The notes below the pieces were generated by a model, which saw only the letters and a list, made by a program, of their open reading frames with translations, ran no database searches and was not told the DNA's origin. From assembly GCA_951800145.1 (NCBI GenBank), contig CATOJE010000001.1:59234-123233 (forward strand): a stretch of 64,000 nucleotides of DNA, in the 5' to 3' direction. Below, in pieces: positions 1 through 64,000 of this stretch (positions are counted from its first letter, which is position 1; the number at the start of each line of letters is the position of its first letter). This stretch comes from an uncultured Lachnospiraceae bacterium. Its GTDB lineage: Bacteria; Bacillota; Clostridia; Lachnospirales; Lachnospiraceae. The position numbers were made by a program, and so were the translations under genes.

Positions 1-919
1 CCACCAGGCAGTCGAAATTATCGTAATTATGAGCGATGTACATGTAAGGCTGTGTGATGAAAATCGGCGTGGAGGCCTCCTTCATCTGGAAAATACTATT
101 CAGATAAGCCACATCGTGGCTTCTGGCTATGGACAGGATCAGATAAGCCGGAACCATCACGCACACCAGGGCCGCCACATAGGCGAAATGGATTTTCCTG
201 TGAATGGAAATCCAGGTAAAGACCGCCATCCCCACCGCGAAGATCAGCTGAAACCGGGACACGCAGAGCACCGGGATCAGCAGGCTCGTCCCAGTGGCCA
301 GAAGAGCCAGGGCATTCCTCCCCTTCTGGCGCTCATCCTTGTTCTGTACATACAGAACATAAAGGGAAGGCACCAGCACGCAGGAAACAGTAATGTAGTG
401 AAGGCCGCTGATGTGAAAGTAGGAGTAGGCGTGGGGCACCCCCCGCAGGAAGAAGGGGACATAGCCAAGTACCAGCGCCTCCGTCACAAAGGCCGCCAGA
501 GATGCCAGGGTGATGGCCAGGATGGCCTTCAATAACGTGCCCTGGCACTTCTTCCCCCGAAGCCGGCTTTCCCCAAAAAGCCTTCCCCGCCCCTCGCCTT
601 TACTTGCCAAAGGATGTACCTGCAGCCTCTCTGCCAGGCCAAAGGCCAGGTAAAAGGATACCACAGCCAGAAAAAAGCACAGCCAGGTAACCAGGCTCCA
701 CTCCCTCTGAAGAAGGCTAAGCTTCATGCAGGAAAGCCCCTGGCCGCCCACAAAAAATAAACAGAACAAGCCCCTGAGGTGAATCAGGTTCCCGGAGGCG
801 CGGTAATCCTTCCAGTAGAGATAAAGTCCCGCGAATATAAGAACCAGGCCGGATGGCAGAAGCCATCCCAGCCTGGTAAATACGAAGCAAAGAATATATC
901 CAGTCAGATAAATAATCAT
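1..919 (-). CDS. Oligosaccharide repeat-unit polymerase (Wzy/O-antigen polymerase-like) membrane protein, partial (runs off window start)
   Basis: Not in ORF track. ATG at 919 overlaps the ptsI stop (ATGA). Hand translation MIIYLTGYILCFVF...GYVPFFLRGVPHAYSYFHISGLHYITVSCVLVP shows multiple TM segments. Confidence 0.65.
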   Translation of the reverse strand, partial: MIIYLTGYILCFVFTRLGWLLPSGLVLIFAGLYLYWKDYRASGNLIHLRGLFCLFFVGGQGLSCMKLSLLQREWSLVTWLCFFLAVVSFYLAFGLAERLQVHPLASKGEGRGRLFGESRLRGKKCQGTLLKAILAITLASLAAFVTEALVLGYVPFFLRGVPHAYSYFHISGLHYITVSCVLVPSLYVLYVQNKDERQKGRNALALLATGTSLLIPVLCVSRFQLIFAVGMAVFTWISIHRKIHFAYVAALVCVMVPAYLILSIARSHDVAYLNSIFQMKEASTPIFITQPYMYIAHNYDNFDCLV

Positions 920-2628
920 GAATTTATAAACTCTCTCATATAGTTTTCCACTTCCGTGGTGGTGGCAAAGCTCATAGCCTGATCTGCCACTGCCTGAAGC
1001 TCCTTTGTGCTGTACTCGGTGATCATCTTCCTTGCCCGGAGGATAGCCGAGGGGCTCATACTGAACTCATTTAATCCAAAGGCCAGAAGCAGCGGGATCA
1101 TCATCGGATCGCTGGCCGCCTCGCCGCACATGCCTACCATGATTCCAGCCTCCCTTGCACAGGTGATAATCCGCTTAATGCTGCGGAGCACAGCCGGGTT
1201 AAAGGTGGAATAGAGATAGGAGATCTTGTCATTGCCCCGGTCCACGGACATGGTGTACTGGGTCAGGTCATTGGTGCCGATGCTGAAGAAGTCCACCTCC
1301 TTCGCAAAAATATCTGCAATCAGGGACGCGGCCGCTGTCTCCACCATGATGCCCAGCTGAACATCCGGATTATACTTCATCCCCTTCTCATCCAGCTCCG
1401 CCTTAATCTCCTCCACCAGAGCCTTCACAGCCCGGTACTCGTCGATACAGGTAACCAGAGGAATCATGATCTTGATATTGCCGAAGGCGCTGGCTCTTAA
1501 AAGCGCCCGCAGCTGGGGACGGTACACATCCTCCTTCCGGTCCAGGCAGAAGCGCACTGCCCGATAGCCCAGGAAGGGGTTCTCATCCTTCTCCAGCCCC
1601 ATATAAGGGATCTCCTTATCGCCGCCGATATCCAGGGTGCGGATAATCACTGGCTTGCCGTCCATGGCGACAGCCACCTTCCGGTAAGCCTCAAACTGCT
1701 CTTCCTCTGTGGGCATAGCATTCCGATCCATAAAGAGGAACTCGGTGCGGAAAAGACCCACGCCTTCCCCGTCGTACTGGAGCACCTTGTCCACATCCTC
1801 CGGCTTGCCGATATTCGCCACCAGATCTACGGTCACCCCGTCCTTGGTAATGCTGGGCTTGCCGATGTACTTCTCCAGCTCCTTCTTTTCCTTTAAGAAT
1901 GCAGCCCGCTTGCCCTGATACTCAGCCAGCACTGCATCCTCCGGATTCACCAGGACCGTGCCGTCCGAGCCGTCCAGCACCAGCATATCCCCGTTCTTCA
2001 CCACCTCCAGGATGCCTCCGAGGGCTACCACGGCAGGGATCTCCAGGGCTCTCGCCAGAATGGCGCTGTGGGAGGTCCGCCCCCCAAGCTCTGTTACAAT
2101 GCCGGTTACATTCGCCGGATTAATCCCGGCAGTCATGGACGGGGTTAAATCCTTAGCCAGAATCACCGTTCCCTCCGGAAGAGAGGCAATATCCACCGAC
2201 TCCACTCCCATAAGCACCTTCTGCATCCTGGTCTTAATGTCCCGCATGTCTGTGGCTCTCTGCTGCATCAGCTCATCTCCCATGGAGGCGAACATGTCCG
2301 CATACATGGTGCATACATTCTCGATGGCAAACTCGCTGTTCACCTGATCCTTCTGAATCATGGACTCGATTTCCCCGGTCATCATAGGGTCAGACAGAAG
2401 CATAATGTGGCCGTTTAAGATCTCAGCCTCCTTCTCTCCCACTCTGGTGGCCAGATCCTCTGCCAGCGCCCTGGTCTGCTCCATGCTGGTCTCCAGCGCT
2501 CCCTTAAAACGCTGAATCTCTGCTGCTGAATCCGTGATTGTCTCCCTCTGAATCACTAATTCCTTTTCTTCGACGATCACCGCTTTTCCGATTCCGATGC
2601 CTGCCGAAGCATTCGTACCCTTGTACAT
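916..2628 (-). CDS. ptsI: PTS enzyme I (phosphoenolpyruvate-protein phosphotransferase)
   Basis: GGRTSHSAILAR phospho-His motif, GLFRTEFLF, DFFSIGTNDLTQY; 570 aa. Confidence 0.98.
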   Translation of the reverse strand: MYKGTNASAGIGIGKAVIVEEKELVIQRETITDSAAEIQRFKGALETSMEQTRALAEDLATRVGEKEAEILNGHIMLLSDPMMTGEIESMIQKDQVNSEFAIENVCTMYADMFASMGDELMQQRATDMRDIKTRMQKVLMGVESVDIASLPEGTVILAKDLTPSMTAGINPANVTGIVTELGGRTSHSAILARALEIPAVVALGGILEVVKNGDMLVLDGSDGTVLVNPEDAVLAEYQGKRAAFLKEKKELEKYIGKPSITKDGVTVDLVANIGKPEDVDKVLQYDGEGVGLFRTEFLFMDRNAMPTEEEQFEAYRKVAVAMDGKPVIIRTLDIGGDKEIPYMGLEKDENPFLGYRAVRFCLDRKEDVYRPQLRALLRASAFGNIKIMIPLVTCIDEYRAVKALVEEIKAELDEKGMKYNPDVQLGIMVETAAASLIADIFAKEVDFFSIGTNDLTQYTMSVDRGNDKISYLYSTFNPAVLRSIKRIITCAREAGIMVGMCGEAASDPMMIPLLLAFGLNEFSMSPSAILRARKMITEYSTKELQAVADQAMSFATTTEVENYMREFINS

Positions 2629-2694
2629 AATTATACTACCTCCTCAATGATATTTATGTTAAAGCCCGAAAGGGCTTATAACCAAAACCTGGGC

Positions 2695-2958
2695 TTACTC
2701 CCCAAGCCCGTCCCGGACGATCTGCACCATGGCAGCCAATGCCTCCTCCTCATCCTCTCCCTCACAGATAAATTCCAGCTCGTTCCCGCATTTAATGCAG
2801 GCGCCCAGCACGCTTAGCACGCTCTTGGCATTCGCTGTGGTATTAAAATGCTGGAAGCGGATGGAGGAGCGGTATTTAATTGCCTCCCGGCAAAGGATCC
2901 CTGCCGGTCTCAGATGAAGGCCGCTGGGATTTTTCACCACAACTTTCTCCTTAACCAT
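2695..2958 (-). CDS. ptsH: HPr phosphocarrier protein
   Basis: GLHLRPA (His15), NAKSVLSVL (Ser46); 87 aa, adjacent to ptsI. Confidence 0.95.
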   Translation of the reverse strand: MVKEKVVVKNPSGLHLRPAGILCREAIKYRSSIRFQHFNTTANAKSVLSVLGACIKCGNELEFICEGEDEEEALAAMVQIVRDGLGE

Positions 2959-2999
2959 GTTGTCCCTCCTGTACTGTCAGGCCCTATGCTGCGCCTGTC

Positions 3000-4436
3000 T
3001 TACTCTCCTGTCTCTTCTGGCTGAGAGGGGTGGCCGGGGCCCACTCCCTCCAGGCTGTGGCTCTCACTGGCGCTTGTTTCCTCCAGGGACTGGCTGGCTG
3101 CCACACTGCTCCCAAGGGCGGCGCGGATCTCTCCCTCGCCTCCCTCCTCCTCCGAAGTACCCTCTGTCTCTGAGGATGCCCCGGAGGAAGCTCCCGGGCC
3201 TGCATCCTTCGAGGATATGATAACCTGGAAGTCCGAATAGGAAACCACTGCCAGCTCCTCTGAAAGCCCCTTAAAGGAGAGCACGCCGGCATAAGAGCCC
3301 ACCTCCAGCCCGGACACATCCATCTCCAAAATCAAATCCGTCACATCCAGGCTCTCCAGCTCCTCCGGCAGTCCCTCCACCGTCACCTGGATGGAATCCT
3401 GGTCATAATCATAATAATTCTGGTTCTCCTCCCCCTCCCGGATAATCCGGTTCGTAGGAACCTCCATGGTCCGTGTGGATAATTCCCGAACCTTCAAGGT
3501 AACCGTCACCTGGCTGTTCCAGGGGATGCTCATATTCTGCTTGTCCGGAAGGTAATCCTCCACATTCACCGCCACAAGCCTGTCCCCTCTGGCTCCGTCC
3601 AGGCTTAAGGCCTCTGCCGGAATGGTGATGGTATCAATCTGGGAAACCACCGAATCCACACCCATCACCGACACCACATCCGTGGAAGCCTCCATGCCCA
3701 CATACCGGTAGCCCTCTGCCACCCGGCCGCCTACTTCAAACTCCAGCCTGAGCTGCTTCACCTTCATGAGCTTAATCATATAAGAAATCTCCGGGATATT
3801 CACCGTCACCCGATCGTCCAGGGAAAGGTCGTTCCCATTGGCGTCATAAAAGACAGGGACCGCCTTCCCCTCCATCCCTTCACTTAGGTTAATCTCGATT
3901 CCCACGGAATTAATCCGGCCGATGACAGACTCCGGTCCCTTCACCGTCACCATGTCGTGATCCAGCTGGATATTCTCCACCTCGTAGCCATTGGCCACCT
4001 GGCCCTGGGGGTGGATCTGGAGATCAAAGTCCTTCTCCTGGATCTGCTCCGTCTTAATCCGGACCACCGCCGGCCTTGCAGCCACAGACTCGATGTAATA
4101 ATCCTTATTATTCAGCACCTCAACATATACCGGCACGGTGCTGGTAGCCGGGTAATAATCCGCCAGATCAATATAAGCCCGGAAATCAGATCCAGTAACA
4201 TTCATCCGGTCTCTGGTCCGCACCAGGTAGGAGACCGTCACCGTGGTCCGCTTGCCCTCGATCTCGTAGGCCATGCCGGCCTTGGTCATCACTTCCCCAT
4301 TGATCACATCCAGGGTAATCTCCTTCCGGTCGGTAATCTGCGGATCCGAAACATTCACCACTGCAAGCCACACAAAAAATGCAATCACGATGGAAAGTAT
4401 TTTAAGGCTCAGATTTCGGGTCAGAATTTCTTTCAT
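3000..4436 (-). CDS. cdaR: CdaR/YbbR-domain regulator of diadenylate cyclase
   Basis: N-terminal TM (LKILSIVIAFFVWLAV), repeated YbbR-like units (V.V.GP/G...I), acidic tail; overlaps cdaA. Confidence 0.85.
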   Translation of the reverse strand: MKEILTRNLSLKILSIVIAFFVWLAVVNVSDPQITDRKEITLDVINGEVMTKAGMAYEIEGKRTTVTVSYLVRTRDRMNVTGSDFRAYIDLADYYPATSTVPVYVEVLNNKDYYIESVAARPAVVRIKTEQIQEKDFDLQIHPQGQVANGYEVENIQLDHDMVTVKGPESVIGRINSVGIEINLSEGMEGKAVPVFYDANGNDLSLDDRVTVNIPEISYMIKLMKVKQLRLEFEVGGRVAEGYRYVGMEASTDVVSVMGVDSVVSQIDTITIPAEALSLDGARGDRLVAVNVEDYLPDKQNMSIPWNSQVTVTLKVRELSTRTMEVPTNRIIREGEENQNYYDYDQDSIQVTVEGLPEELESLDVTDLILEMDVSGLEVGSYAGVLSFKGLSEELAVVSYSDFQVIISSKDAGPGASSGASSETEGTSEEEGGEGEIRAALGSSVAASQSLEETSASESHSLEGVGPGHPSQPEETGE

Positions 4437-5301
4437 TCTTCAGCCTCCCCTTCCATATCTTGAATTTGCTGCCGGCTGCAGCGGCTGCCTCCTTTGTATT
4501 GCTGGCCAAAAGACGCTTAAGGCTTTCCCCGTCATTCACCCGGGTAAGCTTCCCGCCCTCCGCCAGGGTCACCCGCCCGGTTTCCTCTGAGACGATGATG
4601 GTCATGCTGTCCGTCACCTCTGAGATGCCCACTGCCGCCCGGTGCCTAGTTCCCAAATCCTTGCTGATATTCATATTATCCGATAAGGGCAGGTAACAGG
4701 TGGCTGCCGCCACCCGGTTCCCCCGGATCACCACGGCGCCGTCGTGAAGGGGGGTGTTGTGCTCGAATATATTAATCAAAAGCTGGCTGCTGACCAGGCC
4801 GTTAATCTCTATGCCGGTGCGCTCGATCTCCTTTAAGGTATCCCCCTTTTCGATAACCATGAGAGCGCCCGTCTTCACCTTCGCCATCTCGAAGGTAGCC
4901 CGTACCAGCTCGCTTACTGTCTTCTCCGTAAAACCGCTTTCCTCCTTCCCGTCGTCAAAGGAAAGGATATTTGTGATAATGTTCTTACTTCCCAGCTGCT
5001 CTAAGGCCTTCCGGAGCTCCGGCTGGAAAATTACAAGCAGCGCTGTGGCCGCTATGGCCGCTGTTTTCTCTAAAATCCAAAGAATCGTCCGCAGATCAAA
5101 TACCGCAGCTAACACGGTGAACAGCAAGATCACCACCAGGCCCTTTAGTAATGTCCAGGCCCGGGTATTCTTAATCCAGTATAAAACCTCATAAATCAAT
5201 ACGGAAATAATGACAATCTCAATAAGGTTTCTGAAACTGATCCTTTGTAAAAATGACAGCCAGGAGTGGATAACTTCCATCAGCTCCCCCATGGTGTCCA
5301 T
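4402..5301 (-). CDS. cdaA: Diadenylate cyclase CdaA (DacA)
   Basis: Three N-terminal TMs, FQPELR, TPLHDGAV, LGTRHRAA DAC motifs. Confidence 0.95.
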   Translation of the reverse strand: MDTMGELMEVIHSWLSFLQRISFRNLIEIVIISVLIYEVLYWIKNTRAWTLLKGLVVILLFTVLAAVFDLRTILWILEKTAAIAATALLVIFQPELRKALEQLGSKNIITNILSFDDGKEESGFTEKTVSELVRATFEMAKVKTGALMVIEKGDTLKEIERTGIEINGLVSSQLLINIFEHNTPLHDGAVVIRGNRVAAATCYLPLSDNMNISKDLGTRHRAAVGISEVTDSMTIIVSEETGRVTLAEGGKLTRVNDGESLKRLLASNTKEAAAAAGSKFKIWKGRLKNERNSDPKSEP

Positions 5302-5373
5302 TGTTATGTCCTCCTTCCCCTCCTGTCCCCCTTATGCCTGCAGAAAGCTCCTCCCTGCGGATCCTGGAGAATA

Positions 5374-6309
5374 TCAGGAATCCTTTCTTCGATTTATCCG
5401 CTGTACCTTCACATCCGGCGCCGCCACTGCCATCTTAGGCACCGCCTTCACATAATAATAGTAATCATCATCCTGGTACTGCAGAAATTCCGTCCTGGAA
5501 TAATCCACCGAAAATACAAAAAAATGGAAAATATAAGCTAATATTACGGATATGGAAATCCCCAGAGCCATGGAGCCCACAGAAATATTCACATCCATTC
5601 TGGAATTCCCGATAAACATCACTGCCAGCTCCGCCACCATCCCCGCAGCGATGGCCACTGCCCAAGAATAGTTAAAGGAAAGGCTTTTAATCAGATACAC
5701 CACCACAGCTGCTGAGAGAAAGGTGAGTATCATCAGAATCATCATCTCATTGGAAATCAGGCTCTTAATGATCTGCATATACTTCTGGGTGATGTCCACG
5801 GTTTCCGATCCGGCCAGCACGCCGGCATTCTGCTTGGCATAAACCAGCAGATGATAGAAAAATATACCCACACACATAGGCACCAGGGCGGAAAGGCCGC
5901 CGGACAGCCCGATGATAAAGGGGATAATATATGGGATCCGGATGAAAAAAAGCACCGGCGTAATCAGCATAAACACAGAGTTCCCAGGCTGAAATCCACT
6001 GTACAATATCAGCACAATCAGCACCAAAAGCCCGGCGATGAGCGTTAATTCCATGGACAGGCTGTAGAGATGCACCAGCATAAAAACCGCCGCCGTGCAG
6101 GTGAGCACACTCATGGGCAAAAACGCGCTTAAAAGACTTAAGATGCCCACGATCACCGGGTTCTTCAGTACCTCCTTAAAACCCAGATTCTGATTCAGCA
6201 AGATGAACACAGCCAGCGCAAACAGGAACTTTTTCGCCGGATTAATCAGATAGCTGTATCTTCCATAAAATGCCTTCAGCTGTTCCTTAAATACCAGAAG
6301 CCCCATCAT
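5374..6309 (-). CDS. Conserved multi-pass membrane protein, unknown function
   Basis: About 9 hydrophobic helices; C-terminal DYSRTEFLQYQDDDYYYYVKAVPK motif. Confidence 0.7.
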   Translation of the reverse strand: MMGLLVFKEQLKAFYGRYSYLINPAKKFLFALAVFILLNQNLGFKEVLKNPVIVGILSLLSAFLPMSVLTCTAAVFMLVHLYSLSMELTLIAGLLVLIVLILYSGFQPGNSVFMLITPVLFFIRIPYIIPFIIGLSGGLSALVPMCVGIFFYHLLVYAKQNAGVLAGSETVDITQKYMQIIKSLISNEMMILMILTFLSAAVVVYLIKSLSFNYSWAVAIAAGMVAELAVMFIGNSRMDVNISVGSMALGISISVILAYIFHFFVFSVDYSRTEFLQYQDDDYYYYVKAVPKMAVAAPDVKVQRINRRKDS

Positions 6310-6733
6310 GGCGGATGCCCTCCTTTGTCATCTCCTTCACCTTGTTCTGGTACTCATACCGCTTCTCAAGGCGTTTCAGCTTAGCCACATAGACCCGCAT
6401 TCCTGCGATGGAATAGTCATAGCGCTTCCAGTAAACTACGAGCGTAGTCAAAAGATAAAGGAATAACCCTCCCAGATATAGCAGGCAGAACCGCTGTCCA
6501 AAGGACAGAAGCATATCAATGGAAAGACTGCTTAAGATCACCTCCATATAATACAGGGCCCAGAGCACGGTCCCCAGAAGAAAGCACATGGTATATCCGA
6601 AAAATCCACTTAACAAGTGCCGGCTGATGTAGTCGCTTTTAAAGTAACAGCTTAAAGGGAAGATCCGCTTCCCCTCCTTCTGCTCAAACATGGCGATACT
6701 GGTCATAAGCTTAATTTTCTCTTCATTCAGCAT
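6287..6733 (-). CDS. Conserved 2-TM membrane protein, unknown function
   Basis: 148 aa, RBS AAAGGAG, overlaps downstream gene. Confidence 0.7.
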   Translation of the reverse strand: MLNEEKIKLMTSIAMFEQKEGKRIFPLSCYFKSDYISRHLLSGFFGYTMCFLLGTVLWALYYMEVILSSLSIDMLLSFGQRFCLLYLGGLFLYLLTTLVVYWKRYDYSIAGMRVYVAKLKRLEKRYEYQNKVKEMTKEGIRHDGASGI

Positions 6734-6829
6734 ACTGCCGCTCCTTTGTCCTTACAAATCCTTGCGGACTGCTCCCTGCCAGGCTCTGCCGGCAAGGATC
6801 CGCAGGCGATAAAAAAAACCGCTATTTTT

Positions 6830-6858
6830 ATTGTAACATAGAATTGGTTACTTTGCGA
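6830..6858 (-). promoter_or_regulatory. Putative sigma-A promoter for the membrane-protein/cdaA/ptsI run
   Basis: TCGCAA-17 nt-TACAAT with extended -10 TG on the minus strand. Confidence 0.5.
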
Positions 6859-6929
6859 GGGGTTATGCATAATTTTTATAAATTTGTAAACAATTTAGCA
6901 AAGCTTCTTGATTTTTCCAATTACGGCAG

Positions 6930-6976
6930 ACAGGCCAGATTCCGCGAGCTAGTATCACTCACAAAATCCGGCCTGT
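6930..6976 (-). repeat. 19-bp stem-loop downstream of the fic gene (terminator or REP-like)
   Basis: Arms 6930-6948 and 6958-6976; all 4 mismatches are G-U pairs on the minus strand. Confidence 0.55.
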
Positions 6977-6995
6977 TCTTTTAAGAAGCTTTACC

Positions 6996-7856
6996 TTATC
7001 TCACAAACGATCCTTTATCCGGTTTTTTAATCTCTTTGAAGGTGCCGCTGATGTGCAATGTCCGGTTATGAAGCGGGTGATTCTCATCCAGAAGGAGATT
7101 GCGAAGGAACACCTCAAGGAACTCTGTCGTTTCATAAATGCCGTTTTTCAGGTCATTATAGTTTGCCCTCACAAGTGAATTCCGAAAATACCATGCATTT
7201 TCGGCAAAAATGTCATTTGTAGCATCAAAGCCCAGCGTGCGCAGATACTTGATGAAGAATACTGCCGTCGTTCTTGTATTGCCTTCACAAAATACATGGA
7301 TTTGCCACAGTCTGGATACGAATACAGCAAGGTGATGAATAATTTCATCCATCGATAGATTTTTGTAGGAAAAATTCTTCTCCTCTGAGAAATCATAGTC
7401 CAGTGTCGCGCGCAGCTCTGTAGCACTGCCGTATAACACGGTCGCTCCATTAAGCACCCATTCCTTCTTCGTGATGTTGTAATCCCGAATACGCCCGGCA
7501 TGGGAATAAATGCCGGCAAACAGCCTTCTATGAATCGAAAGATACTCGTTCGGCGTAAAGCTGAAGGCACGCTCAGAAAGAAGCGCGGCGATCCGCGCTG
7601 AGACCTTGTCAGCCTCCTCTGTGCGGTCCGACGCGTCGCGGATAGGATTTTCCTCGTAGTAGGCCTGTAAAAGTGCATTTGCCTCTTCAAAGGAAATCTC
7701 GCCTTCGATATTCCGAAGGGCAGTATGCACCAAATATTCTGATGTTTTCAGCCCGTCAACTGCCTGCAGGCCAATGGCCGTATGCCACGCATAGCTTTTT
7801 TCCCGCTTTGCCGGTTCGGATTCTTTTATATATTCCTTAAATGGATCTTCCTTCAC
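6996..7856 (-). CDS. Fic-family protein with N-terminal VbhA-like inhibitory helix
   Basis: Fic motif variant HVFCEGNTRT; N-terminal AIGLQAVDGL; C-terminus may be truncated. Confidence 0.85.
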   Translation of the reverse strand: MKEDPFKEYIKESEPAKREKSYAWHTAIGLQAVDGLKTSEYLVHTALRNIEGEISFEEANALLQAYYEENPIRDASDRTEEADKVSARIAALLSERAFSFTPNEYLSIHRRLFAGIYSHAGRIRDYNITKKEWVLNGATVLYGSATELRATLDYDFSEEKNFSYKNLSMDEIIHHLAVFVSRLWQIHVFCEGNTRTTAVFFIKYLRTLGFDATNDIFAENAWYFRNSLVRANYNDLKNGIYETTEFLEVFLRNLLLDENHPLHNRTLHISGTFKEIKKPDKGSFVR

Positions 7857-7902
7857 TCTGTATCACCTCGCTGTTGCTTTTCTGTCCCCGCTCAGCCCGC
7901 CA

Positions 7903-8160
7903 TCAGCCCTTCAAAAAATCACTGAACTCCTTCAGTTCCCCTTTCCTGCCCTCCGAAAGACGATTGAACTCCACATTACAGACCGCGCCCTCCAGCGCAT
8001 ACAAATGAACGAGACAGACATTGGGATATCTTCCCTTCACTTTCAGGAAAGCCTGCTCCGCCCCCAGACGGGCCAATTCCTCCGCCGAACCAATCCCCAC
8101 GGAATCCAGCTTCCTTGCCATCTCCTTACCAATATTCATCATAGATGTTAATTCCGCCAT
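7903..8160 (-). CDS. TfoX C-terminal-domain (HhH-like) DNA-binding protein
   Basis: L.SMMNIGKEMARKLDSVGI, LYALEGAV pattern; 85 aa. Confidence 0.8.
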   Translation of the reverse strand: MAELTSMMNIGKEMARKLDSVGIGSAEELARLGAEQAFLKVKGRYPNVCLVHLYALEGAVCNVEFNRLSEGRKGELKEFSDFLKG

Positions 8161-8178
8161 ATCCTTCTCCTATAGCCA

Positions 8179-8457
8179 TTAACAATAATAACTAATTTCT
8201 CTAAACTGTGTATACCACTTATTAATAATAATACTACTATTTGCTTCAATATATCTTATCATATTATTTAATATTTTCTGTGGAATCCGAGAATTATTGT
8301 TGCAAAGTAAAGCTTTCCCAGAACTTGTTATCCAAATTTTTGTTGCATTTGCTGTTGCTCTCCCTTCTGCAATGTGTACGTGTACTGGCTCAAGTGGATC
8401 ATTTTCATTCGACCAGAAGTAAATTATATATGGACCAATCCTAAAAATTTGAGGCAT
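8179..8457 (-). CDS. DUF4160-family protein (putative TA component)
   Basis: MPQIFRIGPYIIYFWSNE..PLEPVHVH signature; AT-rich. Confidence 0.8.
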   Translation of the reverse strand: MPQIFRIGPYIIYFWSNENDPLEPVHVHIAEGRATANATKIWITSSGKALLCNNNSRIPQKILNNMIRYIEANSSIIINKWYTQFREISYYC

Positions 8458-8734
8458 TTAAGATACCCCCCTCTTTCGAAAATTCAATCATTAAATGCGC
8501 ATTATTGCGGACAAATTCTTTAAAATAATCCATCTCAGCATCAGAATATCCATTCACATCTTTCCAAGAATGTTCTGGTAAATAGCATGTTGCATTATGA
8601 AATCCATTTTTTAAATCTGGCGTTTCTATATATACCTTTACTCTTCCATCTGGTAACATTTCCGAATGAGTAATTTCTGTATCGTCATTAAGTGTTGCGT
8701 ATGGATACATCATATTATCGTCCTCTCTTTCCAT
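8441..8734 (-). CDS. Small acidic hypothetical protein, partner of the DUF4160 gene
   Basis: Overlaps the DUF4160 gene; likely start MMYPY at about 8713. Confidence 0.7.
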   Translation of the reverse strand: MEREDDNMMYPYATLNDDTEITHSEMLPDGRVKVYIETPDLKNGFHNATCYLPEHSWKDVNGYSDAEMDYFKEFVRNNAHLMIEFSKEGGILNASNF

Positions 8735-8838
8735 AAATCTATTATTTCATTTGAAATTCTTAGTTGCAGCTCCCGGTATTTCCATATTTTTTCATTATAT
8801 TTTCTTCTCGAAAATCCTATGTTGTGTTATTCATAATA

Positions 8839-9180
8839 TTACCTCTTACACTCTACCATATTTCTAATAGCTTCCTCCACAACAGCATTCAAACTCTTCT
8901 CATGTTCAATCGCGTATACCGCAATATTCCGATGAAGCTCCGGACTGATCCTGACATTAAATGTTCCCTTGTATGGTTGTTCGGGTTTCACGTTTCTTTC
9001 ATCGCAATCTGCTAAATATTCATCAATCACATTCTGAAAATCCTGCTCTAATTCCTGTACTGAATCACCTTCATAAGACAGTAAAGCTTTGATTCCGACC
9101 ACCTTTCCAAAAAGGCATTTATCTTCTTTAGAATATTCCACTGTGCCATTGTAATTCTTATATAACAACAAATTACTCAT
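8839..9180 (-). CDS. hicB: HicB-family antitoxin
   Basis: L.YK.Y.G.VEYS.ED..L.GKV, YKGTFNVRISPELH ribbon-helix-helix region. Confidence 0.9.
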   Translation of the reverse strand: MSNLLLYKNYNGTVEYSKEDKCLFGKVVGIKALLSYEGDSVQELEQDFQNVIDEYLADCDERNVKPEQPYKGTFNVRISPELHRNIAVYAIEHEKSLNAVVEEAIRNMVECKR

Positions 9181-9309
9181 GGTAAACTATCCTTTCTTAG
9201 ATTTCTCTAGATACCTGCTCTAACACATATCTCTCTATGACACCGCTTGGACATGGTTCGTTCCACCTTGTTTTAACTCATATCCAAAATATGATAACAA
9301 GAATTGCAT
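9177..9309 (-). pseudogene. hicA: hicA toxin remnant
   Basis: Fragments in three frames, MQFLLSYFGYELKQGGT / PCPSGVIERYVLEQV / LRKDSLP*, resemble HicA. Final TGA overlaps the hicB ATG. Confidence 0.7.
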
Positions 9310-9378
9310 TTCTACTTTGTATGTAATATACCACTCCGGGTTAAAATATGCAACTATCTATCGTTGCATGTCATGTTC

Positions 9379-10170
9379 TCAATCCACCAAAATCCTCCGT
9401 CCCCCCTTTTCTTCTCTCCCGGCGCTTCTTTCGCCCTGGGAAATCTCCTCGATCACCGCGCACATAGCCTGATACAGCTCTTCCCTCCGCCTTCCCGCCA
9501 GTCTTTTGCTTCTCCGTCTAAGATAGTCCTCCAGTATCCCCACCGGCACCACACCCGGGCTTAAAAGACAGGTATAGGCAAACATGCGGTCCTCCGGCTG
9601 CCCGCCCTCTGCCTTCAGGATACACTCTGCAAAATACCGGGTAATGTCCGGGGCCAGTCCCTGTCCGCCCACGCCGCCCCAGTCCGAATCGATCACATTC
9701 ACCGTATCATACACGGTTCCCATATCCGCGAAGCAGGTGTACTGGTCACGAAGCCGCGCCCCCTTCCGCAGGTGAAAGCGGCAGAGCTCGAATGACTGCT
9801 CCTTCTTCTTTTCCTCCCTCTTCTCAGAGGGTTCTAGGCAGAAATTCATCTCATAAGAAAGATAATCCGGGCAGCTCTCATCCAGCCGGATCCTAAGCCG
9901 CAAAACCTGCAGCTGATTAAGCGGCTCATAAAGGATCCGGGTCTCCTCTGGAAGAAGACAGATAAACCGGCCGCATTTCACCATTCCCGGGGCAATGAGC
10001 AGCGCGCCGTCCTCCACCCGGATGCCGCACCCCTGCAAAAATCCCTGCCCATACTCCTGATACTCCAGCTGAAGGTGGGAAAAAGCATAGTCCCGCAGTG
10101 ACCACAAAAGCTCTTTCTTTAGCACCCGCTTTCCCTCAAACAGCGGATACCGATTCTCCTGCTTCTCCAT
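9379..10170 (-). CDS. Conserved protein of the injection-like operon; N-terminus resembles baseplate/fibre-attachment domains
   Basis: PLFEGKRVLKKELL..LRDY...Y..YGQGFLQGCGI..DGALLIAPG pattern; no helicase motifs. Confidence 0.5.
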   Translation of the reverse strand: MEKQENRYPLFEGKRVLKKELLWSLRDYAFSHLQLEYQEYGQGFLQGCGIRVEDGALLIAPGMVKCGRFICLLPEETRILYEPLNQLQVLRLRIRLDESCPDYLSYEMNFCLEPSEKREEKKKEQSFELCRFHLRKGARLRDQYTCFADMGTVYDTVNVIDSDWGGVGGQGLAPDITRYFAECILKAEGGQPEDRMFAYTCLLSPGVVPVGILEDYLRRRSKRLAGRRREELYQAMCAVIEEISQGERSAGREEKGGRRILVD

Positions 10171-10197
10171 CCGTCTGCCTCCTCTCTCTGCGCAAAC

Positions 10198-12831
10198 CTA
10201 CTTCATCCCATCAAAAAAGTTCTGTGTCCACCCATCATGCTCAAAACAGAACCGCTCCTCCCGCCCCAGATACAGCCGCTTCTCCCGGCGATACAAAGGC
10301 ACCACGGAAAACTCCCAGTCCTCCCGCCTTGCCCAGACGAAAAACCTTACCTCCCGCTCCCCGATGTCATCGGTGTCCGCCTGGAGGATATGCTCTCCGT
10401 AAATCCCATATATGTCCTCATACCGCTTTTCCTCAAAATCCACCAGGCTGCTGCGGCAGGTATATTGATACCGCTCCCTTCCATCCACATCTTTTAAATA
10501 CAGCTTCAGGGTCAAGTCCTCCATATTTCGGGAGATCCTCCCGCTCTTAACATCCTTCTTCAGGCAGCGGATCAATACCCGCTCCTCCCCATGGTGGGTA
10601 TAGGCGGTAACCTGATACGGCAGCACCGGCTCCTCTGTTTGGATGTCCACATCGGCGAAGCCGTATTTCTTGTCCTTCAGGTAGGCCAGAGCGCCGTCCA
10701 CGCAGGTCATCTTCAGCTCCGCATCCCGGCTTATCCCCGGGACCTGTCTGGCAAACTGGATGGTGCGCCCCGGGACAAACTCCTTTAAGGCGTCCCGGAA
10801 CAGGCCGATCTTACAGGACTGTCCGGTCAGCCGGATGAGAGAATACTCCTCCAGCGTCCCCTCCTCGTACATCCTTCCCATAAACCGAAGAACCACCCCG
10901 TAAATATCGGCTTTCAGCAGCAGCTCTAATTCATAGATGCTGATAAAAACCGCCGGGAACTCCTTCACCAGCTCCAGGCCCCGGCCCTTATCCCTGCAGA
11001 CGGACAGCCGCCACGGATCCACCGGCAGCCAGGTGACCGCATTCTCTTCCACCTTCCGGGAGGATAATGCCACCCGCAACGTCCCCATCCGGTGATAAAA
11101 TTCCTTTTTCACCCGCTCCGCCAAGCGGAAGAGAAGGTAAAAGTTATTCTTCACCTGATAGTATTCCCGCCGGCCCTGGTGTTCAAATATAGAAAACTGG
11201 GTGGGAAGATACTCCTCCGCCTTCCGGTACTCCTCTTCCAATTCCCTGTAAATCGCCTCCGCCCCGTGCTGATCCACATAGCGGTACACATCCCGGTCAT
11301 ATCCGGCCAGCAGCTCCCCCTCCGGCTTCAGTGCCAAAGGGCAGATACGATTCACCACAGCGATCTTTAACAGCTGCAGGATCCGGTAGGTCAGGTTATT
11401 CCCGCCGAAATCCGTGTCCCCGTTTTCATAAGCCATATCCATCTCGATCCGGTAAGCCGTCTGCTTATCCCATACCCGGAAGCGGCAGGAGCAGAGATCC
11501 GTGGTCCCTCCCCCACAGTCCAGGATCAATGCCCGGTATTCCTCCCCTTCCTCCAGGCTCCCCCTTTCCACCATGCCGGATATGGTGTGGTACAGCACAG
11601 CGGCCCCTTCATCGATCCGATCCTTTTCCCCTGCTTGGTACTCTGGCAGGAGTTCCCCGAAAAGCTTCCCAAACCGCGCCTTCTGCTTCACCGGGCAGGA
11701 AATATGTACGGAATCCACCTGACATTTGAACCGGTTGGCCACCGCCTGGATCACATAGGTGAGATAAGCTTTCAGGATCTCCTTTCTGGAAACAAACTGC
11801 CTGCGCCCCTCCCGGTCCGTGATCTCCTCCTGCCGTTCCACATCTCCTATCCAGCGCTTGATGTCATAAAACACGCAAAAGCCCTCATCCAGATAGCTGG
11901 AATCCGCCAGGCGGATGGCATCATAACCAAATAAATACTCCGGCTCCCCCTCCGCCAGGCTGCGGACGCCAACTACACTGGGGAGAAGATTCGTTTCCTC
12001 CCAATGACCGGAGGAATCATAAAATACCGCATAATTAGCCTGATCCCGTTTCAGCCCCCGCTCCCCATCCTTCAGCCCGGACTGTTCAAAAAACTGGCCG
12101 TCCAGGAATACACTGGCCGTGGTATTCGAGGTTCCAAAGTCTATGGCCGCAGATAATGGCAGGGGCAAAGGCTTCCTTACCTGGAAATTCACCAAGGGGA
12201 TCCGGTAAACATCCAGGGACTGAGGAACCGCCTCACAGCTGCCCCGGTAAACCTGGTAGAGCAGATCCGATTCCCGCCGCCCCATACAGTACAGGCTGTA
12301 ATTCTTAATCTCCGACTCCCGGCAGGGCATCCCCGCCTCCATGGTCAGATACAGGCAGTCCCTCCTGCCGCCCATGGGAACCAGGTTCATGACTGCGCAT
12401 ACGCTCCCATCCCCGCCCAGGATAAGGGCATTGGTCCCTGCCAGCTCCCTCACATAAGGCAGCTTCAAGCCGTCATAAAATCCTACTGCCAGGCCTTCAT
12501 ACACCATGATTTTCGAGCTGCAGGCCAGAGACCGCTCCCTCCGCTCTGACAGGCGGCTCTCCCGAAATACCCGCTCCAACGCTTCCAGGCCCGCGTCATC
12601 CTTCTTTTGAATCAGGAAATATTCATCGGCTCCCCAGAACCGCAGGATGACCCGGATCAGTTCCTCTTGATCCATAGGGTTCACCACTCCCTGGATCAGC
12701 TTCTCCCGGCGGCAAATTTCCCGGAGCTGGAAGGTGGTCATCCCCAAAAGCTCCGCCTTGTGATATCGCCTTTCCTCTTTTTCCTCAGGTTCCATTGTCC
12801 TTTTCATCAAACGGTAGCCATATTTATCCAT
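10198..12831 (-). CDS. Hsp70/actin-fold ATPase (SrfB-like 'molecular chaperone')
   Basis: Phosphate-1 AIDFGTSNT, IDEGAA, phosphate-2 LDCGGGTTDL, FGGNNLT, LTGQS; 877 aa. Confidence 0.8.
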   Translation of the reverse strand: MDKYGYRLMKRTMEPEEKEERRYHKAELLGMTTFQLREICRREKLIQGVVNPMDQEELIRVILRFWGADEYFLIQKKDDAGLEALERVFRESRLSERRERSLACSSKIMVYEGLAVGFYDGLKLPYVRELAGTNALILGGDGSVCAVMNLVPMGGRRDCLYLTMEAGMPCRESEIKNYSLYCMGRRESDLLYQVYRGSCEAVPQSLDVYRIPLVNFQVRKPLPLPLSAAIDFGTSNTTASVFLDGQFFEQSGLKDGERGLKRDQANYAVFYDSSGHWEETNLLPSVVGVRSLAEGEPEYLFGYDAIRLADSSYLDEGFCVFYDIKRWIGDVERQEEITDREGRRQFVSRKEILKAYLTYVIQAVANRFKCQVDSVHISCPVKQKARFGKLFGELLPEYQAGEKDRIDEGAAVLYHTISGMVERGSLEEGEEYRALILDCGGGTTDLCSCRFRVWDKQTAYRIEMDMAYENGDTDFGGNNLTYRILQLLKIAVVNRICPLALKPEGELLAGYDRDVYRYVDQHGAEAIYRELEEEYRKAEEYLPTQFSIFEHQGRREYYQVKNNFYLLFRLAERVKKEFYHRMGTLRVALSSRKVEENAVTWLPVDPWRLSVCRDKGRGLELVKEFPAVFISIYELELLLKADIYGVVLRFMGRMYEEGTLEEYSLIRLTGQSCKIGLFRDALKEFVPGRTIQFARQVPGISRDAELKMTCVDGALAYLKDKKYGFADVDIQTEEPVLPYQVTAYTHHGEERVLIRCLKKDVKSGRISRNMEDLTLKLYLKDVDGRERYQYTCRSSLVDFEEKRYEDIYGIYGEHILQADTDDIGEREVRFFVWARREDWEFSVVPLYRREKRLYLGREERFCFEHDGWTQNFFDGMK

Positions 12832-12892
12832 GGTTTGCCTCCCATTCCTCTATATGTGCTCTCGGAATCTCTTTATGCCTGATTTTGTGAGA

Positions 12893-12977
12893 TGATTTTT
12901 TGTCAGATGTACACAAATTTAAGAGGCGTACGCGGAACGTACGTTGATTAAATTTGTGTACGTCTGGCGGAAAATCA
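12893..12977 (+). repeat. Long palindromic element (29-bp outer stem plus 8-bp inner stem)
   Basis: Arms 12894-12922 and 12948-12976; 4 mismatches, all G-T pairs on the plus strand. Confidence 0.85.
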
Positions 12978-13035
12978 GCCGCAAAAGTAATGAATATAGG
13001 CAGGAAAGTAATTTTTCTTTTCTCTAATAAAGTAT
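12978..13035 (-). pseudogene. Short N-terminal remnant of an immunity-like paralog (B')
   Basis: LLEKRK and YFPAYIHYFC match LLKKRK and YLPAYIQYKC of the 13787-14328 gene, with the TM segment deleted. Confidence 0.5.
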
Positions 13036-13653
13036 GTATCTTGGATCTGGCCATTGCTTTAAAAAATACCATCCTTCCCCTAACGAATTAAATTCATACA
13101 AATACATTTCATTTACATTTAAACTTAAAGGTACTTTGGGTGAATAAATAAACTTTAGTGACATATTTGCTGTGTCATAGTAATACAATTCAACAACAAT
13201 AATCTGCGATTTAGGCATTATACCAAAATTTCCCGCAAAATTTCCTGATACCGTAATTTCACATCCATCTTTTGGATAATTCCGGCTCTTGATTGATAAT
13301 CGTAAAAAATCCGTCAAGGGATTCTTTGATTCTATAATCTTCGATTGATTTAAATAGTCATCCCTTAAATAGTATATCGTCTCTATTCCAAATTTCTCTG
13401 CCGAAAACTCTACCGATTTAAAATCCCAGTTCTCTATACTTTGATAAAAGTCCTCTATCCTCCTAAATTTATCTCTATGCTTTAAAAATACGTCTTCCCA
13501 ATATTCTCCACTCAAAAAGGTTCTTTTTTCCGGCGGAAATATCATATGGCGATAGTGAAGGACATAAAATGAAAGGGAATAATATATAATAGTGGTTAAT
13601 ACTATAGAGGATAGAATTCCGCATAAATAGATAATAATATATCGTTTCTTCAC
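13024..13653 (-). CDS. Membrane-anchored hypothetical protein, immunity-like (paralog A)
   Basis: N-terminal TM, C-terminal FIYSP...LGEGWYF; AT-rich. Confidence 0.65.
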   Translation of the reverse strand: MKKRYIIIYLCGILSSIVLTTIIYYSLSFYVLHYRHMIFPPEKRTFLSGEYWEDVFLKHRDKFRRIEDFYQSIENWDFKSVEFSAEKFGIETIYYLRDDYLNQSKIIESKNPLTDFLRLSIKSRNYPKDGCEITVSGNFAGNFGIMPKSQIIVVELYYYDTANMSLKFIYSPKVPLSLNVNEMYLYEFNSLGEGWYFLKQWPDPRYILY

Positions 13654-13786
13654 AAGTGATTATCCTTTCGATATTGTTTATCTTTTATTTTAAAGAAATT
13701 TACCTCGTTACTTTATTACAATAACAACACCTTTTTATAATTTCCCTTTCAATTATCGCAATTTTTAAGTCATCATATACCATCAC

Positions 13787-14328
13787 TTATCCCCCGCTGG
13801 AAGTCTTTTTCAATTTGATTGGCTCATAATGATAAATTACAAAATACCAGTCATCTTCTAACTGCTCTGAATAAACAAAATTCTCTTCTTCGATTTGAAT
13901 TCCTGGAGCGTACAGAAAGGAAACAAGATCTTCCCCCTCCTGATATCGTCCTATATATCCAAATACCGCCCATCTATCCCATACAAGTCAATTTCGTCTA
14001 AGTCGCCGTGAATAAACACATCGATACCATATCTTTTCTCCGTTACAAAATCCCAGCTCCTGTCCTCCTGAAAAAACTTCTCCATCTCTTCAAATTCAAG
14101 ACGATTGTCAAAAAAATACGTTCGCATCCGCTCCGCATCGTGGTAGTGCGCTTCCTCTATTCTCCAGCACTTGTATTGAATATAGGCAGGGAGATAGGTA
14201 AACAGGAGAAAATGAGTGAGCGCTACCACCGGCAGCGTAAAAAATCCGGCCAGGAATATTATAATTGATTTTCTTTTCTTTAATAACATACGCATCTTGG
14301 ATCTGGTCATTGTTTTAAAAAATACCAT
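13787..14328 (-). pseudogene. Frameshifted membrane-anchored immunity-like protein (paralog B)
   Basis: ORF stops at 13951, but the +1 frame continues GGIWIYRT...FLYAPG...QLEDDWYFVIYH to TAA at 13787, the same C-terminal motif type as paralog A. Confidence 0.6.
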
Positions 14329-14410
14329 CCTTCCCCCAACGAATCAAATTCATACAAGTATATTTCACTTATATTTAAACTTAAAGGTGCTCTCCCCGGT
14401 ATCACAAAAC
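14269..14410 (-). pseudogene. 3' remnant of a second copy of paralog A (A')
   Basis: 14269-14388 aligns without gaps to 13013-13132 (about 13 mismatches in 120 nt by hand count); Trp codon changed to TGA. Confidence 0.75.
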
Positions 14411-14419
14411 CTAACTTTA

Positions 14420-16420
14420 TCACCATCTCAGCTTTTTACAGCTCTCGCTAATTCGTTCTTCAATCCGTCTATATTTCTTCGAAACCTCTGGCATATTAAT
14501 AATCCCTGAATAGTTAAGTGAGTTTTTAACTCCAAATAAAAGATGCATTACGATCATTGATTTACCAAATGCTGTTCGATATGACGGCAAATCGATAATT
14601 CCATTGGGTTTAAAAAATATTTTTTCTTCTTCCTCTCGCAAATAGTCGATATATTCTAATAAATCCAGAAAAATTTTATATTGCTCTCTTTGTATTAACA
14701 ATTCATAGCTTGATTGACGGCTATATGAATCCTCTCTTCCGTCATACTCACGCCAGGCGCATTCCCGGAGCATTTCAAGAAGGACACTGTCTCTTCTTAG
14801 CATTGCCATAAGTTCATATCCACGCGGCGACATGTAAAGCTTTGTCTCATTGCACAAAGAAGCTTCTGTATCTAATGTTTCAATATCATCTATATCTTCG
14901 ATGGATTTTCTCAATACTTTCTTTTCAAAAAGAAATACTAACGCGCGATAAAATTTTTCTTTACATTCATCATCAAAAATTGTAGACCAATGCTGGCAGA
15001 TCCGATCTAATCTTTGAGCATTTAAACCATATGTTACTTCCTGTGTTGCCTCTTCCTTTTGCTCATATTTAATAAAATATTTCATAACAAGCAAACAATA
15101 AATACTATAATCTTCATTTTCAGAAGATAAAAATATATTTGGAATAACTGAATCCTCTGTTCCAGTAAATACAGCCGAATTGTTACATCCTATCGAACGA
15201 ATAATATTTATATTGTTAAAAGTATATTCTCGCGAATTAACCGAAAAAAAAGCATCCTTTAAACGATTTCCCTGCACCCAAAATCGATTCGCAAATATTC
15301 GGGAATAAGTGGCCAGCGCTTCACGAATATTCATAAAGCACAAATTGAGGATCATATCTTTATATTTTCCTTCAAATGCATCGTTAAGATATTCCAATTC
15401 TCTATAGCAATCATCCCAAGAGTCCTTATTACCGATCTCTTTGTTAGAAGACTTTGTATAATAATCAAATCGCTTTTTGAAAAGTACACTTAAATCAATC
15501 GCGTTTTTCTTTAGAACCGTATTTGTCACGATTGAAAAAGCTTCCAATCTTCTCAATGTCGCGTTAAACTCACATTTTTGATATAGTCTTAATGTATGCG
15601 GACGAATAGAGATAAGCAAATTAATTCGGTATTCTGAATCATCAGGAAAATCTGTATTATTCATACATTCAAACAAATGCAAATATGCTTCAATTACTAA
15701 ATCTTGTTGCTTTTCCGGTAATGTTTCAACATCATCTAAAAGAATAACCAATCGGTCGTATGTAGAATATTTACATTTGATAAAATATTTCAATTTATTA
15801 GCAGCGTACTCAAATGGATGCTCCTTTTCCGCATATTTCAATTTAGCTTTTATTTCATCATCGTATGATAAATTCATAAGAGATAAATCATTCTTCATTT
15901 CAAGGATTCTTGGAGTATGCTTTCTTATAAATACATAAAATGATCTTCTGCCTTCTTCTGTCCGCACTACATCACGTAGTTCTGGATGAGCTTCTTCGAG
16001 TGTAGTACAAACTGCTGCAATACGCCCTTCAATGTCAAGAGATTCCGGTTCCTTTTTTCTGGCTCCATCAAAAAAAGTAGGAAAAACGACGATACATTTA
16101 TTTGGTGTTCTCTGCGATTGAGTCGTAAGACGTGAAACATTACTCACTCCAAGATTAAGGCAATGGCGGATGGACGTTGTTTTTCCTATTCCTGTATATC
16201 CCACACAAAATTTCATGGAATTTCGAATCGAATTCAAAAAGCTATTCAATGAATTTTCAAAATTTTCATCCGTTACATATAATTCTTCAAACGTCTTATC
16301 ATTGGTTGGCATTGGTTCTCCTATGAATAAGTTATCAAATTGATATTTGAATTTCCTGTAAATATCATTTTCTCCAACATCGCCTACGATCGTAACATGA
16401 TCACAAATTCTGTAACGCAT
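14420..16420 (-). CDS. P-loop NTPase (STAND/KAP/ORC-like), candidate conflict or defence protein
   Basis: Walker A GYTGIGKT, Walker B LVILLDDVE, LLISIR sensor; strongly AT-rich. Confidence 0.75.
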   Translation of the reverse strand: MRYRICDHVTIVGDVGENDIYRKFKYQFDNLFIGEPMPTNDKTFEELYVTDENFENSLNSFLNSIRNSMKFCVGYTGIGKTTSIRHCLNLGVSNVSRLTTQSQRTPNKCIVVFPTFFDGARKKEPESLDIEGRIAAVCTTLEEAHPELRDVVRTEEGRRSFYVFIRKHTPRILEMKNDLSLMNLSYDDEIKAKLKYAEKEHPFEYAANKLKYFIKCKYSTYDRLVILLDDVETLPEKQQDLVIEAYLHLFECMNNTDFPDDSEYRINLLISIRPHTLRLYQKCEFNATLRRLEAFSIVTNTVLKKNAIDLSVLFKKRFDYYTKSSNKEIGNKDSWDDCYRELEYLNDAFEGKYKDMILNLCFMNIREALATYSRIFANRFWVQGNRLKDAFFSVNSREYTFNNINIIRSIGCNNSAVFTGTEDSVIPNIFLSSENEDYSIYCLLVMKYFIKYEQKEEATQEVTYGLNAQRLDRICQHWSTIFDDECKEKFYRALVFLFEKKVLRKSIEDIDDIETLDTEASLCNETKLYMSPRGYELMAMLRRDSVLLEMLRECAWREYDGREDSYSRQSSYELLIQREQYKIFLDLLEYIDYLREEEEKIFFKPNGIIDLPSYRTAFGKSMIVMHLLFGVKNSLNYSGIINMPEVSKKYRRIEERISESCKKLRW

Positions 16421-16426
16421 TATACT

Positions 16427-17104
16427 TCATCCCCTTCTTCTATTTTTATCTATTTTAAATGATACCTGTCCTTCCACTAAATTAATTTGCATTAAATACT
16501 TTCCTGTATAGTTTTTCTCTTGAATGTCCTGAATGGAATAAGTGATTTTTTTCTCAAAAAACATACTGCCATCTGATGAATCATATAATATGAAATATAA
16601 ATTTTTCGATTCTCCAGGAGAAAGCCTCTGGCAAATCAGTTTATTTTCAATTTTACAGTTAGACGCAATGCTTTTCCCAATATTTTCCATTCTGGCATAT
16701 ATAATCCTATATCTGTCATTTTTTACTCCGATTTTAACTTTAGGATTTTCACTTATATGCTTATTTTTTCTTACCCCACTGATATTTTTCTCTTGGCAAG
16801 GTTCAATTAATATTTGTGGGATTTCACTCCTTTTTTCTATCACTAACTTAACGTATGAAGTTACTACCGCTGAAATAATGATATTCATTACTCCAGCAAC
16901 ATACGGAAGAAATCTCTTACATATAGAAACTGCAAAGTTGCTCTGAAATTGATTCATTAAAAGCTCTATTAAAGCTGGTTGAATATATTTAAATACAATC
17001 CATAACATAATAAAAAGCAATATAAATAACCCTATTAAAATACCATTCTGTATCAATCCTTCCCTTTTTTTATTTTCCATGATATAACCTTCTTTCTGGT
17101 GCAT
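16427..17104 (-). CDS. 2-TM hypothetical protein coupled to the NTPase
   Basis: Two N-terminal hydrophobic helices then a beta-rich domain; 6 nt from the NTPase start; likely start 17080. Confidence 0.65.
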   Translation of the reverse strand: MHQKEGYIMENKKREGLIQNGILIGLFILLFIMLWIVFKYIQPALIELLMNQFQSNFAVSICKRFLPYVAGVMNIIISAVVTSYVKLVIEKRSEIPQILIEPCQEKNISGVRKNKHISENPKVKIGVKNDRYRIIYARMENIGKSIASNCKIENKLICQRLSPGESKNLYFILYDSSDGSMFFEKKITYSIQDIQEKNYTGKYLMQINLVEGQVSFKIDKNRRRG

Positions 17105-17156
17105 TCTATCATTTTAATCTTTTCTTTATATCTATCCTCTTAGTAAAACCATTGCA

Positions 17157-17753
17157 TTAGAAATAAACTTTTTCTCCAGAGAATATCTCCAACACCTCTC
17201 CCATAAACTCCCCCACCCAGCACCGCTCCACCTGTTCCAGCCCCCGGATCTGCCGGATACGGGGAAATAATCCCTCCAGCATCGGCGCCAGCAGTCCCCG
17301 GGAAACCAGATAAAACTCCTCCCCCAGGGAATAAAGGAGCTTATCCAGCCTGCTGCCCTCCACCCGGGTCTGACGGGCAAATTCCCGGGTCAGCTTCTCC
17401 CGAAGCTCCCGAAAGCAGGATGATACCAGAAGAAAATCCCACCCACATCCACATTCCATCGGTGAGCTCCGTCCCCTCTCATCATAAAGATCCACCCGAT
17501 AGGGCAGCACTTCCAGCAATGTGGAGGTCCGCAGGTACGAGACCGCCAGATACATGGCCGGCCCGGCAGCCTGTCCGGACTCCAGCTGACGGTAATGCTC
17601 TGCCGCTGATTCCAGGCAGCATAGAAAGGAGCTCTCTGTATCTGGGCGCCGCAGCTCATACTCCCTGAAAATCTTCTCCCTGGCACTCGCCAGCTCTTCC
17701 CAGGCCAGGCGATCCATCTCCTGGAGGAACTTCTTTGCCAGCTTGTCTTCCAT
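17157..17753 (-). CDS. Conserved hypothetical protein of the injection-like operon
   Basis: SYLRTS...YRVDLYD...EC..W and VGEFMG motifs, recalled from N-termini of pentapeptide-repeat proteins in similar loci. Confidence 0.55.
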   Translation of the reverse strand: MEDKLAKKFLQEMDRLAWEELASAREKIFREYELRRPDTESSFLCCLESAAEHYRQLESGQAAGPAMYLAVSYLRTSTLLEVLPYRVDLYDERGRSSPMECGCGWDFLLVSSCFRELREKLTREFARQTRVEGSRLDKLLYSLGEEFYLVSRGLLAPMLEGLFPRIRQIRGLEQVERCWVGEFMGEVLEIFSGEKVYF

Positions 17754-17765
17754 ACTTCTCTCCCC

Positions 17766-18295
17766 CTAACCTTTCACCGGAAGCAGCTCCAGCTTAAAAT
17801 CCATGATTCCCCGCCGCAGCAGGCTTTCCGCCACATCCAGCCGGATCACCACGATCCGGTTCTCAGTCCCTCCAACCCGGAAAATACCGGCATCCCCGAT
17901 GGCCTCCCGATCCAGAACACACTTCTCCACCCGATTACCCCAGCGGTTCCACTGACTCTCTGAAGAAAGGCAGGAAATCCGCTGGAAAATCGGCGCGTAG
18001 TAAATGCAGTATGCATCCTTCTGGTTATGGATCAGAAACAATTCCTTAAACCGGAGCAGAGGATCGTAAAGGGAAAAACCTCCTTCATCTCCTCCCGAAC
18101 CAGATAAATCTGCTGTTCCAGGACACTAGGAAAGTCGCAGTCCTGATCCGAAGAGATAAAGGCCGGATTATGATCTGGAATCCGCCGGCCGCCCTCTATG
18201 TACAGATCTTCTTCCCGCCTGATGATATCCCGCAGGTTGCGGATATAGGGCAGATGGCGGTATCGGTTATCCTGTGTTAAACGAAAATACTCCAT
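17766..18295 (-). pseudogene. Imm11/DUF1629-like adaptor, split by a -1 frameshift
   Basis: Adding one T to the T5 run at about 18074-18078 gives KEVFSLYDPLLRFKELFLIH and joins the two ORFs; C-terminus VIRLDVAESLLRR. Confidence 0.7.
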
Positions 18296-18858
18296 TACAT
18301 CCCCCAAAGCAGTATCCTTACCGTAATTACCTTAATCAGTTGATGCAGCATAAAATTGAAAACGGCAAAGAATATAACCATCGGTACACTGCAGCCTCCC
18401 AGCCTTCATAATTCTGCCTGCGTCTGAAAGTCCTTCTCTTTCTCTTTGCACTGATAGCTGTCCATCAGTCCCTTGAGCCGCCTCCAATAAATTTTATCGG
18501 CAAAAAATCCCATCATCGGGAAATAAATCAACGCATATAAAACCACACAGACGATTTGCATAAAGTAATATGATCTAGGCCCCATTTCATATAAATATTG
18601 TACCGATACCACGATTGGTATAATCTCCAAACATACATATTCGATCACCGCCAATATAATTGCTTCTACCACCATGATTCGGTAGATCAGCCAATAGGGC
18701 CCGCAGAGGGCTGCGGCTAAATTATATGCTTTCCGCTTATCCTCAATTAAGGCAAAACGGCGTAAATAATCCTTCTCCTTGCCCAGACAGCAAATGATGT
18801 CCGATACACGGTATCCACCGATTTTTCTCTCTTCTCTTTTGCTTTCTTCCTTTTCCAT
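18295..18858 (-). pseudogene. DUF2628-like membrane protein with a premature stop
   Basis: YNLAAALCGPYWLIYR motif. In-frame readthrough of TGA at 18406 gives RLGGCS plus a TM, ending TAA at 18295 overlapping the next ATG. Confidence 0.7.
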
Positions 18859-18861
18859 GCT

Positions 18862-20088
18862 TCATTCCTCCTGTTCAAGTTTTTCAGCAAGCTGTTCCTG
18901 CAGCCACTGCATATAGTCTGGATCATCTCTCATGTATTCTATATTCGTATATGCGTCCAAAGTCGTTCTAGCATCAAGGTCTTCAAACCTCCATTCCCAA
19001 AAACCTTGTTTAAAAGTATCCAACGCCTTTTCCACCAGTTCCTCCGCTGTAGCAAAATCATCTTGGTTATAATATATTTCTCCCAGTTTTAAATTGATAA
19101 GCGCAGTTCTCGCCAGATTCAGCACCCCGCTCTCTAATAATCTATCGAGACACTGGATTGCCTCGTCATACCTTTTCTCCCGGGTCAGAAGTGTCCCTTT
19201 ATCCATATATGCCTTTATAGAATCGCTGTCAGCTTCTGATAAATATCCCTCTGCTTCCTGAATCCATTTCTCATTGTATTCCAGAGCGAGCGGGTAATCA
19301 CCCTTTCGGTAATAGCTCCCCGTCAATCCCCGATAGACAAAAATATCCACTGCCCGGTACTGATGCAGCTCTTGATTCAACTGGAAAATCTGGTTATAAC
19401 ATTGGATCCGTTCATCTTCATCTCCACAGTAAGAAAGAGCCATATAGCTGTATAGCCCTGCAATATCATTTTTCCCTAACAGCCTTCTTTCGTCCTCTAA
19501 TAATTGATTTACTTCATCAACTAACATTTGTTCCCGATTATCATCGTATACATTTACAAACGGACCATAACACAATCGGTTTGCGCGGATAATCAAGGCC
19601 TGTATTGGATCCGTTACTTTTTTCAATACATGATCATACTTTAATGTAGCCTCATCATATAAGATGCCCTCCAGCTCCATCAAGCGGGTGCTTCCCAAAT
19701 TGTTTACAATGCAAACATCCACAGAATCACTTCTTGATGAAATCAATGCATCGTTTAAGATTTCCTTGGCTTCCTCGCATCGATCCAGCCGCAAGTACCC
19801 CACGCCGATTGCATTCATGACTTCGGGAGTTTGATCCATAGCAGACAGCTGCTCTATCCCGTCCATCACCGATGCCTCGTCCCCCTTTAATAATTGGATC
19901 GCTTCCAGATATCCCGGGTTTCCATCATCCTCGCACAAGATTAAAATACTATGTAAATCTGCCACATAATAAGTATTGTCCATCTGTAAATTTTCAGGGC
20001 TTTCCGGCGATGCTTTCTCACACCCGCTAAGGAGATACAGCGCTATAAAGAGAATGCTGATACTTTTGAAAAACCTTGATTTCTTCAT
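18862..20088 (-). CDS. TPR-repeat lipoprotein
   Basis: Lipobox LLSGC; TPR patterns (NAIGVGYL, YYRKGDYPLALEY, LGEIYYNQDDFATAEELVEKAL). Confidence 0.8.
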   Translation of the reverse strand: MKKSRFFKSISILFIALYLLSGCEKASPESPENLQMDNTYYVADLHSILILCEDDGNPGYLEAIQLLKGDEASVMDGIEQLSAMDQTPEVMNAIGVGYLRLDRCEEAKEILNDALISSRSDSVDVCIVNNLGSTRLMELEGILYDEATLKYDHVLKKVTDPIQALIIRANRLCYGPFVNVYDDNREQMLVDEVNQLLEDERRLLGKNDIAGLYSYMALSYCGDEDERIQCYNQIFQLNQELHQYRAVDIFVYRGLTGSYYRKGDYPLALEYNEKWIQEAEGYLSEADSDSIKAYMDKGTLLTREKRYDEAIQCLDRLLESGVLNLARTALINLKLGEIYYNQDDFATAEELVEKALDTFKQGFWEWRFEDLDARTTLDAYTNIEYMRDDPDYMQWLQEQLAEKLEQEE

Positions 20089-20163
20089 GTCTCTCCCTTA
20101 TAAATACTATACATATAGTGGTTTCTACTCTCATAAAAGTAAGACAGCTTTAGGTTTGTAAAC

Positions 20164-20850
20164 CTACCGTTTCCCTTCCTGTATAGTCTGGATCACCTGA
20201 TGCATAATCGGCTCCCAGTCCTCCCGTTCCTCACCATAGCAATTACACATACACAGAATCAGCTGCTGCTTCCGTCCCATAAGGGCCAGCAAGTTAAATA
20301 CCGGTTCATCCAATGTATCATTTCGGAAGGAGAACCACTCCCCGCAGCCCTCTTCCACAGAATAGCTCCCTGTATCCAGGATCTCCGCGTCCTGGCGCAG
20401 CTTCTTTATCAGTGCCCGGTATCGGATTAACGTTCCCTTAAGCTGTTCCTGGCTTGCCCTCTGCCGGAATGCGCTGAAGGTGAAGTTCACCCGGTTCTCT
20501 TCATCTGCAAAGATCCGCTGAGGCCGGTTCTCAGAGGGGTATTTCCTCTTTGCCTGTTCCTGCTCCAGGGCGGTGAAGCCTGTGGGAAGGCGGATCCAGA
20601 CAGGCTCCAGCGTCTTCTCTCCCGAAAACAGCTCCACCTCCTGGAATTCGATCCGCCTCGCTCCTGCGTACATGCCTGTATAAGTATCCGTAAAGCCTTT
20701 CTTCTTCTCCTCCATTCGCTCCCGGATAATGATTTCATCAAAATACTGTTTCACCATGCACCTCCCTGCGCGAATCACCGCACAAACATTCTCCACGTTC
20801 TCTGCACTTTCTATATTTTTTGCATTTTTTACATTTTCTTCATATTCCAT
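20164..20850 (-). CDS. DcrB/DUF1795 (PsbP-like) putative effector adaptor
   Basis: IRLPTGF...KYPSENRPQ.IF...VNFTFS and C-terminal CNC...W..IM..VI; directly after the VgrG fragment. Confidence 0.55.
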   Translation of the reverse strand: MEYEENVKNAKNIESAENVENVCAVIRAGRCMVKQYFDEIIIRERMEEKKKGFTDTYTGMYAGARRIEFQEVELFSGEKTLEPVWIRLPTGFTALEQEQAKRKYPSENRPQRIFADEENRVNFTFSAFRQRASQEQLKGTLIRYRALIKKLRQDAEILDTGSYSVEEGCGEWFSFRNDTLDEPVFNLLALMGRKQQLILCMCNCYGEEREDWEPIMHQVIQTIQEGKR

Positions 20851-20900
20851 GTTTTCTGTATTTTCCGCATTTCCTGCATTCCTGCATTTCCCGCATTCCC
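20785..20900 (-). repeat. Degenerate 9-nt tandem repeats (GRAAATGCA-like)
   Basis: GGAAATGCA/GGAATGCA/GAAAATGTA/AAAAATGCA units spanning the intergenic region and encoding ENVKNAKNIESAENVENV. Confidence 0.6.
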
Positions 20901-20909
20901 ATTTTGATC

Positions 20910-21527
20910 CTATTTAAACTGGATATCCAGCCCGTTCTGCCGGATTCCATCCTGGAGCATCAGCATGGTTTCATTTTCCTGCAGGGTGATTCCATTTTCA
21001 CCCTCCACCAGGATCGGGCCCTGGCTGGTGAGGGAAATGCCGTCTGACGCGGTCAGGGATATCTGCTTTTTGCTTTTTATGGTGATTCCCTTCCGGTCAT
21101 CCAGCAGGATCCACATCCCCTTATGGTTCGTGATCCGGATTTGATTCGGCGTGAACCGCACTTCCTTATCGTAAATCGTCCGGATGGATTTCTCCTCCGG
21201 ATTTTTCCGCTTCTCATCCACCACCCCCAGATGCACCGCGCTGGAGACGTATCCATGATCCTCCGTCTCATCCGGAAAATACAGCCTCACCTGATCCCCC
21301 TCCTCCGGCATGCAGTACCAGCCAGTTCCGTCCGGGGAGGAGTATACTGTCGCATAGGCGTATTCCTTGCTGCAGGCACCGGGGATGTCCTCACAATCCA
21401 TCCGGATCCGAACCTTATCCTGCTTCACCGACTTCACCTTCCCCATAAGAGAACAGCCAATCAGACGGTCATTCTCATAGGGTTCCTGGTAAAAGCCCTC
21501 CTCCCTGCGCAGGGTATAGTGGCCCAT
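20910..21527 (-). pseudogene. VgrG/gp5 (baseplate spike) C-terminal fragment: OB-fold plus beta-helix
   Basis: GKVKSV..DKVRI...YATVYSSPDGTGWYCMPEEGDQVRLYFP OB-fold signature, then beta-strand repeats (I.L.A..GISL.S); gp27-like N-terminus absent. Confidence 0.75.
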
Positions 21528-21541
21528 AAGCGCACCCCCGG

Positions 21542-22801
21542 TCAGACAGATTTTGCGTTTCCCCGGAACCGCTCTCTGGTCAGCTTCATCTTGCTGTACT
21601 GGTCTAAGGACACATCGGGCACCACCGCATACCAGACTGTATTGCCAAAGTCGTTCTTTGCATTAGTGGTGTTTAAGTAGGTAACCAGACGGGAGAAGTT
21701 TGAGGTCTTTGCCAGTGTTTCATTGGATACATTGGTGATCAGCATGGACGGCCGCATACCTTTAAGCTTTTTGGGATACTGCTCAAAATAGCACCAGATG
21801 CCTAATAATTTTTCGATTAAGGGCTTTACTGTCTTGATAAATGCATCCTTGGATTCCCGGTAAAATTCCAGGTAGGAATTATAGTTGGCAACCTCCTGCT
21901 CCTGGTCGATGGTGCCCTCCATGGTGGAGGTCAGGGGGCAGAAGGTCCGGGCCACCAGGGCTGCCACATAGTCATTCCCCTCTTCGTTAATGGCGTTATA
22001 ATCCTCCTTCAGCGCTTCGATCAGGCCGAAGTTTACATGATCATCTACCGTGGCAAGGGCGGTGCTCTCCACCTTGGGCGCCTCTAATACTCTCAGCTCT
22101 CCCCCGTCTCCCATGCTCAGGACTCCTAAGGCTAAGGGAGTGTGATCCTTTTGATTCCCCCCGTCCCCCAGCAAGAGCCGGGTTTTAATATCCTCGATGG
22201 CCAGAGGCAGCATGGCCATCACATTATTATAATTGGCGCTGGCCTCCTCAAACATTACATTCAGCTTATCTGCCAGATCCAGCTTCTTCGGGTCGCCTTC
22301 CTCCAGCTTGGCGTATTCTCCATAGGTATACTGCAGCTCCTTCCGGTTCTGCTTGATGGAATCCATCACCTTTTTCGGGGAAATCATGTCTGTCAGCTTT
22401 TCGAACTTAAAGTCAACATTGATCATCCCCTCCGCCCGCTTGGTATCCACCATATTCATCAGCATTCCCATGAACTCATTCTGACGGTTTAAGGGGATCT
22501 CCGTCAGCATCTCCTCCGGCACCTGCTCCGGCTTCTCCAGCTGGTAAACTACCTTTTGGTTGTTGGCATTATAATAGCAGTAAACCGTGGGGCCAAACTT
22601 TTCCAGCACCTCATCGAAGCTGCGCACCAGCAGATGGTCGTTAATCTCCTTAATCTTATCATCAGACAGGCTTTCCACACCCCGGACATCTCCTACCAGA
22701 GTCACCAAGTCCATCTTCTCCGGATTGATTACCTCCATCAGCATGGTCCGGTTCGTCTGCTTAATCACATTTCCCATATGAATGCTCCGCCTTTTGTACA
22801 C
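21542..22801 (-). CDS. Large conserved protein of the injection-like operon, probably C-terminally truncated
   Basis: Likely start MGNVIKQ at 22777 with RBS; ends abruptly at RERFRGNAKSV* where the VgrG frame begins; no HTH seen. Confidence 0.55.
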   Translation of the reverse strand: MYKRRSIHMGNVIKQTNRTMLMEVINPEKMDLVTLVGDVRGVESLSDDKIKEINDHLLVRSFDEVLEKFGPTVYCYYNANNQKVVYQLEKPEQVPEEMLTEIPLNRQNEFMGMLMNMVDTKRAEGMINVDFKFEKLTDMISPKKVMDSIKQNRKELQYTYGEYAKLEEGDPKKLDLADKLNVMFEEASANYNNVMAMLPLAIEDIKTRLLLGDGGNQKDHTPLALGVLSMGDGGELRVLEAPKVESTALATVDDHVNFGLIEALKEDYNAINEEGNDYVAALVARTFCPLTSTMEGTIDQEQEVANYNSYLEFYRESKDAFIKTVKPLIEKLLGIWCYFEQYPKKLKGMRPSMLITNVSNETLAKTSNFSRLVTYLNTTNAKNDFGNTVWYAVVPDVSLDQYSKMKLTRERFRGNAKSV

Positions 22802-22810
22802 GTTATCCTT

Positions 22811-24625
22811 TTAAAGCCCCTGCTTTTCACTGGGTTTTAAGCTTTCATAGTGAATTTCCATCTCTGTCTCTCCATCTGCGAAGGAAATAGTGAGCTTCCC
22901 ATGATAATAAACCGGATATTCCAGCCCCTTTTTCACGATCTCCATTCCCCGCATCACAGTGCAGCCCTCTGACTGGTCCACGATCATCAGGGCGTGATCG
23001 GATCCAGGATAGAAAAGGATATGCTCCCCTCCAGCCTGCCCAAGGTTAATGCCACAGTCCTCCAGGATCTGCTTCAGTGTCAGGCTTCCTGACGAATGTC
23101 CGAACAGACGATAGGTCTGAGGCGGAATATCCCTGCCTCCGGGGGTCCGCACAGCATACAACATCAGCTTGCCGGAAAAGGGCTCTGCCTTTGGATTTAT
23201 TTTTTGTTCTGTCCTGCCAGGCATACGGCTCTTTTTCCGAAACCAAATCAGAAGCAGTACAAAAAGAGACAGAAAAAGCCCGCACAGAATCCCCAGAAAG
23301 GGACGATAGTCAATCACCGGCACAAAAACCGGATCCGAAGGCTTCTCAATCTGAATCCTGACCGGCTGCTGCAGCTCATAGATCTCTTCGGTTTCCTCCA
23401 GCTCTACCGTTACCTCCAGCTCATCCACAGAATCGACCGGTAAGGTCTGCCTCAGCTGGCCCTGCTGTATCTGACCGGAATAAGGGATTCCATTAATGGT
23501 ATAATGCATCTCCCTGCCTTCAAACCTATCCTGTCCCCACAGATTCTCTTGCTCCTCTGTGACTGTGACAAGCTGGATAGCGGCCTCTGCATAATGCTTA
23601 TAGACCGGCGGAATATTCTTTTTCACCTCTTCCTCTGACCGCGGAAGCTCTTCTGACCAGCAGCTTACTGTCACCTTGGGCGCCGCCACATACTGGGAGA
23701 TCCTGTAGGCCTCTACATCCGCCGCCTCCTCTGTCTCATAGCTGATAAAAAGCTCCCCGGGAGGGGGAGAATCCAGCTCCAAAATCAGGAACCGCTCCCC
23801 GGTTATCCGCTCCTCCCTCCCACCGGGAGTCCGAACCGATACCTCCTTTAGCTCCTTGCTCCCGGTAAGCACCAGCTTCAGGTGGCTTAATCCTGGCAAA
23901 ATCTCCTGGCGGATTTCCCCTCTGCCAGCTGCTTTATCATGGATCCCGGTGAGAACCTGGTGCGGGATCCGCATCCTCTCCTTCACGATGCGGTTCATAA
24001 TCTGGGAGACAGAGCCGGACTGGCCCTCCCAGTAGATAGCGCCATCGGTTATCTCCGCTCCGTCAAAGATATGGAGCCGTCCGCCTGCAGACGCTTCCCC
24101 GATGGCTACGATGTAGATGGGAATCCCCTTCTCCTTCGCCAGACCGGCCGCCTCTTCATAGCGTCTGCGGGACTCCTCCCGTCTCTCCTCGTCTGGCATA
24201 TCGATCTCGCCGTCAGTGAGCATCACAATATATCGCCCACTCACCTCCGGATCCGTGGAGAAAAGCGCAACCGCCTGATAAAGCCCATCTCCTGCATTCG
24301 TGTAGCCTGTATAGGAAATCCCCTCCAGCTGCGCTTCCAGCTCCTCTCTTCCCGCCCCTATGGGTGCCACCGCCTGGAGCTCCGTATTATAAGCCACCAG
24401 ACCGATTTGATCCCTGGGGGGCAGGCCATACATGGTTTGGCGCAGTGCATCCATAACCATATGATCCTTGTCATAGTGATTCATGGATACACTGGTGTCC
24501 AGTAAAAAGACAATCTCATTTCCTTTATGCGGATCGCCATCGCTGTCTGCTAAGGCCGTCCAGGCTGTATTCAAGATGAGGAAAAGTGTGATCCCCAATG
24601 CCAGCATCCTCTTGTGATGTTTCAT
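22811..24625 (-). CDS. Secreted, membrane-anchored VWA-domain protein with cytoplasmic C-terminal domain
   Basis: Signal peptide, MIDAS FLLDTSVSM, YTNAG, MLTDGE, C-terminal TM FLGILCGLFLSLFVLLLIWF. Confidence 0.85.
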   Translation of the reverse strand: MKHHKRMLALGITLFLILNTAWTALADSDGDPHKGNEIVFLLDTSVSMNHYDKDHMVMDALRQTMYGLPPRDQIGLVAYNTELQAVAPIGAGREELEAQLEGISYTGYTNAGDGLYQAVALFSTDPEVSGRYIVMLTDGEIDMPDEERREESRRRYEEAAGLAKEKGIPIYIVAIGEASAGGRLHIFDGAEITDGAIYWEGQSGSVSQIMNRIVKERMRIPHQVLTGIHDKAAGRGEIRQEILPGLSHLKLVLTGSKELKEVSVRTPGGREERITGERFLILELDSPPPGELFISYETEEAADVEAYRISQYVAAPKVTVSCWSEELPRSEEEVKKNIPPVYKHYAEAAIQLVTVTEEQENLWGQDRFEGREMHYTINGIPYSGQIQQGQLRQTLPVDSVDELEVTVELEETEEIYELQQPVRIQIEKPSDPVFVPVIDYRPFLGILCGLFLSLFVLLLIWFRKKSRMPGRTEQKINPKAEPFSGKLMLYAVRTPGGRDIPPQTYRLFGHSSGSLTLKQILEDCGINLGQAGGEHILFYPGSDHALMIVDQSEGCTVMRGMEIVKKGLEYPVYYHGKLTISFADGETEMEIHYESLKPSEKQGL

Positions 24626-24659
24626 GTGAACACTACCTCGCCTGTCTTAGTTTTTTGAC

Positions 24660-24727
24660 AAAATAACACATATTTTGACATAGTTCAACATAGTTTCCGA
24701 TTTTTGTTTGGTTTTTTCCAAATTTTG
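24660..24727 (-). promoter_or_regulatory. Putative LytTR(AgrA)-activated promoter of the VWA/injection-like operon
   Basis: CAAAATTTGGAA (24716-24727) and CAAAAATCGGAA (24695-24706), 21-bp period; 6 nt; TTGAAC-17-TATTTT with TG. Confidence 0.7.
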
Positions 24728-24781
24728 CATCATCTATAGTCAATAAACCGACTATATACCTGAGAGGTAAAAGGTTAAAGA

Positions 24782-24817
24782 GTACGGTTCACAGCCCTGC
24801 CGTTCACAGCAATAAAA
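24782..24817 (+). repeat. Left-end fragment of the 43438-43599 palindromic element
   Basis: 24787-24817 matches 43444-43474 at 27/31 nt. Confidence 0.65.
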
Positions 24818-24848
24818 AGAGGCTACCGCTTCTCTGGGGCAACCTCTT
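24814..24848 (-). terminator. Intrinsic terminator after agrB
   Basis: AAGAGGTTGCC...GGTAGCCTCTT stem followed by a T-run on the minus strand. Confidence 0.7.
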
Positions 24849-24855
24849 ATGATTC

Positions 24856-25446
24856 TCATATGTGAATTTTTCTTTTTTTATTTTTTATGACCCCGGCACA
24901 TAATAGTACGGCTACTGCCAAATGTCCTAATGCAGCAGCCAGGCTAATCTCCCTGGCGCCGATCCCATAGCACAGGAGCCAGAGGATGACTTCGATTCCC
25001 CATATACTCCTGCTTCGCTTCTGGTAGCGGATCCGTTCCTTCTGGTCAAATGGCTTATTCGGATCCTCCACCGGAGCCAGAAGGAAGATGCAGAGCCCGC
25101 ATAATCCGCTGGCAAGGAAGTCCGCCGCCAGCACGGCTCCTTCCGGAATTCGCTTTTCTATGATGCAGACTATACAGAGCATGGATGCAGATACCACTGT
25201 ACAGGTATTAAAGTTATCCGCGTGGTGCCCGCCCGCGTAGGAGCGCAGGGGGATAAAGAAGGCTAAAAAGACAGGGACGGTGATATATGCCCGGAATATG
25301 ACAGCCAAAAGACAGGCGATCAAAAGATTGACCACCTGTCCGATGAGCAGCTCATAGGCGTATTGGTATAATTTTTGCTCTTCCGATGACAGATAGCTCC
25401 GCTTCACCTGCCACGTCACAAAATAGTTCGCCAGCTTCTCAATCAT
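24856..25446 (-). CDS. agrB: AgrB autoinducer-processing membrane peptidase
   Basis: PLRSYAGGHHADNFNTC catalytic His/Cys motif; APVEDPNKP. Confidence 0.93.
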   Translation of the reverse strand: MIEKLANYFVTWQVKRSYLSSEEQKLYQYAYELLIGQVVNLLIACLLAVIFRAYITVPVFLAFFIPLRSYAGGHHADNFNTCTVVSASMLCIVCIIEKRIPEGAVLAADFLASGLCGLCIFLLAPVEDPNKPFDQKERIRYQKRSRSIWGIEVILWLLCYGIGAREISLAAALGHLAVAVLLCAGVIKNKKRKIHI

Positions 25447-25458
25447 GGTATCTTAACT

Positions 25459-25632
25459 TTAGAACTTGCGGAAGCGTTTTGCTTCTTCTGGGACTTGGGG
25501 CTGGTGATTCAGCCATGCGCATCCTGAATTCACATTTTGAACAACGGTTATTAATGCCATGGCGTTTAAAGCGAGCAATGCCCAATTTTTAGATTTTAAT
25601 TTCCCCCATGCGTTATGTAATTTTTTCTGCAT
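25459..25632 (-). CDS. agrD: AgrD cyclic thiolactone autoinducer precursor (57 aa)
   Basis: Not in ORF track. RBS GGAGG; MQKKLHNAWGKLKSKNWALLALNAMALITVVQNVNSGCAWLNHQPQVPEEAKRFRKF with the clostridial C-x4-HQP..P pattern. Confidence 0.92.
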   Translation of the reverse strand: MQKKLHNAWGKLKSKNWALLALNAMALITVVQNVNSGCAWLNHQPQVPEEAKRFRKF

Positions 25633-25676
25633 AATTGTAGTACCTCCTGCTGCTTCTTGGTTTAATATTTACGTTT

Positions 25677-25743
25677 ACCATACATATCTATTTTCCAAAA
25701 ATCAAGGTACTTTCCGAATTTTGTCCTTTTCTTCCGTTTTTTG
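25677..25743 (-). promoter_or_regulatory. Putative AgrA-activated agrDB promoter
   Basis: CAAAAAACGGAA (25732-25743) and CAAAATTCGGAA (25712-25723), 20-bp period; 6 nt; TTGATT-17-TATGGT; overlaps the agrC 3' end. Confidence 0.7.
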
Positions 25744-27060
25744 CACGTTTGATAGGGCCAGTGTCACGACAAACCGGCCATCCTCTTCCCCGATGTTTAA
25801 AATGCCGTGATATTTATAGGCCAGCTCTTCCGCCTGCCGCAGGCCGAAGCCATGCCTTTTTCCATCATTCTTTGTTGATAAGAAACGCTTCCCTTTTTTC
25901 TTATTCTGATGAACAAAATTGTTTTCTATATGAAAAACTACCATGGCCTGATTTCCCATATATAATTTAGCAGATATATTTCCATCTGTACATAGCTTCG
26001 CCGCCTCCAGGGCATTATCCAGCAGGTTTCCAAAGATCCGAATTTTGTCCGTCTCGCTGACAAAGTCCAGAGAGACGCTTGGTGATACCTCCAGATGGAA
26101 CCTCACACCTGCCTTTTTCGCTTCATTTTCCTTCTCAAGAAATATAGTATTGATTATGGGATCATGGAGATACATTCTATGGGAAAATGATTTCCTTTTC
26201 GTTAAAAGGGACGAGGCTTCCACCGATATTTTTTTTAAGGAGTCTGCGTTTTCCTGATCTGTAAAATTTCCCCGATCTGCAAATTTCTCAAGTGTCTTGA
26301 CAATGTGCCGCATTTCATGCAGATATGCCGCATACTCCTGATTCATCTCATCCATCCGCTGGTAGTGGCTGTGCTCCATCCTTGTTTTTAATTCCAGCAT
26401 TTCGTGTTCCTTGGCGGACTTTTCGGCAATCAGAAGCTTATCGACCACGGAAAAATTTATAATGTTACTTATCACCAGCAGAATTCCCCCCAGACAGATT
26501 AAAAAGTATCCTGACGGATGCTGATCCATCATGAGAAATCCGTTCAGTAAAATCATGCTGGATATCGGTAAGATAAACAATCGCCTTAACGTCGGATAAT
26601 TTTCTCTATTTGGCGAATACCATTTCCTCTTTCGGATTGTCTGAATCACTGTAAACTCAAAAATTTTCTCAACTATGGTTCGGAAGATCCATCTGGCGTC
26701 TAATGCAGAAACGTCCAGATTTAATGTCTGATATACCATGTGAGAGATAAATTCTGTGACCGCAAAAATCATGTAGCAAAGCAGCACATACACTATATTT
26801 AGCTTTAGATCAATGCGGAAGACCAGCCATACAAATACAATACAAATTAGCGGCATTCCCAACAGATTCAATGTCGGTATTCCTGCACTGTTAATGAAAA
26901 AAATGGAAATTGCACAAATTCCCCATTCGAGTATCCTTATATTCTTACGTTTTTCATATACTGGAAATAGTATCTCAAAAAAGCTGTAAAGAAAGAAAAT
27001 CTCAAACCCACAATTCACCAGCTTAACAATCTGATAAACCTGCCCTTCCACAGCCATCAC
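25702..27060 (-). CDS. agrC: AgrC-like sensor histidine kinase (GHKL/HPK10)
   Basis: About 6 TM N-terminus, H-box LHEMRH, N-box FGNLLDNALEA, STK..HGFGL. Confidence 0.88.
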   Translation of the reverse strand: MMAVEGQVYQIVKLVNCGFEIFFLYSFFEILFPVYEKRKNIRILEWGICAISIFFINSAGIPTLNLLGMPLICIVFVWLVFRIDLKLNIVYVLLCYMIFAVTEFISHMVYQTLNLDVSALDARWIFRTIVEKIFEFTVIQTIRKRKWYSPNRENYPTLRRLFILPISSMILLNGFLMMDQHPSGYFLICLGGILLVISNIINFSVVDKLLIAEKSAKEHEMLELKTRMEHSHYQRMDEMNQEYAAYLHEMRHIVKTLEKFADRGNFTDQENADSLKKISVEASSLLTKRKSFSHRMYLHDPIINTIFLEKENEAKKAGVRFHLEVSPSVSLDFVSETDKIRIFGNLLDNALEAAKLCTDGNISAKLYMGNQAMVVFHIENNFVHQNKKKGKRFLSTKNDGKRHGFGLRQAEELAYKYHGILNIGEEDGRFVVTLALSNVQKTEEKDKIRKVP

Positions 27061-27833
27061 TGCTTCCCTCCCGGATATTCTCCCCAGAATTTCCCCAGCG
27101 CTTCTTGAAATTCCTTTTGTTTGCTCCTGGCGACATTCAGTATTGTGTCACCCCTAATCGTAATGTACTCCTTGGAATTAAATATCACATGGTAGAGATT
27201 TACGATGTAGCTTTTCTTGGCATAGGCAAAGCCTTCCTCCTTCAGCAGCTCATAGTATTCCCCCAGCCTCTTACTGCTTTTCACCATATTTCCCTGGATG
27301 TCCTGTCCTAATGTACTCTGTATTCTGCAGACCCGATCCACCCCTTTTTCTGTCAGGTAAATGCCGCACCCCTTATCGAAAATATCGATATACAAAATTT
27401 CCCTGGAAGGAATGACGCAGGAATTACCATGGAATAGAATCGGTACATCTATGTCCTTCTGGCGCCGTCTGGCCTCCTCCATAAGCGTTTCAAGCTCTTC
27501 CCGGATTTTCTCCGGGTTTCGATCCTTCACCAGATAGCTAAAAGGCCGTACCTTCACGATGTCGCTGGCCGGAAAATCATAGGCAGTATAAAAGGACAGC
27601 AGCGCATCCGAATCCATCTTCCGGATCTGCTCTGCCGTCTGCCTTCCATCCATTTTCCCTTCCATCTGGATATCCAGGAAAATCATGTCATAGCTTTTAT
27701 AATCTTCCAGTAATTCCCTTCCGTCAGAAAATTCATAAAAGACTATCCTGTCACTATCCCGGCTGACATATTTTATCTGCTCCTTCAGAAACTCTATATC
27801 TCCATGACTGTCATCACATATTGCGATATTCAT
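27057..27833 (-). CDS. agrA: AgrA-like LytTR response regulator
   Basis: Likely start MNIAICDD at 27833; IFLDIQM phospho-Asp; LytTR KSYIVNL..V. Confidence 0.88.
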   Translation of the reverse strand: MNIAICDDSHGDIEFLKEQIKYVSRDSDRIVFYEFSDGRELLEDYKSYDMIFLDIQMEGKMDGRQTAEQIRKMDSDALLSFYTAYDFPASDIVKVRPFSYLVKDRNPEKIREELETLMEEARRRQKDIDVPILFHGNSCVIPSREILYIDIFDKGCGIYLTEKGVDRVCRIQSTLGQDIQGNMVKSSKRLGEYYELLKEEGFAYAKKSYIVNLYHVIFNSKEYITIRGDTILNVARSKQKEFQEALGKFWGEYPGGKQ

Positions 27834-27925
27834 TTCATCCCCCTGCTTTTTTTCCTTTGTACCAAAAGCCTTTATCATTATAAGGTGGATGTTCTTTCTT
27901 GTCAATGGAACCGCTTTAACTGGTA

Positions 27926-28447
27926 TTACTGATTTCGGCTATTGGGTTTGTCGTAGTCATTCAACTTATCCAACAACATCCGATAATGTTTTTGGCCAAT
28001 ATGTCTTCCAGCTCTTTGCAAGCCTTCAACACATTCTCTCACTTCATCTGCTGTCAACTCATTTTCTTCATAGGCTGCTATGAGTATACCTATTGTCCCC
28101 ATTACCTTAAAACCCATTTGAAAAGACACCATTCTTCCTTTTGCTTCATCCATCAGCAATACATCAGCATTTTGCTCATCTGTCAGAATGATGGCTTCGC
28201 TCTCCCCTTGGTCAAGCCCAGTTGCTCTTTTGAGTAAACTGGTATATTCTGGATTTTTCACAGTCTTAACTTTGATAAATTGCTTTCCTCTAATCTGATC
28301 TGCTTCAAATTTGAAACGTTCATCTGCTGTCAGCTCATCAAATACTGCCTGTGGTATAAGTACCTGCCCAAATAGTTTTTCAAGTAAACCCATACGATCT
28401 ATTTTGAGAAGCGATATCAGTGGTGTTGTATCTGATACAACTATCAT
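27926..28447 (-). CDS. PIN-domain (DUF3368) toxin-like nuclease
   Basis: IVVSDTTPLI, GLDQGESEAI, LLMDE..GR, GTIGIL. Confidence 0.85.
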   Translation of the reverse strand: MIVVSDTTPLISLLKIDRMGLLEKLFGQVLIPQAVFDELTADERFKFEADQIRGKQFIKVKTVKNPEYTSLLKRATGLDQGESEAIILTDEQNADVLLMDEAKGRMVSFQMGFKVMGTIGILIAAYEENELTADEVRECVEGLQRAGRHIGQKHYRMLLDKLNDYDKPNSRNQ

Positions 28448-28734
28448 TCTGTGGCCTCCCTCTTTTTCAACTGTCTGAACGCCTCCAGTTCTAAATCCAG
28501 ATCATCCATTGTCATATCCAAATATGAATACCCCAATTTGTCATAAATATCAATCAGCTCAGATTTTCTGATTCCCAAAATCTCTGCCGCACCGCCATGT
28601 GATATTGTCTGATTTAATATATATGGATACAGCAAAAGTGCATTTCTGACGAGCTCTGCTTCTGAGTTCATAACTTTCAGATATTTTGACATTCCTACCG
28701 GCACTCTTATTGTTACAGATTCAGTTGTTACCAT
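28444..28734 (-). CDS. UPF0175-like antitoxin
   Basis: ISHGGAAEILGI HTH; overlaps the PIN gene (ATGA). Confidence 0.7.
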   Translation of the reverse strand: MVTTESVTIRVPVGMSKYLKVMNSEAELVRNALLLYPYILNQTISHGGAAEILGIRKSELIDIYDKLGYSYLDMTMDDLDLELEAFRQLKKREATE

Positions 28735-28749
28735 AACATCGCATCCTCT

Positions 28750-29241
28750 CTATAATTTTTCCGTAAGAATCGGTACATTCACCTTACACACATCCACCCA
28801 ATCCAAATAATCGGTACAGGCCTCCAGCTCCGGTATGGTCAGCTGGATGGCGCTGTTGGCGCTTCCGCATGCAGGATACACAGTCTCGAACCGCTTCAGG
28901 GAGACATCCAGGTAGATCTCCACTCCGGGATTCACCGCGAAGGGGCAGACCCCGCCCACCCCGTGTCCGATTAACTCCAGCGCCTCCTCCGGGGTGAGCA
29001 TTTTCGCCTTTAATCCAAATCTGGCCTTATACTTGGCGTTATCGATCTTACTATCCCCGGCTGCCACGATCAGCATGGGATGCTCCTTTCCGTGGAAGGA
29101 CAGTGTCTTGGCGATCCGCTGCTCCTCACAGTTTAAGGCCTTTGCGGCTAATGCCACCGTGGCGCTGGACAGGGCAAATTCCTGAATCCGATCCTCCATT
29201 CCTCTTGCCTTAAAGTAGGCTCTTACTTTCTCTATGGCCAT
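28750..29241 (-). CDS. YbaK/EbsC aminoacyl-tRNA editing protein
   Basis: IAKTLSF, GHGVGGVCPF, YPACGS. Confidence 0.9.
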   Translation of the reverse strand: MAIEKVRAYFKARGMEDRIQEFALSSATVALAAKALNCEEQRIAKTLSFHGKEHPMLIVAAGDSKIDNAKYKARFGLKAKMLTPEEALELIGHGVGGVCPFAVNPGVEIYLDVSLKRFETVYPACGSANSAIQLTIPELEACTDYLDWVDVCKVNVPILTEKL

Positions 29242-29843
29242 AATGTTTCCTCCGGATATTCAATGATGTATTTTTCGTAGGCATTGATCACGATGGTGTC
29301 CTGATAGTGGTCCATCCGTTTAAAGCAGCTCCCATAGGTGGCATGGATGTGGCCGTGGATAAAGAACTTTGGACGGTATTTCTCCATCAGCTTAATAAAC
29401 CAGGCAAAGCCCCGGTGGGGCAGATCCTCCATGTCATTTAACTGATAGGCCGGGGCGTGGGTAATGAGGATGTCAAAACCTTTATGCTTCCAGAGCTTCC
29501 ACTTAAGCTTTCGGATCCGCTTTCCCATCTCCCGCTCTGAATACTGGTTCTCCACTCCCGGCTGATACCGCATGGAGCCTCCCAGGCCCAGGATCCGGAT
29601 CCCATGGTACACGAAGATATCGTCGTCAATGCAGATGCAGCCTCCCATGTCCTCGCCCTCATAGTGGTCGTGATTCCCATTGATGAAAAGGAGCGGGGCA
29701 TGGGACATAGTGACCAGAAAGGATAGATAGCTGGAGTGGAGATCGCCGCAGGACAGGATCAGGTCAATATCCTCCAGCATGCCCGGCTGATAAAAATCGT
29801 AGAGTATTTTTGATTCCTCATCTGCTATTACCAGAATCTTCAT
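29232..29843 (-). CDS. Calcineurin-like metallophosphoesterase
   Basis: IADEE, CGDL, GNHD, ITHAP, HGHIH. Confidence 0.9.
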   Translation of the reverse strand: MKILVIADEESKILYDFYQPGMLEDIDLILSCGDLHSSYLSFLVTMSHAPLLFINGNHDHYEGEDMGGCICIDDDIFVYHGIRILGLGGSMRYQPGVENQYSEREMGKRIRKLKWKLWKHKGFDILITHAPAYQLNDMEDLPHRGFAWFIKLMEKYRPKFFIHGHIHATYGSCFKRMDHYQDTIVINAYEKYIIEYPEETLWP

Positions 29844-31794
29844 GGTCTGCCGCCTTTGCCTCCGTTTTCTCCTTCAAAGTAATCCCCTGAAGCTTTACCA
29901 GCTCCAGCGCCTCCCCGGTCAGCTCCTCATACTTGGGAACAGAGCCTTCGATGTTTTCCGCCAGCCAATCCATGGTGACGATCTCTTTTGGAGTCAGCTT
30001 ATTATTTCCGTCGCAGCGGCAGACCCCGTCCCTTGAGTAGATGTCAAAGTCAAAGGGATGGAAGCTTCCGCTTCGGATGGATTGCTTTAAAAAGGTGATC
30101 AGCCGCTGGGTTCCTCTGGGGAGCTTCTGGGAGCAGATCACATCGATCACCTCCGCCGACATACCCCACCAATAGTTTACCGCCTGCTTGCCCTTGGTGT
30201 TCGGGCTTCCCTTTCCGCTCTGGCGGATCTGCTGGACGATCCGCTCGTAAAACTTTCCCCAATGCCAGATGGGGGTGGCCAGGATGGTGAGGGTTCCATC
30301 CTTTTCCTTGTGGAGCAGGCCGAATTCCCTGGCAGGGGAGATAGGGGTGATCATATCATCGGCGGAGATGTAGGTGATCCCCTCCTCCTGAAGATCCTCC
30401 AGCACATTAGCATCCTTTACGGATTTCCATTTTAAGTGGACCCGGACTCTTGGATTGATCATCCGGGCGCCGATGGCAAAGGCATTCACATTTGCCAGAG
30501 AGCCGTAGATGGGATAATCGGCGATATAGCCTAAGTCGTCCCTCCCGGACACAGAGGCTGCGATACAGCCCAGAAGGAACTTAGCCTCATACATCCTGCC
30601 GTAGTAGGTCCGCAGGGAGGAGTAGGAGGTGTTCACATTACAGTTTAGAATCGCCACCTCCGGATGCTCTACCGCCTCCTTCACACTGGCCTGGATCATC
30701 CTGGGGGTGGTGGTAAAGATCAGATGGCTTCCTGCCTCCAGCGCCTTCTGGATGGAGGCTGACACCGCGGCGTCTGTATCCGCCTCCAGGAAGGAGAGGG
30801 TCTCTGCCTCCTTCCCCATGGCCTGCTCCAGGTACAGCCTTCCCAGCTCATGGCCGTAGGTCCAGCTGGAGGTCTCCGGTGTCTTCTCATAGATAAAGGC
30901 GATCCGCAGGGGCTGCTCCCCGGCAGAGGGGGAAAGGAGGTTTCGAAGGCTTAGGGAGGAGGACTTTTTCGTCTGCTCCGGCTGCTCCATAAGGGCCACT
31001 ACATCTCCATCCCTGGCCTTCAGCTCCAGCTCCTGGCGCACCTTCTCAAAATCCTTCTGGATCTGGTTCTCCATCCGCCCCTTCACTTCCTCGTATCCGA
31101 AGATCTCCGCATAGATGAGAAAGGCGTCGGAGCAGGTCAGGCCAAGGGAAGGGCCCCCCTTGCTGTAAAACACCTTGGAGAACCGGTCATAGACTGCTTT
31201 AAAGTAGGAGCGGTCGTCGTCACTCCAGATCTGATCCGGCTCCTTCCCCATCACCTTTAAAAGCTTTTGATAGCTTCCCTCCTGGCTGAACCACACATCG
31301 CAGTTAAAGGACACCTGATAGAAATCCAGGAATTCATAGTACAGCTTATTTTCCTTTTCCTCGCTTCGTCTTGGCAGCAGCCGGGTCACCTGGCCGTGGA
31401 TGCTGAAGGCCCCCAGATACTTTAACACGCTGACCCGCTTATTCCCCTCCTGGACGTAGTATTTATTCATAAATTCGTACACCTGGATGGGATCATGGAT
31501 ACCCTCCTCCATCTGGGAATCAAACAGTGTGGACCACTTGACCCCAAACTCCGTCTTCTCGGACAGCAGCGGCATGAAATTGCTGGCGAAGGCATTAGTC
31601 CTGCCCTTGGTCTTGGTTCCTATGATCCGGTTCAGGGGAATATCCACTAAGCCGATATTCACCTCTGAGACAATATCGGTGTAGGAGAGAATATCGTCCA
31701 GCACCGGAAGGTAGGGATACTCTCCCTTAAGCAAGGATGCCTGATACTGCTTTCTGCCGCTTTTTAATGCCCGGCTGTAGTCATATAATGCCAT
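29818..31794 (-). CDS. ParB-like N-terminal domain fused to a BMP-family nucleoside-binding domain (no signal peptide)
   Basis: PIQVYE..YYVQEGNKRVSV (ParB/Srx GxxR motif); SWTYGHELGR, YYGRMYEAKFL, NAFAIGARMINP (BMP). Confidence 0.75.
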   Translation of the reverse strand: MALYDYSRALKSGRKQYQASLLKGEYPYLPVLDDILSYTDIVSEVNIGLVDIPLNRIIGTKTKGRTNAFASNFMPLLSEKTEFGVKWSTLFDSQMEEGIHDPIQVYEFMNKYYVQEGNKRVSVLKYLGAFSIHGQVTRLLPRRSEEKENKLYYEFLDFYQVSFNCDVWFSQEGSYQKLLKVMGKEPDQIWSDDDRSYFKAVYDRFSKVFYSKGGPSLGLTCSDAFLIYAEIFGYEEVKGRMENQIQKDFEKVRQELELKARDGDVVALMEQPEQTKKSSSLSLRNLLSPSAGEQPLRIAFIYEKTPETSSWTYGHELGRLYLEQAMGKEAETLSFLEADTDAAVSASIQKALEAGSHLIFTTTPRMIQASVKEAVEHPEVAILNCNVNTSYSSLRTYYGRMYEAKFLLGCIAASVSGRDDLGYIADYPIYGSLANVNAFAIGARMINPRVRVHLKWKSVKDANVLEDLQEEGITYISADDMITPISPAREFGLLHKEKDGTLTILATPIWHWGKFYERIVQQIRQSGKGSPNTKGKQAVNYWWGMSAEVIDVICSQKLPRGTQRLITFLKQSIRSGSFHPFDFDIYSRDGVCRCDGNNKLTPKEIVTMDWLAENIEGSVPKYEELTGEALELVKLQGITLKEKTEAKAADHEDSGNSR

Positions 31795-31807
31795 AAACGT
31801 TCCCTTT

Positions 31808-32407
31808 CTAGTTTTTCCCGATTAATTCGATGCACAGGGTAAAGATATCCTCATCCTCCACAGGCTTTGGGGTGTAGAGCGTATATTTTGCGCCGTTTTT
31901 GCTCCAGCTTGCCAGGCGGCCGCCGCTGACTGTGGTTTTTACCAGCAGGTCCTCATCCGCCCCGCAGTCTGAGAGGGCGGAAACCTCCTCCTCAAACTCC
32001 TCGAAGATCCCGGCGAAATCCTCTGCGTGGACCGCTCCCCGGTAGGAATAGGGCGCCTCCTCCAGGGTGAAGGTGATCTCACCGATTTCTCCGCTGATTA
32101 AGTAGTACTTCCCGTCTTCCGCCCCTTCCGGCGCCTCCATGGAAAGGCCGGCTTCCTTCAGCCCCTCCGGCCCATCCAGGTCTTCATAAGGATTGGGCAT
32201 CTCTTCCCCGGTCTTTGTGGCAGCGGATTCTTCTCCGGATTCCTCCCCCGCAGCGCTCCCGCCTTCTGCGGCTGTAGTCTCCCCGGCTGCCTGGGTCTCA
32301 TTTCCATCCGGCTTACAGCTGGTGACTGCTATGGCTGTAAGGCCTGCGATTGCTAATATCATCCATTTTTTCATTGATCGATCCTCCCTTTCCTTCCAGA
32401 TGTTCAA
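31808..32407 (-). CDS. Lipoprotein, unknown function
   Basis: MKKWMILAIAGLTAIAVTSC lipobox; acidic linker; MPNPY motif. Confidence 0.7.
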   Translation of the reverse strand: MNIWKEREDRSMKKWMILAIAGLTAIAVTSCKPDGNETQAAGETTAAEGGSAAGEESGEESAATKTGEEMPNPYEDLDGPEGLKEAGLSMEAPEGAEDGKYYLISGEIGEITFTLEEAPYSYRGAVHAEDFAGIFEEFEEEVSALSDCGADEDLLVKTTVSGGRLASWSKNGAKYTLYTPKPVEDEDIFTLCIELIGKN

Positions 32408-32472
32408 GGTACGTTCCCCGTACGCCTATAGGTTGATGCACATCTGACAAAAAATCATCTCATAAAAGGTTC

Positions 32473-33705
32473 TTAGTTCTGCTCTGTCTTCGGACAGGCG
32501 AAATTCTGACTGCTGTACAAGCTGTAATATCCTGACATGGCGAAGCTCACGGCTATGATGATGGCAAAGTAGGGAAGCCCCTCCCCGCCGAACATCTCCA
32601 GAGCGATAATCAGGGTGGCCACCGGACAGTTGGTCACCCCCACAAAGAGGGCCGCCATGCCGCAGGCGGCAAAGAGGGACGGGGAAACCCCCAGTATCTG
32701 TCCCACGGTACAGCCAAAGGCGGCTCCCACACACAGGGTGGGGACGATCTCTCCCCCCTTAAAGCCCCCTCCTAAAGCCACTGCCGTAAAGATTGCCTTT
32801 AACAGGAATGCCTCATAGGCCACATGGCCCTCCATCGCCTCCTCTATCAGCTCCATGCTGCTGCCGTTATAGACCCGTGTGCCGGAAAGGAGGGTAATGG
32901 CGATGAAGATCCCGCTGGCCGCCAGGATTCTTATGTAGGGATTGGGGAACTGCTTGTGATACAGCTTCTCCGCCCGGTGCAGCAGGGTGCAGAAGCCGAT
33001 GCTCACCAGGGCGCAGAGAATGCCTAACAGCACCATGTACCCGGCTCCGGCCAGTCCGAACTCCGGCATATCAAGGATGGTAAAGCGCTCCCCCGCCACC
33101 CCCATCCAGCTGGCGATCCTGGAGCCGATAAAGGCGGCGAAGATGCTGGGAAACAGCGCCGCGTAATGCATCACGCCGATGTTTACCACCTCCAGGGAGA
33201 AGATCCCGGCAGCCGCCGGGGTCCCGAACATAGTTCCGAATACTGCGCTCATGCCGCACATCAGCGCAGTCTGTCTGTCCTTTGTATTAAACCTTAAGGC
33301 CCGGCTGATAATGGTTCCCAGGCAGCCCCCCAGCTGAAGGGCCGCCCCCTCCCGTCCGGAGGAGCCGCCCACCAGATGGGTCAGAATCGTGGAGATAAAA
33401 ATCAGCGGGCCGGTGGCCAGGGTGATCTGCTTCTGGGAGGCCAGGGCCTCCAGCACCCCATTAGTCCCCCGGTTTTTTTCCTCGTGAAAGACCTGGTACA
33501 GGAACACGATCAGCACTCCTGCCGCCGGCATCAGGTACAGCATCCAGCTGTGGCTTACCCGAAAGCTTGTGACGAAGCTGACGCATTTGGCAAAGATGCA
33601 GCCCGCCAGCCCGCCCACGCAGCCTAACAGGCAGGATATGGCCGTCCATTTTAAAAAGTAACTGGTATTTTCCTTCAGGGATCTCTTCTGCTGTGAAAAT
33701 TTCAT
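32473..33705 (-). CDS. ClC-family chloride/fluoride channel or antiporter
   Basis: GGSSGREGAALQ, GGEIVP motifs; multi-TM. Confidence 0.9.
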   Translation of the reverse strand: MKFSQQKRSLKENTSYFLKWTAISCLLGCVGGLAGCIFAKCVSFVTSFRVSHSWMLYLMPAAGVLIVFLYQVFHEEKNRGTNGVLEALASQKQITLATGPLIFISTILTHLVGGSSGREGAALQLGGCLGTIISRALRFNTKDRQTALMCGMSAVFGTMFGTPAAAGIFSLEVVNIGVMHYAALFPSIFAAFIGSRIASWMGVAGERFTILDMPEFGLAGAGYMVLLGILCALVSIGFCTLLHRAEKLYHKQFPNPYIRILAASGIFIAITLLSGTRVYNGSSMELIEEAMEGHVAYEAFLLKAIFTAVALGGGFKGGEIVPTLCVGAAFGCTVGQILGVSPSLFAACGMAALFVGVTNCPVATLIIALEMFGGEGLPYFAIIIAVSFAMSGYYSLYSSQNFACPKTEQN

Positions 33706-33735
33706 AATCGTCTGCCGCCCTTTTTTCGATCTTCC

Positions 33736-34965
33736 TTATTCGCTGTAAATCCCTTTGGATTTCACCAGCTTGGGCCGGTAGCCTCCGTCATTCAGCGCTG
33801 CCACGATGGCATTCTTATGCTCGGATCCAAAGGCCTCCACCGTGATCCGCAGCTCCACTGCCGCGTTCCGGTTAATGCTGATAAACTGGTTGTGCTCCAG
33901 CTTAATTACATTCGCCTGCTCTCTGGCCAGAAGGGCGGAGACAGCGGCTAATTCTCCTGGCTTATCCGGCAGCAGCACAGATACGGTAAAGATCCGATCC
34001 CGCTGGATCAAGCCGTGCTGAATCACGGAGGCCATGGTGATCACGTCCATATTTCCGCCGCTGAGGATGGAGACGATCTTTTTCTTCTCCACATTCATGT
34101 GGCGCAGGGCGGCTACGGTGAGGAGGCCGGAGTTTTCCACGATCATCTTGTGGTTCTCCACCATGTCCAGGAAGGCCACGATCAGCTCGGAGTCCTCGAT
34201 GGTGATAATGTCGTCCACATTCTCCTGGATGTAGGGGAATACCTTCTCCCCCGGGCGCTTCACCGCCGTGCCGTCGGCGATGGTGCTCACCTCCGGCAGG
34301 GTTACCACCTCCCCGGCCTTTAAGGAGGCCTTCATGCAGGCGGCGCCTGCCGGCTCCACCCCGATCACCTTGATCTTGGGATTTAAAAGCTTTGCCAGGG
34401 TGGCGACCCCGGCGCAGAGCCCGCCTCCGCCGATGGGCACCAGGATGTAGTCCACCGTGGGCAGCTCCTTGATGATCTCCATGGCGATGGTCCCCTGGCC
34501 GGCCGCCACCTCCAGATCGTCAAAGGGGTGGATAAAGGTGTGCCCATTCTCCTCCGCCAGGTTCATGGCATAGGCGCAGGACTCGTCAAATACATCGCCC
34601 TCCAGCAGAACCTCTGCCCCATAATTTTTCGTGCGGTTTACCTTGATTAAGGGCGTGGTGGTGGGCATCACCACCGTGGCCTCCACCCCTGCCAGCTTCG
34701 CCGCGTAGGCGACTCCCTGGGCATGGTTTCCGGCAGAGGCGGTGATCAGGCCCTTCTCCCGCTCCTCTGGGCTCAGGGTGCTGATCTTATAGTAGGCCCC
34801 CCGCACCTTATAGGCTCCGGTGTACTGCATATTTTCCGGCTTCAGATATACTTTATTCCCCGTTAATCCAGAATAGTATTCGCTGTAAATCAGCTTGGTC
34901 TCCTGGATCACCTTGCTGACCGCCTCGGTTGCCTCTTCAAATGTCTCTAACGATAACTTATCCAT
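33736..34965 (-). CDS. ilvA: Threonine ammonia-lyase with ACT domain
   Basis: ENMQYTGAYKVRGA PLP lysine, ASAGNHAQG, SGGN, LPDKPG ACT. Confidence 0.93.
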   Translation of the reverse strand: MDKLSLETFEEATEAVSKVIQETKLIYSEYYSGLTGNKVYLKPENMQYTGAYKVRGAYYKISTLSPEEREKGLITASAGNHAQGVAYAAKLAGVEATVVMPTTTPLIKVNRTKNYGAEVLLEGDVFDESCAYAMNLAEENGHTFIHPFDDLEVAAGQGTIAMEIIKELPTVDYILVPIGGGGLCAGVATLAKLLNPKIKVIGVEPAGAACMKASLKAGEVVTLPEVSTIADGTAVKRPGEKVFPYIQENVDDIITIEDSELIVAFLDMVENHKMIVENSGLLTVAALRHMNVEKKKIVSILSGGNMDVITMASVIQHGLIQRDRIFTVSVLLPDKPGELAAVSALLAREQANVIKLEHNQFISINRNAAVELRITVEAFGSEHKNAIVAALNDGGYRPKLVKSKGIYSE

Positions 34966-35017
34966 TTCCTTTTCCTCCTTCGCTGTCTCCTGCTTCCTGT
35001 GTCTGTATATAAGCCCC

Positions 35018-35953
35018 TCATTCCGTCTTTACCTGGAACAGGGCATTGATAAAGCTGTCCGCGTCAAACTTCTGCAAATCGTCTATGGTTTCTCCGATTC
35101 CTACGTATTTAACCGGGATCCCAAGCTCCGACTGGATGGCCACGGCGATGCCGCCCTTGGCTGTGCCGTCCAGCTTGGTGAGAATGATGCCGGTGATCTG
35201 CGCTACCTCCATAAACTGGCGCGCCTGGACCATGGCATTCTGGCCGGTGGTGCCGTCTAATACTACCAGGGTTTCCCGGTACACATCCGGATATTCCTTG
35301 TCAATGATCCGGTTGATCTTTTTTAATTCCTCCATCAGATTCTTCTTATTATGAAGGCGGCCTGCGGTGTCGCAGATCAGCACGTCCGCATGGCGGGCCT
35401 TGGCCGCGGCCACTGCGTCGTAGATCACCGCCGCGGGATCTGATCCCTCCTGCTGGGCGATAATCTCCACCCCCGCCCGGTTAGCCCACTCGGTCAGCTG
35501 CTCGATGGCGGCTGCCCGGAAGGTGTCCGCTGCCGCCAGCACCACCCGCTTTCCCCGACTTTTCAGCTGCCCTGCCAGCTTGCCTATGGAGGTGGTCTTT
35601 CCCACCCCGTTGACGCCGATCACCAGGACCACCGAGGTGCGGTGCTCGAACTCGTAGGCATTCTCCCCCAGGTTCATCTGGTTCTTCATGCTCTCGATCA
35701 GTACCTCCTTGCACTGGCCTGGCTCCTTGATGTGCTGCTCCTTCACCTTCTGGCGCAGATCCTCCACGATGGCCATGGTGGTCTGTATGCCGATGTCGCC
35801 CATAATCAGCGTTTCCTCTATCTCCTCATAGAAGTCATCGTCAATGGCGGAAAACCCGCTGAATATGGAGTCGATGCCGGATACGATATTGTCTCTGGTT
35901 TTCGTCAGCCCCTCCACCAGGCGGCCGAAAAAGCCTTTCCTTCCCTCGCTCAT
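35018..35953 (-). CDS. ftsY: SRP receptor FtsY
   Basis: [31 protein letters not shown]. Confidence 0.98.
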
Positions 35954-35992
35954 ATGAGCCTCCTTTCTATCTATGTTAAATCCTTATAGCCC

Positions 35993-38900
35993 TTATTTTT
36001 CCAGATCCGCCTCGATAAGGTTCACCGATACCAGGGTGGATACTCCCTTTTCCTGCATGGTAATACCGTAGAGCCGGTCTGAGGACACCATGGTGCCTCT
36101 CCGGTGGGTGATCACGATAAACTGGGTATTTCTTGTTAATTTGTGTAAATATCCGGCGAACCGGTCCACATTCGAGTCATCCAGCGCTGCCTCGATCTCA
36201 TCCAGAAGGCAGAAGGGGGATGGCTTTAAGTTCTGGATGGCAAAGAGCAGGGCAATGGCGGTGAGGGCCTTCTCCCCGCCGGAGAGCTGCATCATGTTCT
36301 GCAGCTTCTTTCCCGGGGGCTGGGAGATGATCTGGATTCCCGCCTCCAGGATATCCTCCCCCTCCATCAGCTCTAAGGTTCCCCGCCCTCCGCCGAAAAG
36401 CTCCTTAAATACCTTGTCAAACTCCTGGCGGATCCTGGCAAACTGCTCCTCGAACTGGCGGCGCATCCCGGTGTCCAGCTCTTCGATAATCTTAAGCAGC
36501 GCCTCCTCCGCCAGAATCAGGTCGTCATGCTGGGTTTTTAAAAATTCATACCGCTCCCGGATCTCCTTATAATCCTCGATGGCATTTACATTTACATTCC
36601 CCAGGCTCTTGATGGCGGATTTGATGGATTCGATCCGCTTCTTCATCTCCGGGACGGAGGTAAGCTCCAGATCCCGCAGCTTTTCTGCTGTGCTGTAGGT
36701 AAGCTCGTACTCGTTCCACATATAGTTTACCTGGTGCTCCAGCCTTTCGTCCAGCTTTTCCTTCTGGCTTTGGAGGCGGAACAGATCCTTATCTAACAGG
36801 CGGATCTTCTCTGTGGCCTCCTCCTGCCTGGCAAACAGTGACTTTTGCTCCTGGCTTTTCTCTTCCTTTCTCTGGTTTTCCTTCTGCGTCTTCTCTGTGA
36901 TTTCCTTTATCTGGCTCTCTGCCTGGGAAATCTCCGCCTCCATCCTCTGGATCGCCTGAAGCTTCCCGGCGATGACCTCCTGGGAATCCCCCTGGCCGGA
37001 GGATAGTCCCGAAAGCTCCTCCTTAAGCTTTCGGATCTCCTCGTGGACACGGCGGATATTTTCCTTCACAAAGCTGGCCTCCTGCTGGTAGTTAGCGGTC
37101 TCCAGGCGGATCCCGGACAGCTCCCCTGCCTGGCTCTCCCTGGCCTGGCGGCTTTCCTCCAGCCGGGACTGCTTCGCCTCGATCTCCTGGTTCCGCCTGG
37201 CATTCCCCTCCTCCAGACTGCGGATGGCATCCTCCAGCAGGCTCCGGCTCTCCTTAAGCTCCTTTCCCTGCTCCTCCAGCTGTCCATGCTCCAGCACCAG
37301 GTCTCTGGAGGACTCCCGGATCTCCGCCTTCCGGCTTTCCATCTGGCTGATATTCATCTGCATGGTATTCTGTTCTAAGTATTTTTCCTGAAGGCCGGCC
37401 TTAACCTCCTCCAGCTCCTTCCGGATATGGCTTAAGGACTGCTCTGCCTGGGAAAGCTCCTGCTCCAGCCCCTCGGCGGCCTTCAGCGCCTTCTCACAGG
37501 CCTGCTCTAATTCCTCGATCTCCCGCTTTCTTCCCAGAAGGTTGCTGCTGTTTTTAAAGGCGCCGCCGGTCATGGAGCCCCCGGCACTTAGAAGCTCTCC
37601 GTCTAAGGTGACGATGCGCAGACTGTACTGGAATTTCCTTGCCAGGGCGATGGCGTGGTCGATGTGATCCGCCACCACCACCCGGCCCAGGAGGTGCCCC
37701 ATCAGCTTCTCATAGACAGGGGCGGTGTGAATCAGCTGGTTTGCCAGCCCTACCACCCCCGGCTCCCCCAGGGCCTTCTCCGGCGCCCCGCCGCCCCGGC
37801 CCTGGCCTACGCTGGTTAAGGGGAGAAAGGTGGCGCGGCCATACCGGTTTTTCTTCAGATAACCGATGAGCTGCTTGGCCGTCTCCTCAGAGTCTGTGAC
37901 GATATTTTGGATGCTGCCTCCCAGGGCTGTCTCGATGGCTGTCTCATACTGCTTCTCTGTGGTAATTAAGTCCGCCACCACCCCGTGGATGCCCCGGATC
38001 CGATCCTTTACATCCATCACACGGCGGATGCTGTTGCCGTAGCCCTCGTACCGCTCTGCTATGTTCCGCAGGGAGTCCAGCTTTGTGTAATTCGCCTGGT
38101 AGCTCTGGTGGGTTTCATTTAAGTTCCGGCTGATCCGGCGGACCTCTCCCTCCATCTTAAGGCCTGCCTGTTCCAGCTCCTTCTGGTGATGGGAGGAGGC
38201 TTCTATCTCCTGCTTCAGGGCGGATAGCTTTCCCCGCTCCTCATTCAGCAGATCCTCCTGCACCGCCTCGTCGCTGCGTATCTTTAATAGTTTCTGGCTG
38301 ATCTCGCTGCGGCGCACATTCACCTGCTCCAGCATGGTTTCGTAGCGCTGCTGCTTTACATTTACCTCAGCCCGCTGGTTCAGCGCGTCGATCACAGCGC
38401 TTTTCGTCGCCTCCAGCTCCTGCTCCAGCTCCTGGATGGCTACGTCTGCATCCATCAGGGCGATCTCCGCGTCCTTCTGCTGCTTCAGCACTGCTTCCGC
38501 CTGGGCGGATAATGCCTGCTCCTTCTGGCTGTAATCCTCCAGCTGGCCTTCTCTCTGGCTTATCTCCTCCTGGACCGCTCCCATCCGGCTCTGAAGATGC
38601 TCTGCATTCATCCGCTCCGTATTGATCTGCTCCTTTTGTACATTGATCTGGCCCTCCAGGGTGCTTTTTTTCATATTTTCCTGGTTGATCTGATCCCGGT
38701 GGACAGACAGGCTTTCATCCAGCCCTGCAATCTCCTCTGCCAGGCGGTCATAATCGCTTTTAATGGTCTCTGCCATCCTCCGGGCCCCCTCCAGGTCCCC
38801 GGCGACGATCCCTTCCCGCTCCTCCAGGCCTTTTTTCTGCTCCTTCAGCTCCCGGCTCTCTAAGAGAAAGGCATTGGCATCGTAGGTTTTTAATTCCTCC

Positions 38901-39556
38901 TTATACTGGAGGTAGCGCCTGGCTGTCTCCGCCTGGCGCTCCAGGGGGCCTACCTGCTTTTCCAGCTCAGAGAGGATATCATTCACCCGCACCAGGTTCT
39001 GCTTCTCGTCCTCCAGCTTTTTCTGGGCGATCACCTTCCTGCGCTTAAACTTTACGATCCCCGCCGCCTCGTCAAAAAGCTCCCGCCGTTCCTCCGGCTT
39101 GCCGCTTAGGATCTTATCGATCTGGCCCTGGCCGATGATGGAGTAGCCCTCCTTGCCGATGCCTGTGTCGTAAAAGAGCTCATTCACATCCTTTAACCGG
39201 CAGGCGCTGCCATTGATCCGGTATTCACTCTCGCCGGACCGGTAGAGGCGCCGGGACACCGTCACCTGGTCATAGTCGATGGCCAGCTGGTGATCCCCGT
39301 TATCCAGGGTGATGGCCACATAGGCAAAGCCCTGGGCCTTGCGCATCTCTGTGCCTGCAAAGATTACATCCTGCATGCTTCCGCCCCGCAGCTGCTTCAC
39401 CCGCTGCTCTCCCAGTACCCACCGAACCGCGTCGGCTACATTGCTCTTTCCGCTGCCATTGGGCCCTACGATGCCGGTGATGCCATTATGAAATTCGAAT
39501 ACGATCTTATTGGCAAAGGACTTAAAGCCCTGAATCTCAATACTTTTTAAATACAT
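35993..39556 (-). CDS. smc: Chromosome segregation protein SMC
   Basis: GPNGSGKSN, coiled coils and hinge, LSGGE, LLDEIEAALD. Confidence 0.98.
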   Translation of the reverse strand: MYLKSIEIQGFKSFANKIVFEFHNGITGIVGPNGSGKSNVADAVRWVLGEQRVKQLRGGSMQDVIFAGTEMRKAQGFAYVAITLDNGDHQLAIDYDQVTVSRRLYRSGESEYRINGSACRLKDVNELFYDTGIGKEGYSIIGQGQIDKILSGKPEERRELFDEAAGIVKFKRRKVIAQKKLEDEKQNLVRVNDILSELEKQVGPLERQAETARRYLQYKEELKTYDANAFLLESRELKEQKKGLEEREGIVAGDLEGARRMAETIKSDYDRLAEEIAGLDESLSVHRDQINQENMKKSTLEGQINVQKEQINTERMNAEHLQSRMGAVQEEISQREGQLEDYSQKEQALSAQAEAVLKQQKDAEIALMDADVAIQELEQELEATKSAVIDALNQRAEVNVKQQRYETMLEQVNVRRSEISQKLLKIRSDEAVQEDLLNEERGKLSALKQEIEASSHHQKELEQAGLKMEGEVRRISRNLNETHQSYQANYTKLDSLRNIAERYEGYGNSIRRVMDVKDRIRGIHGVVADLITTEKQYETAIETALGGSIQNIVTDSEETAKQLIGYLKKNRYGRATFLPLTSVGQGRGGGAPEKALGEPGVVGLANQLIHTAPVYEKLMGHLLGRVVVADHIDHAIALARKFQYSLRIVTLDGELLSAGGSMTGGAFKNSSNLLGRKREIEELEQACEKALKAAEGLEQELSQAEQSLSHIRKELEEVKAGLQEKYLEQNTMQMNISQMESRKAEIRESSRDLVLEHGQLEEQGKELKESRSLLEDAIRSLEEGNARRNQEIEAKQSRLEESRQARESQAGELSGIRLETANYQQEASFVKENIRRVHEEIRKLKEELSGLSSGQGDSQEVIAGKLQAIQRMEAEISQAESQIKEITEKTQKENQRKEEKSQEQKSLFARQEEATEKIRLLDKDLFRLQSQKEKLDERLEHQVNYMWNEYELTYSTAEKLRDLELTSVPEMKKRIESIKSAIKSLGNVNVNAIEDYKEIRERYEFLKTQHDDLILAEEALLKIIEELDTGMRRQFEEQFARIRQEFDKVFKELFGGGRGTLELMEGEDILEAGIQIISQPPGKKLQNMMQLSGGEKALTAIALLFAIQNLKPSPFCLLDEIEAALDDSNVDRFAGYLHKLTRNTQFIVITHRRGTMVSSDRLYGITMQEKGVSTLVSVNLIEADLEK

Positions 39557-40254
39557 GCTGTGTCTGCTTCCTCTTTCTTCAGCGTTAATATTCCCCGGTA
39601 CGCAGCCGTCTGCTCGGCTGCCTTCTTGGTCCGTCCCTCTCCCTGTCCGATCTCCCGATCTCCGATCATGGCCCGGACCAGGAAGGATTTGTTGTGATCC
39701 GGCCCCTCCTCCTTTAACAGGTCATAGGTCAGGGGATCGTGAAAGCGGCTCTGCACGATTTCCTGTAAGATAGTCTTGCTATCATAAAAGAGCTGCTTGT
39801 GTTCCATGTCATTTAGCACAAAGCGGTTGATAAACTCTTTTGCATTAGCAAAACCACCGTCCAGATAGATTGCGCCGATAAGCGCCTCCATCCCGTCTGA
39901 TACCACCGAGTGCCGGCTCCGGCCGCCGGTGGCCTCCTCGCCCTTTCCAAGGAACAGGTATTCTCCCAGGCGGATGGACTCGGCGCAGAAGGCCAGGGTG
40001 GATTCGCACACCAAACTGGCTCTTGTCTTCGTCAGCTCTCCCTCCGGCCGGTCGCCGTATTTGTGATATAAAAAGTCGCTGGTCACCAGCTCCAGCACTG
40101 CATCCCCTAAAAACTCCAGGCGTTCATTACACCTGCTTTTATCCCACCGCTGTTCATTGGCATAGGAGCTGTGGGTCATGGCGTGCTCCAGAAGCTTAAA
40201 GTTCTGAAAGGAATAGCCGATGCTCTGTTCTAATTCGTTTAATTTCCGGTTCAA
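39547..40254 (-). CDS. rnc: Ribonuclease III
   Basis: NERLEFLGDAVL signature; dsRBD GPDH.K.F, KKAAEQ. Confidence 0.98.
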   Translation of the reverse strand: MNRKLNELEQSIGYSFQNFKLLEHAMTHSSYANEQRWDKSRCNERLEFLGDAVLELVTSDFLYHKYGDRPEGELTKTRASLVCESTLAFCAESIRLGEYLFLGKGEEATGGRSRHSVVSDGMEALIGAIYLDGGFANAKEFINRFVLNDMEHKQLFYDSKTILQEIVQSRFHDPLTYDLLKEEGPDHNKSFLVRAMIGDREIGQGEGRTKKAAEQTAAYRGILTLKKEEADTACI

Positions 40255-40284
40255 TGGGTTTCCTCCTGCATCTTAAATATCTGC

Positions 40285-40436
40285 GTAACAGTTCAGACGG
40301 CGTGGAATTTGACGCGAATTTGGAACGTCAAGCTTGCTTGTAAGTCCAAATTCGTGTCAAATTCCACATTGGATGGACATCCGAAGCTTCTTGTCCGGCG
40401 CAGACGGGCAAGAAGATGCTCCGTCTGAACCGTTAC
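40285..40436. repeat. 152-bp MITE/REP-like element with nested hairpins
   Basis: Terminal IR GTAACAGTTCAGACGG / CCGTCTGAACCGTTAC (15/16); internal 23-bp stem 40302-40324 with 40345-40367; further stem CTTCTTGTCCG/CGGGCAAGAAG. Confidence 0.8.
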
Positions 40437-40451
40437 ATCATCACATCATGG

Positions 40452-40482
40452 AAAATGGGGCGGCCTAAGGCGGCTGCCCCGT
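40452..40482 (-). terminator. Possible terminator after acpP
   Basis: GGGGCAGCC/GGCCGCCCC imperfect stem followed by ATTTT. Confidence 0.45.
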
Positions 40483-40499
40483 TGCTGTCTGCATTCCTT

Positions 40500-40730
40500 C
40501 TAATTTACTGCGCTTTTAATGGCTTCCACTGCATCGCCTACCGTGACGATCTTTTCTGCGATCTCATTGGGGATCTCGATGTCGAATTCCTCCTCGATAC
40601 CCATGATGATCTGGAATACATCCAGGGAGTCCGCCCCTAAATCGTCCACAAAGGTGGCGGCCATGGTGATCTCCTCCGGTTCAAGGTTTAATACCTCTGC
40701 AATAATTCCCTGTAGCTTTTCGAATTCCAT
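40500..40730 (-). CDS. acpP: Acyl carrier protein
   Basis: DLGADSLD phosphopantetheine site. Confidence 0.97.
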
Positions 40731-40742
40731 AACATTACCCTC

Positions 40743-41753
40743 CTATTTTTCTTGATTTACTGCCTTTAGGCTTTCTTTGATTTTTTCGTTTATGCCCTGT
40801 TTCTGGAATGTGACGCACTGGATGATGGAGTTCTTTACCTCATTGGCCTTGGAATTCCCGTGGGTCTTTACCACTAAGCCATTCAGCCCCAGAAGGGGCG
40901 CTCCCCCATACTGGCTGGCGTCAAAGGACTTTAAGGTGGTCTTTAGGGCGGGCTTTACTAAAAGCGCTCCGATCTTGCTCCTTAAGCTGGTCATCATCCC
41001 GCTTTTCACCTTGCTGATCAAGGTGGCCCCCACTCCTTCATACAGCTTCAGGATCACATTCCCCACAAAGGCCTCGCAGACAATCACATCTGCCGCCCCC
41101 CGGGGGATGTCCCTGGCTTCTATGCTTCCGATAAAATGGATGTCGGGACACTCCTTCAGCAGAGGGAAGGTCTCTTTTACCAGGGCATTGCCCTTCTCCT
41201 CCTCCGCGCCGATGTTTACTATGGCAACTCTCGGCTTCTTCACCTTCATCACATGTTCCATGTAGATGGATCCCATCCTGGCAAACTGAGCCAGATGGGA
41301 CGGCCTGGCGTCTACATTCGCCCCGCAGTCGATGAGCAGGGATACGCCGGTTTCCGTGGGGATAAGGGGCGCCAGCGGCGGCCGCTCCACTCCCTTGATT
41401 CGGCCCACAATCACCTGACCGCCCACTAAAATCGCTCCGGAGCTTCCGGCGGATACGAATGCATCGGCTTCCCCCTTCTTAACCAGGTTCATACCAACTA
41501 CAATCGAAGAATCCTTCTTCTTCCGTATGGCATTCACCGGAGGCTCCTCGGTGGCGATCACCTCAGAGGCATGGACCACCTGGATCCGGGACTGATCATA
41601 GGAATGCTTGGAAAGCTCTGCCTTCACCACCTCTTCCTGTCCTATTAGCAGCACCTGGATCTCCCCTTCGGCAGACACTGCCTCTACTGCCCCGGCTACC
41701 ATCTCTGTGGGCGCGTAATCACCGCCCATAGCGTCAACGGCTATCTTAACCAT
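40743..41753 (-). CDS. plsX: Phosphate acyltransferase PlsX
   Basis: VDAMGGDYAP, DCGANVD, NIGAEEEKG, GGAPLLG, KTHG. Confidence 0.97.
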   Translation of the reverse strand: MVKIAVDAMGGDYAPTEMVAGAVEAVSAEGEIQVLLIGQEEVVKAELSKHSYDQSRIQVVHASEVIATEEPPVNAIRKKKDSSIVVGMNLVKKGEADAFVSAGSSGAILVGGQVIVGRIKGVERPPLAPLIPTETGVSLLIDCGANVDARPSHLAQFARMGSIYMEHVMKVKKPRVAIVNIGAEEEKGNALVKETFPLLKECPDIHFIGSIEARDIPRGAADVIVCEAFVGNVILKLYEGVGATLISKVKSGMMTSLRSKIGALLVKPALKTTLKSFDASQYGGAPLLGLNGLVVKTHGNSKANEVKNSIIQCVTFQKQGINEKIKESLKAVNQEK

Positions 41754-41785
41754 CTTTGATTCTCCTTTCGGCTAACCTAAATCCT

Positions 41786-41814
41786 AATATACTAAATATC
41801 ATGTTATAAATCAA
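41786..41814 (-). promoter_or_regulatory. Putative sigma-A promoter of plsX-acpP
   Basis: TTGATT-17 nt-TATATT. Confidence 0.55.
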
Positions 41815-41869
41815 TATAAATTTTTATCCCCCCGCTATACAATTATTTATGTAATGCATCGCCCGGTTC

Positions 41870-42391
41870 TTAGCAGGTCAGATGATATTGTCTGGCAAGC
41901 TGTTCATTTAAAACCGCCACCTCAATATTCCAGATCCTGCGAAATGGAAGTAACCGTGCTTTTAATTCTGCCAGCGGACCTGCCAGCCAGGAAATATCGT
42001 CCGCATTTTTTATTACAAGAATACATTTCAAGTGAATATTTCTCAGACTCTTCACCTTCGACAGCCCTTCTCCCACTTCAGATACATCTTCATATCGATC
42101 CAATATGGCTGCAAGATAAATCTGCAATGAGCAAATGAACTTCTCTGTTATTGATGAATAATATTCTTCGAATTTTTTCCCCTTTTCTCCCGACTCATAC
42201 TGATTTGCTGGATTGGGGCAGCTTTTCTTCGCTTCTAAAAAAATAATACTGCTTTCATGGTATTTCAGAACAAACTCCACGGTCTTTATCCCATGGCCAA
42301 GATCCTTATAAAGTTTCGATGCTTCTATATGAAATAAGTCCTTCTCATTAAAGCTTCCAAAAATCATTTCCGATTCTGGTATTGCCTTCAT
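41870..42391 (-). CDS. Hypothetical protein with PD-(D/E)xK-like motif, partner of the AAA ATPase
   Basis: VEFVL...IIFLEAKKS; overlaps the ATPase stop (ATGA); AT-rich. Confidence 0.6.
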   Translation of the reverse strand: MKAIPESEMIFGSFNEKDLFHIEASKLYKDLGHGIKTVEFVLKYHESSIIFLEAKKSCPNPANQYESGEKGKKFEEYYSSITEKFICSLQIYLAAILDRYEDVSEVGEGLSKVKSLRNIHLKCILVIKNADDISWLAGPLAELKARLLPFRRIWNIEVAVLNEQLARQYHLTC

Positions 42392-43404
42392 TTCAGCACC
42401 ACTCCAATCTCTTCCCTATAAAGCTGCCGGAGTGTATCCATAATCGCATTATGCTCCAACAATTCAAAATTTTTTGCAATTTCACATTGAATCTTATTCT
42501 TTTCATCCTTATACAAGGAAATGTATCGGACATTACTGTCCTTTCCTCGCTTTATTTCAATATATTTAGCTAGAAAATAGTCGTGTGTGGAAACAACGGT
42601 TTGCACGCCCTCACTCTCCAGCATAATCAGCAGCTCTGCCAGGACCGGAATATATTTTGGATTAATATTCGCTTCCGGTTCATCCCAAAACAGTACCGTA
42701 CCTTTTTCCAGAGTTCCGTTTTTAATCAGCTGCCAAAGCAATGCGATCTTTCTCAAGCCTTCTGCTACCAAGTTAAACTCCATTTTTGCCTGCGTGCCTG
42801 GCTTCAGGTAAAAACGCTCATCACTTAATATTACTTTTCCGTTGCTGATCTTTTGCAGGATATCCAGATACTTCTTTCTTGCAGCAGAATCGCCCCCCTT
42901 CGAAATATCAATCCTCGCAGCCGCAATAATATCAAGATACGTATCATCAAACTCTACATTTCCCATTTTTACCGCAGCATCTAAATTCCATGCATTGGAT
43001 AATATTTCCTTTGCCGGAATAAAAACACTGGTTAAATTTGACATCTGCTTTTCCCATTTTTCTTCAAAATTTATTTCTGCATCCCACTTCCTTGTTTTCG
43101 CCGAAAATGATAGACCGATCTTTGACACGTCGGACTCCACAGATATTTTCGCCACATAATTTCCAGCTTTTTGTCTATTCACAAGGCGTCCGATACTAGA
43201 CTGTTCAGGACGAAACAGCATTACTGTTTTCTGTGGGAAGGATACATTATGCCTGGACGCTTGGCATGCTGCATATGCCACCTTCATGATATGCGTCTTA
43301 CCAACGCCATTTTCTCCAATCAGCACATTCAAACCTTCTTCAAATGGAATTATTATATTTTCAAATACTGTAAAGTTCTCTGCCTCTATTCGTGTCAATG
43401 GCAT
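42388..43404 (-). CDS. AAA_21/AAA_15-type ABC-ATPase (candidate defence)
   Basis: Likely start MPLTRIEAENF at 43404; GENGVGKT, VAEGLRK signature, FWDEPEANINP, STHD. Confidence 0.85.
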   Translation of the reverse strand: MPLTRIEAENFTVFENIIIPFEEGLNVLIGENGVGKTHIMKVAYAACQASRHNVSFPQKTVMLFRPEQSSIGRLVNRQKAGNYVAKISVESDVSKIGLSFSAKTRKWDAEINFEEKWEKQMSNLTSVFIPAKEILSNAWNLDAAVKMGNVEFDDTYLDIIAAARIDISKGGDSAARKKYLDILQKISNGKVILSDERFYLKPGTQAKMEFNLVAEGLRKIALLWQLIKNGTLEKGTVLFWDEPEANINPKYIPVLAELLIMLESEGVQTVVSTHDYFLAKYIEIKRGKDSNVRYISLYKDEKNKIQCEIAKNFELLEHNAIMDTLRQLYREEIGVVLK

Positions 43405-43437
43405 GCTTATTCCCTCACTTCTTTCATTTATCAATTC

Positions 43438-43599
43438 GTTACTGTTCACGGCCCTGCCGTGCCCAGCAACAAAATGCACACAAAATGGACATTCTGTCCA
43501 TTTTGGCGCCGAATTCCTCGGGTTCACTGTGACTTTCACTCACAGTCATCGGGCCCTGTGGGTCGAACGCCTCGCGGGATACTACCTGTGAACAGTAGC
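43438..43599. repeat. 162-bp MITE/REP-like element
   Basis: Terminal IR GTTACTGTTCAC / GTGAACAGTAGC (11/12); internal CAAAATGGACA/TGTCCATTTTG hairpin; fragments recur at 24782 and 58654. Confidence 0.75.
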
Positions 43600-43746
43600 A
43601 TCAATTCCTCAGCGCCTCATCCGAATCATAAAGGCGCCGTCTGATTTTCCTTTCCGCTCTCTTGCTGCTCCTATTATGCAACATTCACCCACTTTTATCA
43701 ATATGCTTCTTAAATAAATTTTGTGTTCCGGCAGCTACGGTACGTC

Positions 43747-43784
43747 AAAATGCCGGCACAGCCTTTCGCTGTGCCGGCATTTTT
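43747..43784 (-). terminator. Intrinsic (bidirectional) terminator after the CAP gene
   Basis: AAAATGCCGGCACAGC-CTTTC-GCTGTGCCGGCATTTTT. Confidence 0.85.
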
Positions 43785-43799
43785 CTGCCCTGTCGTATT

Positions 43800-44735
43800 C
43801 TAATAGGTAAAAAGCTGGGTCCAGTAAGGAACTCCACGGCTGTCTTCGTAGTATCCCACCCCGATGGATGTATAGCGTGAATTCAGAATATTGGCCCGGT
43901 GTCCCTGGCTGTTCATCCAGGCATTCATCACCGCCTGAGGGGACGGCTGTCCATAGGCGATATTTTCTCCGGATCCCTGGTAGGAGATACCAGCCTGCCG
44001 GATCGCCGTGCTAAAGCTGGTTCCGTCCGGACGGGTGTGGGAAAAGCTCTGCTTGATTTCCCTGGAGCGGATGTTCGCTGCAGAGGAAAGCTGGGCAGAG
44101 AGGGTAACAGGCGCCAGGCCGGCCTTTGCCCGCTCCTGGTTTACTAAGTCCGCTACCTCCTGTATGTAAGCCTGGGCACTGTCCCCTGCTGGCGGCCGAT
44201 TCTCGGAGCCGCTGCCGGTCTGATTTCCATTCCCGGAGCCGCCAGTCTGGTTACCATTTCCTGAACCGCCGCCAGTCTGATTGCCATTCCCGGAGCCGCC
44301 CGGGATCTCCGGGGCAGGCTGTTCAGGCTTTGGTTCCTCCGGCTGTTCTGGCTGAACCGGCAGCTCGATCTCCGGGCAGTCCGGCTTTGGCGGCCGGATC
44401 TCCGGCTGTGAGATTTCCGGGCAGCCCGTCTCCGGCCGGCTGGTATCCGGACAGATGATCTCCGGGCAGCTCCCTGACCAGCTTACATCTGGGCAGGTCC
44501 AGCTCCCCTGCTTTCCCCAGGAAAGAAGGTCTGACAAGGAAATTTTCCCATTGCAGTTTCCTGCATTTCCCCAATTTCCTCCATTGCCACAGCTTCCTCC
44601 ATTTCCCCAATTTCCTCCGTTACCACAGCTTCCACCGAGAATCATGGTCCCTACCGCCGCCTGGGAGGTGATAGAAAGCATTCCGGTCATAGCAAGGGTT
44701 ACCGCCGCATATCTTGCAAATCGTTTCATAAGCAT
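43800..44735 (-). CDS. Secreted CAP/SCP-domain protein with low-complexity repeats
   Basis: Signal peptide; GNGGNW/GSC, PE-rich and GSGNGNQTG repeats; LVNQERAKAGL, GENIA, WMNSQGHRANIL. Confidence 0.9.
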   Translation of the reverse strand: MLMKRFARYAAVTLAMTGMLSITSQAAVGTMILGGSCGNGGNWGNGGSCGNGGNWGNAGNCNGKISLSDLLSWGKQGSWTCPDVSWSGSCPEIICPDTSRPETGCPEISQPEIRPPKPDCPEIELPVQPEQPEEPKPEQPAPEIPGGSGNGNQTGGGSGNGNQTGGSGNGNQTGSGSENRPPAGDSAQAYIQEVADLVNQERAKAGLAPVTLSAQLSSAANIRSREIKQSFSHTRPDGTSFSTAIRQAGISYQGSGENIAYGQPSPQAVMNAWMNSQGHRANILNSRYTSIGVGYYEDSRGVPYWTQLFTY

Positions 44736-44748
44736 TCTCCTTCCGCAT

Positions 44749-44776
44749 GTTACATAAATTTTACATTTCTGTTACA
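44749..44776 (-). promoter_or_regulatory. Triple WalR-type box upstream of the CAP gene
   Basis: TGTAAC-N5-TGTAAA-N5-TGTAAC matches TGTWAH-N5-TGTWAH. Confidence 0.55.
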
Positions 44777-47030
44777 AAACTATCGTAACATACAGAAGCT
44801 GGTAATTCCATGGGAGATGTCTGGATAAAATGGAAATCACTCCCAAAAGTACTCTGCCAGCACCGGAACCGGCGCTGCCGCCCAGCCATGGCAGAGGCTG
44901 GTATTCCACTTCTGGTCCTTGCCCCAGGCCTCATAAGCCGTGGTAGCCCCCTCCTTCACCATGTTATACCAGGAATGCTCTGTTTTATTAGCAATTAATT
45001 CCAGGGCAAGCTCCTTTTCCCCCCTGACGGATCAGCCCGTACAGGACAAAGTAAGCAGTAAAGACGCCGCAGCACAGCCCCCTTTCCCGTATCAGCTCCA
45101 CGATGTGATTCCCTTCCGGCGCCAGGCCGTAAAAAACAGGGTATACATTGGCATGAAGGGAGCTGTGGCGGCTGACAGCGGAGTCTACGAACAAGCCGGT
45201 TTCTTCACAGTAAAAGGTCTGGAGGAAGGCTGCCTTTAATTTTCGGAGGATAAGCTTATCCTGGGAAGTCTCCTCCAGCCCCAGAAGACCCTTCAGCTCC
45301 CCGATGCACTGCAGCATACCTATATACAGGGCATTGATCACATTGTGGCATCCGTCTCCCACCACTGGCTGGGACAGGTCAAAGTCATATCCGTCCCGCA
45401 GATTTTCCGGCCAGTCCACCAGGTTCCATTTGGTCTTCACATTCTCCAAAAGCCCCTGGGAATTCTTAAAGGGCTGGAAATAGGCGGCGATTTTCTCCGC
45501 CACCGGAAGCATTTCCTTTAAAAATGCCCTCACCTCCGGCTCCTTTTCCCCGGCAAGCCTGGCATAAAGCAGCAGCTGATAGGGAAAGAGCAGGGAAAAG
45601 TCCGCGATCTCCTGCATAAAGCTCCCGGGAGCCACGGCCATCATCCCGGGACAGATGGCGGTAGAGTGGGCGAAATCGGTCAAAGCCTTCTGAAACAGCT
45701 TCGTATCTCCCGTGAGATGAAACAGCGCATGGGCCGTCACCGTCAGGTCTCCCAGATACTGCCCCTTCTCCCGCTGAGGGCAGTCTAAGAAGCTCTCCTG
45801 GGCACAGTTTCGCACTGCATTCCTGCAGATTCTCCAGATAGAGGAAAGCAGCGGGTCTGAAAACCGGGGCGCGGGAAATCGCTCCTCAAAGGGGTAGTGG
45901 CGGTAAAGCACCTGGAAATCCGACAGCTGGAGTCCGACATTCTCCTCTGGCCAAAGCCTGCCATCCTCGTGCCTTCGGAACTCAGATCCATCTTCCCCTC
46001 CAGCCTCCTCTTCCCCATCCCAGAAAATCTCCGCATACCGGAAGCATTTATAGTCATAGGGCTCCAGCTCATTTTCCCCCTCTGCCAGAATCCATTTGTC
46101 CTCATACCGGCAGTTACACCGAAGCTCATAGCGCACCCGCCCGGACTCCGGCAGTGCTCCACCGATGCCAGGCAGGGCTTTGTCATCCCCCAGAGCCCTG
46201 TCGCCAGCATCCGAAACACCTTCCCCCGCCTCCAAAAGCTCCTCCCCAAACCGGAGCATTACCACATCCCCGGCCCGGCCCCAGGCCTTCATGCTCAGGG
46301 TGCCGGTAAGCTCCTCCCCAAAGTCCAGAAAATACCCCCGCTTTATCCTGCGCACCTCCACAGGAAGCCGGCGCTCCACTGCCACATTAGGCGTTTCCTG
46401 GAGGAGCAGCACGTGATCGTCCTCCTCCTTCACCGGGGCGAATGGCCACTTGGAATCATCATACCCAGGCTCCTTCCAGCCCACAGACTTTTTCCGGTTG
46501 TCAATGATTTCATCAAACTGGGTATCATACCCTAAGGTACAGCTGTAGCCATACTCCTCCGCCCTCCTGCATCGCCAGAGATTGTCCGCGATTTGCTTTC
46601 CGTCGGCCCATACCTCCGCGATCATCCCCTGCCGGTAATCTCCGCTGTTAAACGCCCGGTTCACCAGGCCCTGGTAATAGACATGGACGCAAAGCATATT
46701 TTCCCCCGGCCTTACCGCCCCTGTGATATCCACATGATTGTAATAGTAGCAAAAGGGGTAGGAATTCGCCGGCCCCTGGGTCACAAAGGCACCGTTTATG
46801 TACAGCTTATAGTAATCGTCTGCGGAAATATCCAGGAAAACCCTCCTGGTTCCCGGCTGAATCCAGATTTTCTTCCGAAATAAGGTATGGTGATTCTTTA
46901 GGTCCTCCCGGTGCTCCTCCAGATGGAATGCTGGATCCAGCTGCTTGTGGAGCATCTGCCTGGGTAAGGCCTTGGCAAATTCCGGACTGCAGATCCATCG
47001 GTTCTGCCAAATCTTTTCCTGTTTTTTCAT
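44761..47030 (-). pseudogene. GH78 alpha-L-rhamnosidase with a +1 frameshift near the C-terminus
   Basis: LDFGEE, DCPQREKGQYLGD, LVDWP. Removing one G from the G6 run (45019-45024) restores SWYNMVKEGATTAYEAW...SLCHGWA to TAA at 44761. Confidence 0.8.
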
Positions 47031-47136
47031 TTCTCCTGCCCCCTCATGGTTCAGATGATACGCCGCCCATTTTCCGAAAAGCTTCCTTAATTAAATATCT
47101 GTCTTCCAGTGATGCCGCTGATGGGATCCTATAAAC

Positions 47137-47964
47137 CTATTTTTCATATAGAAACTTCTCCGGCAGCGTCACCTTAAAATCCACTGCCAGGTCGCGGAAA
47201 TTCTGAGGAGTGATGGTCTGCAGCTTCTCCGTGCCCATAGACCGCACCTTCACCAGAATCTGGGCGGATTTCTCGACGGTGTGCATCAGGCCGAAGGTCA
47301 GGTCAAAGTCCTCGCCGGAGCAGAACATGCCGTGATGAGCCCAGATAGCCACGTCATATTCCTTCATCAGCTGGCTGGTGGCCACCGCGATGTCCCGGCC
47401 TCCCGGAACCATCCATCCCACCACGCCGATTCCGGAGGGAAATACCACCGGGCACTCGGTGGCCATCTCCCAAAGCTCCCTTGTAAATACTTCATCCTTT
47501 AAGGGCAGGACAAAGGTGAGTGCGATCACATTGGCAGGATGGGCGTGGTAGATTACCCGGTGCTTTCCCCCGGACGCCGCCTTCTTCACCTCATGGTTCA
47601 TCAGATGGCTGGGAAGCTCACTGGTAGGCCGCCCCCCATTTACCAGGCCCCAGCAAAGCCTGTACTGCTCTCCCCTATCGTCCAGCTGGAGGATGCAGAC
47701 GCTGTCCTCCGGGTCCAGGATCACATTTCGGAAATATTTCCCGCTTCCTGTTACCATAAAATATTCGCCGGCAAGTCCCGGCACGCTGGCGCCGATTTCC
47801 CTCCACTCGCCCTCTGCTCTAAAATACGGCTTTACCTCTTCCACCTCCTCCGGCTTCATCCGGTAGGACAGGTTGCCTCCGTTTCTCTCATGCCATCCCT
47901 GCTCCCATCCGTCATTGCACATGCGGATAAAGCCCTGTACAAATTTCACATCCGTAATCTTCAT
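47137..47964 (-). CDS. rhaD: Rhamnulose-1-phosphate aldolase
   Basis: WHERNGGNLS, PTSELPSH, YHAHP, WAHHG. Confidence 0.95.
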   Translation of the reverse strand: MKITDVKFVQGFIRMCNDGWEQGWHERNGGNLSYRMKPEEVEEVKPYFRAEGEWREIGASVPGLAGEYFMVTGSGKYFRNVILDPEDSVCILQLDDRGEQYRLCWGLVNGGRPTSELPSHLMNHEVKKAASGGKHRVIYHAHPANVIALTFVLPLKDEVFTRELWEMATECPVVFPSGIGVVGWMVPGGRDIAVATSQLMKEYDVAIWAHHGMFCSGEDFDLTFGLMHTVEKSAQILVKVRSMGTEKLQTITPQNFRDLAVDFKVTLPEKFLYEK

Positions 47965-48085
47965 CCTTCTTTTCCTTTCTTTGAGCCGTAGGAGCCTTAA
48001 AACCCCCGCAAATATACGCCTTTACGCACCTTTACCGCCGCTGGCGCGGCCCGCCAGTGAGGCGGGGACCCGCCGCTCTACCGTT

Positions 48086-49504
48086 CTATCTCACCACAAC
48101 CTCCACTGGAACATCAAAGATCTTCGCCACCTTTAAGATGGTGTCAATATGCCTGCCCGGCGCCGCGGCCATGTGGTGGGTGGGGCCGGCCTCGCTCCAC
48201 CGGCTGCAGAATTCCCTTGCCCCGCAGCGGAAACGCGTCCGCATGTTGGTATCGCCGAAGGTGAAAATCGGCCCCTCCTCATTGATCCCCTCCGCCACGA
48301 CAAACTTAAAGCGTCCATCCCTATCCTGGGTGATGGCCAGATAAGTAACCGGGCCAAGGCGGGGATAGAACTGGGTCAGATAACCGCCCCCGGTCTTCCC
48401 GTGGAACACAGGAACGATTTTCATGGTAGGCTTCTTCTCAGAAATATCCGCGTCGCCGGATCCGCTGTGGCCGATGATGCAGATATCCTTCTCAAAATCA
48501 ATGGAATACATCTCCGACAGCTGGCCCGCTCCGGCAATAGTCTTCAAGATGCTCATGGCCATAGCCACCTTGATATCCCCTTCCACCGCGCAGGCCACAC
48601 CCTGCTTGATGAGCATGGAGAAGGCCGGAATCAGCATGCTGTCCAGAACCCCTGCCTTTCCCTGGGCAAATCCGTCGTAGTGGGAGGCGATAAACCCGAT
48701 CTGTTCCTCCTTCACCCACCGCTCAAAGGCTAGTACATACTTTGCCATGTCCCAAACCTTCTCCACGCTGCCGCCGCCCTCGATGTCAAAGGTATCCAGA
48801 ATGTCCCCGGCCTTTTTCCGAATCGCCGCTTCCTCTGTAATGTCGTCGGCGATGGCCCACATCCTTTCCCAGTCAAACTGCTTGGTATAGAGGAACATCC
48901 GGTGGTAGAGGTTGGTTTCATCGATGTAGAGATCCATCATCCCCGGATAGGGGCGCCCGATCTGGGCCAGGTTGGTATCCCGGAACCGGCGGCGCACCTG
49001 GGCGGCGCGGCACCAGCCTTCGAGTTCCGCCTGTACCTGGGGATCTCCCCCCTCCGCCACGCCGGTGATCACCCCGTGACGCTTGCCGGCCCGCTCCAGG
49101 TCCGCCACCATCTCCCCCACAGCGCCGCAGGCGTACAGCTGGCCCAGCCATGTGGCGGTATCCGTATTCTCATAGTCCGGGGCCTTCTTCTTCTGAAGAT
49201 TCACCAGCACCACCGGAACATCCAGATCCCGGATGGCGGGAAGCATGTTATAGGAGGTGGCGTAGGTGAGAAGCTGCAGGATCACCAGATCCACATCCGC
49301 GCTGCGGAACCTGTCCCCGGCCGCCTGGGCCAGCTCCTTGGTGGTAACCATGCCTCCGTCCACCAGCTCCACTGTATCCGGAAGGGTCTTCTTAAAGGCG
49401 TCGTACTGGGCTTCAAATTCCGGCGCCAGGGAAGGAAACTGGGGCAGATAGGCTCCCAGTGCGATGGAAAAAACTCCGATTCTTGCTTTTGTATTCACTA
49501 ACAT
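48086..49504 (-). CDS. L-fucose/L-arabinose isomerase-family protein in the rha operon
   Basis: LTYATS, CAVEGD, SEMYSID, GHSGSGD, FHGKTGGG, GPTHH; lacks RhaA motifs. Confidence 0.8.
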   Translation of the reverse strand: MLVNTKARIGVFSIALGAYLPQFPSLAPEFEAQYDAFKKTLPDTVELVDGGMVTTKELAQAAGDRFRSADVDLVILQLLTYATSYNMLPAIRDLDVPVVLVNLQKKKAPDYENTDTATWLGQLYACGAVGEMVADLERAGKRHGVITGVAEGGDPQVQAELEGWCRAAQVRRRFRDTNLAQIGRPYPGMMDLYIDETNLYHRMFLYTKQFDWERMWAIADDITEEAAIRKKAGDILDTFDIEGGGSVEKVWDMAKYVLAFERWVKEEQIGFIASHYDGFAQGKAGVLDSMLIPAFSMLIKQGVACAVEGDIKVAMAMSILKTIAGAGQLSEMYSIDFEKDICIIGHSGSGDADISEKKPTMKIVPVFHGKTGGGYLTQFYPRLGPVTYLAITQDRDGRFKFVVAEGINEEGPIFTFGDTNMRTRFRCGAREFCSRWSEAGPTHHMAAAPGRHIDTILKVAKIFDVPVEVVVR

Positions 49505-49531
49505 AATCCGTCCTCCTGGCTTTCATATTTT

Positions 49532-50947
49532 CTAACCGTCGTCTAAACGGTTATCATATTTTTTTATTTCAAATGATTTTTTCACACATGCTCTCGCCTG
49601 GTTCAGCCCTTCCAATTCCTGATGGTAAATCATCTGCACCAGCAGATTCCCGATGGCCGTAGCCTCGCCGGGGCCTGCATAGACGGTGCGCCCGGTATGC
49701 CTTGCCGTAACCTGGTTTAAGTATTCCGCATTAGACCCGCCCCCTACTACATAGATGCAGTCGTACCTCTTTCCGGTCATCTGTTCGATCTGCCCGATGG
49801 TATCTCCATAGCATTTCCCAAGGCTGTTATAGATCACCGCCGCGATCTCCCACTCATTCCCCGGAACTGGCTGGCCGGTCTTTTTGCAATACTCCTTCAC
49901 CGCCTCCGCCATGCTGGCCGGCGCCAGAAACATCTGGTCATTACAGTCCACAAGGGAAGGGATGCTCTGCTTTCTCGCCTGTTCACAGATATATCCGTAG
50001 GAGTACTTCTCCCCGAATTCCTTCCGCACAGACTGAATCATCCAAAGCCCCATGATATTCTTAAGATACCGGAAACGATACTCATAGCCCCCTTCATTGG
50101 TCAGGTTATAGCGCCTGCTTTCCTGAGAGCAGTCCGCCTCAGGAAGCTCTGTCCCCATGAGAGACCAGGTTCCGGAGCTGATGTAAAGCACATCCTCCTC
50201 TGTGGCCGGCACGGCTGCCACCGCGGATCCGGTGTCATGGGTGGCCGGCAGCACCACCTGGCAGTCAAAGCCAACCTCCTCCTGAATCTCTCGGGTGAAA
50301 TTTCCAACCAGGGCGCCTGGCCGGCTGATTCCTCCAAAAAGCCTTCTGGGATAGCCCAGCATATCGATGAGCTCATAGTCCCAGTCCTTCGTAACCGGAC
50401 TTACCAGCTGGGTGGTGGTTGCATTGGTGTACTCAGTCCGCTTCACTCCAGTTAACAGAAAATGGAAGTAATCCGGAATCATCAGCATGCTCGCCGCCTT
50501 CTCAAAAAGCTCCGGCTCCTTCTCCTTCACCGCCATCAGCTGATAGATGGTGTTAAATATCTGCTTCTGAATCCCGGTGCGTGCGTAGAGCTCCTCCGGG
50601 GAGATGGCTTCATATACCTTCTGATCCATCCCCTTTGTCCGGTCATCCCGGTATCCGTAGGTCTTTCCAAGAATCCGGTCCTGCTGATCCAGCAGCACGT
50701 AATCCACCGCCCAGGTATCGATCCCCATAAAGGATGGGATCTTCCCCACCTCCCGGCAGCGCTTCAGCCCTTCCTTAATCTCATCAAACAGCGCCTTCAC
50801 ATCCCAGCAAAGGCTCCCCTCTTCTTCCTTCATCCCATTAGGAAACCGGTAAATCTCCTCAAGCTTAAGCCTCCCATCCTCAAGGCAGCCTAGCATGTGG
50901 CGGCCGCTGGACGCCCCGATGTCTACCGCCAGATAGTATGTACCCAT
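49532..50947 (-). CDS. rhaB: Rhamnulokinase
   Basis: AVDIGASSGR, GIDTWAVD, ATHDTGSAV, SSGTWSL, TNEGG, KNIMGLW. Confidence 0.93.
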   Translation of the reverse strand: MGTYYLAVDIGASSGRHMLGCLEDGRLKLEEIYRFPNGMKEEEGSLCWDVKALFDEIKEGLKRCREVGKIPSFMGIDTWAVDYVLLDQQDRILGKTYGYRDDRTKGMDQKVYEAISPEELYARTGIQKQIFNTIYQLMAVKEKEPELFEKAASMLMIPDYFHFLLTGVKRTEYTNATTTQLVSPVTKDWDYELIDMLGYPRRLFGGISRPGALVGNFTREIQEEVGFDCQVVLPATHDTGSAVAAVPATEEDVLYISSGTWSLMGTELPEADCSQESRRYNLTNEGGYEYRFRYLKNIMGLWMIQSVRKEFGEKYSYGYICEQARKQSIPSLVDCNDQMFLAPASMAEAVKEYCKKTGQPVPGNEWEIAAVIYNSLGKCYGDTIGQIEQMTGKRYDCIYVVGGGSNAEYLNQVTARHTGRTVYAGPGEATAIGNLLVQMIYHQELEGLNQARACVKKSFEIKKYDNRLDDG

Positions 50948-51033
50948 CCTCTGCCCCCTCCTGTCCTATCCCTTCTTCTCATAATCCATCTGTGCTGCTT
51001 CTTACTATATTAAGTGTCTTTATGCATGAAGCT

Positions 51034-51090
51034 ATTATACATGGAGCCCAGGGCTTTGGTAATGTCCTGTTTTCGCGAAAATACTGTCCT
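51034..51090 (-). promoter_or_regulatory. Putative AraC-activated rhaB promoter
   Basis: AGGACA direct repeats at a 22-bp period (51085-51090, 51063-51068) upstream of a perfect TATAAT (51034-51039). Confidence 0.55.
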
Positions 51091-51117
51091 TATTTTCACC
51101 TCGTATCATGAAGGGAG

Positions 51118-52200
51118 CTAAAGCTGAATGGCTGTATCATCCCGGTGCATGTTCCGGTACTGGCTGGGCGTCATGTTAAACCGTGCCTTAAACTGGCGGT
51201 AGAAATAGCTTTGGTTTTCATACCCGATATGAACCGCTATCTCCTCCACCGGAAGCTCTGTCTCCACCAGTAGCATAACCGCCTTTTGAAAACGCTTGCG
51301 CATCAGAAGCTCCTGAAAGGTAAAGCCAGTGGCTTTTTTAATCATCCGGCTCACCGTGGGGTACGACAGCTGAAAATCTTCTGCGATGTGGCCTAATGAG
51401 GCGGTTTTGTAGTGGGAATCGATATATTTCATAGTGGACTGAACCACGATATCTTCATAATTCTGGGAGGAGCTGTCGGACAGGGTGTCCATATGGCTGA
51501 TAAGATATAAGAATACCAGCCCCATGGAGTACTGGTTAATCACATCCTCATTGTGAAGATCCGGCCTTTCATCCGGCCCTCCAGAAGCACCGGCTCTTTT
51601 CAGATGCTTTCCTTCCTCTGATACGGTATTTTCCTTCACCAGCGACGCAATCATATTTTCCATCAGGTTCGAGATAGCCCTCTCCCCCTGAAGCTGGAAG
51701 TTCAGATACTGGGGAACCGGATTATTTTGCCTTAGGATCCCTACAAGAAAGTCCGCGATACTATTTTGCTTATGCATCATCTGGAACGGGATATCAAAAA
51801 ACTCCGGGAGGACGATGAAGTTGATCCCGATATCCCCGGCTCCCGCCCGCTTAATCCTGTGCTTTACATGCTGGTTCATAAGGAGCAGATCCCCCGGGCG
51901 CATCACTAGCTCCTTTCCCTCGATGTAATGGGTGATTTCCCCCATGCACACGTACATGATCTCAATATAGTTGTGCTGATGAACCGGAAATTCCACAAAC
52001 CGGCTGTGGTGTCTTACGGTAATCAGCTTTCTCTTCTTTAAGAATAGCTGACTGTCCACTTCAAACTGGCGGGACCCGTCGGATAATCTGCGTCCCCTGG
52101 GATATCGATAGATGTCCATCTCCACCAGTGTCCTGCCATTCAGATATCCCTGTTCCTCTTCCGTTACCTCCTGCATTTTCTGCATAAGCCATTCATCCAT
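51118..52200 (-). CDS. AraC-family regulator (cupin plus HTH), probable rha activator
   Basis: HQHNYIEIMYV cupin; IAVHIGYENQSYFYRQFK...TPSQYR. Confidence 0.9.
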   Translation of the reverse strand: MDEWLMQKMQEVTEEEQGYLNGRTLVEMDIYRYPRGRRLSDGSRQFEVDSQLFLKKRKLITVRHHSRFVEFPVHQHNYIEIMYVCMGEITHYIEGKELVMRPGDLLLMNQHVKHRIKRAGAGDIGINFIVLPEFFDIPFQMMHKQNSIADFLVGILRQNNPVPQYLNFQLQGERAISNLMENMIASLVKENTVSEEGKHLKRAGASGGPDERPDLHNEDVINQYSMGLVFLYLISHMDTLSDSSSQNYEDIVVQSTMKYIDSHYKTASLGHIAEDFQLSYPTVSRMIKKATGFTFQELLMRKRFQKAVMLLVETELPVEEIAVHIGYENQSYFYRQFKARFNMTPSQYRNMHRDDTAIQL

Positions 52201-52289
52201 ATCATGTCTCCTTCTTCATTGGATTATCCGAGTGCTCTATCCTTACAGTATCTCATGATTATTTTAACGCCTGTGCGGATAAATGCAAG

Positions 52290-52341
52290 GATGATAAAAA
52301 GCGGATACCCTGAATGGCTGGGTATCCGCTTTTTTATCATC
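52290..52341. terminator. Strong bidirectional intrinsic terminator
   Basis: GATGATAAAAAGCGGATACCC...GGGTATCCGCTTTTTTATCATC. Confidence 0.9.
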
Positions 52342-54573
52342 TTATAAGCTGTCAATTTCTATAAGCCTTGCCCTGAAATCCCCCTGAACCACCGGGGATG
52401 TCCGCACCCCGTTGGCCCAGTCTGAGAGAATTAAGCCCGCCTCCATCAGCTCATCTCCAAAGCAGGTGTAGTCCCGGTCGCAGATCCGGTACTCCAGCTC
52501 CGGACACAGACCTTCTAGCTTTAGCCGGTCATAGCCTGCATTCACCGGCTGCAAAAGGCGAAATACCGCCACCAGCGCCCGCCGACGGTCCTGAGAAACT
52601 ACCATCCAGGCTGCTTCCTTCCCAGCTGTCTTCCCTTCAAAGGGGCTTCGCAGCCGGTAAAAGGTTCCGCTGTGGAGGAATTTCCGGTGCTCCTTCATAA
52701 AGCGGATCTGCTCCTTCACCTCCTCCTGCTCTTCCTCCGTTAAAAGATTTAAGTCCAGCTCATAGCCGAAGGTTCCAAAATAGGCGCAGGCCGCCCTGGA
52801 GGACAGTGGCGTCCTCCGGAAGGTCTGATGGTTTGGCACCGCGGACACATGGCTTCCTATGGAGCTGATGGGATATACATAGGAGGTGCCGTACTGTATC
52901 TTCACCCGCTCCGCCCCGTCAGTATCGTCGGAAGCCCAGCCCTGAGGCGCATAGTAGAGAATCCCCGGGTCAAACCGCCCTCCTCCGCTGGCGCAGGACT
53001 CAAAGAGAACCTTGGGGAATGCCTTGGTCAGCCGATCATAGAGCTTATAAATCCCCAGGATCTGGCGGTGGTATACGGTTCCCTGATGCTCCCGGTCGCG
53101 GCCTGCGGAAAACAGATCGGAGATGCTCCGGTTCATGTCCCACTTTACATAGGAGATGGGGCTGCTCCCAAGGATCGCCTCCATCTGATCCCCGATGTAA
53201 TCTACCACCTCATCCTTAGAGAAATCCAGCACATACTGGTGCCTTCCCGCGCAGATGGGCCGGTCCGTGCTTCCCAGCACCCAGTCCGGGTGGGCCTCAT
53301 ACAGGCGGCTCTGCCTGCTCACCATCTCCGGCTCAAACCACAGCCCAAAGGCCATGCCCATGGCAGTAACCTTTTCTGCTATGCCCCGGATGCCCCGGGG
53401 AAGCTTCCTGGGATTAGGCTGCCAGTCCCCCAGGGACGAGGTGTCGTCATCCCGCTCTCCGAACCACCCGTCATCCAGGACAAACAGCTCGATCCCCAGC
53501 TCCGCGGCCTTCCTGGCGATGGAGCAGATTTTTTCCTCGTCAAAGTCCATGTAGGTGGCTTCCCAGTTATTGATTAATATCGGGCGCTCTCTGTCCCGCC
53601 AGTATCCTCTGGCCAGTCTGGTGCGGTACAGCTTGTGATAGACCTGGCTCATGCCGTTAAGCCCCTGGCGGGAGTATACCATCACCGCCTCCGGGGTTAC
53701 AAAGCTCTCCCCTCTTTTCACTCTCCAGAGAAAGCCCTGGGGGTGGATCCCCGCCATAACCCGCAGGGTTCCCATGGTGTCCATCTCCGCCTGGGCCAGG
53801 AAGTTTCCGCTGTAAACCAGGCTGATGCCTATCACCTCCCCAGCGCGCTCCCCGGCGTCCCTCCGCTTCAGCGCCAGGAAGGGATTAAACTGATGGCTGC
53901 TGTGGCCCCGCATGCTGTGGATGCTCTGGACTCCCTGGTGGATGGGGTGGGTGTCCACATACCGCTCCCGCAGGGACGCCCCTGCCAGATCCACCATATC
54001 ATAGTCGCTGTCCGGCAGATCCAGGCAGATGCTCATGGCCCGGGTCAGCTCCCAGTCCTCCTCCCCCTGATTCTGGAATCGGGCGCTCCGGATGATCACT
54101 GGAAGCGCCTCAAAGATAGTGTAGACCAGGGTCAGGCTGCTGCGGATCACCGGATCCTCCAGGTGGAGCTCCAGCGTAACCGCCTCCGTTTCTGACTCCA
54201 CATAAACCGCCGGGAGCCCGGGAAGCTCTTTTTTTCCTTGATAAATTTGGTAGCCTTTATATAGGAAGCTGGTGATGCAGCTTCCATTCTCCCGCCGTAT
54301 CTCATAGGCCGGATAGCGCATATCTCCCGTGCCAAAGACCGGGTACTCCTGCTTCAGATGCTCCAGGGAAAAGGTGGTGTCCCCGTCAAAGATGCAGGGT
54401 GCCATATCCCGGTGTCCCCGCTCCATAAGGTGGGAGAAATCCTCCCGGTCCCGGATGGCCGGACCGTAGTAAAGCTGGCCCATCTGACCATTGGGCATGG
54501 TTTTTATGATGTAGCTGATCAATGAATTATGCAGGTGAAATATCCCTGTGTTCTCATGTATTGTGATTGCCAT
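52342..54573 (-). CDS. GH36 alpha-galactosidase
   Basis: INNWEATY, FVLDDGWFG, FGLWFEPE, YVKWDMNR, ESCASGGGRFD, WASDDTD; likely start MAITI at 54573. Confidence 0.95.
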   Translation of the reverse strand: MAITIHENTGIFHLHNSLISYIIKTMPNGQMGQLYYGPAIRDREDFSHLMERGHRDMAPCIFDGDTTFSLEHLKQEYPVFGTGDMRYPAYEIRRENGSCITSFLYKGYQIYQGKKELPGLPAVYVESETEAVTLELHLEDPVIRSSLTLVYTIFEALPVIIRSARFQNQGEEDWELTRAMSICLDLPDSDYDMVDLAGASLRERYVDTHPIHQGVQSIHSMRGHSSHQFNPFLALKRRDAGERAGEVIGISLVYSGNFLAQAEMDTMGTLRVMAGIHPQGFLWRVKRGESFVTPEAVMVYSRQGLNGMSQVYHKLYRTRLARGYWRDRERPILINNWEATYMDFDEEKICSIARKAAELGIELFVLDDGWFGERDDDTSSLGDWQPNPRKLPRGIRGIAEKVTAMGMAFGLWFEPEMVSRQSRLYEAHPDWVLGSTDRPICAGRHQYVLDFSKDEVVDYIGDQMEAILGSSPISYVKWDMNRSISDLFSAGRDREHQGTVYHRQILGIYKLYDRLTKAFPKVLFESCASGGGRFDPGILYYAPQGWASDDTDGAERVKIQYGTSYVYPISSIGSHVSAVPNHQTFRRTPLSSRAACAYFGTFGYELDLNLLTEEEQEEVKEQIRFMKEHRKFLHSGTFYRLRSPFEGKTAGKEAAWMVVSQDRRRALVAVFRLLQPVNAGYDRLKLEGLCPELEYRICDRDYTCFGDELMEAGLILSDWANGVRTSPVVQGDFRARLIEIDSL

Positions 54574-54654
54574 AGGGGGAAGTCCTTTCTTGTGTACTGA
54601 CGATTTGTACATCGTTCAGGGCAGGCGATTTGTTACAGTTCCATTCAGCCTCGG

Positions 54655-56388
54655 TTAAACCGAAAGGCCTTCATACAGCCATGCGATCCCTTCAAAGGGC
54701 CGCAGGCCTTTCCCATCCCCTGTCTCTTCATAATTTCTCAAAACCACTTCCGGGTTCTTCTCAGTAAGCGCCGAAAGGAAAAGCTCCTGATACTGGGGGG
54801 TAAAATTACAGGCGACCAAAAGCCGCTGACCCTTGAAGCACCGCTCATAGGCAAACACCCCTGGATGCTCCGGCAGTAGAAGGCGGTAAGTCCCTTCCTT
54901 TACTATCTGGGAATCCTTCCGGAACCGGAATAAATTTTTATAAAACCAGTAAACCGAGTCCTGGCGGCTTTGCTGCTCCTTTACATTGATTTCCTTATAA
55001 TTCGGATTCAAGGGAATCCATGGAACGCCGGTGGAAAAGCCAGCGCCAGGGGTGTCATCCCACTGCATGGGGGTGCGGGCATTGTCCCTTCCTGTGTGGT
55101 GGATGTAGGTCATCATCTCCTCATGGGGGATCCCTCCCTCCTCCACCATCTCATGATATACCCGGTGGATCTCGATATCCCGGTAATCCGAAAGCTCTGT
55201 AAAGGGGCAGTTGGTCATCCCCAGCTCCTGACCCTGGTAAACATAGGGCGTCCCCTTCATCAGGTACAGGCAGATGGCCAGCATTTTCGCCGATAATTCC
55301 CGGTATCGGGGATCATCGCTTCCGAAGCGGGATACGGCCCGGGGATAGTCGTGATTCTCCCAGAATAAGCTGTTCCAGGCCTTCCCCTCCAGCTTTGTCT
55401 GCCAGCGGCTTAACACCTGCTTCAGCTCAACCAGGTCCGCCGGATTATTATTCCATTTGCCGTAGGGACCAGGACTGATTTCCACATGCTCAAAATGAAA
55501 CATCATATTTAACTCATGGGACTGAAAGCCAGCGTAGTCTAAAGCCTCCTCCGGCCCTACGCCGACCCCCTCCCCCACGGTCATCCAGTCAAATTTCGAC
55601 AGAACCTCCCGGTTCATTTCCTTTATAAATTCATGGATCCTGGGGCCATTGGCATAGTAGGGAAGGCCCTCCCCATACGGGTTCCCGTCCTTTAACTCCC
55701 CATCTGGGTAATCCTGGTTTTTCGACAGCATAGAGATCACATCCATGCGGAAGCCGTCGATCCCCTTCCTGCCCCACCAGGTCATCATATCGTAGATTTC
55801 CCGCCGCACCTTCGGATTCTCCCAGTTTAAATCCGGCTGCTTTTTTGAAAACATGTGGAGGTAATACATGCCCGTGGCCTCCTCCCATTCCCAGGCAGAG
55901 CCCCGGAAGCGAGAGGCCCAGTTATTGGGCGCAGCCTCATCCGTCTCCCCTGGCCTTGCAGCACCGGGCCTTATCCTTGCCCCAGCTCTGGGCTCCTTCC
56001 AGACGTAGTATTCCCGATAAGGATTATCCCGGCTTTTCCGGCTCTCACGGAACCAGGGATGCTCATCTGAGGTGTGATTCACCACCAGATCCATCACCAG
56101 CTTCATTCCCAGACCATGGATCTCCTCCAGCATCCGATCAAAATCCTCCATGGTTCCAAACTCTTCCATAATCGCCTGGTAATCGCTGATATCGTAGCCA
56201 TTGTCGTCATTTGGCGACTGGTAAACCGGGGAAAGCCAGATCACATCCACCCCCAGATCCTTTAAGTACTCCAGTCTCTGCCGGATTCCATTAATATCCC
56301 CGATTCCGTCCCCATTACTGTCCTGGAAGCTTCTGGGATAAATCTGATAAACCAGGCTGTCCTTCCACCAATCCTTCCTCTGCTCCAT
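54655..56388 (-). CDS. GH13 oligo-1,6-glucosidase/alpha-glucosidase
   Basis: YQIYPRSFQD, DLVVNH, QPDLNW, GFRMDVI, WENHD. Confidence 0.95.
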   Translation of the reverse strand: MEQRKDWWKDSLVYQIYPRSFQDSNGDGIGDINGIRQRLEYLKDLGVDVIWLSPVYQSPNDDNGYDISDYQAIMEEFGTMEDFDRMLEEIHGLGMKLVMDLVVNHTSDEHPWFRESRKSRDNPYREYYVWKEPRAGARIRPGAARPGETDEAAPNNWASRFRGSAWEWEEATGMYYLHMFSKKQPDLNWENPKVRREIYDMMTWWGRKGIDGFRMDVISMLSKNQDYPDGELKDGNPYGEGLPYYANGPRIHEFIKEMNREVLSKFDWMTVGEGVGVGPEEALDYAGFQSHELNMMFHFEHVEISPGPYGKWNNNPADLVELKQVLSRWQTKLEGKAWNSLFWENHDYPRAVSRFGSDDPRYRELSAKMLAICLYLMKGTPYVYQGQELGMTNCPFTELSDYRDIEIHRVYHEMVEEGGIPHEEMMTYIHHTGRDNARTPMQWDDTPGAGFSTGVPWIPLNPNYKEINVKEQQSRQDSVYWFYKNLFRFRKDSQIVKEGTYRLLLPEHPGVFAYERCFKGQRLLVACNFTPQYQELFLSALTEKNPEVVLRNYEETGDGKGLRPFEGIAWLYEGLSV

Positions 56389-56420
56389 GGTAAGTCTCCT
56401 TCTTTAATAAACATATGTTT

Positions 56421-57212
56421 CTATCCCTGAGCATTCTCAGGCAACATTTCCACGATTTTATTTAAAAGTATATAGACTGTAGTTGCAAAATATTTAGGGC
56501 ATAAATCTGTCTTGTCCAAATGTAACGACTCCGCTCTGGAAATTGCATATTTAACCTTCTCTGTATCATAATGTGAAGGTTCTATATGCTTTTTATCCTT
56601 TAAAGGGGCGCCTAAATCCCGAAGACGATTCCGGAAATGATCCGTTTTTTCATATGCATGGATATCCGTTACAGCAAAGCCTTTATCTGCATCATTGGGA
56701 ATATCATGGTGAAGTAACAGCCAGATTTCGAAGAATGGATTGCTAATAGCATATCCATAATTTTTCGCCTGACACATACGGATTGCTTCATTCCATTCAT
56801 CCTGATATGTTTTTTGATCTGTACGACTGATTATTTCATTTGACCAGTTTTTATCTATGTCCGTGACAATCCAAAATTCATCTTCCGGATACTGAGAAAA
56901 TTGATAAATCTCATCCTTTTCTAACTTAAATTGGTCAATTCGTTCAACCAGCTGCTTCGGCCGAACCTTACTAAGCATTCTGGTCTGTTCTGGTGCTCTT
57001 CGCTTAGGAGCCGTATGAACTGCATCTTCTGCTACAGAAATAATTTGTATCTTACTTCCGATTTCACGGAACAAGTCGGAAATTCTCTCGAAATACTCCT
57101 CCTCTGTAACGCTGCCTTCCAAAGACAAAAAAATGATCTTACTTGCTGCAGGTCTTACGGCTCGATATGGGTTTTGATAATTAAATGGAATACGGCTTGT
57201 GATAAGTGGCAT
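56421..57212 (-). CDS. RloB-family protein (AbiLii-like)
   Basis: EGSVTEEEYF, WIVTDID, ISNPFFEIWLLLH. Confidence 0.88.
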   Translation of the reverse strand: MPLITSRIPFNYQNPYRAVRPAASKIIFLSLEGSVTEEEYFERISDLFREIGSKIQIISVAEDAVHTAPKRRAPEQTRMLSKVRPKQLVERIDQFKLEKDEIYQFSQYPEDEFWIVTDIDKNWSNEIISRTDQKTYQDEWNEAIRMCQAKNYGYAISNPFFEIWLLLHHDIPNDADKGFAVTDIHAYEKTDHFRNRLRDLGAPLKDKKHIEPSHYDTEKVKYAISRAESLHLDKTDLCPKYFATTVYILLNKIVEMLPENAQG

Positions 57213-58546
57213 TAAAAATCCCTCCGTATCATTGGAACAGCGCCAAATCTGCCGCTCAAATATGCTTTCAGTGCATCCTGTCCTTTTTGTAAATTAAAAT
57301 CTGAAAGAGGGCGCAGGCAAGACTCACCCAAATTATTTTTATCAATAAACCAGATTTCTTCCTGCCTGAAATCATTTGTATTTATTAGATTTACATCATG
57401 TGCAGTAAAGATAATCTGATTATAGGTATTTTCACAGCAATGGATGAACTCACTTAACAAATATTGTGATAGTTTCGTATGAAGACTGCGGTCAATCTCA
57501 TCTACAAAATAAATTGCATGATTATCCTCTCTCATTGCGAAGAGCATCGGAAGTAAGTCTAATAGACGCTGCGTTCCATCGGATTCCTCATCAATGTCAA
57601 AGTGAACCGATTTTCCATTTAACTTGTGAGCAAACTTAAGCTGGACAAGAACGGTTCTCCTTTTCTGGTTCTCAGAAAAAATGAAATACTTTCCTGCAAA
57701 ATTAACAATCCCATTTTGAATATCCTCTATTTCATCCATAATATCCTTCGGCACCTGCAACCGCTCTGCAAAATCATGGAAATCAATCTCTTCACTTGCA
57801 ACGTAAATGTCAAATACACCTGTATCCATTTTCTGAAGCATATCACCAATATATATTTGCAGCTCCGTATTCTCCTTCATACGAATCGGCAGCGCCTTAA
57901 CCTTCGTTTTCGGAAAAATAACTTGCAGACTTTTAAACCAGCCAACAATCTTTTCTGCCTTCTTAATACCATTATCATGCAGCTTATAGAGAAATAGCTG
58001 ATTTCTTTGATTTTCCTGAATGCTCTCCTTTAAAATCTCAGCCAGCATTCTTTCTTTTGAATTCTTACGGGCAAATCTTGATTCAATATCAATTTTTGTT
58101 TTCCCAAAATTATCCGTGACGCGGGTGAACAGAGGTACTGCCCCTGTTTTTGTCTGCTGCATCAGCCATTCTTCATGGACCTGATAGCAATCCAGTGCAA
58201 AACCATATTCGTAGACCTCTTCATTCAAGTAAAAAACGAATTGAAACGTGGAAATACCTTTCAGTTCCTCCAAGTCTCCTCTGAATTGATCAATTCTGAT
58301 TCCTTTTCCACTTTTTTGGCCTCCAATGATAAAATCACGCGCAAAAGCGACGGATTCAATGAAAGAAGATTTTCCGGATGCATTTGGTCCAAAAAAACCG
58401 CCTCTGCGAAGTACCTTCCACGTATCATTTTTTGTAGGCAATGACTTGAAGAAACGTTTATCTGCTGCAGTTTGAATAGGGAACATGCTAAATTCAACCG
58501 GATGTCCTATTGATTTGTAATTGCTTACGACATAATGTAAAAGCAT
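57212..58546 (-). CDS. RloA/AbiLi-like AAA_21 ATPase
   Basis: FGPNASGKS, EESDGTQRL, FVDEIDRSLH, FTAHD, YLSGRFGAVP. Confidence 0.9.
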   Translation of the reverse strand: MLLHYVVSNYKSIGHPVEFSMFPIQTAADKRFFKSLPTKNDTWKVLRRGGFFGPNASGKSSFIESVAFARDFIIGGQKSGKGIRIDQFRGDLEELKGISTFQFVFYLNEEVYEYGFALDCYQVHEEWLMQQTKTGAVPLFTRVTDNFGKTKIDIESRFARKNSKERMLAEILKESIQENQRNQLFLYKLHDNGIKKAEKIVGWFKSLQVIFPKTKVKALPIRMKENTELQIYIGDMLQKMDTGVFDIYVASEEIDFHDFAERLQVPKDIMDEIEDIQNGIVNFAGKYFIFSENQKRRTVLVQLKFAHKLNGKSVHFDIDEESDGTQRLLDLLPMLFAMREDNHAIYFVDEIDRSLHTKLSQYLLSEFIHCCENTYNQIIFTAHDVNLINTNDFRQEEIWFIDKNNLGESCLRPLSDFNLQKGQDALKAYLSGRFGAVPMIRRDF

Positions 58547-58653
58547 GATAAATCCCTCCTCCTATTTCATCGGGGGTAAAATAACCGTTTACCCCAACAT
58601 CATTATATTTCGAAATGCTGAAACTTACAAGGATTATATGCTTTTTTTCAGGC

Positions 58654-58716
58654 TGTGCCCAGCAGCACGCTATGGGATGCACACAAAATGGCCACTCCTC
58701 CCTTCTGGGTGCTGGA
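58654..58716 (+). repeat. Internal fragment of the 43438-43599 element
   Basis: GTGCCCAGCA and ATGCACACAAAATGG are identical to the 43.4 kb copy. Confidence 0.6.
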
Positions 58717-58767
58717 ATGGCCACCTTATAAATCCTATCAAAATCTGCTCTTATTACTCATAGGGCG

Positions 58768-61700
58768 CTACTCTCTCATGGGCTGGCCACTGGTTCGCAG
58801 ACGGTAAGTCTTAATCTCATAGGGCTTGATGAAATCCGTAAATCCATTCTCCTCAAGCTCCACCGGCCCCGCATATTCCTCCTTCAGATTGCAGCTCTCA
58901 GCAGAGGCCACCGAAAAGCCCAGCTTCACCTTCATCTGGGTCCGTTCATTGCGGTTTTCATAGATCCGCAGAATATAGCCGTCCCCATCCTCCGCCTTCT
59001 TGATCATCTCGAAAAAGCAATTCGGCGGATCGATGGAAAGGAAGCTCCGGAAGGATGGCTTTTCTCCAGGGAAAGCTCCCCGGTCAGGAACCAGCGCCGT
59101 CCACAGGGGAACATTTAAGTCATAGGCCATCTCCACCGTTCTGGCCTCCTGCCATCTGCCCTTATGGGGGTAGATGGAGTAGGTAAAGGTATGCTCTCCT
59201 ATGTCTGCGTTTTCATTGGGGTAAATGCCGGACTTAATCAAGGTCAGCCCCATCTCCCCATCCTTGATGCTGTGGCCGTACTTGCAGTCATTTAACAGGC
59301 TGAGCCCCAGTCCGTTTTCCGACAAATCCGCCCACTTGTGTGCGCAGACCTCGAACTTAGCGGTATCCCAGCTGTGATTGCTTGTGGTCTCCCGCTCCAC
59401 ATTGCCGAACTGGATCTCATAGGAGGCCTTGGAGGCATTAATATTAGCCGGGAAATTCACCCGCAGGAGCAGATGATGATTCTTCCAGTCCGCCCGGTTT
59501 ACAAAATCGATCCGGGGAAGATCCGGATACAGCACTACATCCTGCTCCACCACAGAATCCGCGAACTCCATCCGGATGCCCACCACGGTCCGCACCGATC
59601 CCTGCTCCTTTAATACCGGAGCTGTTACCTGATCCGGCCCATAGGGCTTTTTCCGGTAAAAGATATCGATGTCCCAGTTGTCCCAGTTCATGGGGCGGTC
59701 TTCATAGGTGAGAAGCTGGTTTCCCACCCTTCCCTCCTTGAGAAGCTCACATCCGCTCTCCTTCTCTATCAGGGAGGTAAGCTCCATCCGCTCATTAAAC
59801 TCTGCCCGGTACCAGGGATTTTCAAACAAACCGTTCCAGCTGCCCGCCGCATGGTTTGCCCCATGCCAGGCTCCCTCTGTCTGCACTGACATCCCCAATC
59901 CGGCTTCTGCATGCGCCTGGGCTGAGCTTTTCTCTGCCTCTCCCTCCTCCAGATGATAGAGCCTGTACCCGGCTGAGGGCACCTTCCCGGCAAAAAGGAG
60001 CAGCCTTCCGTCACTGGTATACTGCACCGGCCAGACCGATCCTTCCCCGTCTCTGGCCTGGGTAAATCCTGGCCCTGCCCCGGAAATTTCCGCCACGCCG
60101 CTGCGCTCATAGCCCTGGGTATTTACTACAACGACGGTATTTCGTGGGGCGGCCTCCTCCGGCGCGCCGGCATTCCCCGGCTTCCCGAAAGGCCTGCCTG
60201 CTTCCGATTCCTCCATCTGCCTGGAAGGCTTCTCAGATCCAGCCTCCTCCATCTGCCCCGAGGCTTTGCTGTCCCCGGCACTTCCCAAATGCTTTGAAAG
60301 CTCCTCAGCCTTGGCCTTCCCTGCAGAAAGGATCTCCTCATACTCCCGATCCGTTTGTTCATACACCGGCCCGATGGCGCTTCCCGGGATAATATCGTGG
60401 AACTGATTCAAAAGGATCACATCCCAGCCCCTTCGAATCACCTCCCCGGGATACTCGCCCCCCATCTGCTCCGCCATCACCCCTAAGGTTTCCAGCTGTT
60501 CATAGAGGAGCTCGCTCTTCCGGTTATTCCTTTTATTCCGCCCCATGGAGGTGAGGGTGCCCCGGTGGTACTCAAAGTACAGCTCCCCATCCCACACCGG
60601 CATCTCCGGCTTGTGGGCAATGGTCTCAAAGGTCCGGTCAAAAAACACCCGCTCCGGCTCCTGAATCAGCCTTGGAATCCCCGGCATGCCATATTTCAGC
60701 CGGTCCGCCTCCTCCAGCATCTCACTGGTAGGGCCGCCGCCCCCATCCCCGAAGCCGAACAGCATCAGGGTATCCTCTGTCAGATCCCGGTTCTGGAACC
60801 GTTTAAAGGTTCCCAGGGTCATATTTGGATTCACGATTCCTGTATAGGTCGTAGTATTCCTGGTATCGGTAAAGGAAACATTCAGCCCCAGGGTCTTATC
60901 AAAGTCGCAGGCTGTGGGCATGAAGACGAACACACGGCTCCCGTCAATGCCCTTCCACCAGAAGGTGTCATTGGGCAGCTGGTTATACTGGTTCCAGGCG
61001 ATCTTTGTAGTCAGGAAATAGGGAATATCGCACTGCTTTAAAATCTGAGGCACTGCAGCCGAGTAGCCGAACACATCCGGCAGCCAGAGGCACCGGCTGG
61101 AAATGCCGAACTCCTCCTGGAAAAACTGCTCTCCCTTCAGGATCTGCCGCACCAGGGACTCTCCTGCCGGCAGATTACAGTCCGCCTCCAGCCACATAGC
61201 CCCGTCAACCTCCCAGCGCCCCTCCTTCACTCTCTGCCGGATCCGCTCATACATCTCCGGCTCCTGTTCCTTCACAAACTGGTAAAGGATGGGCTGGCTG
61301 GACATAAACCGATAGTCCGGATACCGGTCCATCAGCTCCAGCACCGTGGAAAAGCTTCGAAGCACCTTCTCCCTGGTCTGATCCACCGTCCAAAGCCAGG
61401 CGATATCAATATGGGTATGCCCCACCCCGCTGACCCTTGGCCCATCCTCCCGGACATGGCTGTAAAAGTCCTCCTTTAAAATCTCCTCCACCTGCTCCAG
61501 GGCCTCATAAAACCGCCTGGAATAGGGCTGGCGCAGATCTAGCCTGTCTGCAGCCTTCCCCAGCTTCACCAAAATCCGCCGGCAGTTCTCGGGATCCGGT
61601 TTATTCAGAAGCCTGGCTGTCTGCACCGGAACCAGGAAATCATAGTAGGCTTTTTCCACCGGATCATCCACGGTCACAAGATCCGTTCGGATTATCAGAT

Positions 61701-62136
61701 CCCCGGGGACGCTTCCGCTGAAGATAAGCATTGCCACCTGGTAGACTTCCCCTGCCCGGGCATCCCGGCTGATGCAGATCTCCCGATGGTTCACATCCAC
61801 CCCCTGGATAATCCTTCCATTCAAATAGAACAGCATCTGAGGATTGGTGGCATCCCACTGTCCTTCCCTGCCTGTGGTAATCTGGAATATCACATGGCAA
61901 TGGTCAAACTCTTCCGGAATGGTAACATCCGTGCGGTACCAGCGGTGGCATTCCAGATCCGACCATGGCTCACGGATATCACACAGCTTCCAGCCATCTA
62001 AGGGCCCCTCCGGACTGCCCCCCTCCTTCCCATCCCACCGGAAATACTGGGTCACAGGATGCTTTTTCGGTCTTCTCAGCGCTCCAAGATCCTGGAGTAA
62101 ACGTTCCATCCGTTCCAGCTCAAATAATGTGCTCAT
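58768..62136 (-). CDS. GH38 alpha-mannosidase
   Basis: GHTHIDIAWLW, WLPDVFGYS, GDGGGG, ELYFEYHRG, LNQFHDIIPG. Confidence 0.95.
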   Translation of the reverse strand: MSTLFELERMERLLQDLGALRRPKKHPVTQYFRWDGKEGGSPEGPLDGWKLCDIREPWSDLECHRWYRTDVTIPEEFDHCHVIFQITTGREGQWDATNPQMLFYLNGRIIQGVDVNHREICISRDARAGEVYQVAMLIFSGSVPGDLIIRTDLVTVDDPVEKAYYDFLVPVQTARLLNKPDPENCRRILVKLGKAADRLDLRQPYSRRFYEALEQVEEILKEDFYSHVREDGPRVSGVGHTHIDIAWLWTVDQTREKVLRSFSTVLELMDRYPDYRFMSSQPILYQFVKEQEPEMYERIRQRVKEGRWEVDGAMWLEADCNLPAGESLVRQILKGEQFFQEEFGISSRCLWLPDVFGYSAAVPQILKQCDIPYFLTTKIAWNQYNQLPNDTFWWKGIDGSRVFVFMPTACDFDKTLGLNVSFTDTRNTTTYTGIVNPNMTLGTFKRFQNRDLTEDTLMLFGFGDGGGGPTSEMLEEADRLKYGMPGIPRLIQEPERVFFDRTFETIAHKPEMPVWDGELYFEYHRGTLTSMGRNKRNNRKSELLYEQLETLGVMAEQMGGEYPGEVIRRGWDVILLNQFHDIIPGSAIGPVYEQTDREYEEILSAGKAKAEELSKHLGSAGDSKASGQMEEAGSEKPSRQMEESEAGRPFGKPGNAGAPEEAAPRNTVVVVNTQGYERSGVAEISGAGPGFTQARDGEGSVWPVQYTSDGRLLLFAGKVPSAGYRLYHLEEGEAEKSSAQAHAEAGLGMSVQTEGAWHGANHAAGSWNGLFENPWYRAEFNERMELTSLIEKESGCELLKEGRVGNQLLTYEDRPMNWDNWDIDIFYRKKPYGPDQVTAPVLKEQGSVRTVVGIRMEFADSVVEQDVVLYPDLPRIDFVNRADWKNHHLLLRVNFPANINASKASYEIQFGNVERETTSNHSWDTAKFEVCAHKWADLSENGLGLSLLNDCKYGHSIKDGEMGLTLIKSGIYPNENADIGEHTFTYSIYPHKGRWQEARTVEMAYDLNVPLWTALVPDRGAFPGEKPSFRSFLSIDPPNCFFEMIKKAEDGDGYILRIYENRNERTQMKVKLGFSVASAESCNLKEEYAGPVELEENGFTDFIKPYEIKTYRLRTSGQPMRE

Positions 62137-62173
62137 TGCAGCTGCGCCTCCTTTCGGTGAATTTGCGTAACTA

Positions 62174-63037
62174 CTATCCCTTCACGGCTCCCGCCGTCAG
62201 CCCTTCGATCATATACTTCTGGGCAAAGGCAAACAAGCACATGGTAGGCACCAGGGACATGATGGTTCCTGCCGCCATCTCGCCCCACTTAATGTCGTAT
62301 TTCAGGATCAGCCCGTTCAGTCCTACTGGAATGGTCTTATATTTATCCACATCAATAAACATAACCGCCATAAACAGCTCATTCCAGGAATTGATAAAGG
62401 CGAAAATCACAGTGGCCGCAATGCCCGGCTTGATTACAGGAACTGCTACCCGAAACAGTGCAGATAAATATCCGCAGCCATCGATCCAGGCCGCCTCCTC
62501 CAGGGACTTGGGCACATTGTCAAAGAAGCCGCACAGGGTGACCACGGAGAAGGGGATCATCATATTAGTGTAGAGAAATGCCAGGCTCCACCGGTTATTT
62601 AACATCTTTGCCTTAGCCAGAAGCTGGTACAGAGGCGCCAGCATGATAAACATGGGAATCATCTGGGTAACCAGGAAAAACAGCAGCAGGGCCCCTTTAA
62701 AACGGAAGCGGAAACGGCTGATCACATAGCTGGCCAGAATGGCGATGAAGACAGAGCAGCCCGCCGCCACGGCCGAGCAGATCAGGGAATTCAGCATATA
62801 GGTGGAAAAATTCCCCTTCCACAGCATTTCCACATAGTTTACAAAGGATACCGGATTCGGCAGATACTGTACTGGAAAGGCATAGATCTCCCCCTGAGTG
62901 CCCTTCAGCGAAGTGAGGAGCATCCACACAAAGGGGAACATAATAAGGATCAGGAAAAATCCTAAAACCACGCATTTACATACCAGCCCTATTCGTCGTT
63001 TGCTTCTCGGCGTCATATTATGCCTCCTCCTTTCCAT
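62174..63037 (-). CDS. Carbohydrate ABC transporter permease (MalG-like)
   Basis: LEEAAWIDG EAA loop, FINSWNE, GLTAGAVKG. Confidence 0.93.
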   Translation of the reverse strand: MERRRHNMTPRSKRRIGLVCKCVVLGFFLILIMFPFVWMLLTSLKGTQGEIYAFPVQYLPNPVSFVNYVEMLWKGNFSTYMLNSLICSAVAAGCSVFIAILASYVISRFRFRFKGALLLFFLVTQMIPMFIMLAPLYQLLAKAKMLNNRWSLAFLYTNMMIPFSVVTLCGFFDNVPKSLEEAAWIDGCGYLSALFRVAVPVIKPGIAATVIFAFINSWNELFMAVMFIDVDKYKTIPVGLNGLILKYDIKWGEMAAGTIMSLVPTMCLFAFAQKYMIEGLTAGAVKG

Positions 63038-63923
63038 ACTTTGTAAATCCCATATAAACCATAACGAAAATTACTAAAAACAGGATACACAGCACACCCA
63101 CTGCCGAGGCCATGCCGTAATCCAGGCTATACACCAGCTGCATCATGTAGGAGGTAATGATATTGGACGAGCCGGCAGGTCCGCCCTGGGTCATGGAATA
63201 TATCAGATCCGGGAAATTAAAGATCCAGATCACACGGAGCAGTACTGTTAAGAGCAGCACCGAACGGATACAGGGCACGGTGATGTTCGTAAACTTCTGG
63301 AGTGGACTTGCCCCATCCACATCTGCCGCCTCATATAATTCCTCTGAAACCCCACGCAGCGCAGCCGTAATCATAATCGTAAAGAAGGGAATTCCATACC
63401 AGATATTAGCCGCAATACAGGAGTAGAGGGACGTCCCCTTCTCTGCCAGCCATCCCATGGGCTGACGGAGCAGATGCATTTTCATCAGGATATCATTGAT
63501 CACCCCGGAGGTTCCATTAAACATCCAGCGCCACATAATTCCGATAATAAAGCCGGACACTGCCCAGGGAAAGAAAATCAAGGCCTGATACAGGCCGGAT
63601 CCCGGGAACTTCTTCTTTAGCAGAAGGGCAATCCCAAAGCCCACAGTGAACTGGAAAAACAGGGAAATCCCCACCCATTTCACCGTATTAAACATGGTGG
63701 TGTAGAAGGAATTGCTTGCGCTGTGGGAAAACAGCTTTTTAAAATTATCGAAGCCGATCCATTTGATATTTTTTACATTCATCAGATTATAGCTCTGGAA
63801 TGCCATCATGGATCCCTTTACCATGGGGTAATAGGTAAATACCATCGGAATGAGGATGGCAGGAAGAACCATAAAAAAGATAAACCATGTTCGCCTCATC
63901 CGTAACTTTGACTTTTGCTTCAT
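63018..63923 (-). CDS. Carbohydrate ABC transporter permease (MalF-like)
   Basis: LYEAADVDGAS, MTQGGP, YGMASA. Confidence 0.93.
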   Translation of the reverse strand: MKQKSKLRMRRTWFIFFMVLPAILIPMVFTYYPMVKGSMMAFQSYNLMNVKNIKWIGFDNFKKLFSHSASNSFYTTMFNTVKWVGISLFFQFTVGFGIALLLKKKFPGSGLYQALIFFPWAVSGFIIGIMWRWMFNGTSGVINDILMKMHLLRQPMGWLAEKGTSLYSCIAANIWYGIPFFTIMITAALRGVSEELYEAADVDGASPLQKFTNITVPCIRSVLLLTVLLRVIWIFNFPDLIYSMTQGGPAGSSNIITSYMMQLVYSLDYGMASAVGVLCILFLVIFVMVYMGFTKYGKEEA

Positions 63924-64000
63924 ACCATGCCCTCCTCATCGCGTGGATTTCTTAATGCTGCAAATCCGGCCATCAAGTGTCCTGACCGGATGCTTTTTTC

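Follow-up and report, generated by a model that had tools for sequence, protein, structure and literature searches.

The stretch of DNA analyzed here (64,000 nucleotides; the window) comes from a mouse-gut bacterium, an uncultured member of the Lachnospiraceae, and holds on its minus strand a gene cluster that an initial annotation, made from the letters alone, had read as the operon of a contractile injection system. All of the ORFs named there are present at the reported positions (Table 1), and the copy of the cluster in the window is broken by a deletion.

Table 1. Features of the locus, in window positions
Feature	Position	Strand	Basis
Intact 263-aa core protein, candidate for the baseplate periphery (TssK-shoulder-like)	9379..10170	-	9/9 distant loci, weak Atlas neighbors
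Intact 877-aa Hsp70-like ATPase	10198..12831	-	AlphaFold, Foldseek, VIA, conserved residues
AT-rich variable block, GC 0.29-0.40	13013..17104	-	Composition, ORFs, Pfam
Conserved 198-aa protein	17157..17753	-	Profile matches in 6 loci
Imm11/DUF1629-like adaptor gene, split in two frames	17766..18307	-	Three-frame translation; PF07791 homologs
DUF2628 membrane protein	18406..18858	-	PF10947, E 4e-6
TPR lipoprotein-like protein	18862..20088	-	TPR families; homolog in locus L009
DcrB/DUF1795-like effector chaperone candidate	20164..20850	-	Homologs adjoin vgrG; weak DcrB matches
VgrG C-terminal half (gp5 OB fold and short beta-helix), gp27-like hub half lost	20910..21527	-	PF04717, homolog identity
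Truncated contractile-sheath gene with the initial ~416 codons of a ~720- to 735-aa single-chain sheath	21542..22801	-	Homolog identity, fold
Out-of-frame deletion junction, sheath/vgrG	21545..21560	.	Ends of DNA similarity, contig bridging
VWA membrane protein, 604 aa, accessory sensor/anchor candidate	22811..24625	-	Pfam, hydropathy, tail alignment

Two ORFs of 419 and 205 aa, which had been taken for whole genes (a large unknown protein and a VgrG), are really a truncated sheath gene and a truncated vgrG, the two halves of a junction. In comparison with a relative, DNA similarity to the sheath gene stops at about 21552 and similarity to vgrG begins at about 21560, and the deletion at about 21552, which is out of frame, fuses the first 416 codons of the sheath to the back half of vgrG. 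Contigs of four other sequencing runs (X4, X8, X3, and X6, of which X3 is possibly the source of this assembly) bridge the junction, on which ground misassembly was rejected as its cause, and it is exactly at 21552 that related contigs in runs X12 and X13 diverge. In the window's own genome, which is 86% complete, so that missing genes could sit in unassembled DNA, searches found neither tube nor PAAR-like nor wedge-candidate genes; a DUF4280 search of that genome was empty and had no control match, and a profile derived from relatives likewise found none. The sheath break itself is a direct observation, whatever the completeness of the genome. With a cut sheath, a VgrG that has lost its hub half, and missing tube and PAAR-like genes, the locus is unable to assemble a machine, and the machine in this strain is likely dead, with a decaying operon and orphan immunity-type genes as its likely remainder. 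Promoter and terminator scans of the locus gave chance-level results only.

The sheath fragment in the window is 90% identical to the N-terminal half of a full-length ORF in a genome of the same genus, and a full-length homolog was modeled with AlphaFold (pLDDT 86.3, pTM 0.86). Eight of the nine Foldseek matches of this model at an E value of 0.001 or less were T6SS sheath entries (best, 6.3e-5), while in VIA ranks 1 to 27 were all sheath proteins (Z scores of 20.7 to 10.5), followed by unrelated rows at no more than 8.1. On the closest relatives of the sheath the two fold searches differ, as VIA placed phage, pyocin, and eCIS sheaths (Z, 18 to 20.7) above T6SS TssC (16.5 to 17.0). One chain of about 720 aa spans the whole sheath fold, with no separate TssB and TssC, and residues 290 to 707 of the model, its C-terminal part, match T6SS TssC, so that the sheath is like a TssB and a TssC joined into a single chain; on this modeling, the protein is predicted to be a single-chain contractile sheath. 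At the level of sequence families, Pfam gave no meaningful match for the sheath and NCBIfam none for the half kept in the window, profile searches against PDB sequences returned chance matches only, and nothing matched among 50,697 phage and 72,556 plasmid records, the latter leaving a plasmid origin without support. Profile comparisons with single sequences of E. coli T6SS proteins were uninformative, as the positive controls, sheath with TssC and tube with Hcp, failed too.

Two TssD-like tube genes follow the sheath gene in all 65 loci with at least 9.5 kb of downstream sequence. TssD (PF17642) is the sole Pfam family matched by the tube, with a best E value of 3.2e-5 and a score below the cut-off (24.2 versus 25.8 bits), and the top PDB match of the tube profile is an Hcp1 structure at an E value of 0.3. 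The VgrG half in the window matches PF04717 above the cut-off (E 4e-6), which bears out the gp5/VgrG OB domain claimed initially, and is 76% identical to residues 235 to 450 of a 450-aa VgrG with an N-terminal Phage_GPD domain. Relatives match Phage_GPD, Phage_base_V, and DUF4280 above the cut-offs, and of these parts the window retains only the spike half. VgrG and DUF4280 were each present in six of the stretches fetched from nine distant carriers, and in intact relatives both lie near the cluster together with Rhs/nuclease-immunity arrays. The cargo of these relatives includes Rhs repeats with DUF6531, Ntox44, an AHH nuclease, and a Tse3-like muramidase, their loci hold VgrG-AHH and DUF4280-AHH fusions as well as Imm48 and YezG immunity genes, and the toxin-domain and immunity genes adjoin vgrG or DUF4280 genes.

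The 877-aa protein begins with about 220 aa that carry no assignment, continues with an Hsp70 nucleotide-binding domain, and ends in a beta-rich C-terminal domain. No meaningful Pfam or NCBIfam match was obtained, and the Hsp70/actin fold proposed in the initial annotation was borne out by structure prediction (AlphaFold pLDDT, 83; Foldseek match to DnaK, E 1e-19; VIA Z, 26.7, with an rmsd of 2.8 over 350 aligned residues), from which we predict an Hsp70-type ATPase. D231, K325, and D438 are found in 42 of 42 sequences, E408 in 41, and T443 in 40, and we take this set of residues to map to D8, K70, E171, D194, and T199 of DnaK. The J-proteins of the cluster carry the HPD motif in 46 of 46 cases.

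Two further core proteins of 430 and 237 aa, encoded in relatives, are predicted to bind each other, as their modeled complex reached an ipSAE of 0.64 against 0.00 for the best control, with a contact agreement of at least 89% and a partner pLDDT of at least 73; the ipSAE mark applied is reached by 116 of 157 solved pairs versus 2 of 215 mismatched pairs. This pair may form the baseplate wedge, in the role of TssF/TssG, and the 263-aa protein may provide a link at the baseplate periphery. The description of the latter as baseplate-like is unproven, since its nearest named ESM Atlas clusters (DUF4815, DUF6519, and Caudo_bapla_N) score only 0.78 to 0.79, and it had no meaningful PDB, PHROG, or NCBIfam match. 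For all three proteins Pfam was without a meaningful match and PDB-sequence profiles gave chance matches only, the ESM Atlas held no named family for the 430-aa protein, and PHROGs had no meaningful match for any core protein.

Among the other genes in Table 1, the TPR and DUF2628 assignments held, both with Pfam family matches. A TPR lipoprotein homolog of 47% identity follows a DUF4280-fused 731-aa gene in locus L009, and the window protein is likely an orphan immunity protein; the DUF2628 protein had no homolog in the related loci fetched. The proposed DcrB-like adaptor keeps its place next to vgrG in relatives, while its family assignment is weak, with E values of 0.45 and 0.72 for the family profile against DcrB structures and one of 13 homologs matching Pfam DcrB at 0.098, all below curated cut-offs. 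The Imm11-like gene is supported through its homologs (best PF07791 E value, 3e-9) and is split in the window into frames at 18032-18307 and 17766-18041, where a contig of run X4 differs by a one-base indel. The 198-aa protein has no Pfam match and is akin to the N-terminal part of pentapeptide-type genes that adjoin vgrG and PAAR-like genes; one of the six loci matched by its profile also matches the profile of the pentapeptide gene. The variable block had no PADLOC match. Besides a 225-aa membrane ORF and a 666-aa P-loop NTPase, it contains a pair of paralogous membrane ORFs in partial decay, between which a direct repeat of 123 bp (13013-13135 and 14269-14391) forms a link. The NTPase is no recognizable toxin, and none of its 151 homologs lies in the related loci fetched.

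The VWA protein has the domain (Pfam E value, 6e-14) and the hydrophobic segments expected from the initial annotation, namely, an N-terminal one and a later transmembrane segment near residue 440, followed by a cytoplasmic tail that is conserved in alignments and whose profile reached an FHA structure at an E value of only 0.63. Its gene stands beside the sheath gene in 64 of 65 mostly Lachnospiraceae loci versus two of nine distant loci, so that it is optional and, although proposed initially as a possible anchor, doubtful as a universal one; four of the seven distant loci without it have a Ser/Thr kinase in the cluster, and the tail profile, run without a positive control, found nothing in five carriers that lack an adjacent VWA gene. 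No membrane complex was identified in the clusters and carriers searched. The idea of a specifically monoderm adaptation is likewise disfavored, because LpxC is present in four of five carriers tested, meaning that diderm Bacillota carry the system too, and because a sheath homolog was named from Fusobacteriaceae.

The lack of TssJLM and ClpV remarked on initially agrees, for TssL, TssM, and ClpV, with searches of five carrier genomes. TssM (PF14331) and TssL (PF09850) were found in none of them, with matches in control genomes, and the gp25/TssE family was also found in none. TssK (PF05936), TssF (PF05947; one of the five genomes being the window's own), and ClpV (TIGR03345, above cut-off) were equally absent from all five, with the limit that remote homologs could be missed, and TssN matched neither these nor any control genome. 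No Clp gene was seen in the clusters read, and no capsid, terminase, or integrase gene in the locus listings.

The sheath was detected in 17 of 300 Lachnospiraceae genomes (one match weak and one broken), and across the phylum 10 of 400 genomes matched the sheath profile, the same ones that matched the ATPase profile. Among the 65 loci mentioned above, which are mostly Lachnospiraceae so that the counts are not independent, the tube pair occurs in 65, the J-protein, FHA, and PP2C genes in 64 each, the ATPase in 63, the 430-aa gene in 54, the 237-aa gene in 49, the 263-aa gene in 36, and VgrG in 9; the last four counts probably reflect the 10-kb limit of the flanks and inserted spike genes. Nine of the ten distant carriers were read, and the sheath, ATPase, 430-aa, 237-aa, and 263-aa genes co-occur in nine of nine. 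In G435, the most divergent complete locus, the core is without an adjacent J-protein, FHA, PP2C, or VWA gene, and these genes are therefore not obligatory. Intact loci hold sheath-fold and TssD-like tube genes and the genes co-occur, so that neither of the two outcomes named in the initial annotation as refuting it came about, and its central idea, an injection system, is supported.

Known systems resemble the cluster in different parts. T6SS subtype i of Proteobacteria has 13 core genes and Fha/PpkA/PppA control. It is similar in the C-terminal part of the sheath, which matches VipB/TssC best by Foldseek, in the Rhs, DUF1795/DcrB-like, Imm11-like, and pentapeptide accessory genes, and in the FHA, PP2C, and Ser/Thr kinase genes, whereas TssF, TssK, TssL, TssM, TssE, and ClpV were not detected here and the sheath and wedge candidates have no similarity to it at the sequence level. 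Subtype iii of Bacteroidota, as described in two reports (PMC10781749 and PMC13402684), combines a TssD tube and a DUF4280 tip with a TssNQOPR membrane complex, whose protein TssR contains a vWA domain (PMC10781749). It shares with the cluster the TssD-like tube, DUF4280 tips, a short VgrG, and the lack of TssJLM (of which TssL and TssM were searched here), but the cluster has a one-chain sheath instead of TssB and TssC, lacks ClpV at the cut-off, has no TssK or gp25 match, includes an Hsp70-like ATPase and a J-protein in its core, and resides in monoderm and diderm Bacillota. Subtype iv (Amoebophilus) and the haloarchaeal T6SS (PMC11566945) are alike in a single-chain sheath, no TssJLM, and cell-bound action (predicted here) without a canonical membrane complex, but they are eCIS-clade clusters with recognizable gp25 and baseplate genes, while here gp25 is undetected and the tube is TssD-like. 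The eCIS, PVC, Afp, R-pyocin, diffocin, and Streptomyces CIS share a single-chain sheath fold (VIA Z, 14 to 19), two tube paralogues, and a VgrG-like hub and spike, and the cluster differs from them in its polymorphic Rhs/nuclease-immunity arrays and phosphorylation-control genes.

We consider it fairly probable that the locus in the window is the copy, broken by deletion, of a conserved Bacillota cluster whose intact form likely works like a T6SS, shooting antibacterial toxins from inside the cell; it likely represents an undescribed T6SS-like subtype that is inactive in this strain. The parts used by the intact cluster for firing would be a predicted contractile sheath and TssD-like tubes, together with VgrG spikes and DUF4280 tips; DcrB-like, Imm11-like, and pentapeptide proteins possibly load Rhs or nuclease toxins on the spike, and FHA, PP2C, kinase, or VWA proteins possibly control firing through threonine phosphorylation. 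The Hsp70-like ATPase and the cluster's own J-protein may remodel or recycle the sheath in the place of ClpV. That this is the missing Gram-positive T6SS, i.e., an undescribed subtype of Bacillota and Fusobacteriaceae firing across monoderm or diderm envelopes, with one TssBC-like chain for the sheath and with a dedicated Hsp70-like ATPase and its J-protein taking the place of the AAA+ unfoldase ClpV in recycling, is a more tentative proposal that we hold to be somewhat unlikely as stated in full.

It is possible, at a little less than an even chance in our judgment, that the machine is a cell-bound injector whose ATPase is a structural or assembly part, either a baseplate-to-membrane link or a sheath-assembly chaperone, and that sheath recycling either falls to housekeeping Clp proteins or does not take place. 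This alternative overlaps our preferred explanation and differs only at the ATPase step. The usual place of the ATPase gene is amid the 430-, 237-, and 263-aa genes, G435 has the ATPase without an adjacent J-protein, actin-fold filament and scaffold proteins match it as well (VIA Z, 15 to 21), and ClpB/C homologs occur in five of five carriers tested; nevertheless, its catalytic-type residues are nearly invariant, a dedicated HPD J-protein is present in 64 of 65 loci, and the best structural matches are Hsp70/Hsp110, with one alignment reaching into the substrate-binding region. Quite unlikely, in our view, is a released or cytoplasmic contractile particle (eCIS, tailocin, or Streptomyces CIS mode) in place of a cell-anchored T6SS, even though a single-chain sheath with two tube paralogues is eCIS-like, the top ranks in VIA go to eCIS, pyocin, and phage sheaths, and no universal membrane anchor was found. 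The tube resembles TssD of T6SS-iii, and no holin, endolysin, tape-measure, tail-terminator/cap, tail-fiber, or Afp15-type AAA+ gene was found among the selected locus ORFs scanned with Pfam, a scan by which remote homologs would be missed. T6SS traits include Rhs and VgrG-fused toxins accompanied by immunity arrays, as well as control through FHA, PP2C, and kinase proteins. In PVC systems, VgrG is never toxin-fused (PMC3482391).

The sheath fold is common to myophages, but a remnant of a contractile-tailed prophage is exceedingly improbable given the unmatched phage and plasmid records, the lack of any meaningful PHROG match and of capsid, terminase, and integrase genes, and the conserved regulatory and toxin-immunity context. 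As for the window itself, its copy might still be useful as an immunity and adaptor island against neighbors with an intact system, a reading that we find unlikely: intact genes there include those for the TPR lipoprotein, the DUF2628 protein, and a 209-aa protein, along with the ATPase and 263-aa genes, and the same deleted form recurs in contigs of the four other runs, yet nearby ORFs are frameshifted or decayed and none of these genes was paired with a cognate toxin. Because it is broken, the window copy serves mainly as a pointer to its intact relatives.

T6SSs are treated as Gram-negative machines, and a 2023 review, in the portion available, lists four T6SS subtypes, none in Bacillota (PMC10433429). 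A comparable machine has long been suspected in Gram-positive-type bacteria and is undescribed in the literature searched. Lays et al. 2016 (PMC5349215) and Zhang et al. 2021 (PMC8651086) speculated about an unknown system for translocation, of phage-like type, in Gram-positives, having found DUF4280 (PAAR_H2) tips adjoining Phage_GPD-type VgrG genes in Firmicutes without recognizable T6SS or eCIS genes, and asked for the delivery machine; those papers hold the tip and spike only, while the cluster described here offers candidates for the sheath, tube, wedge, ATPase, and control genes. As its core genes are unrecognized by Pfam, NCBIfam, and PHROGs, family-based detection would miss it. Carriers of the sheath include cultured Lacrimispora strains, which makes the question directly testable; Lacrimispora amygdalina DSM 12857 and [Clostridium] aerotolerans DSM 5434 are examples of cultured bacteria in which the locus is intact. 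Our findings bear on competition among gut anaerobes, and if the proposed role of the Hsp70/J-protein pair on a contractile sheath is true, it would represent a new means of servicing machines of this type.

The window's copy of the cluster is broken. The initial annotation had read the operon as a contractile, T6SS-like injection system, an idea that holds for the cluster family but not for this copy. Every listed ORF is real and lies on the minus strand, from 24625 down to 9379, and Pfam upheld the VWA, gp5/VgrG OB-domain, TPR, and DUF2628 assignments. The 419-aa protein is 90% identical to the N-terminal half only of a ~735-aa protein from a same-genus genome, and the 205-aa ORF aligns with residues 235 to 450 of a same-genus 450-aa VgrG. 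A deletion joins the two: DNA similarity to the long sheath gene ends at ~21552, where VgrG similarity starts in a different frame. The junction is spanned by contigs from sequencing run X3, possibly the source of this assembly, and from X4, X8, and X6, three separate studies, and related organisms' contigs in X12 and X13 diverge from the window exactly at 21552. The remaining sheath is the portion ahead of approximately model residue 408. Searches of the window's 86%-complete genome with profiles built on relatives' sequences yielded no gene for the tube, DUF4280, 430-aa, 237-aa, or FHA protein, and the J-protein and PP2C profiles each matched only one other gene, on other contigs. Since the ATPase also lies immediately ahead of the 263-aa gene in two relatives' loci (L008 and L009), as in the window, all losses may stem from a single deletion. 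Further decay is seen in a split Imm11-like gene and in decayed paralogues within the variable block. Sheath decay is not unique to the window, as the sheath gene of genome G478 is also rearranged and broken.

With a full-length sheath protein as the query, 76 loci were found, nearly all in Lachnospiraceae, with the gene order VWA-TM, ~720-aa, two 142-aa, J-protein, FHA-TM, FHA, PP2C, PP2C-TPR, ATPase, 430-aa, 237-aa, and 263-aa. Among the 65 loci with enough downstream DNA, which are kin rather than independent cases, all 65 have both 142-aa genes, 64 have the J, FHA, and PP2C genes, 64 have an upstream VWA gene, and 63 have the ATPase. The 720-aa and ATPase profiles matched the identical 10 of 400 phylum genomes, and in all nine of these ten that were examined the 720-, 430-, 237-, and 263-aa and ATPase genes occur together. 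In these nine distant loci, where some short genes are lost to the ORF filter and some of the stretches stop early, a tube gene is listed in eight, VgrG in six, DUF4280 in six, and a J-protein in five. The sheath matched 17 of 300 genomes of the window's own family (one weakly, one broken), the ATPase is present in 6 of 17 genomes of its genus, and some genomes hold two copies (G676, G015, and the L085/L086 pair). Cetobacterium and Fusobacteriaceae are the named sources of a distant sheath homologue, and LpxC is encoded by four of five carriers tested, which were picked partly as suspected diderms. Adjoining the intact locus of G005, a same-genus genome, is a T7SS-type cluster that includes kinases and zinc-ribbon membrane proteins.

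The 722-aa homologue is predicted to be a contractile sheath. Its model (115-sequence alignment, pLDDT 86.3) gave nine Foldseek matches at E<=0.001, eight of them T6SS sheath entries (best 6.3e-5), and sheaths throughout VIA ranks 1 to 27, led by that of cyanophage A-1(L) (Z 20.7, rmsd 3.5, 305 aligned); the two comparisons differ on its nearest relative. T6SS large chains match the C-terminal part only (P. aeruginosa chain, Z 16.5, rmsd 5.6, 342 aligned, model residues 290 to 707), and a low-confidence linker at residues 208 to 242 divides the model, from which we infer a TssB-plus-TssC-like single chain. The 142-aa proteins repeatedly gave weak TssD matches (best E 3.2e-5), and their profile matched an Hcp1 structure at E 0.3. 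Binding of the 430- and 237-aa proteins is predicted (score 0.64 versus 0.00 for the best control, the mark being attained by 116 of 157 solved pairs and by 2 of 215 mismatched ones), with contact agreement of at least 89% and partner pLDDT of at least 73; this would fit a wedge pair, although it does not give their folds. The relatives' spike regions encode Phage_GPD/OB VgrGs, DUF4280, pentapeptide, and Imm11-like genes, toxins (Rhs-DUF6531 proteins and Ntox44, AHH, and Tse3-like domains), and the immunity genes Imm48 and YezG. One effector-region ORF, in G099, weakly matches intein/HINT-type domains, as in self-cleaving polymorphic toxins.

TssF, gp25, TssM, TssK, TssL, and, at cut-off, ClpV were each found in none of five genomes, while controls matched. 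Given the absence of ClpV, the obvious candidates to remodel the sheath are the Hsp70-like ATPase and the J-protein. The window's 877-aa protein has a predicted Hsp70 nucleotide-binding domain (model pLDDT 83; DnaK E 1e-19; Z 26.7, rmsd 2.8, 350 aligned) with near-invariant D231, K325, E408, D438, and T443, which we take to be counterparts of DnaK catalytic residues, and the HPD motif is present in 46 of 46 clustered J-proteins. Against such a role, the G435 ATPase has no adjacent J-protein and the ATPase gene sits among the baseplate candidates, so that we consider sheath recycling and a structural role about equally probable. In G435, whose locus is minimal and the most divergent, a second, weakly Hsp70-like gene lies immediately upstream of that locus. 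The VWA protein had been proposed as an anchor, for which the vWA domain in TssR offers a precedent (PMC10781749), but it is optional, occurring in two of the nine distant loci while four others have a Ser/Thr kinase, and in G232 and G361 a kinase gene takes its usual place upstream of the sheath gene; a sensing role is thus at least as likely.

Coordinates of features in the window and in relatives' loci
Feature	Position	Context	Observation
AgrB-like, GHKL histidine kinase, response-regulator genes	24856-27905	ahead of operon	likewise in many relatives
666-aa AT-rich P-loop NTPase	14420-16420	variable block	151 homologues, mostly unnamed
Partly palindromic element, ~125 bp	12854-12980	within operon	REP- or MITE-like repeat
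Exchanged segment, 176 bp	9194-9371	downstream of operon	4,556 other bases in run X4
HicB-like gene	8839-9180		
951-aa ORF	L100 13534-16389	G099	intein/HINT-type match, E 3.5e-4
WXG100-like/T7SS-type cluster	L005 7829-19956; L006	G005	ORF starts only
994-aa gene	L097 4595-7579	G435	PF00012 E 0.005

The genes ahead of the operon, whose AgrB-like, GHKL, and response-regulator clusters have 24, 26, and 37 members among the 76 loci, suggest quorum-sensing control. GC falls to ~0.32 at 13.0 to 17.1 kb versus 0.50 to 0.56 in the operon core, and the P-loop NTPase, for which PADLOC gave no match, is possibly an unrelated defence-type gene inserted there. Copies like the palindromic element occur on at least eight other contigs (25 blastn matches in total), and its contig depth in metagenomes is very high. 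The exchange in X4 makes the operon's 3' boundary a variable site. Homologue names (Enterocloster, Lacrimispora, Hungatella) and the presence of the stretch in mouse-gut runs point to a Lachnospiraceae-type gut organism.

The literature consulted included PMC5349215, PMC8651086, PMC13402684, PMC10433429, PMC11566945, PMC8632748, PMC12691689, 10.1101/2021.10.19.465003, PMC3482391, and PMC10781749. No description of it was found in the main texts of the full-text literature searched, a scope that leaves out most subscription papers, where an earlier description is possible, and the supplements of PMC8651086 and PMC3482391, which may include such loci. The cluster probably works in T6SS fashion yet lacks defining features of both subtype i and subtype iii, and we therefore file it as a probably undescribed variant of contractile injection systems. 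In the mechanism that we propose, antibacterial toxins would be loaded on a VgrG-DUF4280 spike, which would sit atop a baseplate formed by the 430-, 237-, and 263-aa proteins; rings of the TssD-like protein would polymerise within the single-chain sheath, and sheath contraction would drive the spike outward. Because of the immunity arrays, the VgrG-toxin fusions, and the FHA, PP2C, and kinase genes, we favour contact-dependent firing by living cells rather than lytic release.

Follow-up and report, generated by a model that had tools for sequence, protein, structure and literature searches.

Does the Agr-type quorum-sensing locus of this gut bacterium directly control the operon that follows it, and can that operon still act as a weapon? 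The window examined here is a stretch of 64,000 nucleotides from an uncultured Lachnospiraceae bacterium and is present in mouse gut metagenomes; the genome to which it belongs (G000) comprises 3.94 Mb in 148 contigs and is 86% complete. A preliminary description of the window had proposed that the local AgrA switches on an adjacent weapon operon. Our analysis points to a real and conserved regulatory link, likely to be direct control by AgrA, that sits on a disarmed copy of the operon.

The regulatory genes form an Agr-type locus, with family matches for AgrB, AgrD, a HATPase_c_5 kinase, and a receiver–LytTR protein (Table 1). The AgrD propeptide contains the Cys ring motif and has a predicted peptide core of CAWLN. 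Only one agrB and one agrD were found genome-wide, both at this locus, along with at least four other AgrA-like regulators located on contigs C2, C7, C54, and C82. The LytTR domain of the window regulator carries a clade-specific insertion, and the residues AKKS replace the usual loop motif. Because this protein scores only 20.7 bits against the NCBIfam AgrA equivalog, far under the cut-off, we consider it AgrA-like and not a staphylococcal equivalog. Its gene has a perfect consensus promoter that is not accompanied by a box pair, and therefore transcription of agrAC is likely to be constitutive.

Table 1. Features of the Agr locus and the adjoining operon, in window coordinates
Feature	Position	Strand	Details
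Conserved core remnants	9379..12831	-	877-aa protein with actin/Hsp70-like ATPase motifs and 263-aa partner
Variable cargo	13024..20850	-	228-aa gene and split 91+91-aa gene (homologues in related loci); TPR protein with lipoprotein-like N-terminus, DUF2628, 198-aa gene; low-GC 225- + 666-aa insert (P-loop NTPase); related 125- + 209-aa genes
VgrG C-terminal stump	20910..21527	-	PF04717; matches residues ~255-460 of 460-aa VgrG
Deletion junction	21540..21560	-	Sheath homology ends and VgrG homology starts at ~21550
Truncated contractile sheath gene	21542..22774	-	Residues 1-410 of ~727
VWA-domain protein, first operon gene	22811..24625	-	N-terminal signal-like and internal hydrophobic segment
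Predicted VWA-operon promoter	24660..24688	-	TTGAAC 24688-24683, 17 nt, TATTTT 24665-24660
Operator pair 2	24695..24727	-	CAAAATTTGGAA 24727-24716 + CAAAAATCGGAA 24706-24695, period 21
Terminator-like hairpin with U tract, 3' of agrB	24811..24848	-	11-bp stem
agrB	24856..25446	-	PF04647, E 2e-37, 128.7 bits
agrD propeptide	25459..25632	-	57 aa, ...NSGCAWLNHQPQVP...; TIGR04223 32.4 bits, cut-off 19
Predicted agrDB promoter	25677..25705	-	TTGATT 25705-25700, 17 nt, TATGGT 25682-25677
agrC-like membrane histidine kinase	25702..27060	-	HATPase_c_5
Operator pair 1	25712..25743	-	CAAAAAACGGAA 25743-25732 + CAAAATTCGGAA 25723-25712, period 20
agrA-like response regulator	27057..27833	-	Receiver + LytTR; likely start ATG 27833
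agrA promoter	27877..27905	-	Consensus sigma-A TTGACA-17-TATAAT, 12/12 in promoter scan

A pair of 12-bp boxes precedes both agrD and the gene for the VWA-domain protein, and at each promoter 6 nt separate the pair from the −35 hexamer. On the minus strand, the four boxes, their two spacings, and the two pairs of hexamers are exactly where the preliminary description had placed them. With periods of 20 and 21 and a 6-nt gap, this geometry matches that of LytTR operators, whose repeats are ∼21 bp apart and 4–11 bp upstream of the −35 element. According to the accessible text of a study of such promoters (PMC6193735), repeats at this distance mediate autoactivation. The boxes of pair 1 overlap the last codons of agrC, whose reading frame ends at 25702. 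At the VWA operon, the −10 element is preceded by TG in the extended −10 position (TGt-TATTTT).

Neither the agrD nor the VWA promoter reaches the 9-of-12 threshold of the promoter scan, which instead reports a different weak site, TTAACC-16-TATAGT at 24778-24751, ahead of the VWA boxes. The terminator that had been proposed between agrB and the VWA gene is upheld in part: the hairpin and its U tract are present and fold with a z of −2.3 (5 of 200 shuffles fold as well), but the consensus terminator scan of the window has no entry there.

The paired boxes are rare in this genome. Within the window, the only exact matches to CAAAAWWYGGAA are the four boxes themselves. When up to one mismatch is allowed, 13 matches are present, compared with 3.56±1.95 in shuffles, and none of 100 shuffles reaches 13. 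The whole genome has 21 exact single boxes and three exact pairs at 19–23 bp; two of these pairs are the agrD and VWA sites, and one is on contig C47. The last was rejected as a promoter, as it is located within a Q/K/E repeat of a 1115-aa reading frame and has no −35 element behind it. Weaker pairs on C4, C36, and C39 were also rejected, for low scores or for lack of promoter geometry. A matrix built from 10 boxes of the related loci L001, L014, and L015, with the window sites excluded, places these sites first and second (scores 32.8 and 31.5) among 37 pairs above threshold. The C47 coding repeat follows at 28.5, and the next site scores 20.2. Thus the genome-wide scan suggested in the preliminary description reveals a pair that is near-unique. 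Since a third promoter-like site does not stand out, the regulon looks dedicated to this locus.

The gene that follows VWA is encoded at 437 genome loci, of which the best 80 were collected, together with 28 further regions and loci from genus searches; the related loci are mostly from Lachnospiraceae. At 11 loci with agr upstream of VWA, the DNA upstream of agrD was compared with that upstream of VWA in the same genome by unguided best-window alignment. The alignment beats dinucleotide shuffles (0–2 of 200 reach its score) at seven loci, which are the window, L001, L002, L003, L014, L020, and L044. These seven are kin and not independent. No shared block was found by this alignment at L031, L067, L116, or L015. 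The first three of these fall outside the AgrA clade described below, and all seven positive loci fall inside it. L015 lacks agrD, yet its VWA promoter retains the box pair. Conservation upstream of orthologous VWA genes, for which the preliminary description had proposed a check, is therefore seen as a pair shared by the agrD and VWA promoters in 7 of 11 loci. Genus searches around L014, L020, and L044 (34, 51, and 2 genomes, respectively) did not yield new loci with both promoters, and a metagenome scan produced one locus, which is without agr.

The shared block is ∼36 bp long and sharply bounded. Across the seven agrD/VWA pairs, identity is 72% in the distal box, 76% in the spacer, and 70% in the proximal box, giving a range of 70%–76%, and outside the block it is 30% in the flank, 31% in the linker, and 30% in the −35/−10 spacer. 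The register for this profile was set on the proximal box and is consistent with the unguided alignment, which places the −35 hexamers in register even though they were not used. In all seven pairs, a −35 element starting with TT is present at the same distance from the block, and these first two T residues agree in 7/7. Elements of the form TG-n-TAYTTT occupy a matching −10 place in the window, L001, L014, and L015. Because the spacer matches as closely as the boxes do, duplication of a promoter or gene conversion may contribute to the resemblance. In L044, 28 of 29 bases are identical between the two operators, and the block alignment of L002 and L003 scores higher with the promoter of the sister genome than with the genome's own.

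A tree of 26 AgrA rows groups the seven block loci and L015 in a single clade (support 99/95) that shares the LytTR insertion. This clade splits into two subclades, each with support of 100/99. The window, L001, L014, and L015 carry CAAWWWYGGAA-type boxes (A-type) and an AgrA loop of AKKS. L002, L003, L020, and L044 carry a TGYA-containing spacer (B-type) and a loop of PHDS, although the distal box of L044 resembles the window type. The predicted peptide cores also differ (CAWLN, CAWLD, CFWVD; CTWLH, CTWVH, CFWVH, CMWVI). Patterns specific to each type occur at two sites in their own genomes (one in that of L015), only at these promoters, and are absent from genomes of the other type (five genomes each). 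As the patterns were written from the sites themselves, these counts are circular where those sites are concerned, and what is informative is that no other sites turn up. The seven loci and L015 are not separated in the sheath tree, so the operator may track either AgrA or the operon itself. The block persists across AgrA proteins that are only 30%–45% identical to that of the window.

In Staphylococcus aureus, as far as the accessible text of one report goes, two direct repeats at P2/P3 are bound by AgrA, whose FhRhHRS loop contacts DNA (PMC4227749). The fact that the shared block changes with the AgrA subclade and with the predicted DNA-contact loop makes direct control by the cognate AgrA likely. 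The regulatory half of the original proposal is thereby strengthened by a pair that is rare, conserved, and variable in step with AgrA.

We also surveyed Agr and LytTR linkage more broadly. Among 46 de-duplicated loci with enough flank, a LytTR regulator is located within 5.5 kb upstream of VWA in 24 and was not found in 22, and agrB lies in that upstream stretch in 18. In nine loci (L027, L030, L032, L035, L039, L040, L055, L077, and L123), agrB abuts or overlaps the VWA gene, which, as judged from gene layout, is a second route to the same coupling of Agr and operon. A generic repeat test gives a weak signal, with z>2 in 6 of 24 LytTR-linked loci at period 20 and in 6 of 24 at period 21, and in 2 of 22 unlinked loci at either period. 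Lacrimispora-type loci have a strong TTACATG pair with a period of 21 and z of 3.6–4.2; there the regulator is present and agrBD is not nearby.

Several variants of this arrangement were observed. Repeats of the TTACAT type, spaced ∼21 bp and located ahead of the −35 element, accompany a different LytTR clade; they are found upstream of VWA in L006–L012 and L117 and upstream of agrD in L032, L035, L039, L040, and L055. In L004/L137, L116, and L124, a short AgrD-like reading frame (...ADGRASE[YF]G..QP...) lies between agrB and VWA, and thus after agrB instead of before it, representing a serine-type peptide and a different gene order. After agrA-agrC, L015 (3807-9955) has a BlaI/BlaR1-like pair (M56 peptidase) where agrDB would be expected. 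With its VWA operator pair kept, L015 is possibly a listener that is blind to the signal. L106 and L115, both from genome G317, share AAAAAACGGCAAAAAAYATGTCGATTTTTGG ahead of a TTGA −35 element upstream of VWA, and a same-strand LytTR gene is not nearby.

A separate observation concerns a Spo0A-box-like spot at 24650-24680 of the window, where TGTCAAA occurs twice at places matching those of relatives. The motif TGNCGAA, which we take to be Spo0A-box-like, is present in 17 of 59 de-duplicated VWA/agrD promoter regions (kin, not independent; L027 left out), compared with about 4 in shuffles (maximum 9). Its background is 8.5% of 1165 upstream regions of the window genome. Regions bearing the motif include those of L001, L003, L006, L020, L032, L039, L044, and L111. 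It is possible that these promoters have a second layer of control tied to sporulation.

The nature of the operon is most apparent in relatives, where the gene order is VWA, a 725-aa protein, two paralogues of ∼142 aa, DnaJ, DUF4280, two FHA proteins, PP2C, PP2C-TPR, proteins of 437 and 230 aa, a ∼880-aa Hsp70-like protein, a ∼260-aa protein, and VgrGs with variable cargo. By language-model features, the 725-aa protein has a likeness of 0.93 to TssC and phage sheaths. A structural model of the L012 protein, made from an alignment of 122 sequences, reached a pLDDT of 89.3 (an earlier model from 28 sequences was unusable at 47.5). Foldseek ranks T6SS sheaths as its top matches (E 7e-4), and alignment to 27 sheath entries from CIS, pyocins, phages, and T6SS gives Z scores of 15–22, with the next row at 7.0. 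The TssC-aligned range is 291-711. A PDB sequence search returned only a short spurious match. One of the two ∼142-aa paralogues is Hcp-like, matching TssD below the cut-off (E 0.012). VgrG of L010 matches Phage_GPD and Phage_base_V, both just at or below the cut-off, and the DUF4280 gene (E 2e-13) is presumably PAAR-like. Family and atlas searches gave no match for the conserved 437- and 230-aa genes, and TssJLM, ClpV, and TssEFG were not identified in the operon of relatives.

On the basis of the modeled fold and these domain matches, the operon in relatives is a contractile injection-type, T6SS-like system with a contractile sheath, a VgrG spike, and a PAAR-like tip. It is named T6SS-like because the support for a tube is weak and the baseplate and anchor were not identified. 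The system is probably antibacterial. The sheath-like family is widespread, with 437 genome loci that include Negativicutes, Clostridium, and a Treponema bin; it occurs in 22 of 401 family genomes and forms 618 clusters at 50% identity. Its database name is "transcriptional regulator."

The copy in the window is broken: a deletion joins sheath codon ∼410 to the middle of vgrG. The sheath reading frame is 716–757 aa in all 80 relatives fetched (the best 80 of 437), and the part that is missing covers most of the TssC-aligned range. When G000 was searched with 13 core queries, only the sheath and vgrG fragments and an unlinked DnaJ matched. No counterpart was detected in this 86% complete genome for the Hcp-like, PAAR-like, FHA, or PP2C genes or for another two members of the conserved core, and a second Hcp search was also negative. 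Since the deletion truncated both the sheath and vgrG genes, the operon is likely unable to build a working injector. The preliminary description, in which the operon was read as a putative weapon, had overlooked this deletion; what holds of that reading is the injection-type character of the operon in relatives, as indicated by the sheath fold. Damage is seen in relatives as well, including several that bear operators, with VWA split in two in L001/G005 and L044/G372 and the sheath affected in G084.

Downstream from the junction lie cargo genes of mixed GC content (0.29–0.57), with putative immunity or adaptor roles. No toxin domain was recognized in the cargo by Pfam-type domain searches, and PHROGs, PADLOC, and relaxed Pfam searches provided no names for further cargo or core genes. 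The label of the 877-aa protein was read from sequence motifs, and the protein has no Pfam match. The two-gene insert at 14420-17104 has low GC content (0.29–0.33) and consists of the 666-aa P-loop NTPase and a 225-aa membrane protein, for which no PADLOC match was found. At 17766-18307, two overlapping 91-aa reading frames correspond to one gene of ∼180 aa in relatives, and this split looks strain-specific because run X2 differs by one base there. The related low-GC genes of 125 and 209 aa occupy 13024-14328, and the intervening DNA is a copy, 63% identical, of the C-terminal portion of the 209-aa gene; from its sequence, this segment may resemble a decayed array of immunity genes. Toxin–antitoxin-like genes are located on both the left flank (6996-9180: Fic, TfoX-C, a DUF4160 pair, and HicB) and the right flank (27926-28734: a DUF3368/UPF0175 pair), suggesting that the locus is an island.

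From what is known of clostridial Agr biology, AgrB would process AgrD to a cyclic peptide, with the predicted core CAWLN, that is sensed by AgrC. The families of these proteins are observed, as is the consensus promoter from which agrA-agrC would be transcribed. Phosphorylated AgrA would bind two boxes that are spaced by two helical turns and end 6 nt ahead of the −35 element, and would recruit RNA polymerase to two weak sigma-A promoters whose geometry and conservation are observed. Binding at site 1 would create positive feedback, and binding at site 2, past the hairpin, would turn the operon on. The output in intact relatives such as L003, whose single locus combines B-type operators with the complete gene set, would be a sheath/Hcp/VgrG/PAAR-like contractile system. 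In the window strain, the output would be VWA, the two fragments, the cargo genes, and the Hsp70-like pair. We consider it quite probable that AgrA, phosphorylated on peptide build-up, occupies both pairs and thereby activates agrDB as well as the T6SS-like operon, with the deletion likely leaving no working injector.

The features that favor this mechanism could in part be explained in other ways. The VWA boxes might be a relic, derived from agrD by duplication of its promoter or by gene conversion, such that only agrD is regulated and the operon is transcribed from another promoter. The inclusion of the spacer in the shared block, the near identity of the operators in L044, and the second weak sigma-A-like site at 24778-24751 are consistent with this idea, and selection may be weak on an operon that is decaying in the window. 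However, a relic would not be expected to remain sharply bounded and 6 nt before the −35 element in 7/7 pairs, or to persist across such divergent AgrA proteins while the linker and the −35/−10 spacer are at background identity. The retention of the VWA pair in L015, which has no agrD, also argues against a relic, and we regard this explanation as unlikely. The same upstream site would be the true start if AgrA bound both sites and repressed the operon. AgrA can indeed repress from a site downstream of a promoter, as described for bsaA in the accessible text of PMC4227749. This scenario seems quite unlikely given that the distance from box to −35 is fixed at both promoters in all seven pairs, that the TG-n-TAYTTT elements are found at a matching place in four loci, and that agrB–VWA fusions elsewhere imply co-expression with agrDB.

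It is distinctly improbable, in our judgment, that the boxes serve another factor, such as the global regulator CodY or another LytTR protein of the genome. The A-type boxes do resemble the 15-bp palindromic CodY consensus, with 3–5 mismatches of 15, and the AgrA-like proteins on C2, C7, C54, and C82 are candidate binders. Yet a global regulator would have many sites, and these would not change with the local AgrA. A CodY site was rejected, as both window sites have 5 mismatches and 184 of 600 random AT-rich 48-mers do equally well or better; B-type sites have 5–7 mismatches. The three other LytTR proteins placed in the tree (C7 left out) fall outside the clade. A final possibility is that the junction is an assembly error, in which case the operon is intact and the preliminary description holds in full. 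The assembly is incomplete and fragmented, the contig of run X8 ends at 21522, and X10 has no junction-crossing piece among those listed. Nevertheless, the junction is bridged in two of four runs among the listed pieces, by single contigs of X2 (21061-28000) and X3 (20391-24062) that come from different studies. The X2 contig has a further 1-base loss within the sheath remnant. Together with the outcome of the core-gene queries, these contigs make an assembly error very improbable. Activation by AgrA of an operon that is truncated in this strain is therefore the reading we retain.

Quorum-regulated T6SSs of Gram-negative bacteria respond to signals of the AHL/LuxR type and are not known to respond to an Agr peptide. 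Like the window locus and its relatives, those of Chromobacterium and Pseudomonas place a contractile weapon under control of cell density, but the host is diderm and the T6SS genes are canonical, as far as the accessible text of the reports indicates (PMC9430734, PMC13538137). In comparison with S. aureus agr, as presented in the accessible portion of PMC4227749, the window has the same AgrA/C/D/B set with a LytTR regulator and likewise has a pair of direct repeats immediately ahead of both an autoregulated promoter and a separate promoter for the output. It differs in box sequence and in gene order (agrAC then agrDB, with agrAC under its own consensus promoter). Its output is a contractile injection-type operon instead of RNAIII, and its regulon seemingly comprises two sites. 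Streptococcal HdrR/BrsR promoters, from what the accessible text of PMC6193735 describes, also have repeats 4–11 bp upstream of the −35 element with conserved spacing and variable sequence, positive feedback, and an antibacterial output. Unlike the window system, they use a membrane inhibitor in place of an AgrBD peptide and kinase, and they control diffusible bacteriocins. The agrACDB order is shared with Clostridioides difficile agr2, another clostridial example, for which the accessible text (PMC3754575) mentions neither an operator nor a T6SS-like target. The window locus is physically coupled to its target.

The encoded apparatus resembles T6SS and other CIS (TssBC, PVC, pyocin, and Streptomyces CIS) in its sheath fold, its VgrG (GPD + OB fold), a weak Hcp/TssD match, and the DUF4280, FHA, and PP2C genes in the operon of relatives. 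It differs in having a single 725-aa sheath and, in relatives, genes for a VWA membrane protein, DnaJ, and Hsp70-like proteins. We do not claim the apparatus as new because T6SS-like loci of Bacillota were reportedly the subject of a 2025 preprint. In their accessible text, two 2026 papers present Bacillota as being without T6SS (PMC13556189; 10.64898/2026.06.16.732483). Our literature search, which left subscription papers and bioRxiv supplements mostly outside its scope, found neither Agr control of a contractile system nor this type of locus. Agr operators, LytTR control of antibacterial output, and Gram-negative quorum control of T6SS (PMC13538137, accessible text) are each already known separately. 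The new element is the regulatory wiring together with the lineage-specific operators.

A broader interpretation is plausible, although it falls somewhat short of probable. Gut Lachnospiraceae may fire a Gram-positive T6SS-like weapon under a dedicated Agr system, in which peptide, AgrA loop, and operator are specific to each lineage, with wiring established by a duplicated operator or by agrB fusion. The window strain would then be a disarmed, quorum-tuned cheater that still signals and still induces immunity-like cargo. The analysis names a predicted inducer and operator for a T6SS-like system of abundant gut Clostridia, which recent papers describe as without T6SS. Because such systems are often silent in culture, the predicted peptide and promoter would open the way to direct tests of expression and killing in a relative whose locus is intact. 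LytTR–DNA specificity could be studied in the natural series formed by the matched peptides, AgrA loops, and operators. The deletion serves as a warning for annotation, since a switch may be conserved even where the weapon attached to it is broken, and the window strain offers a candidate case in which to study how weapons are lost in the mouse gut.
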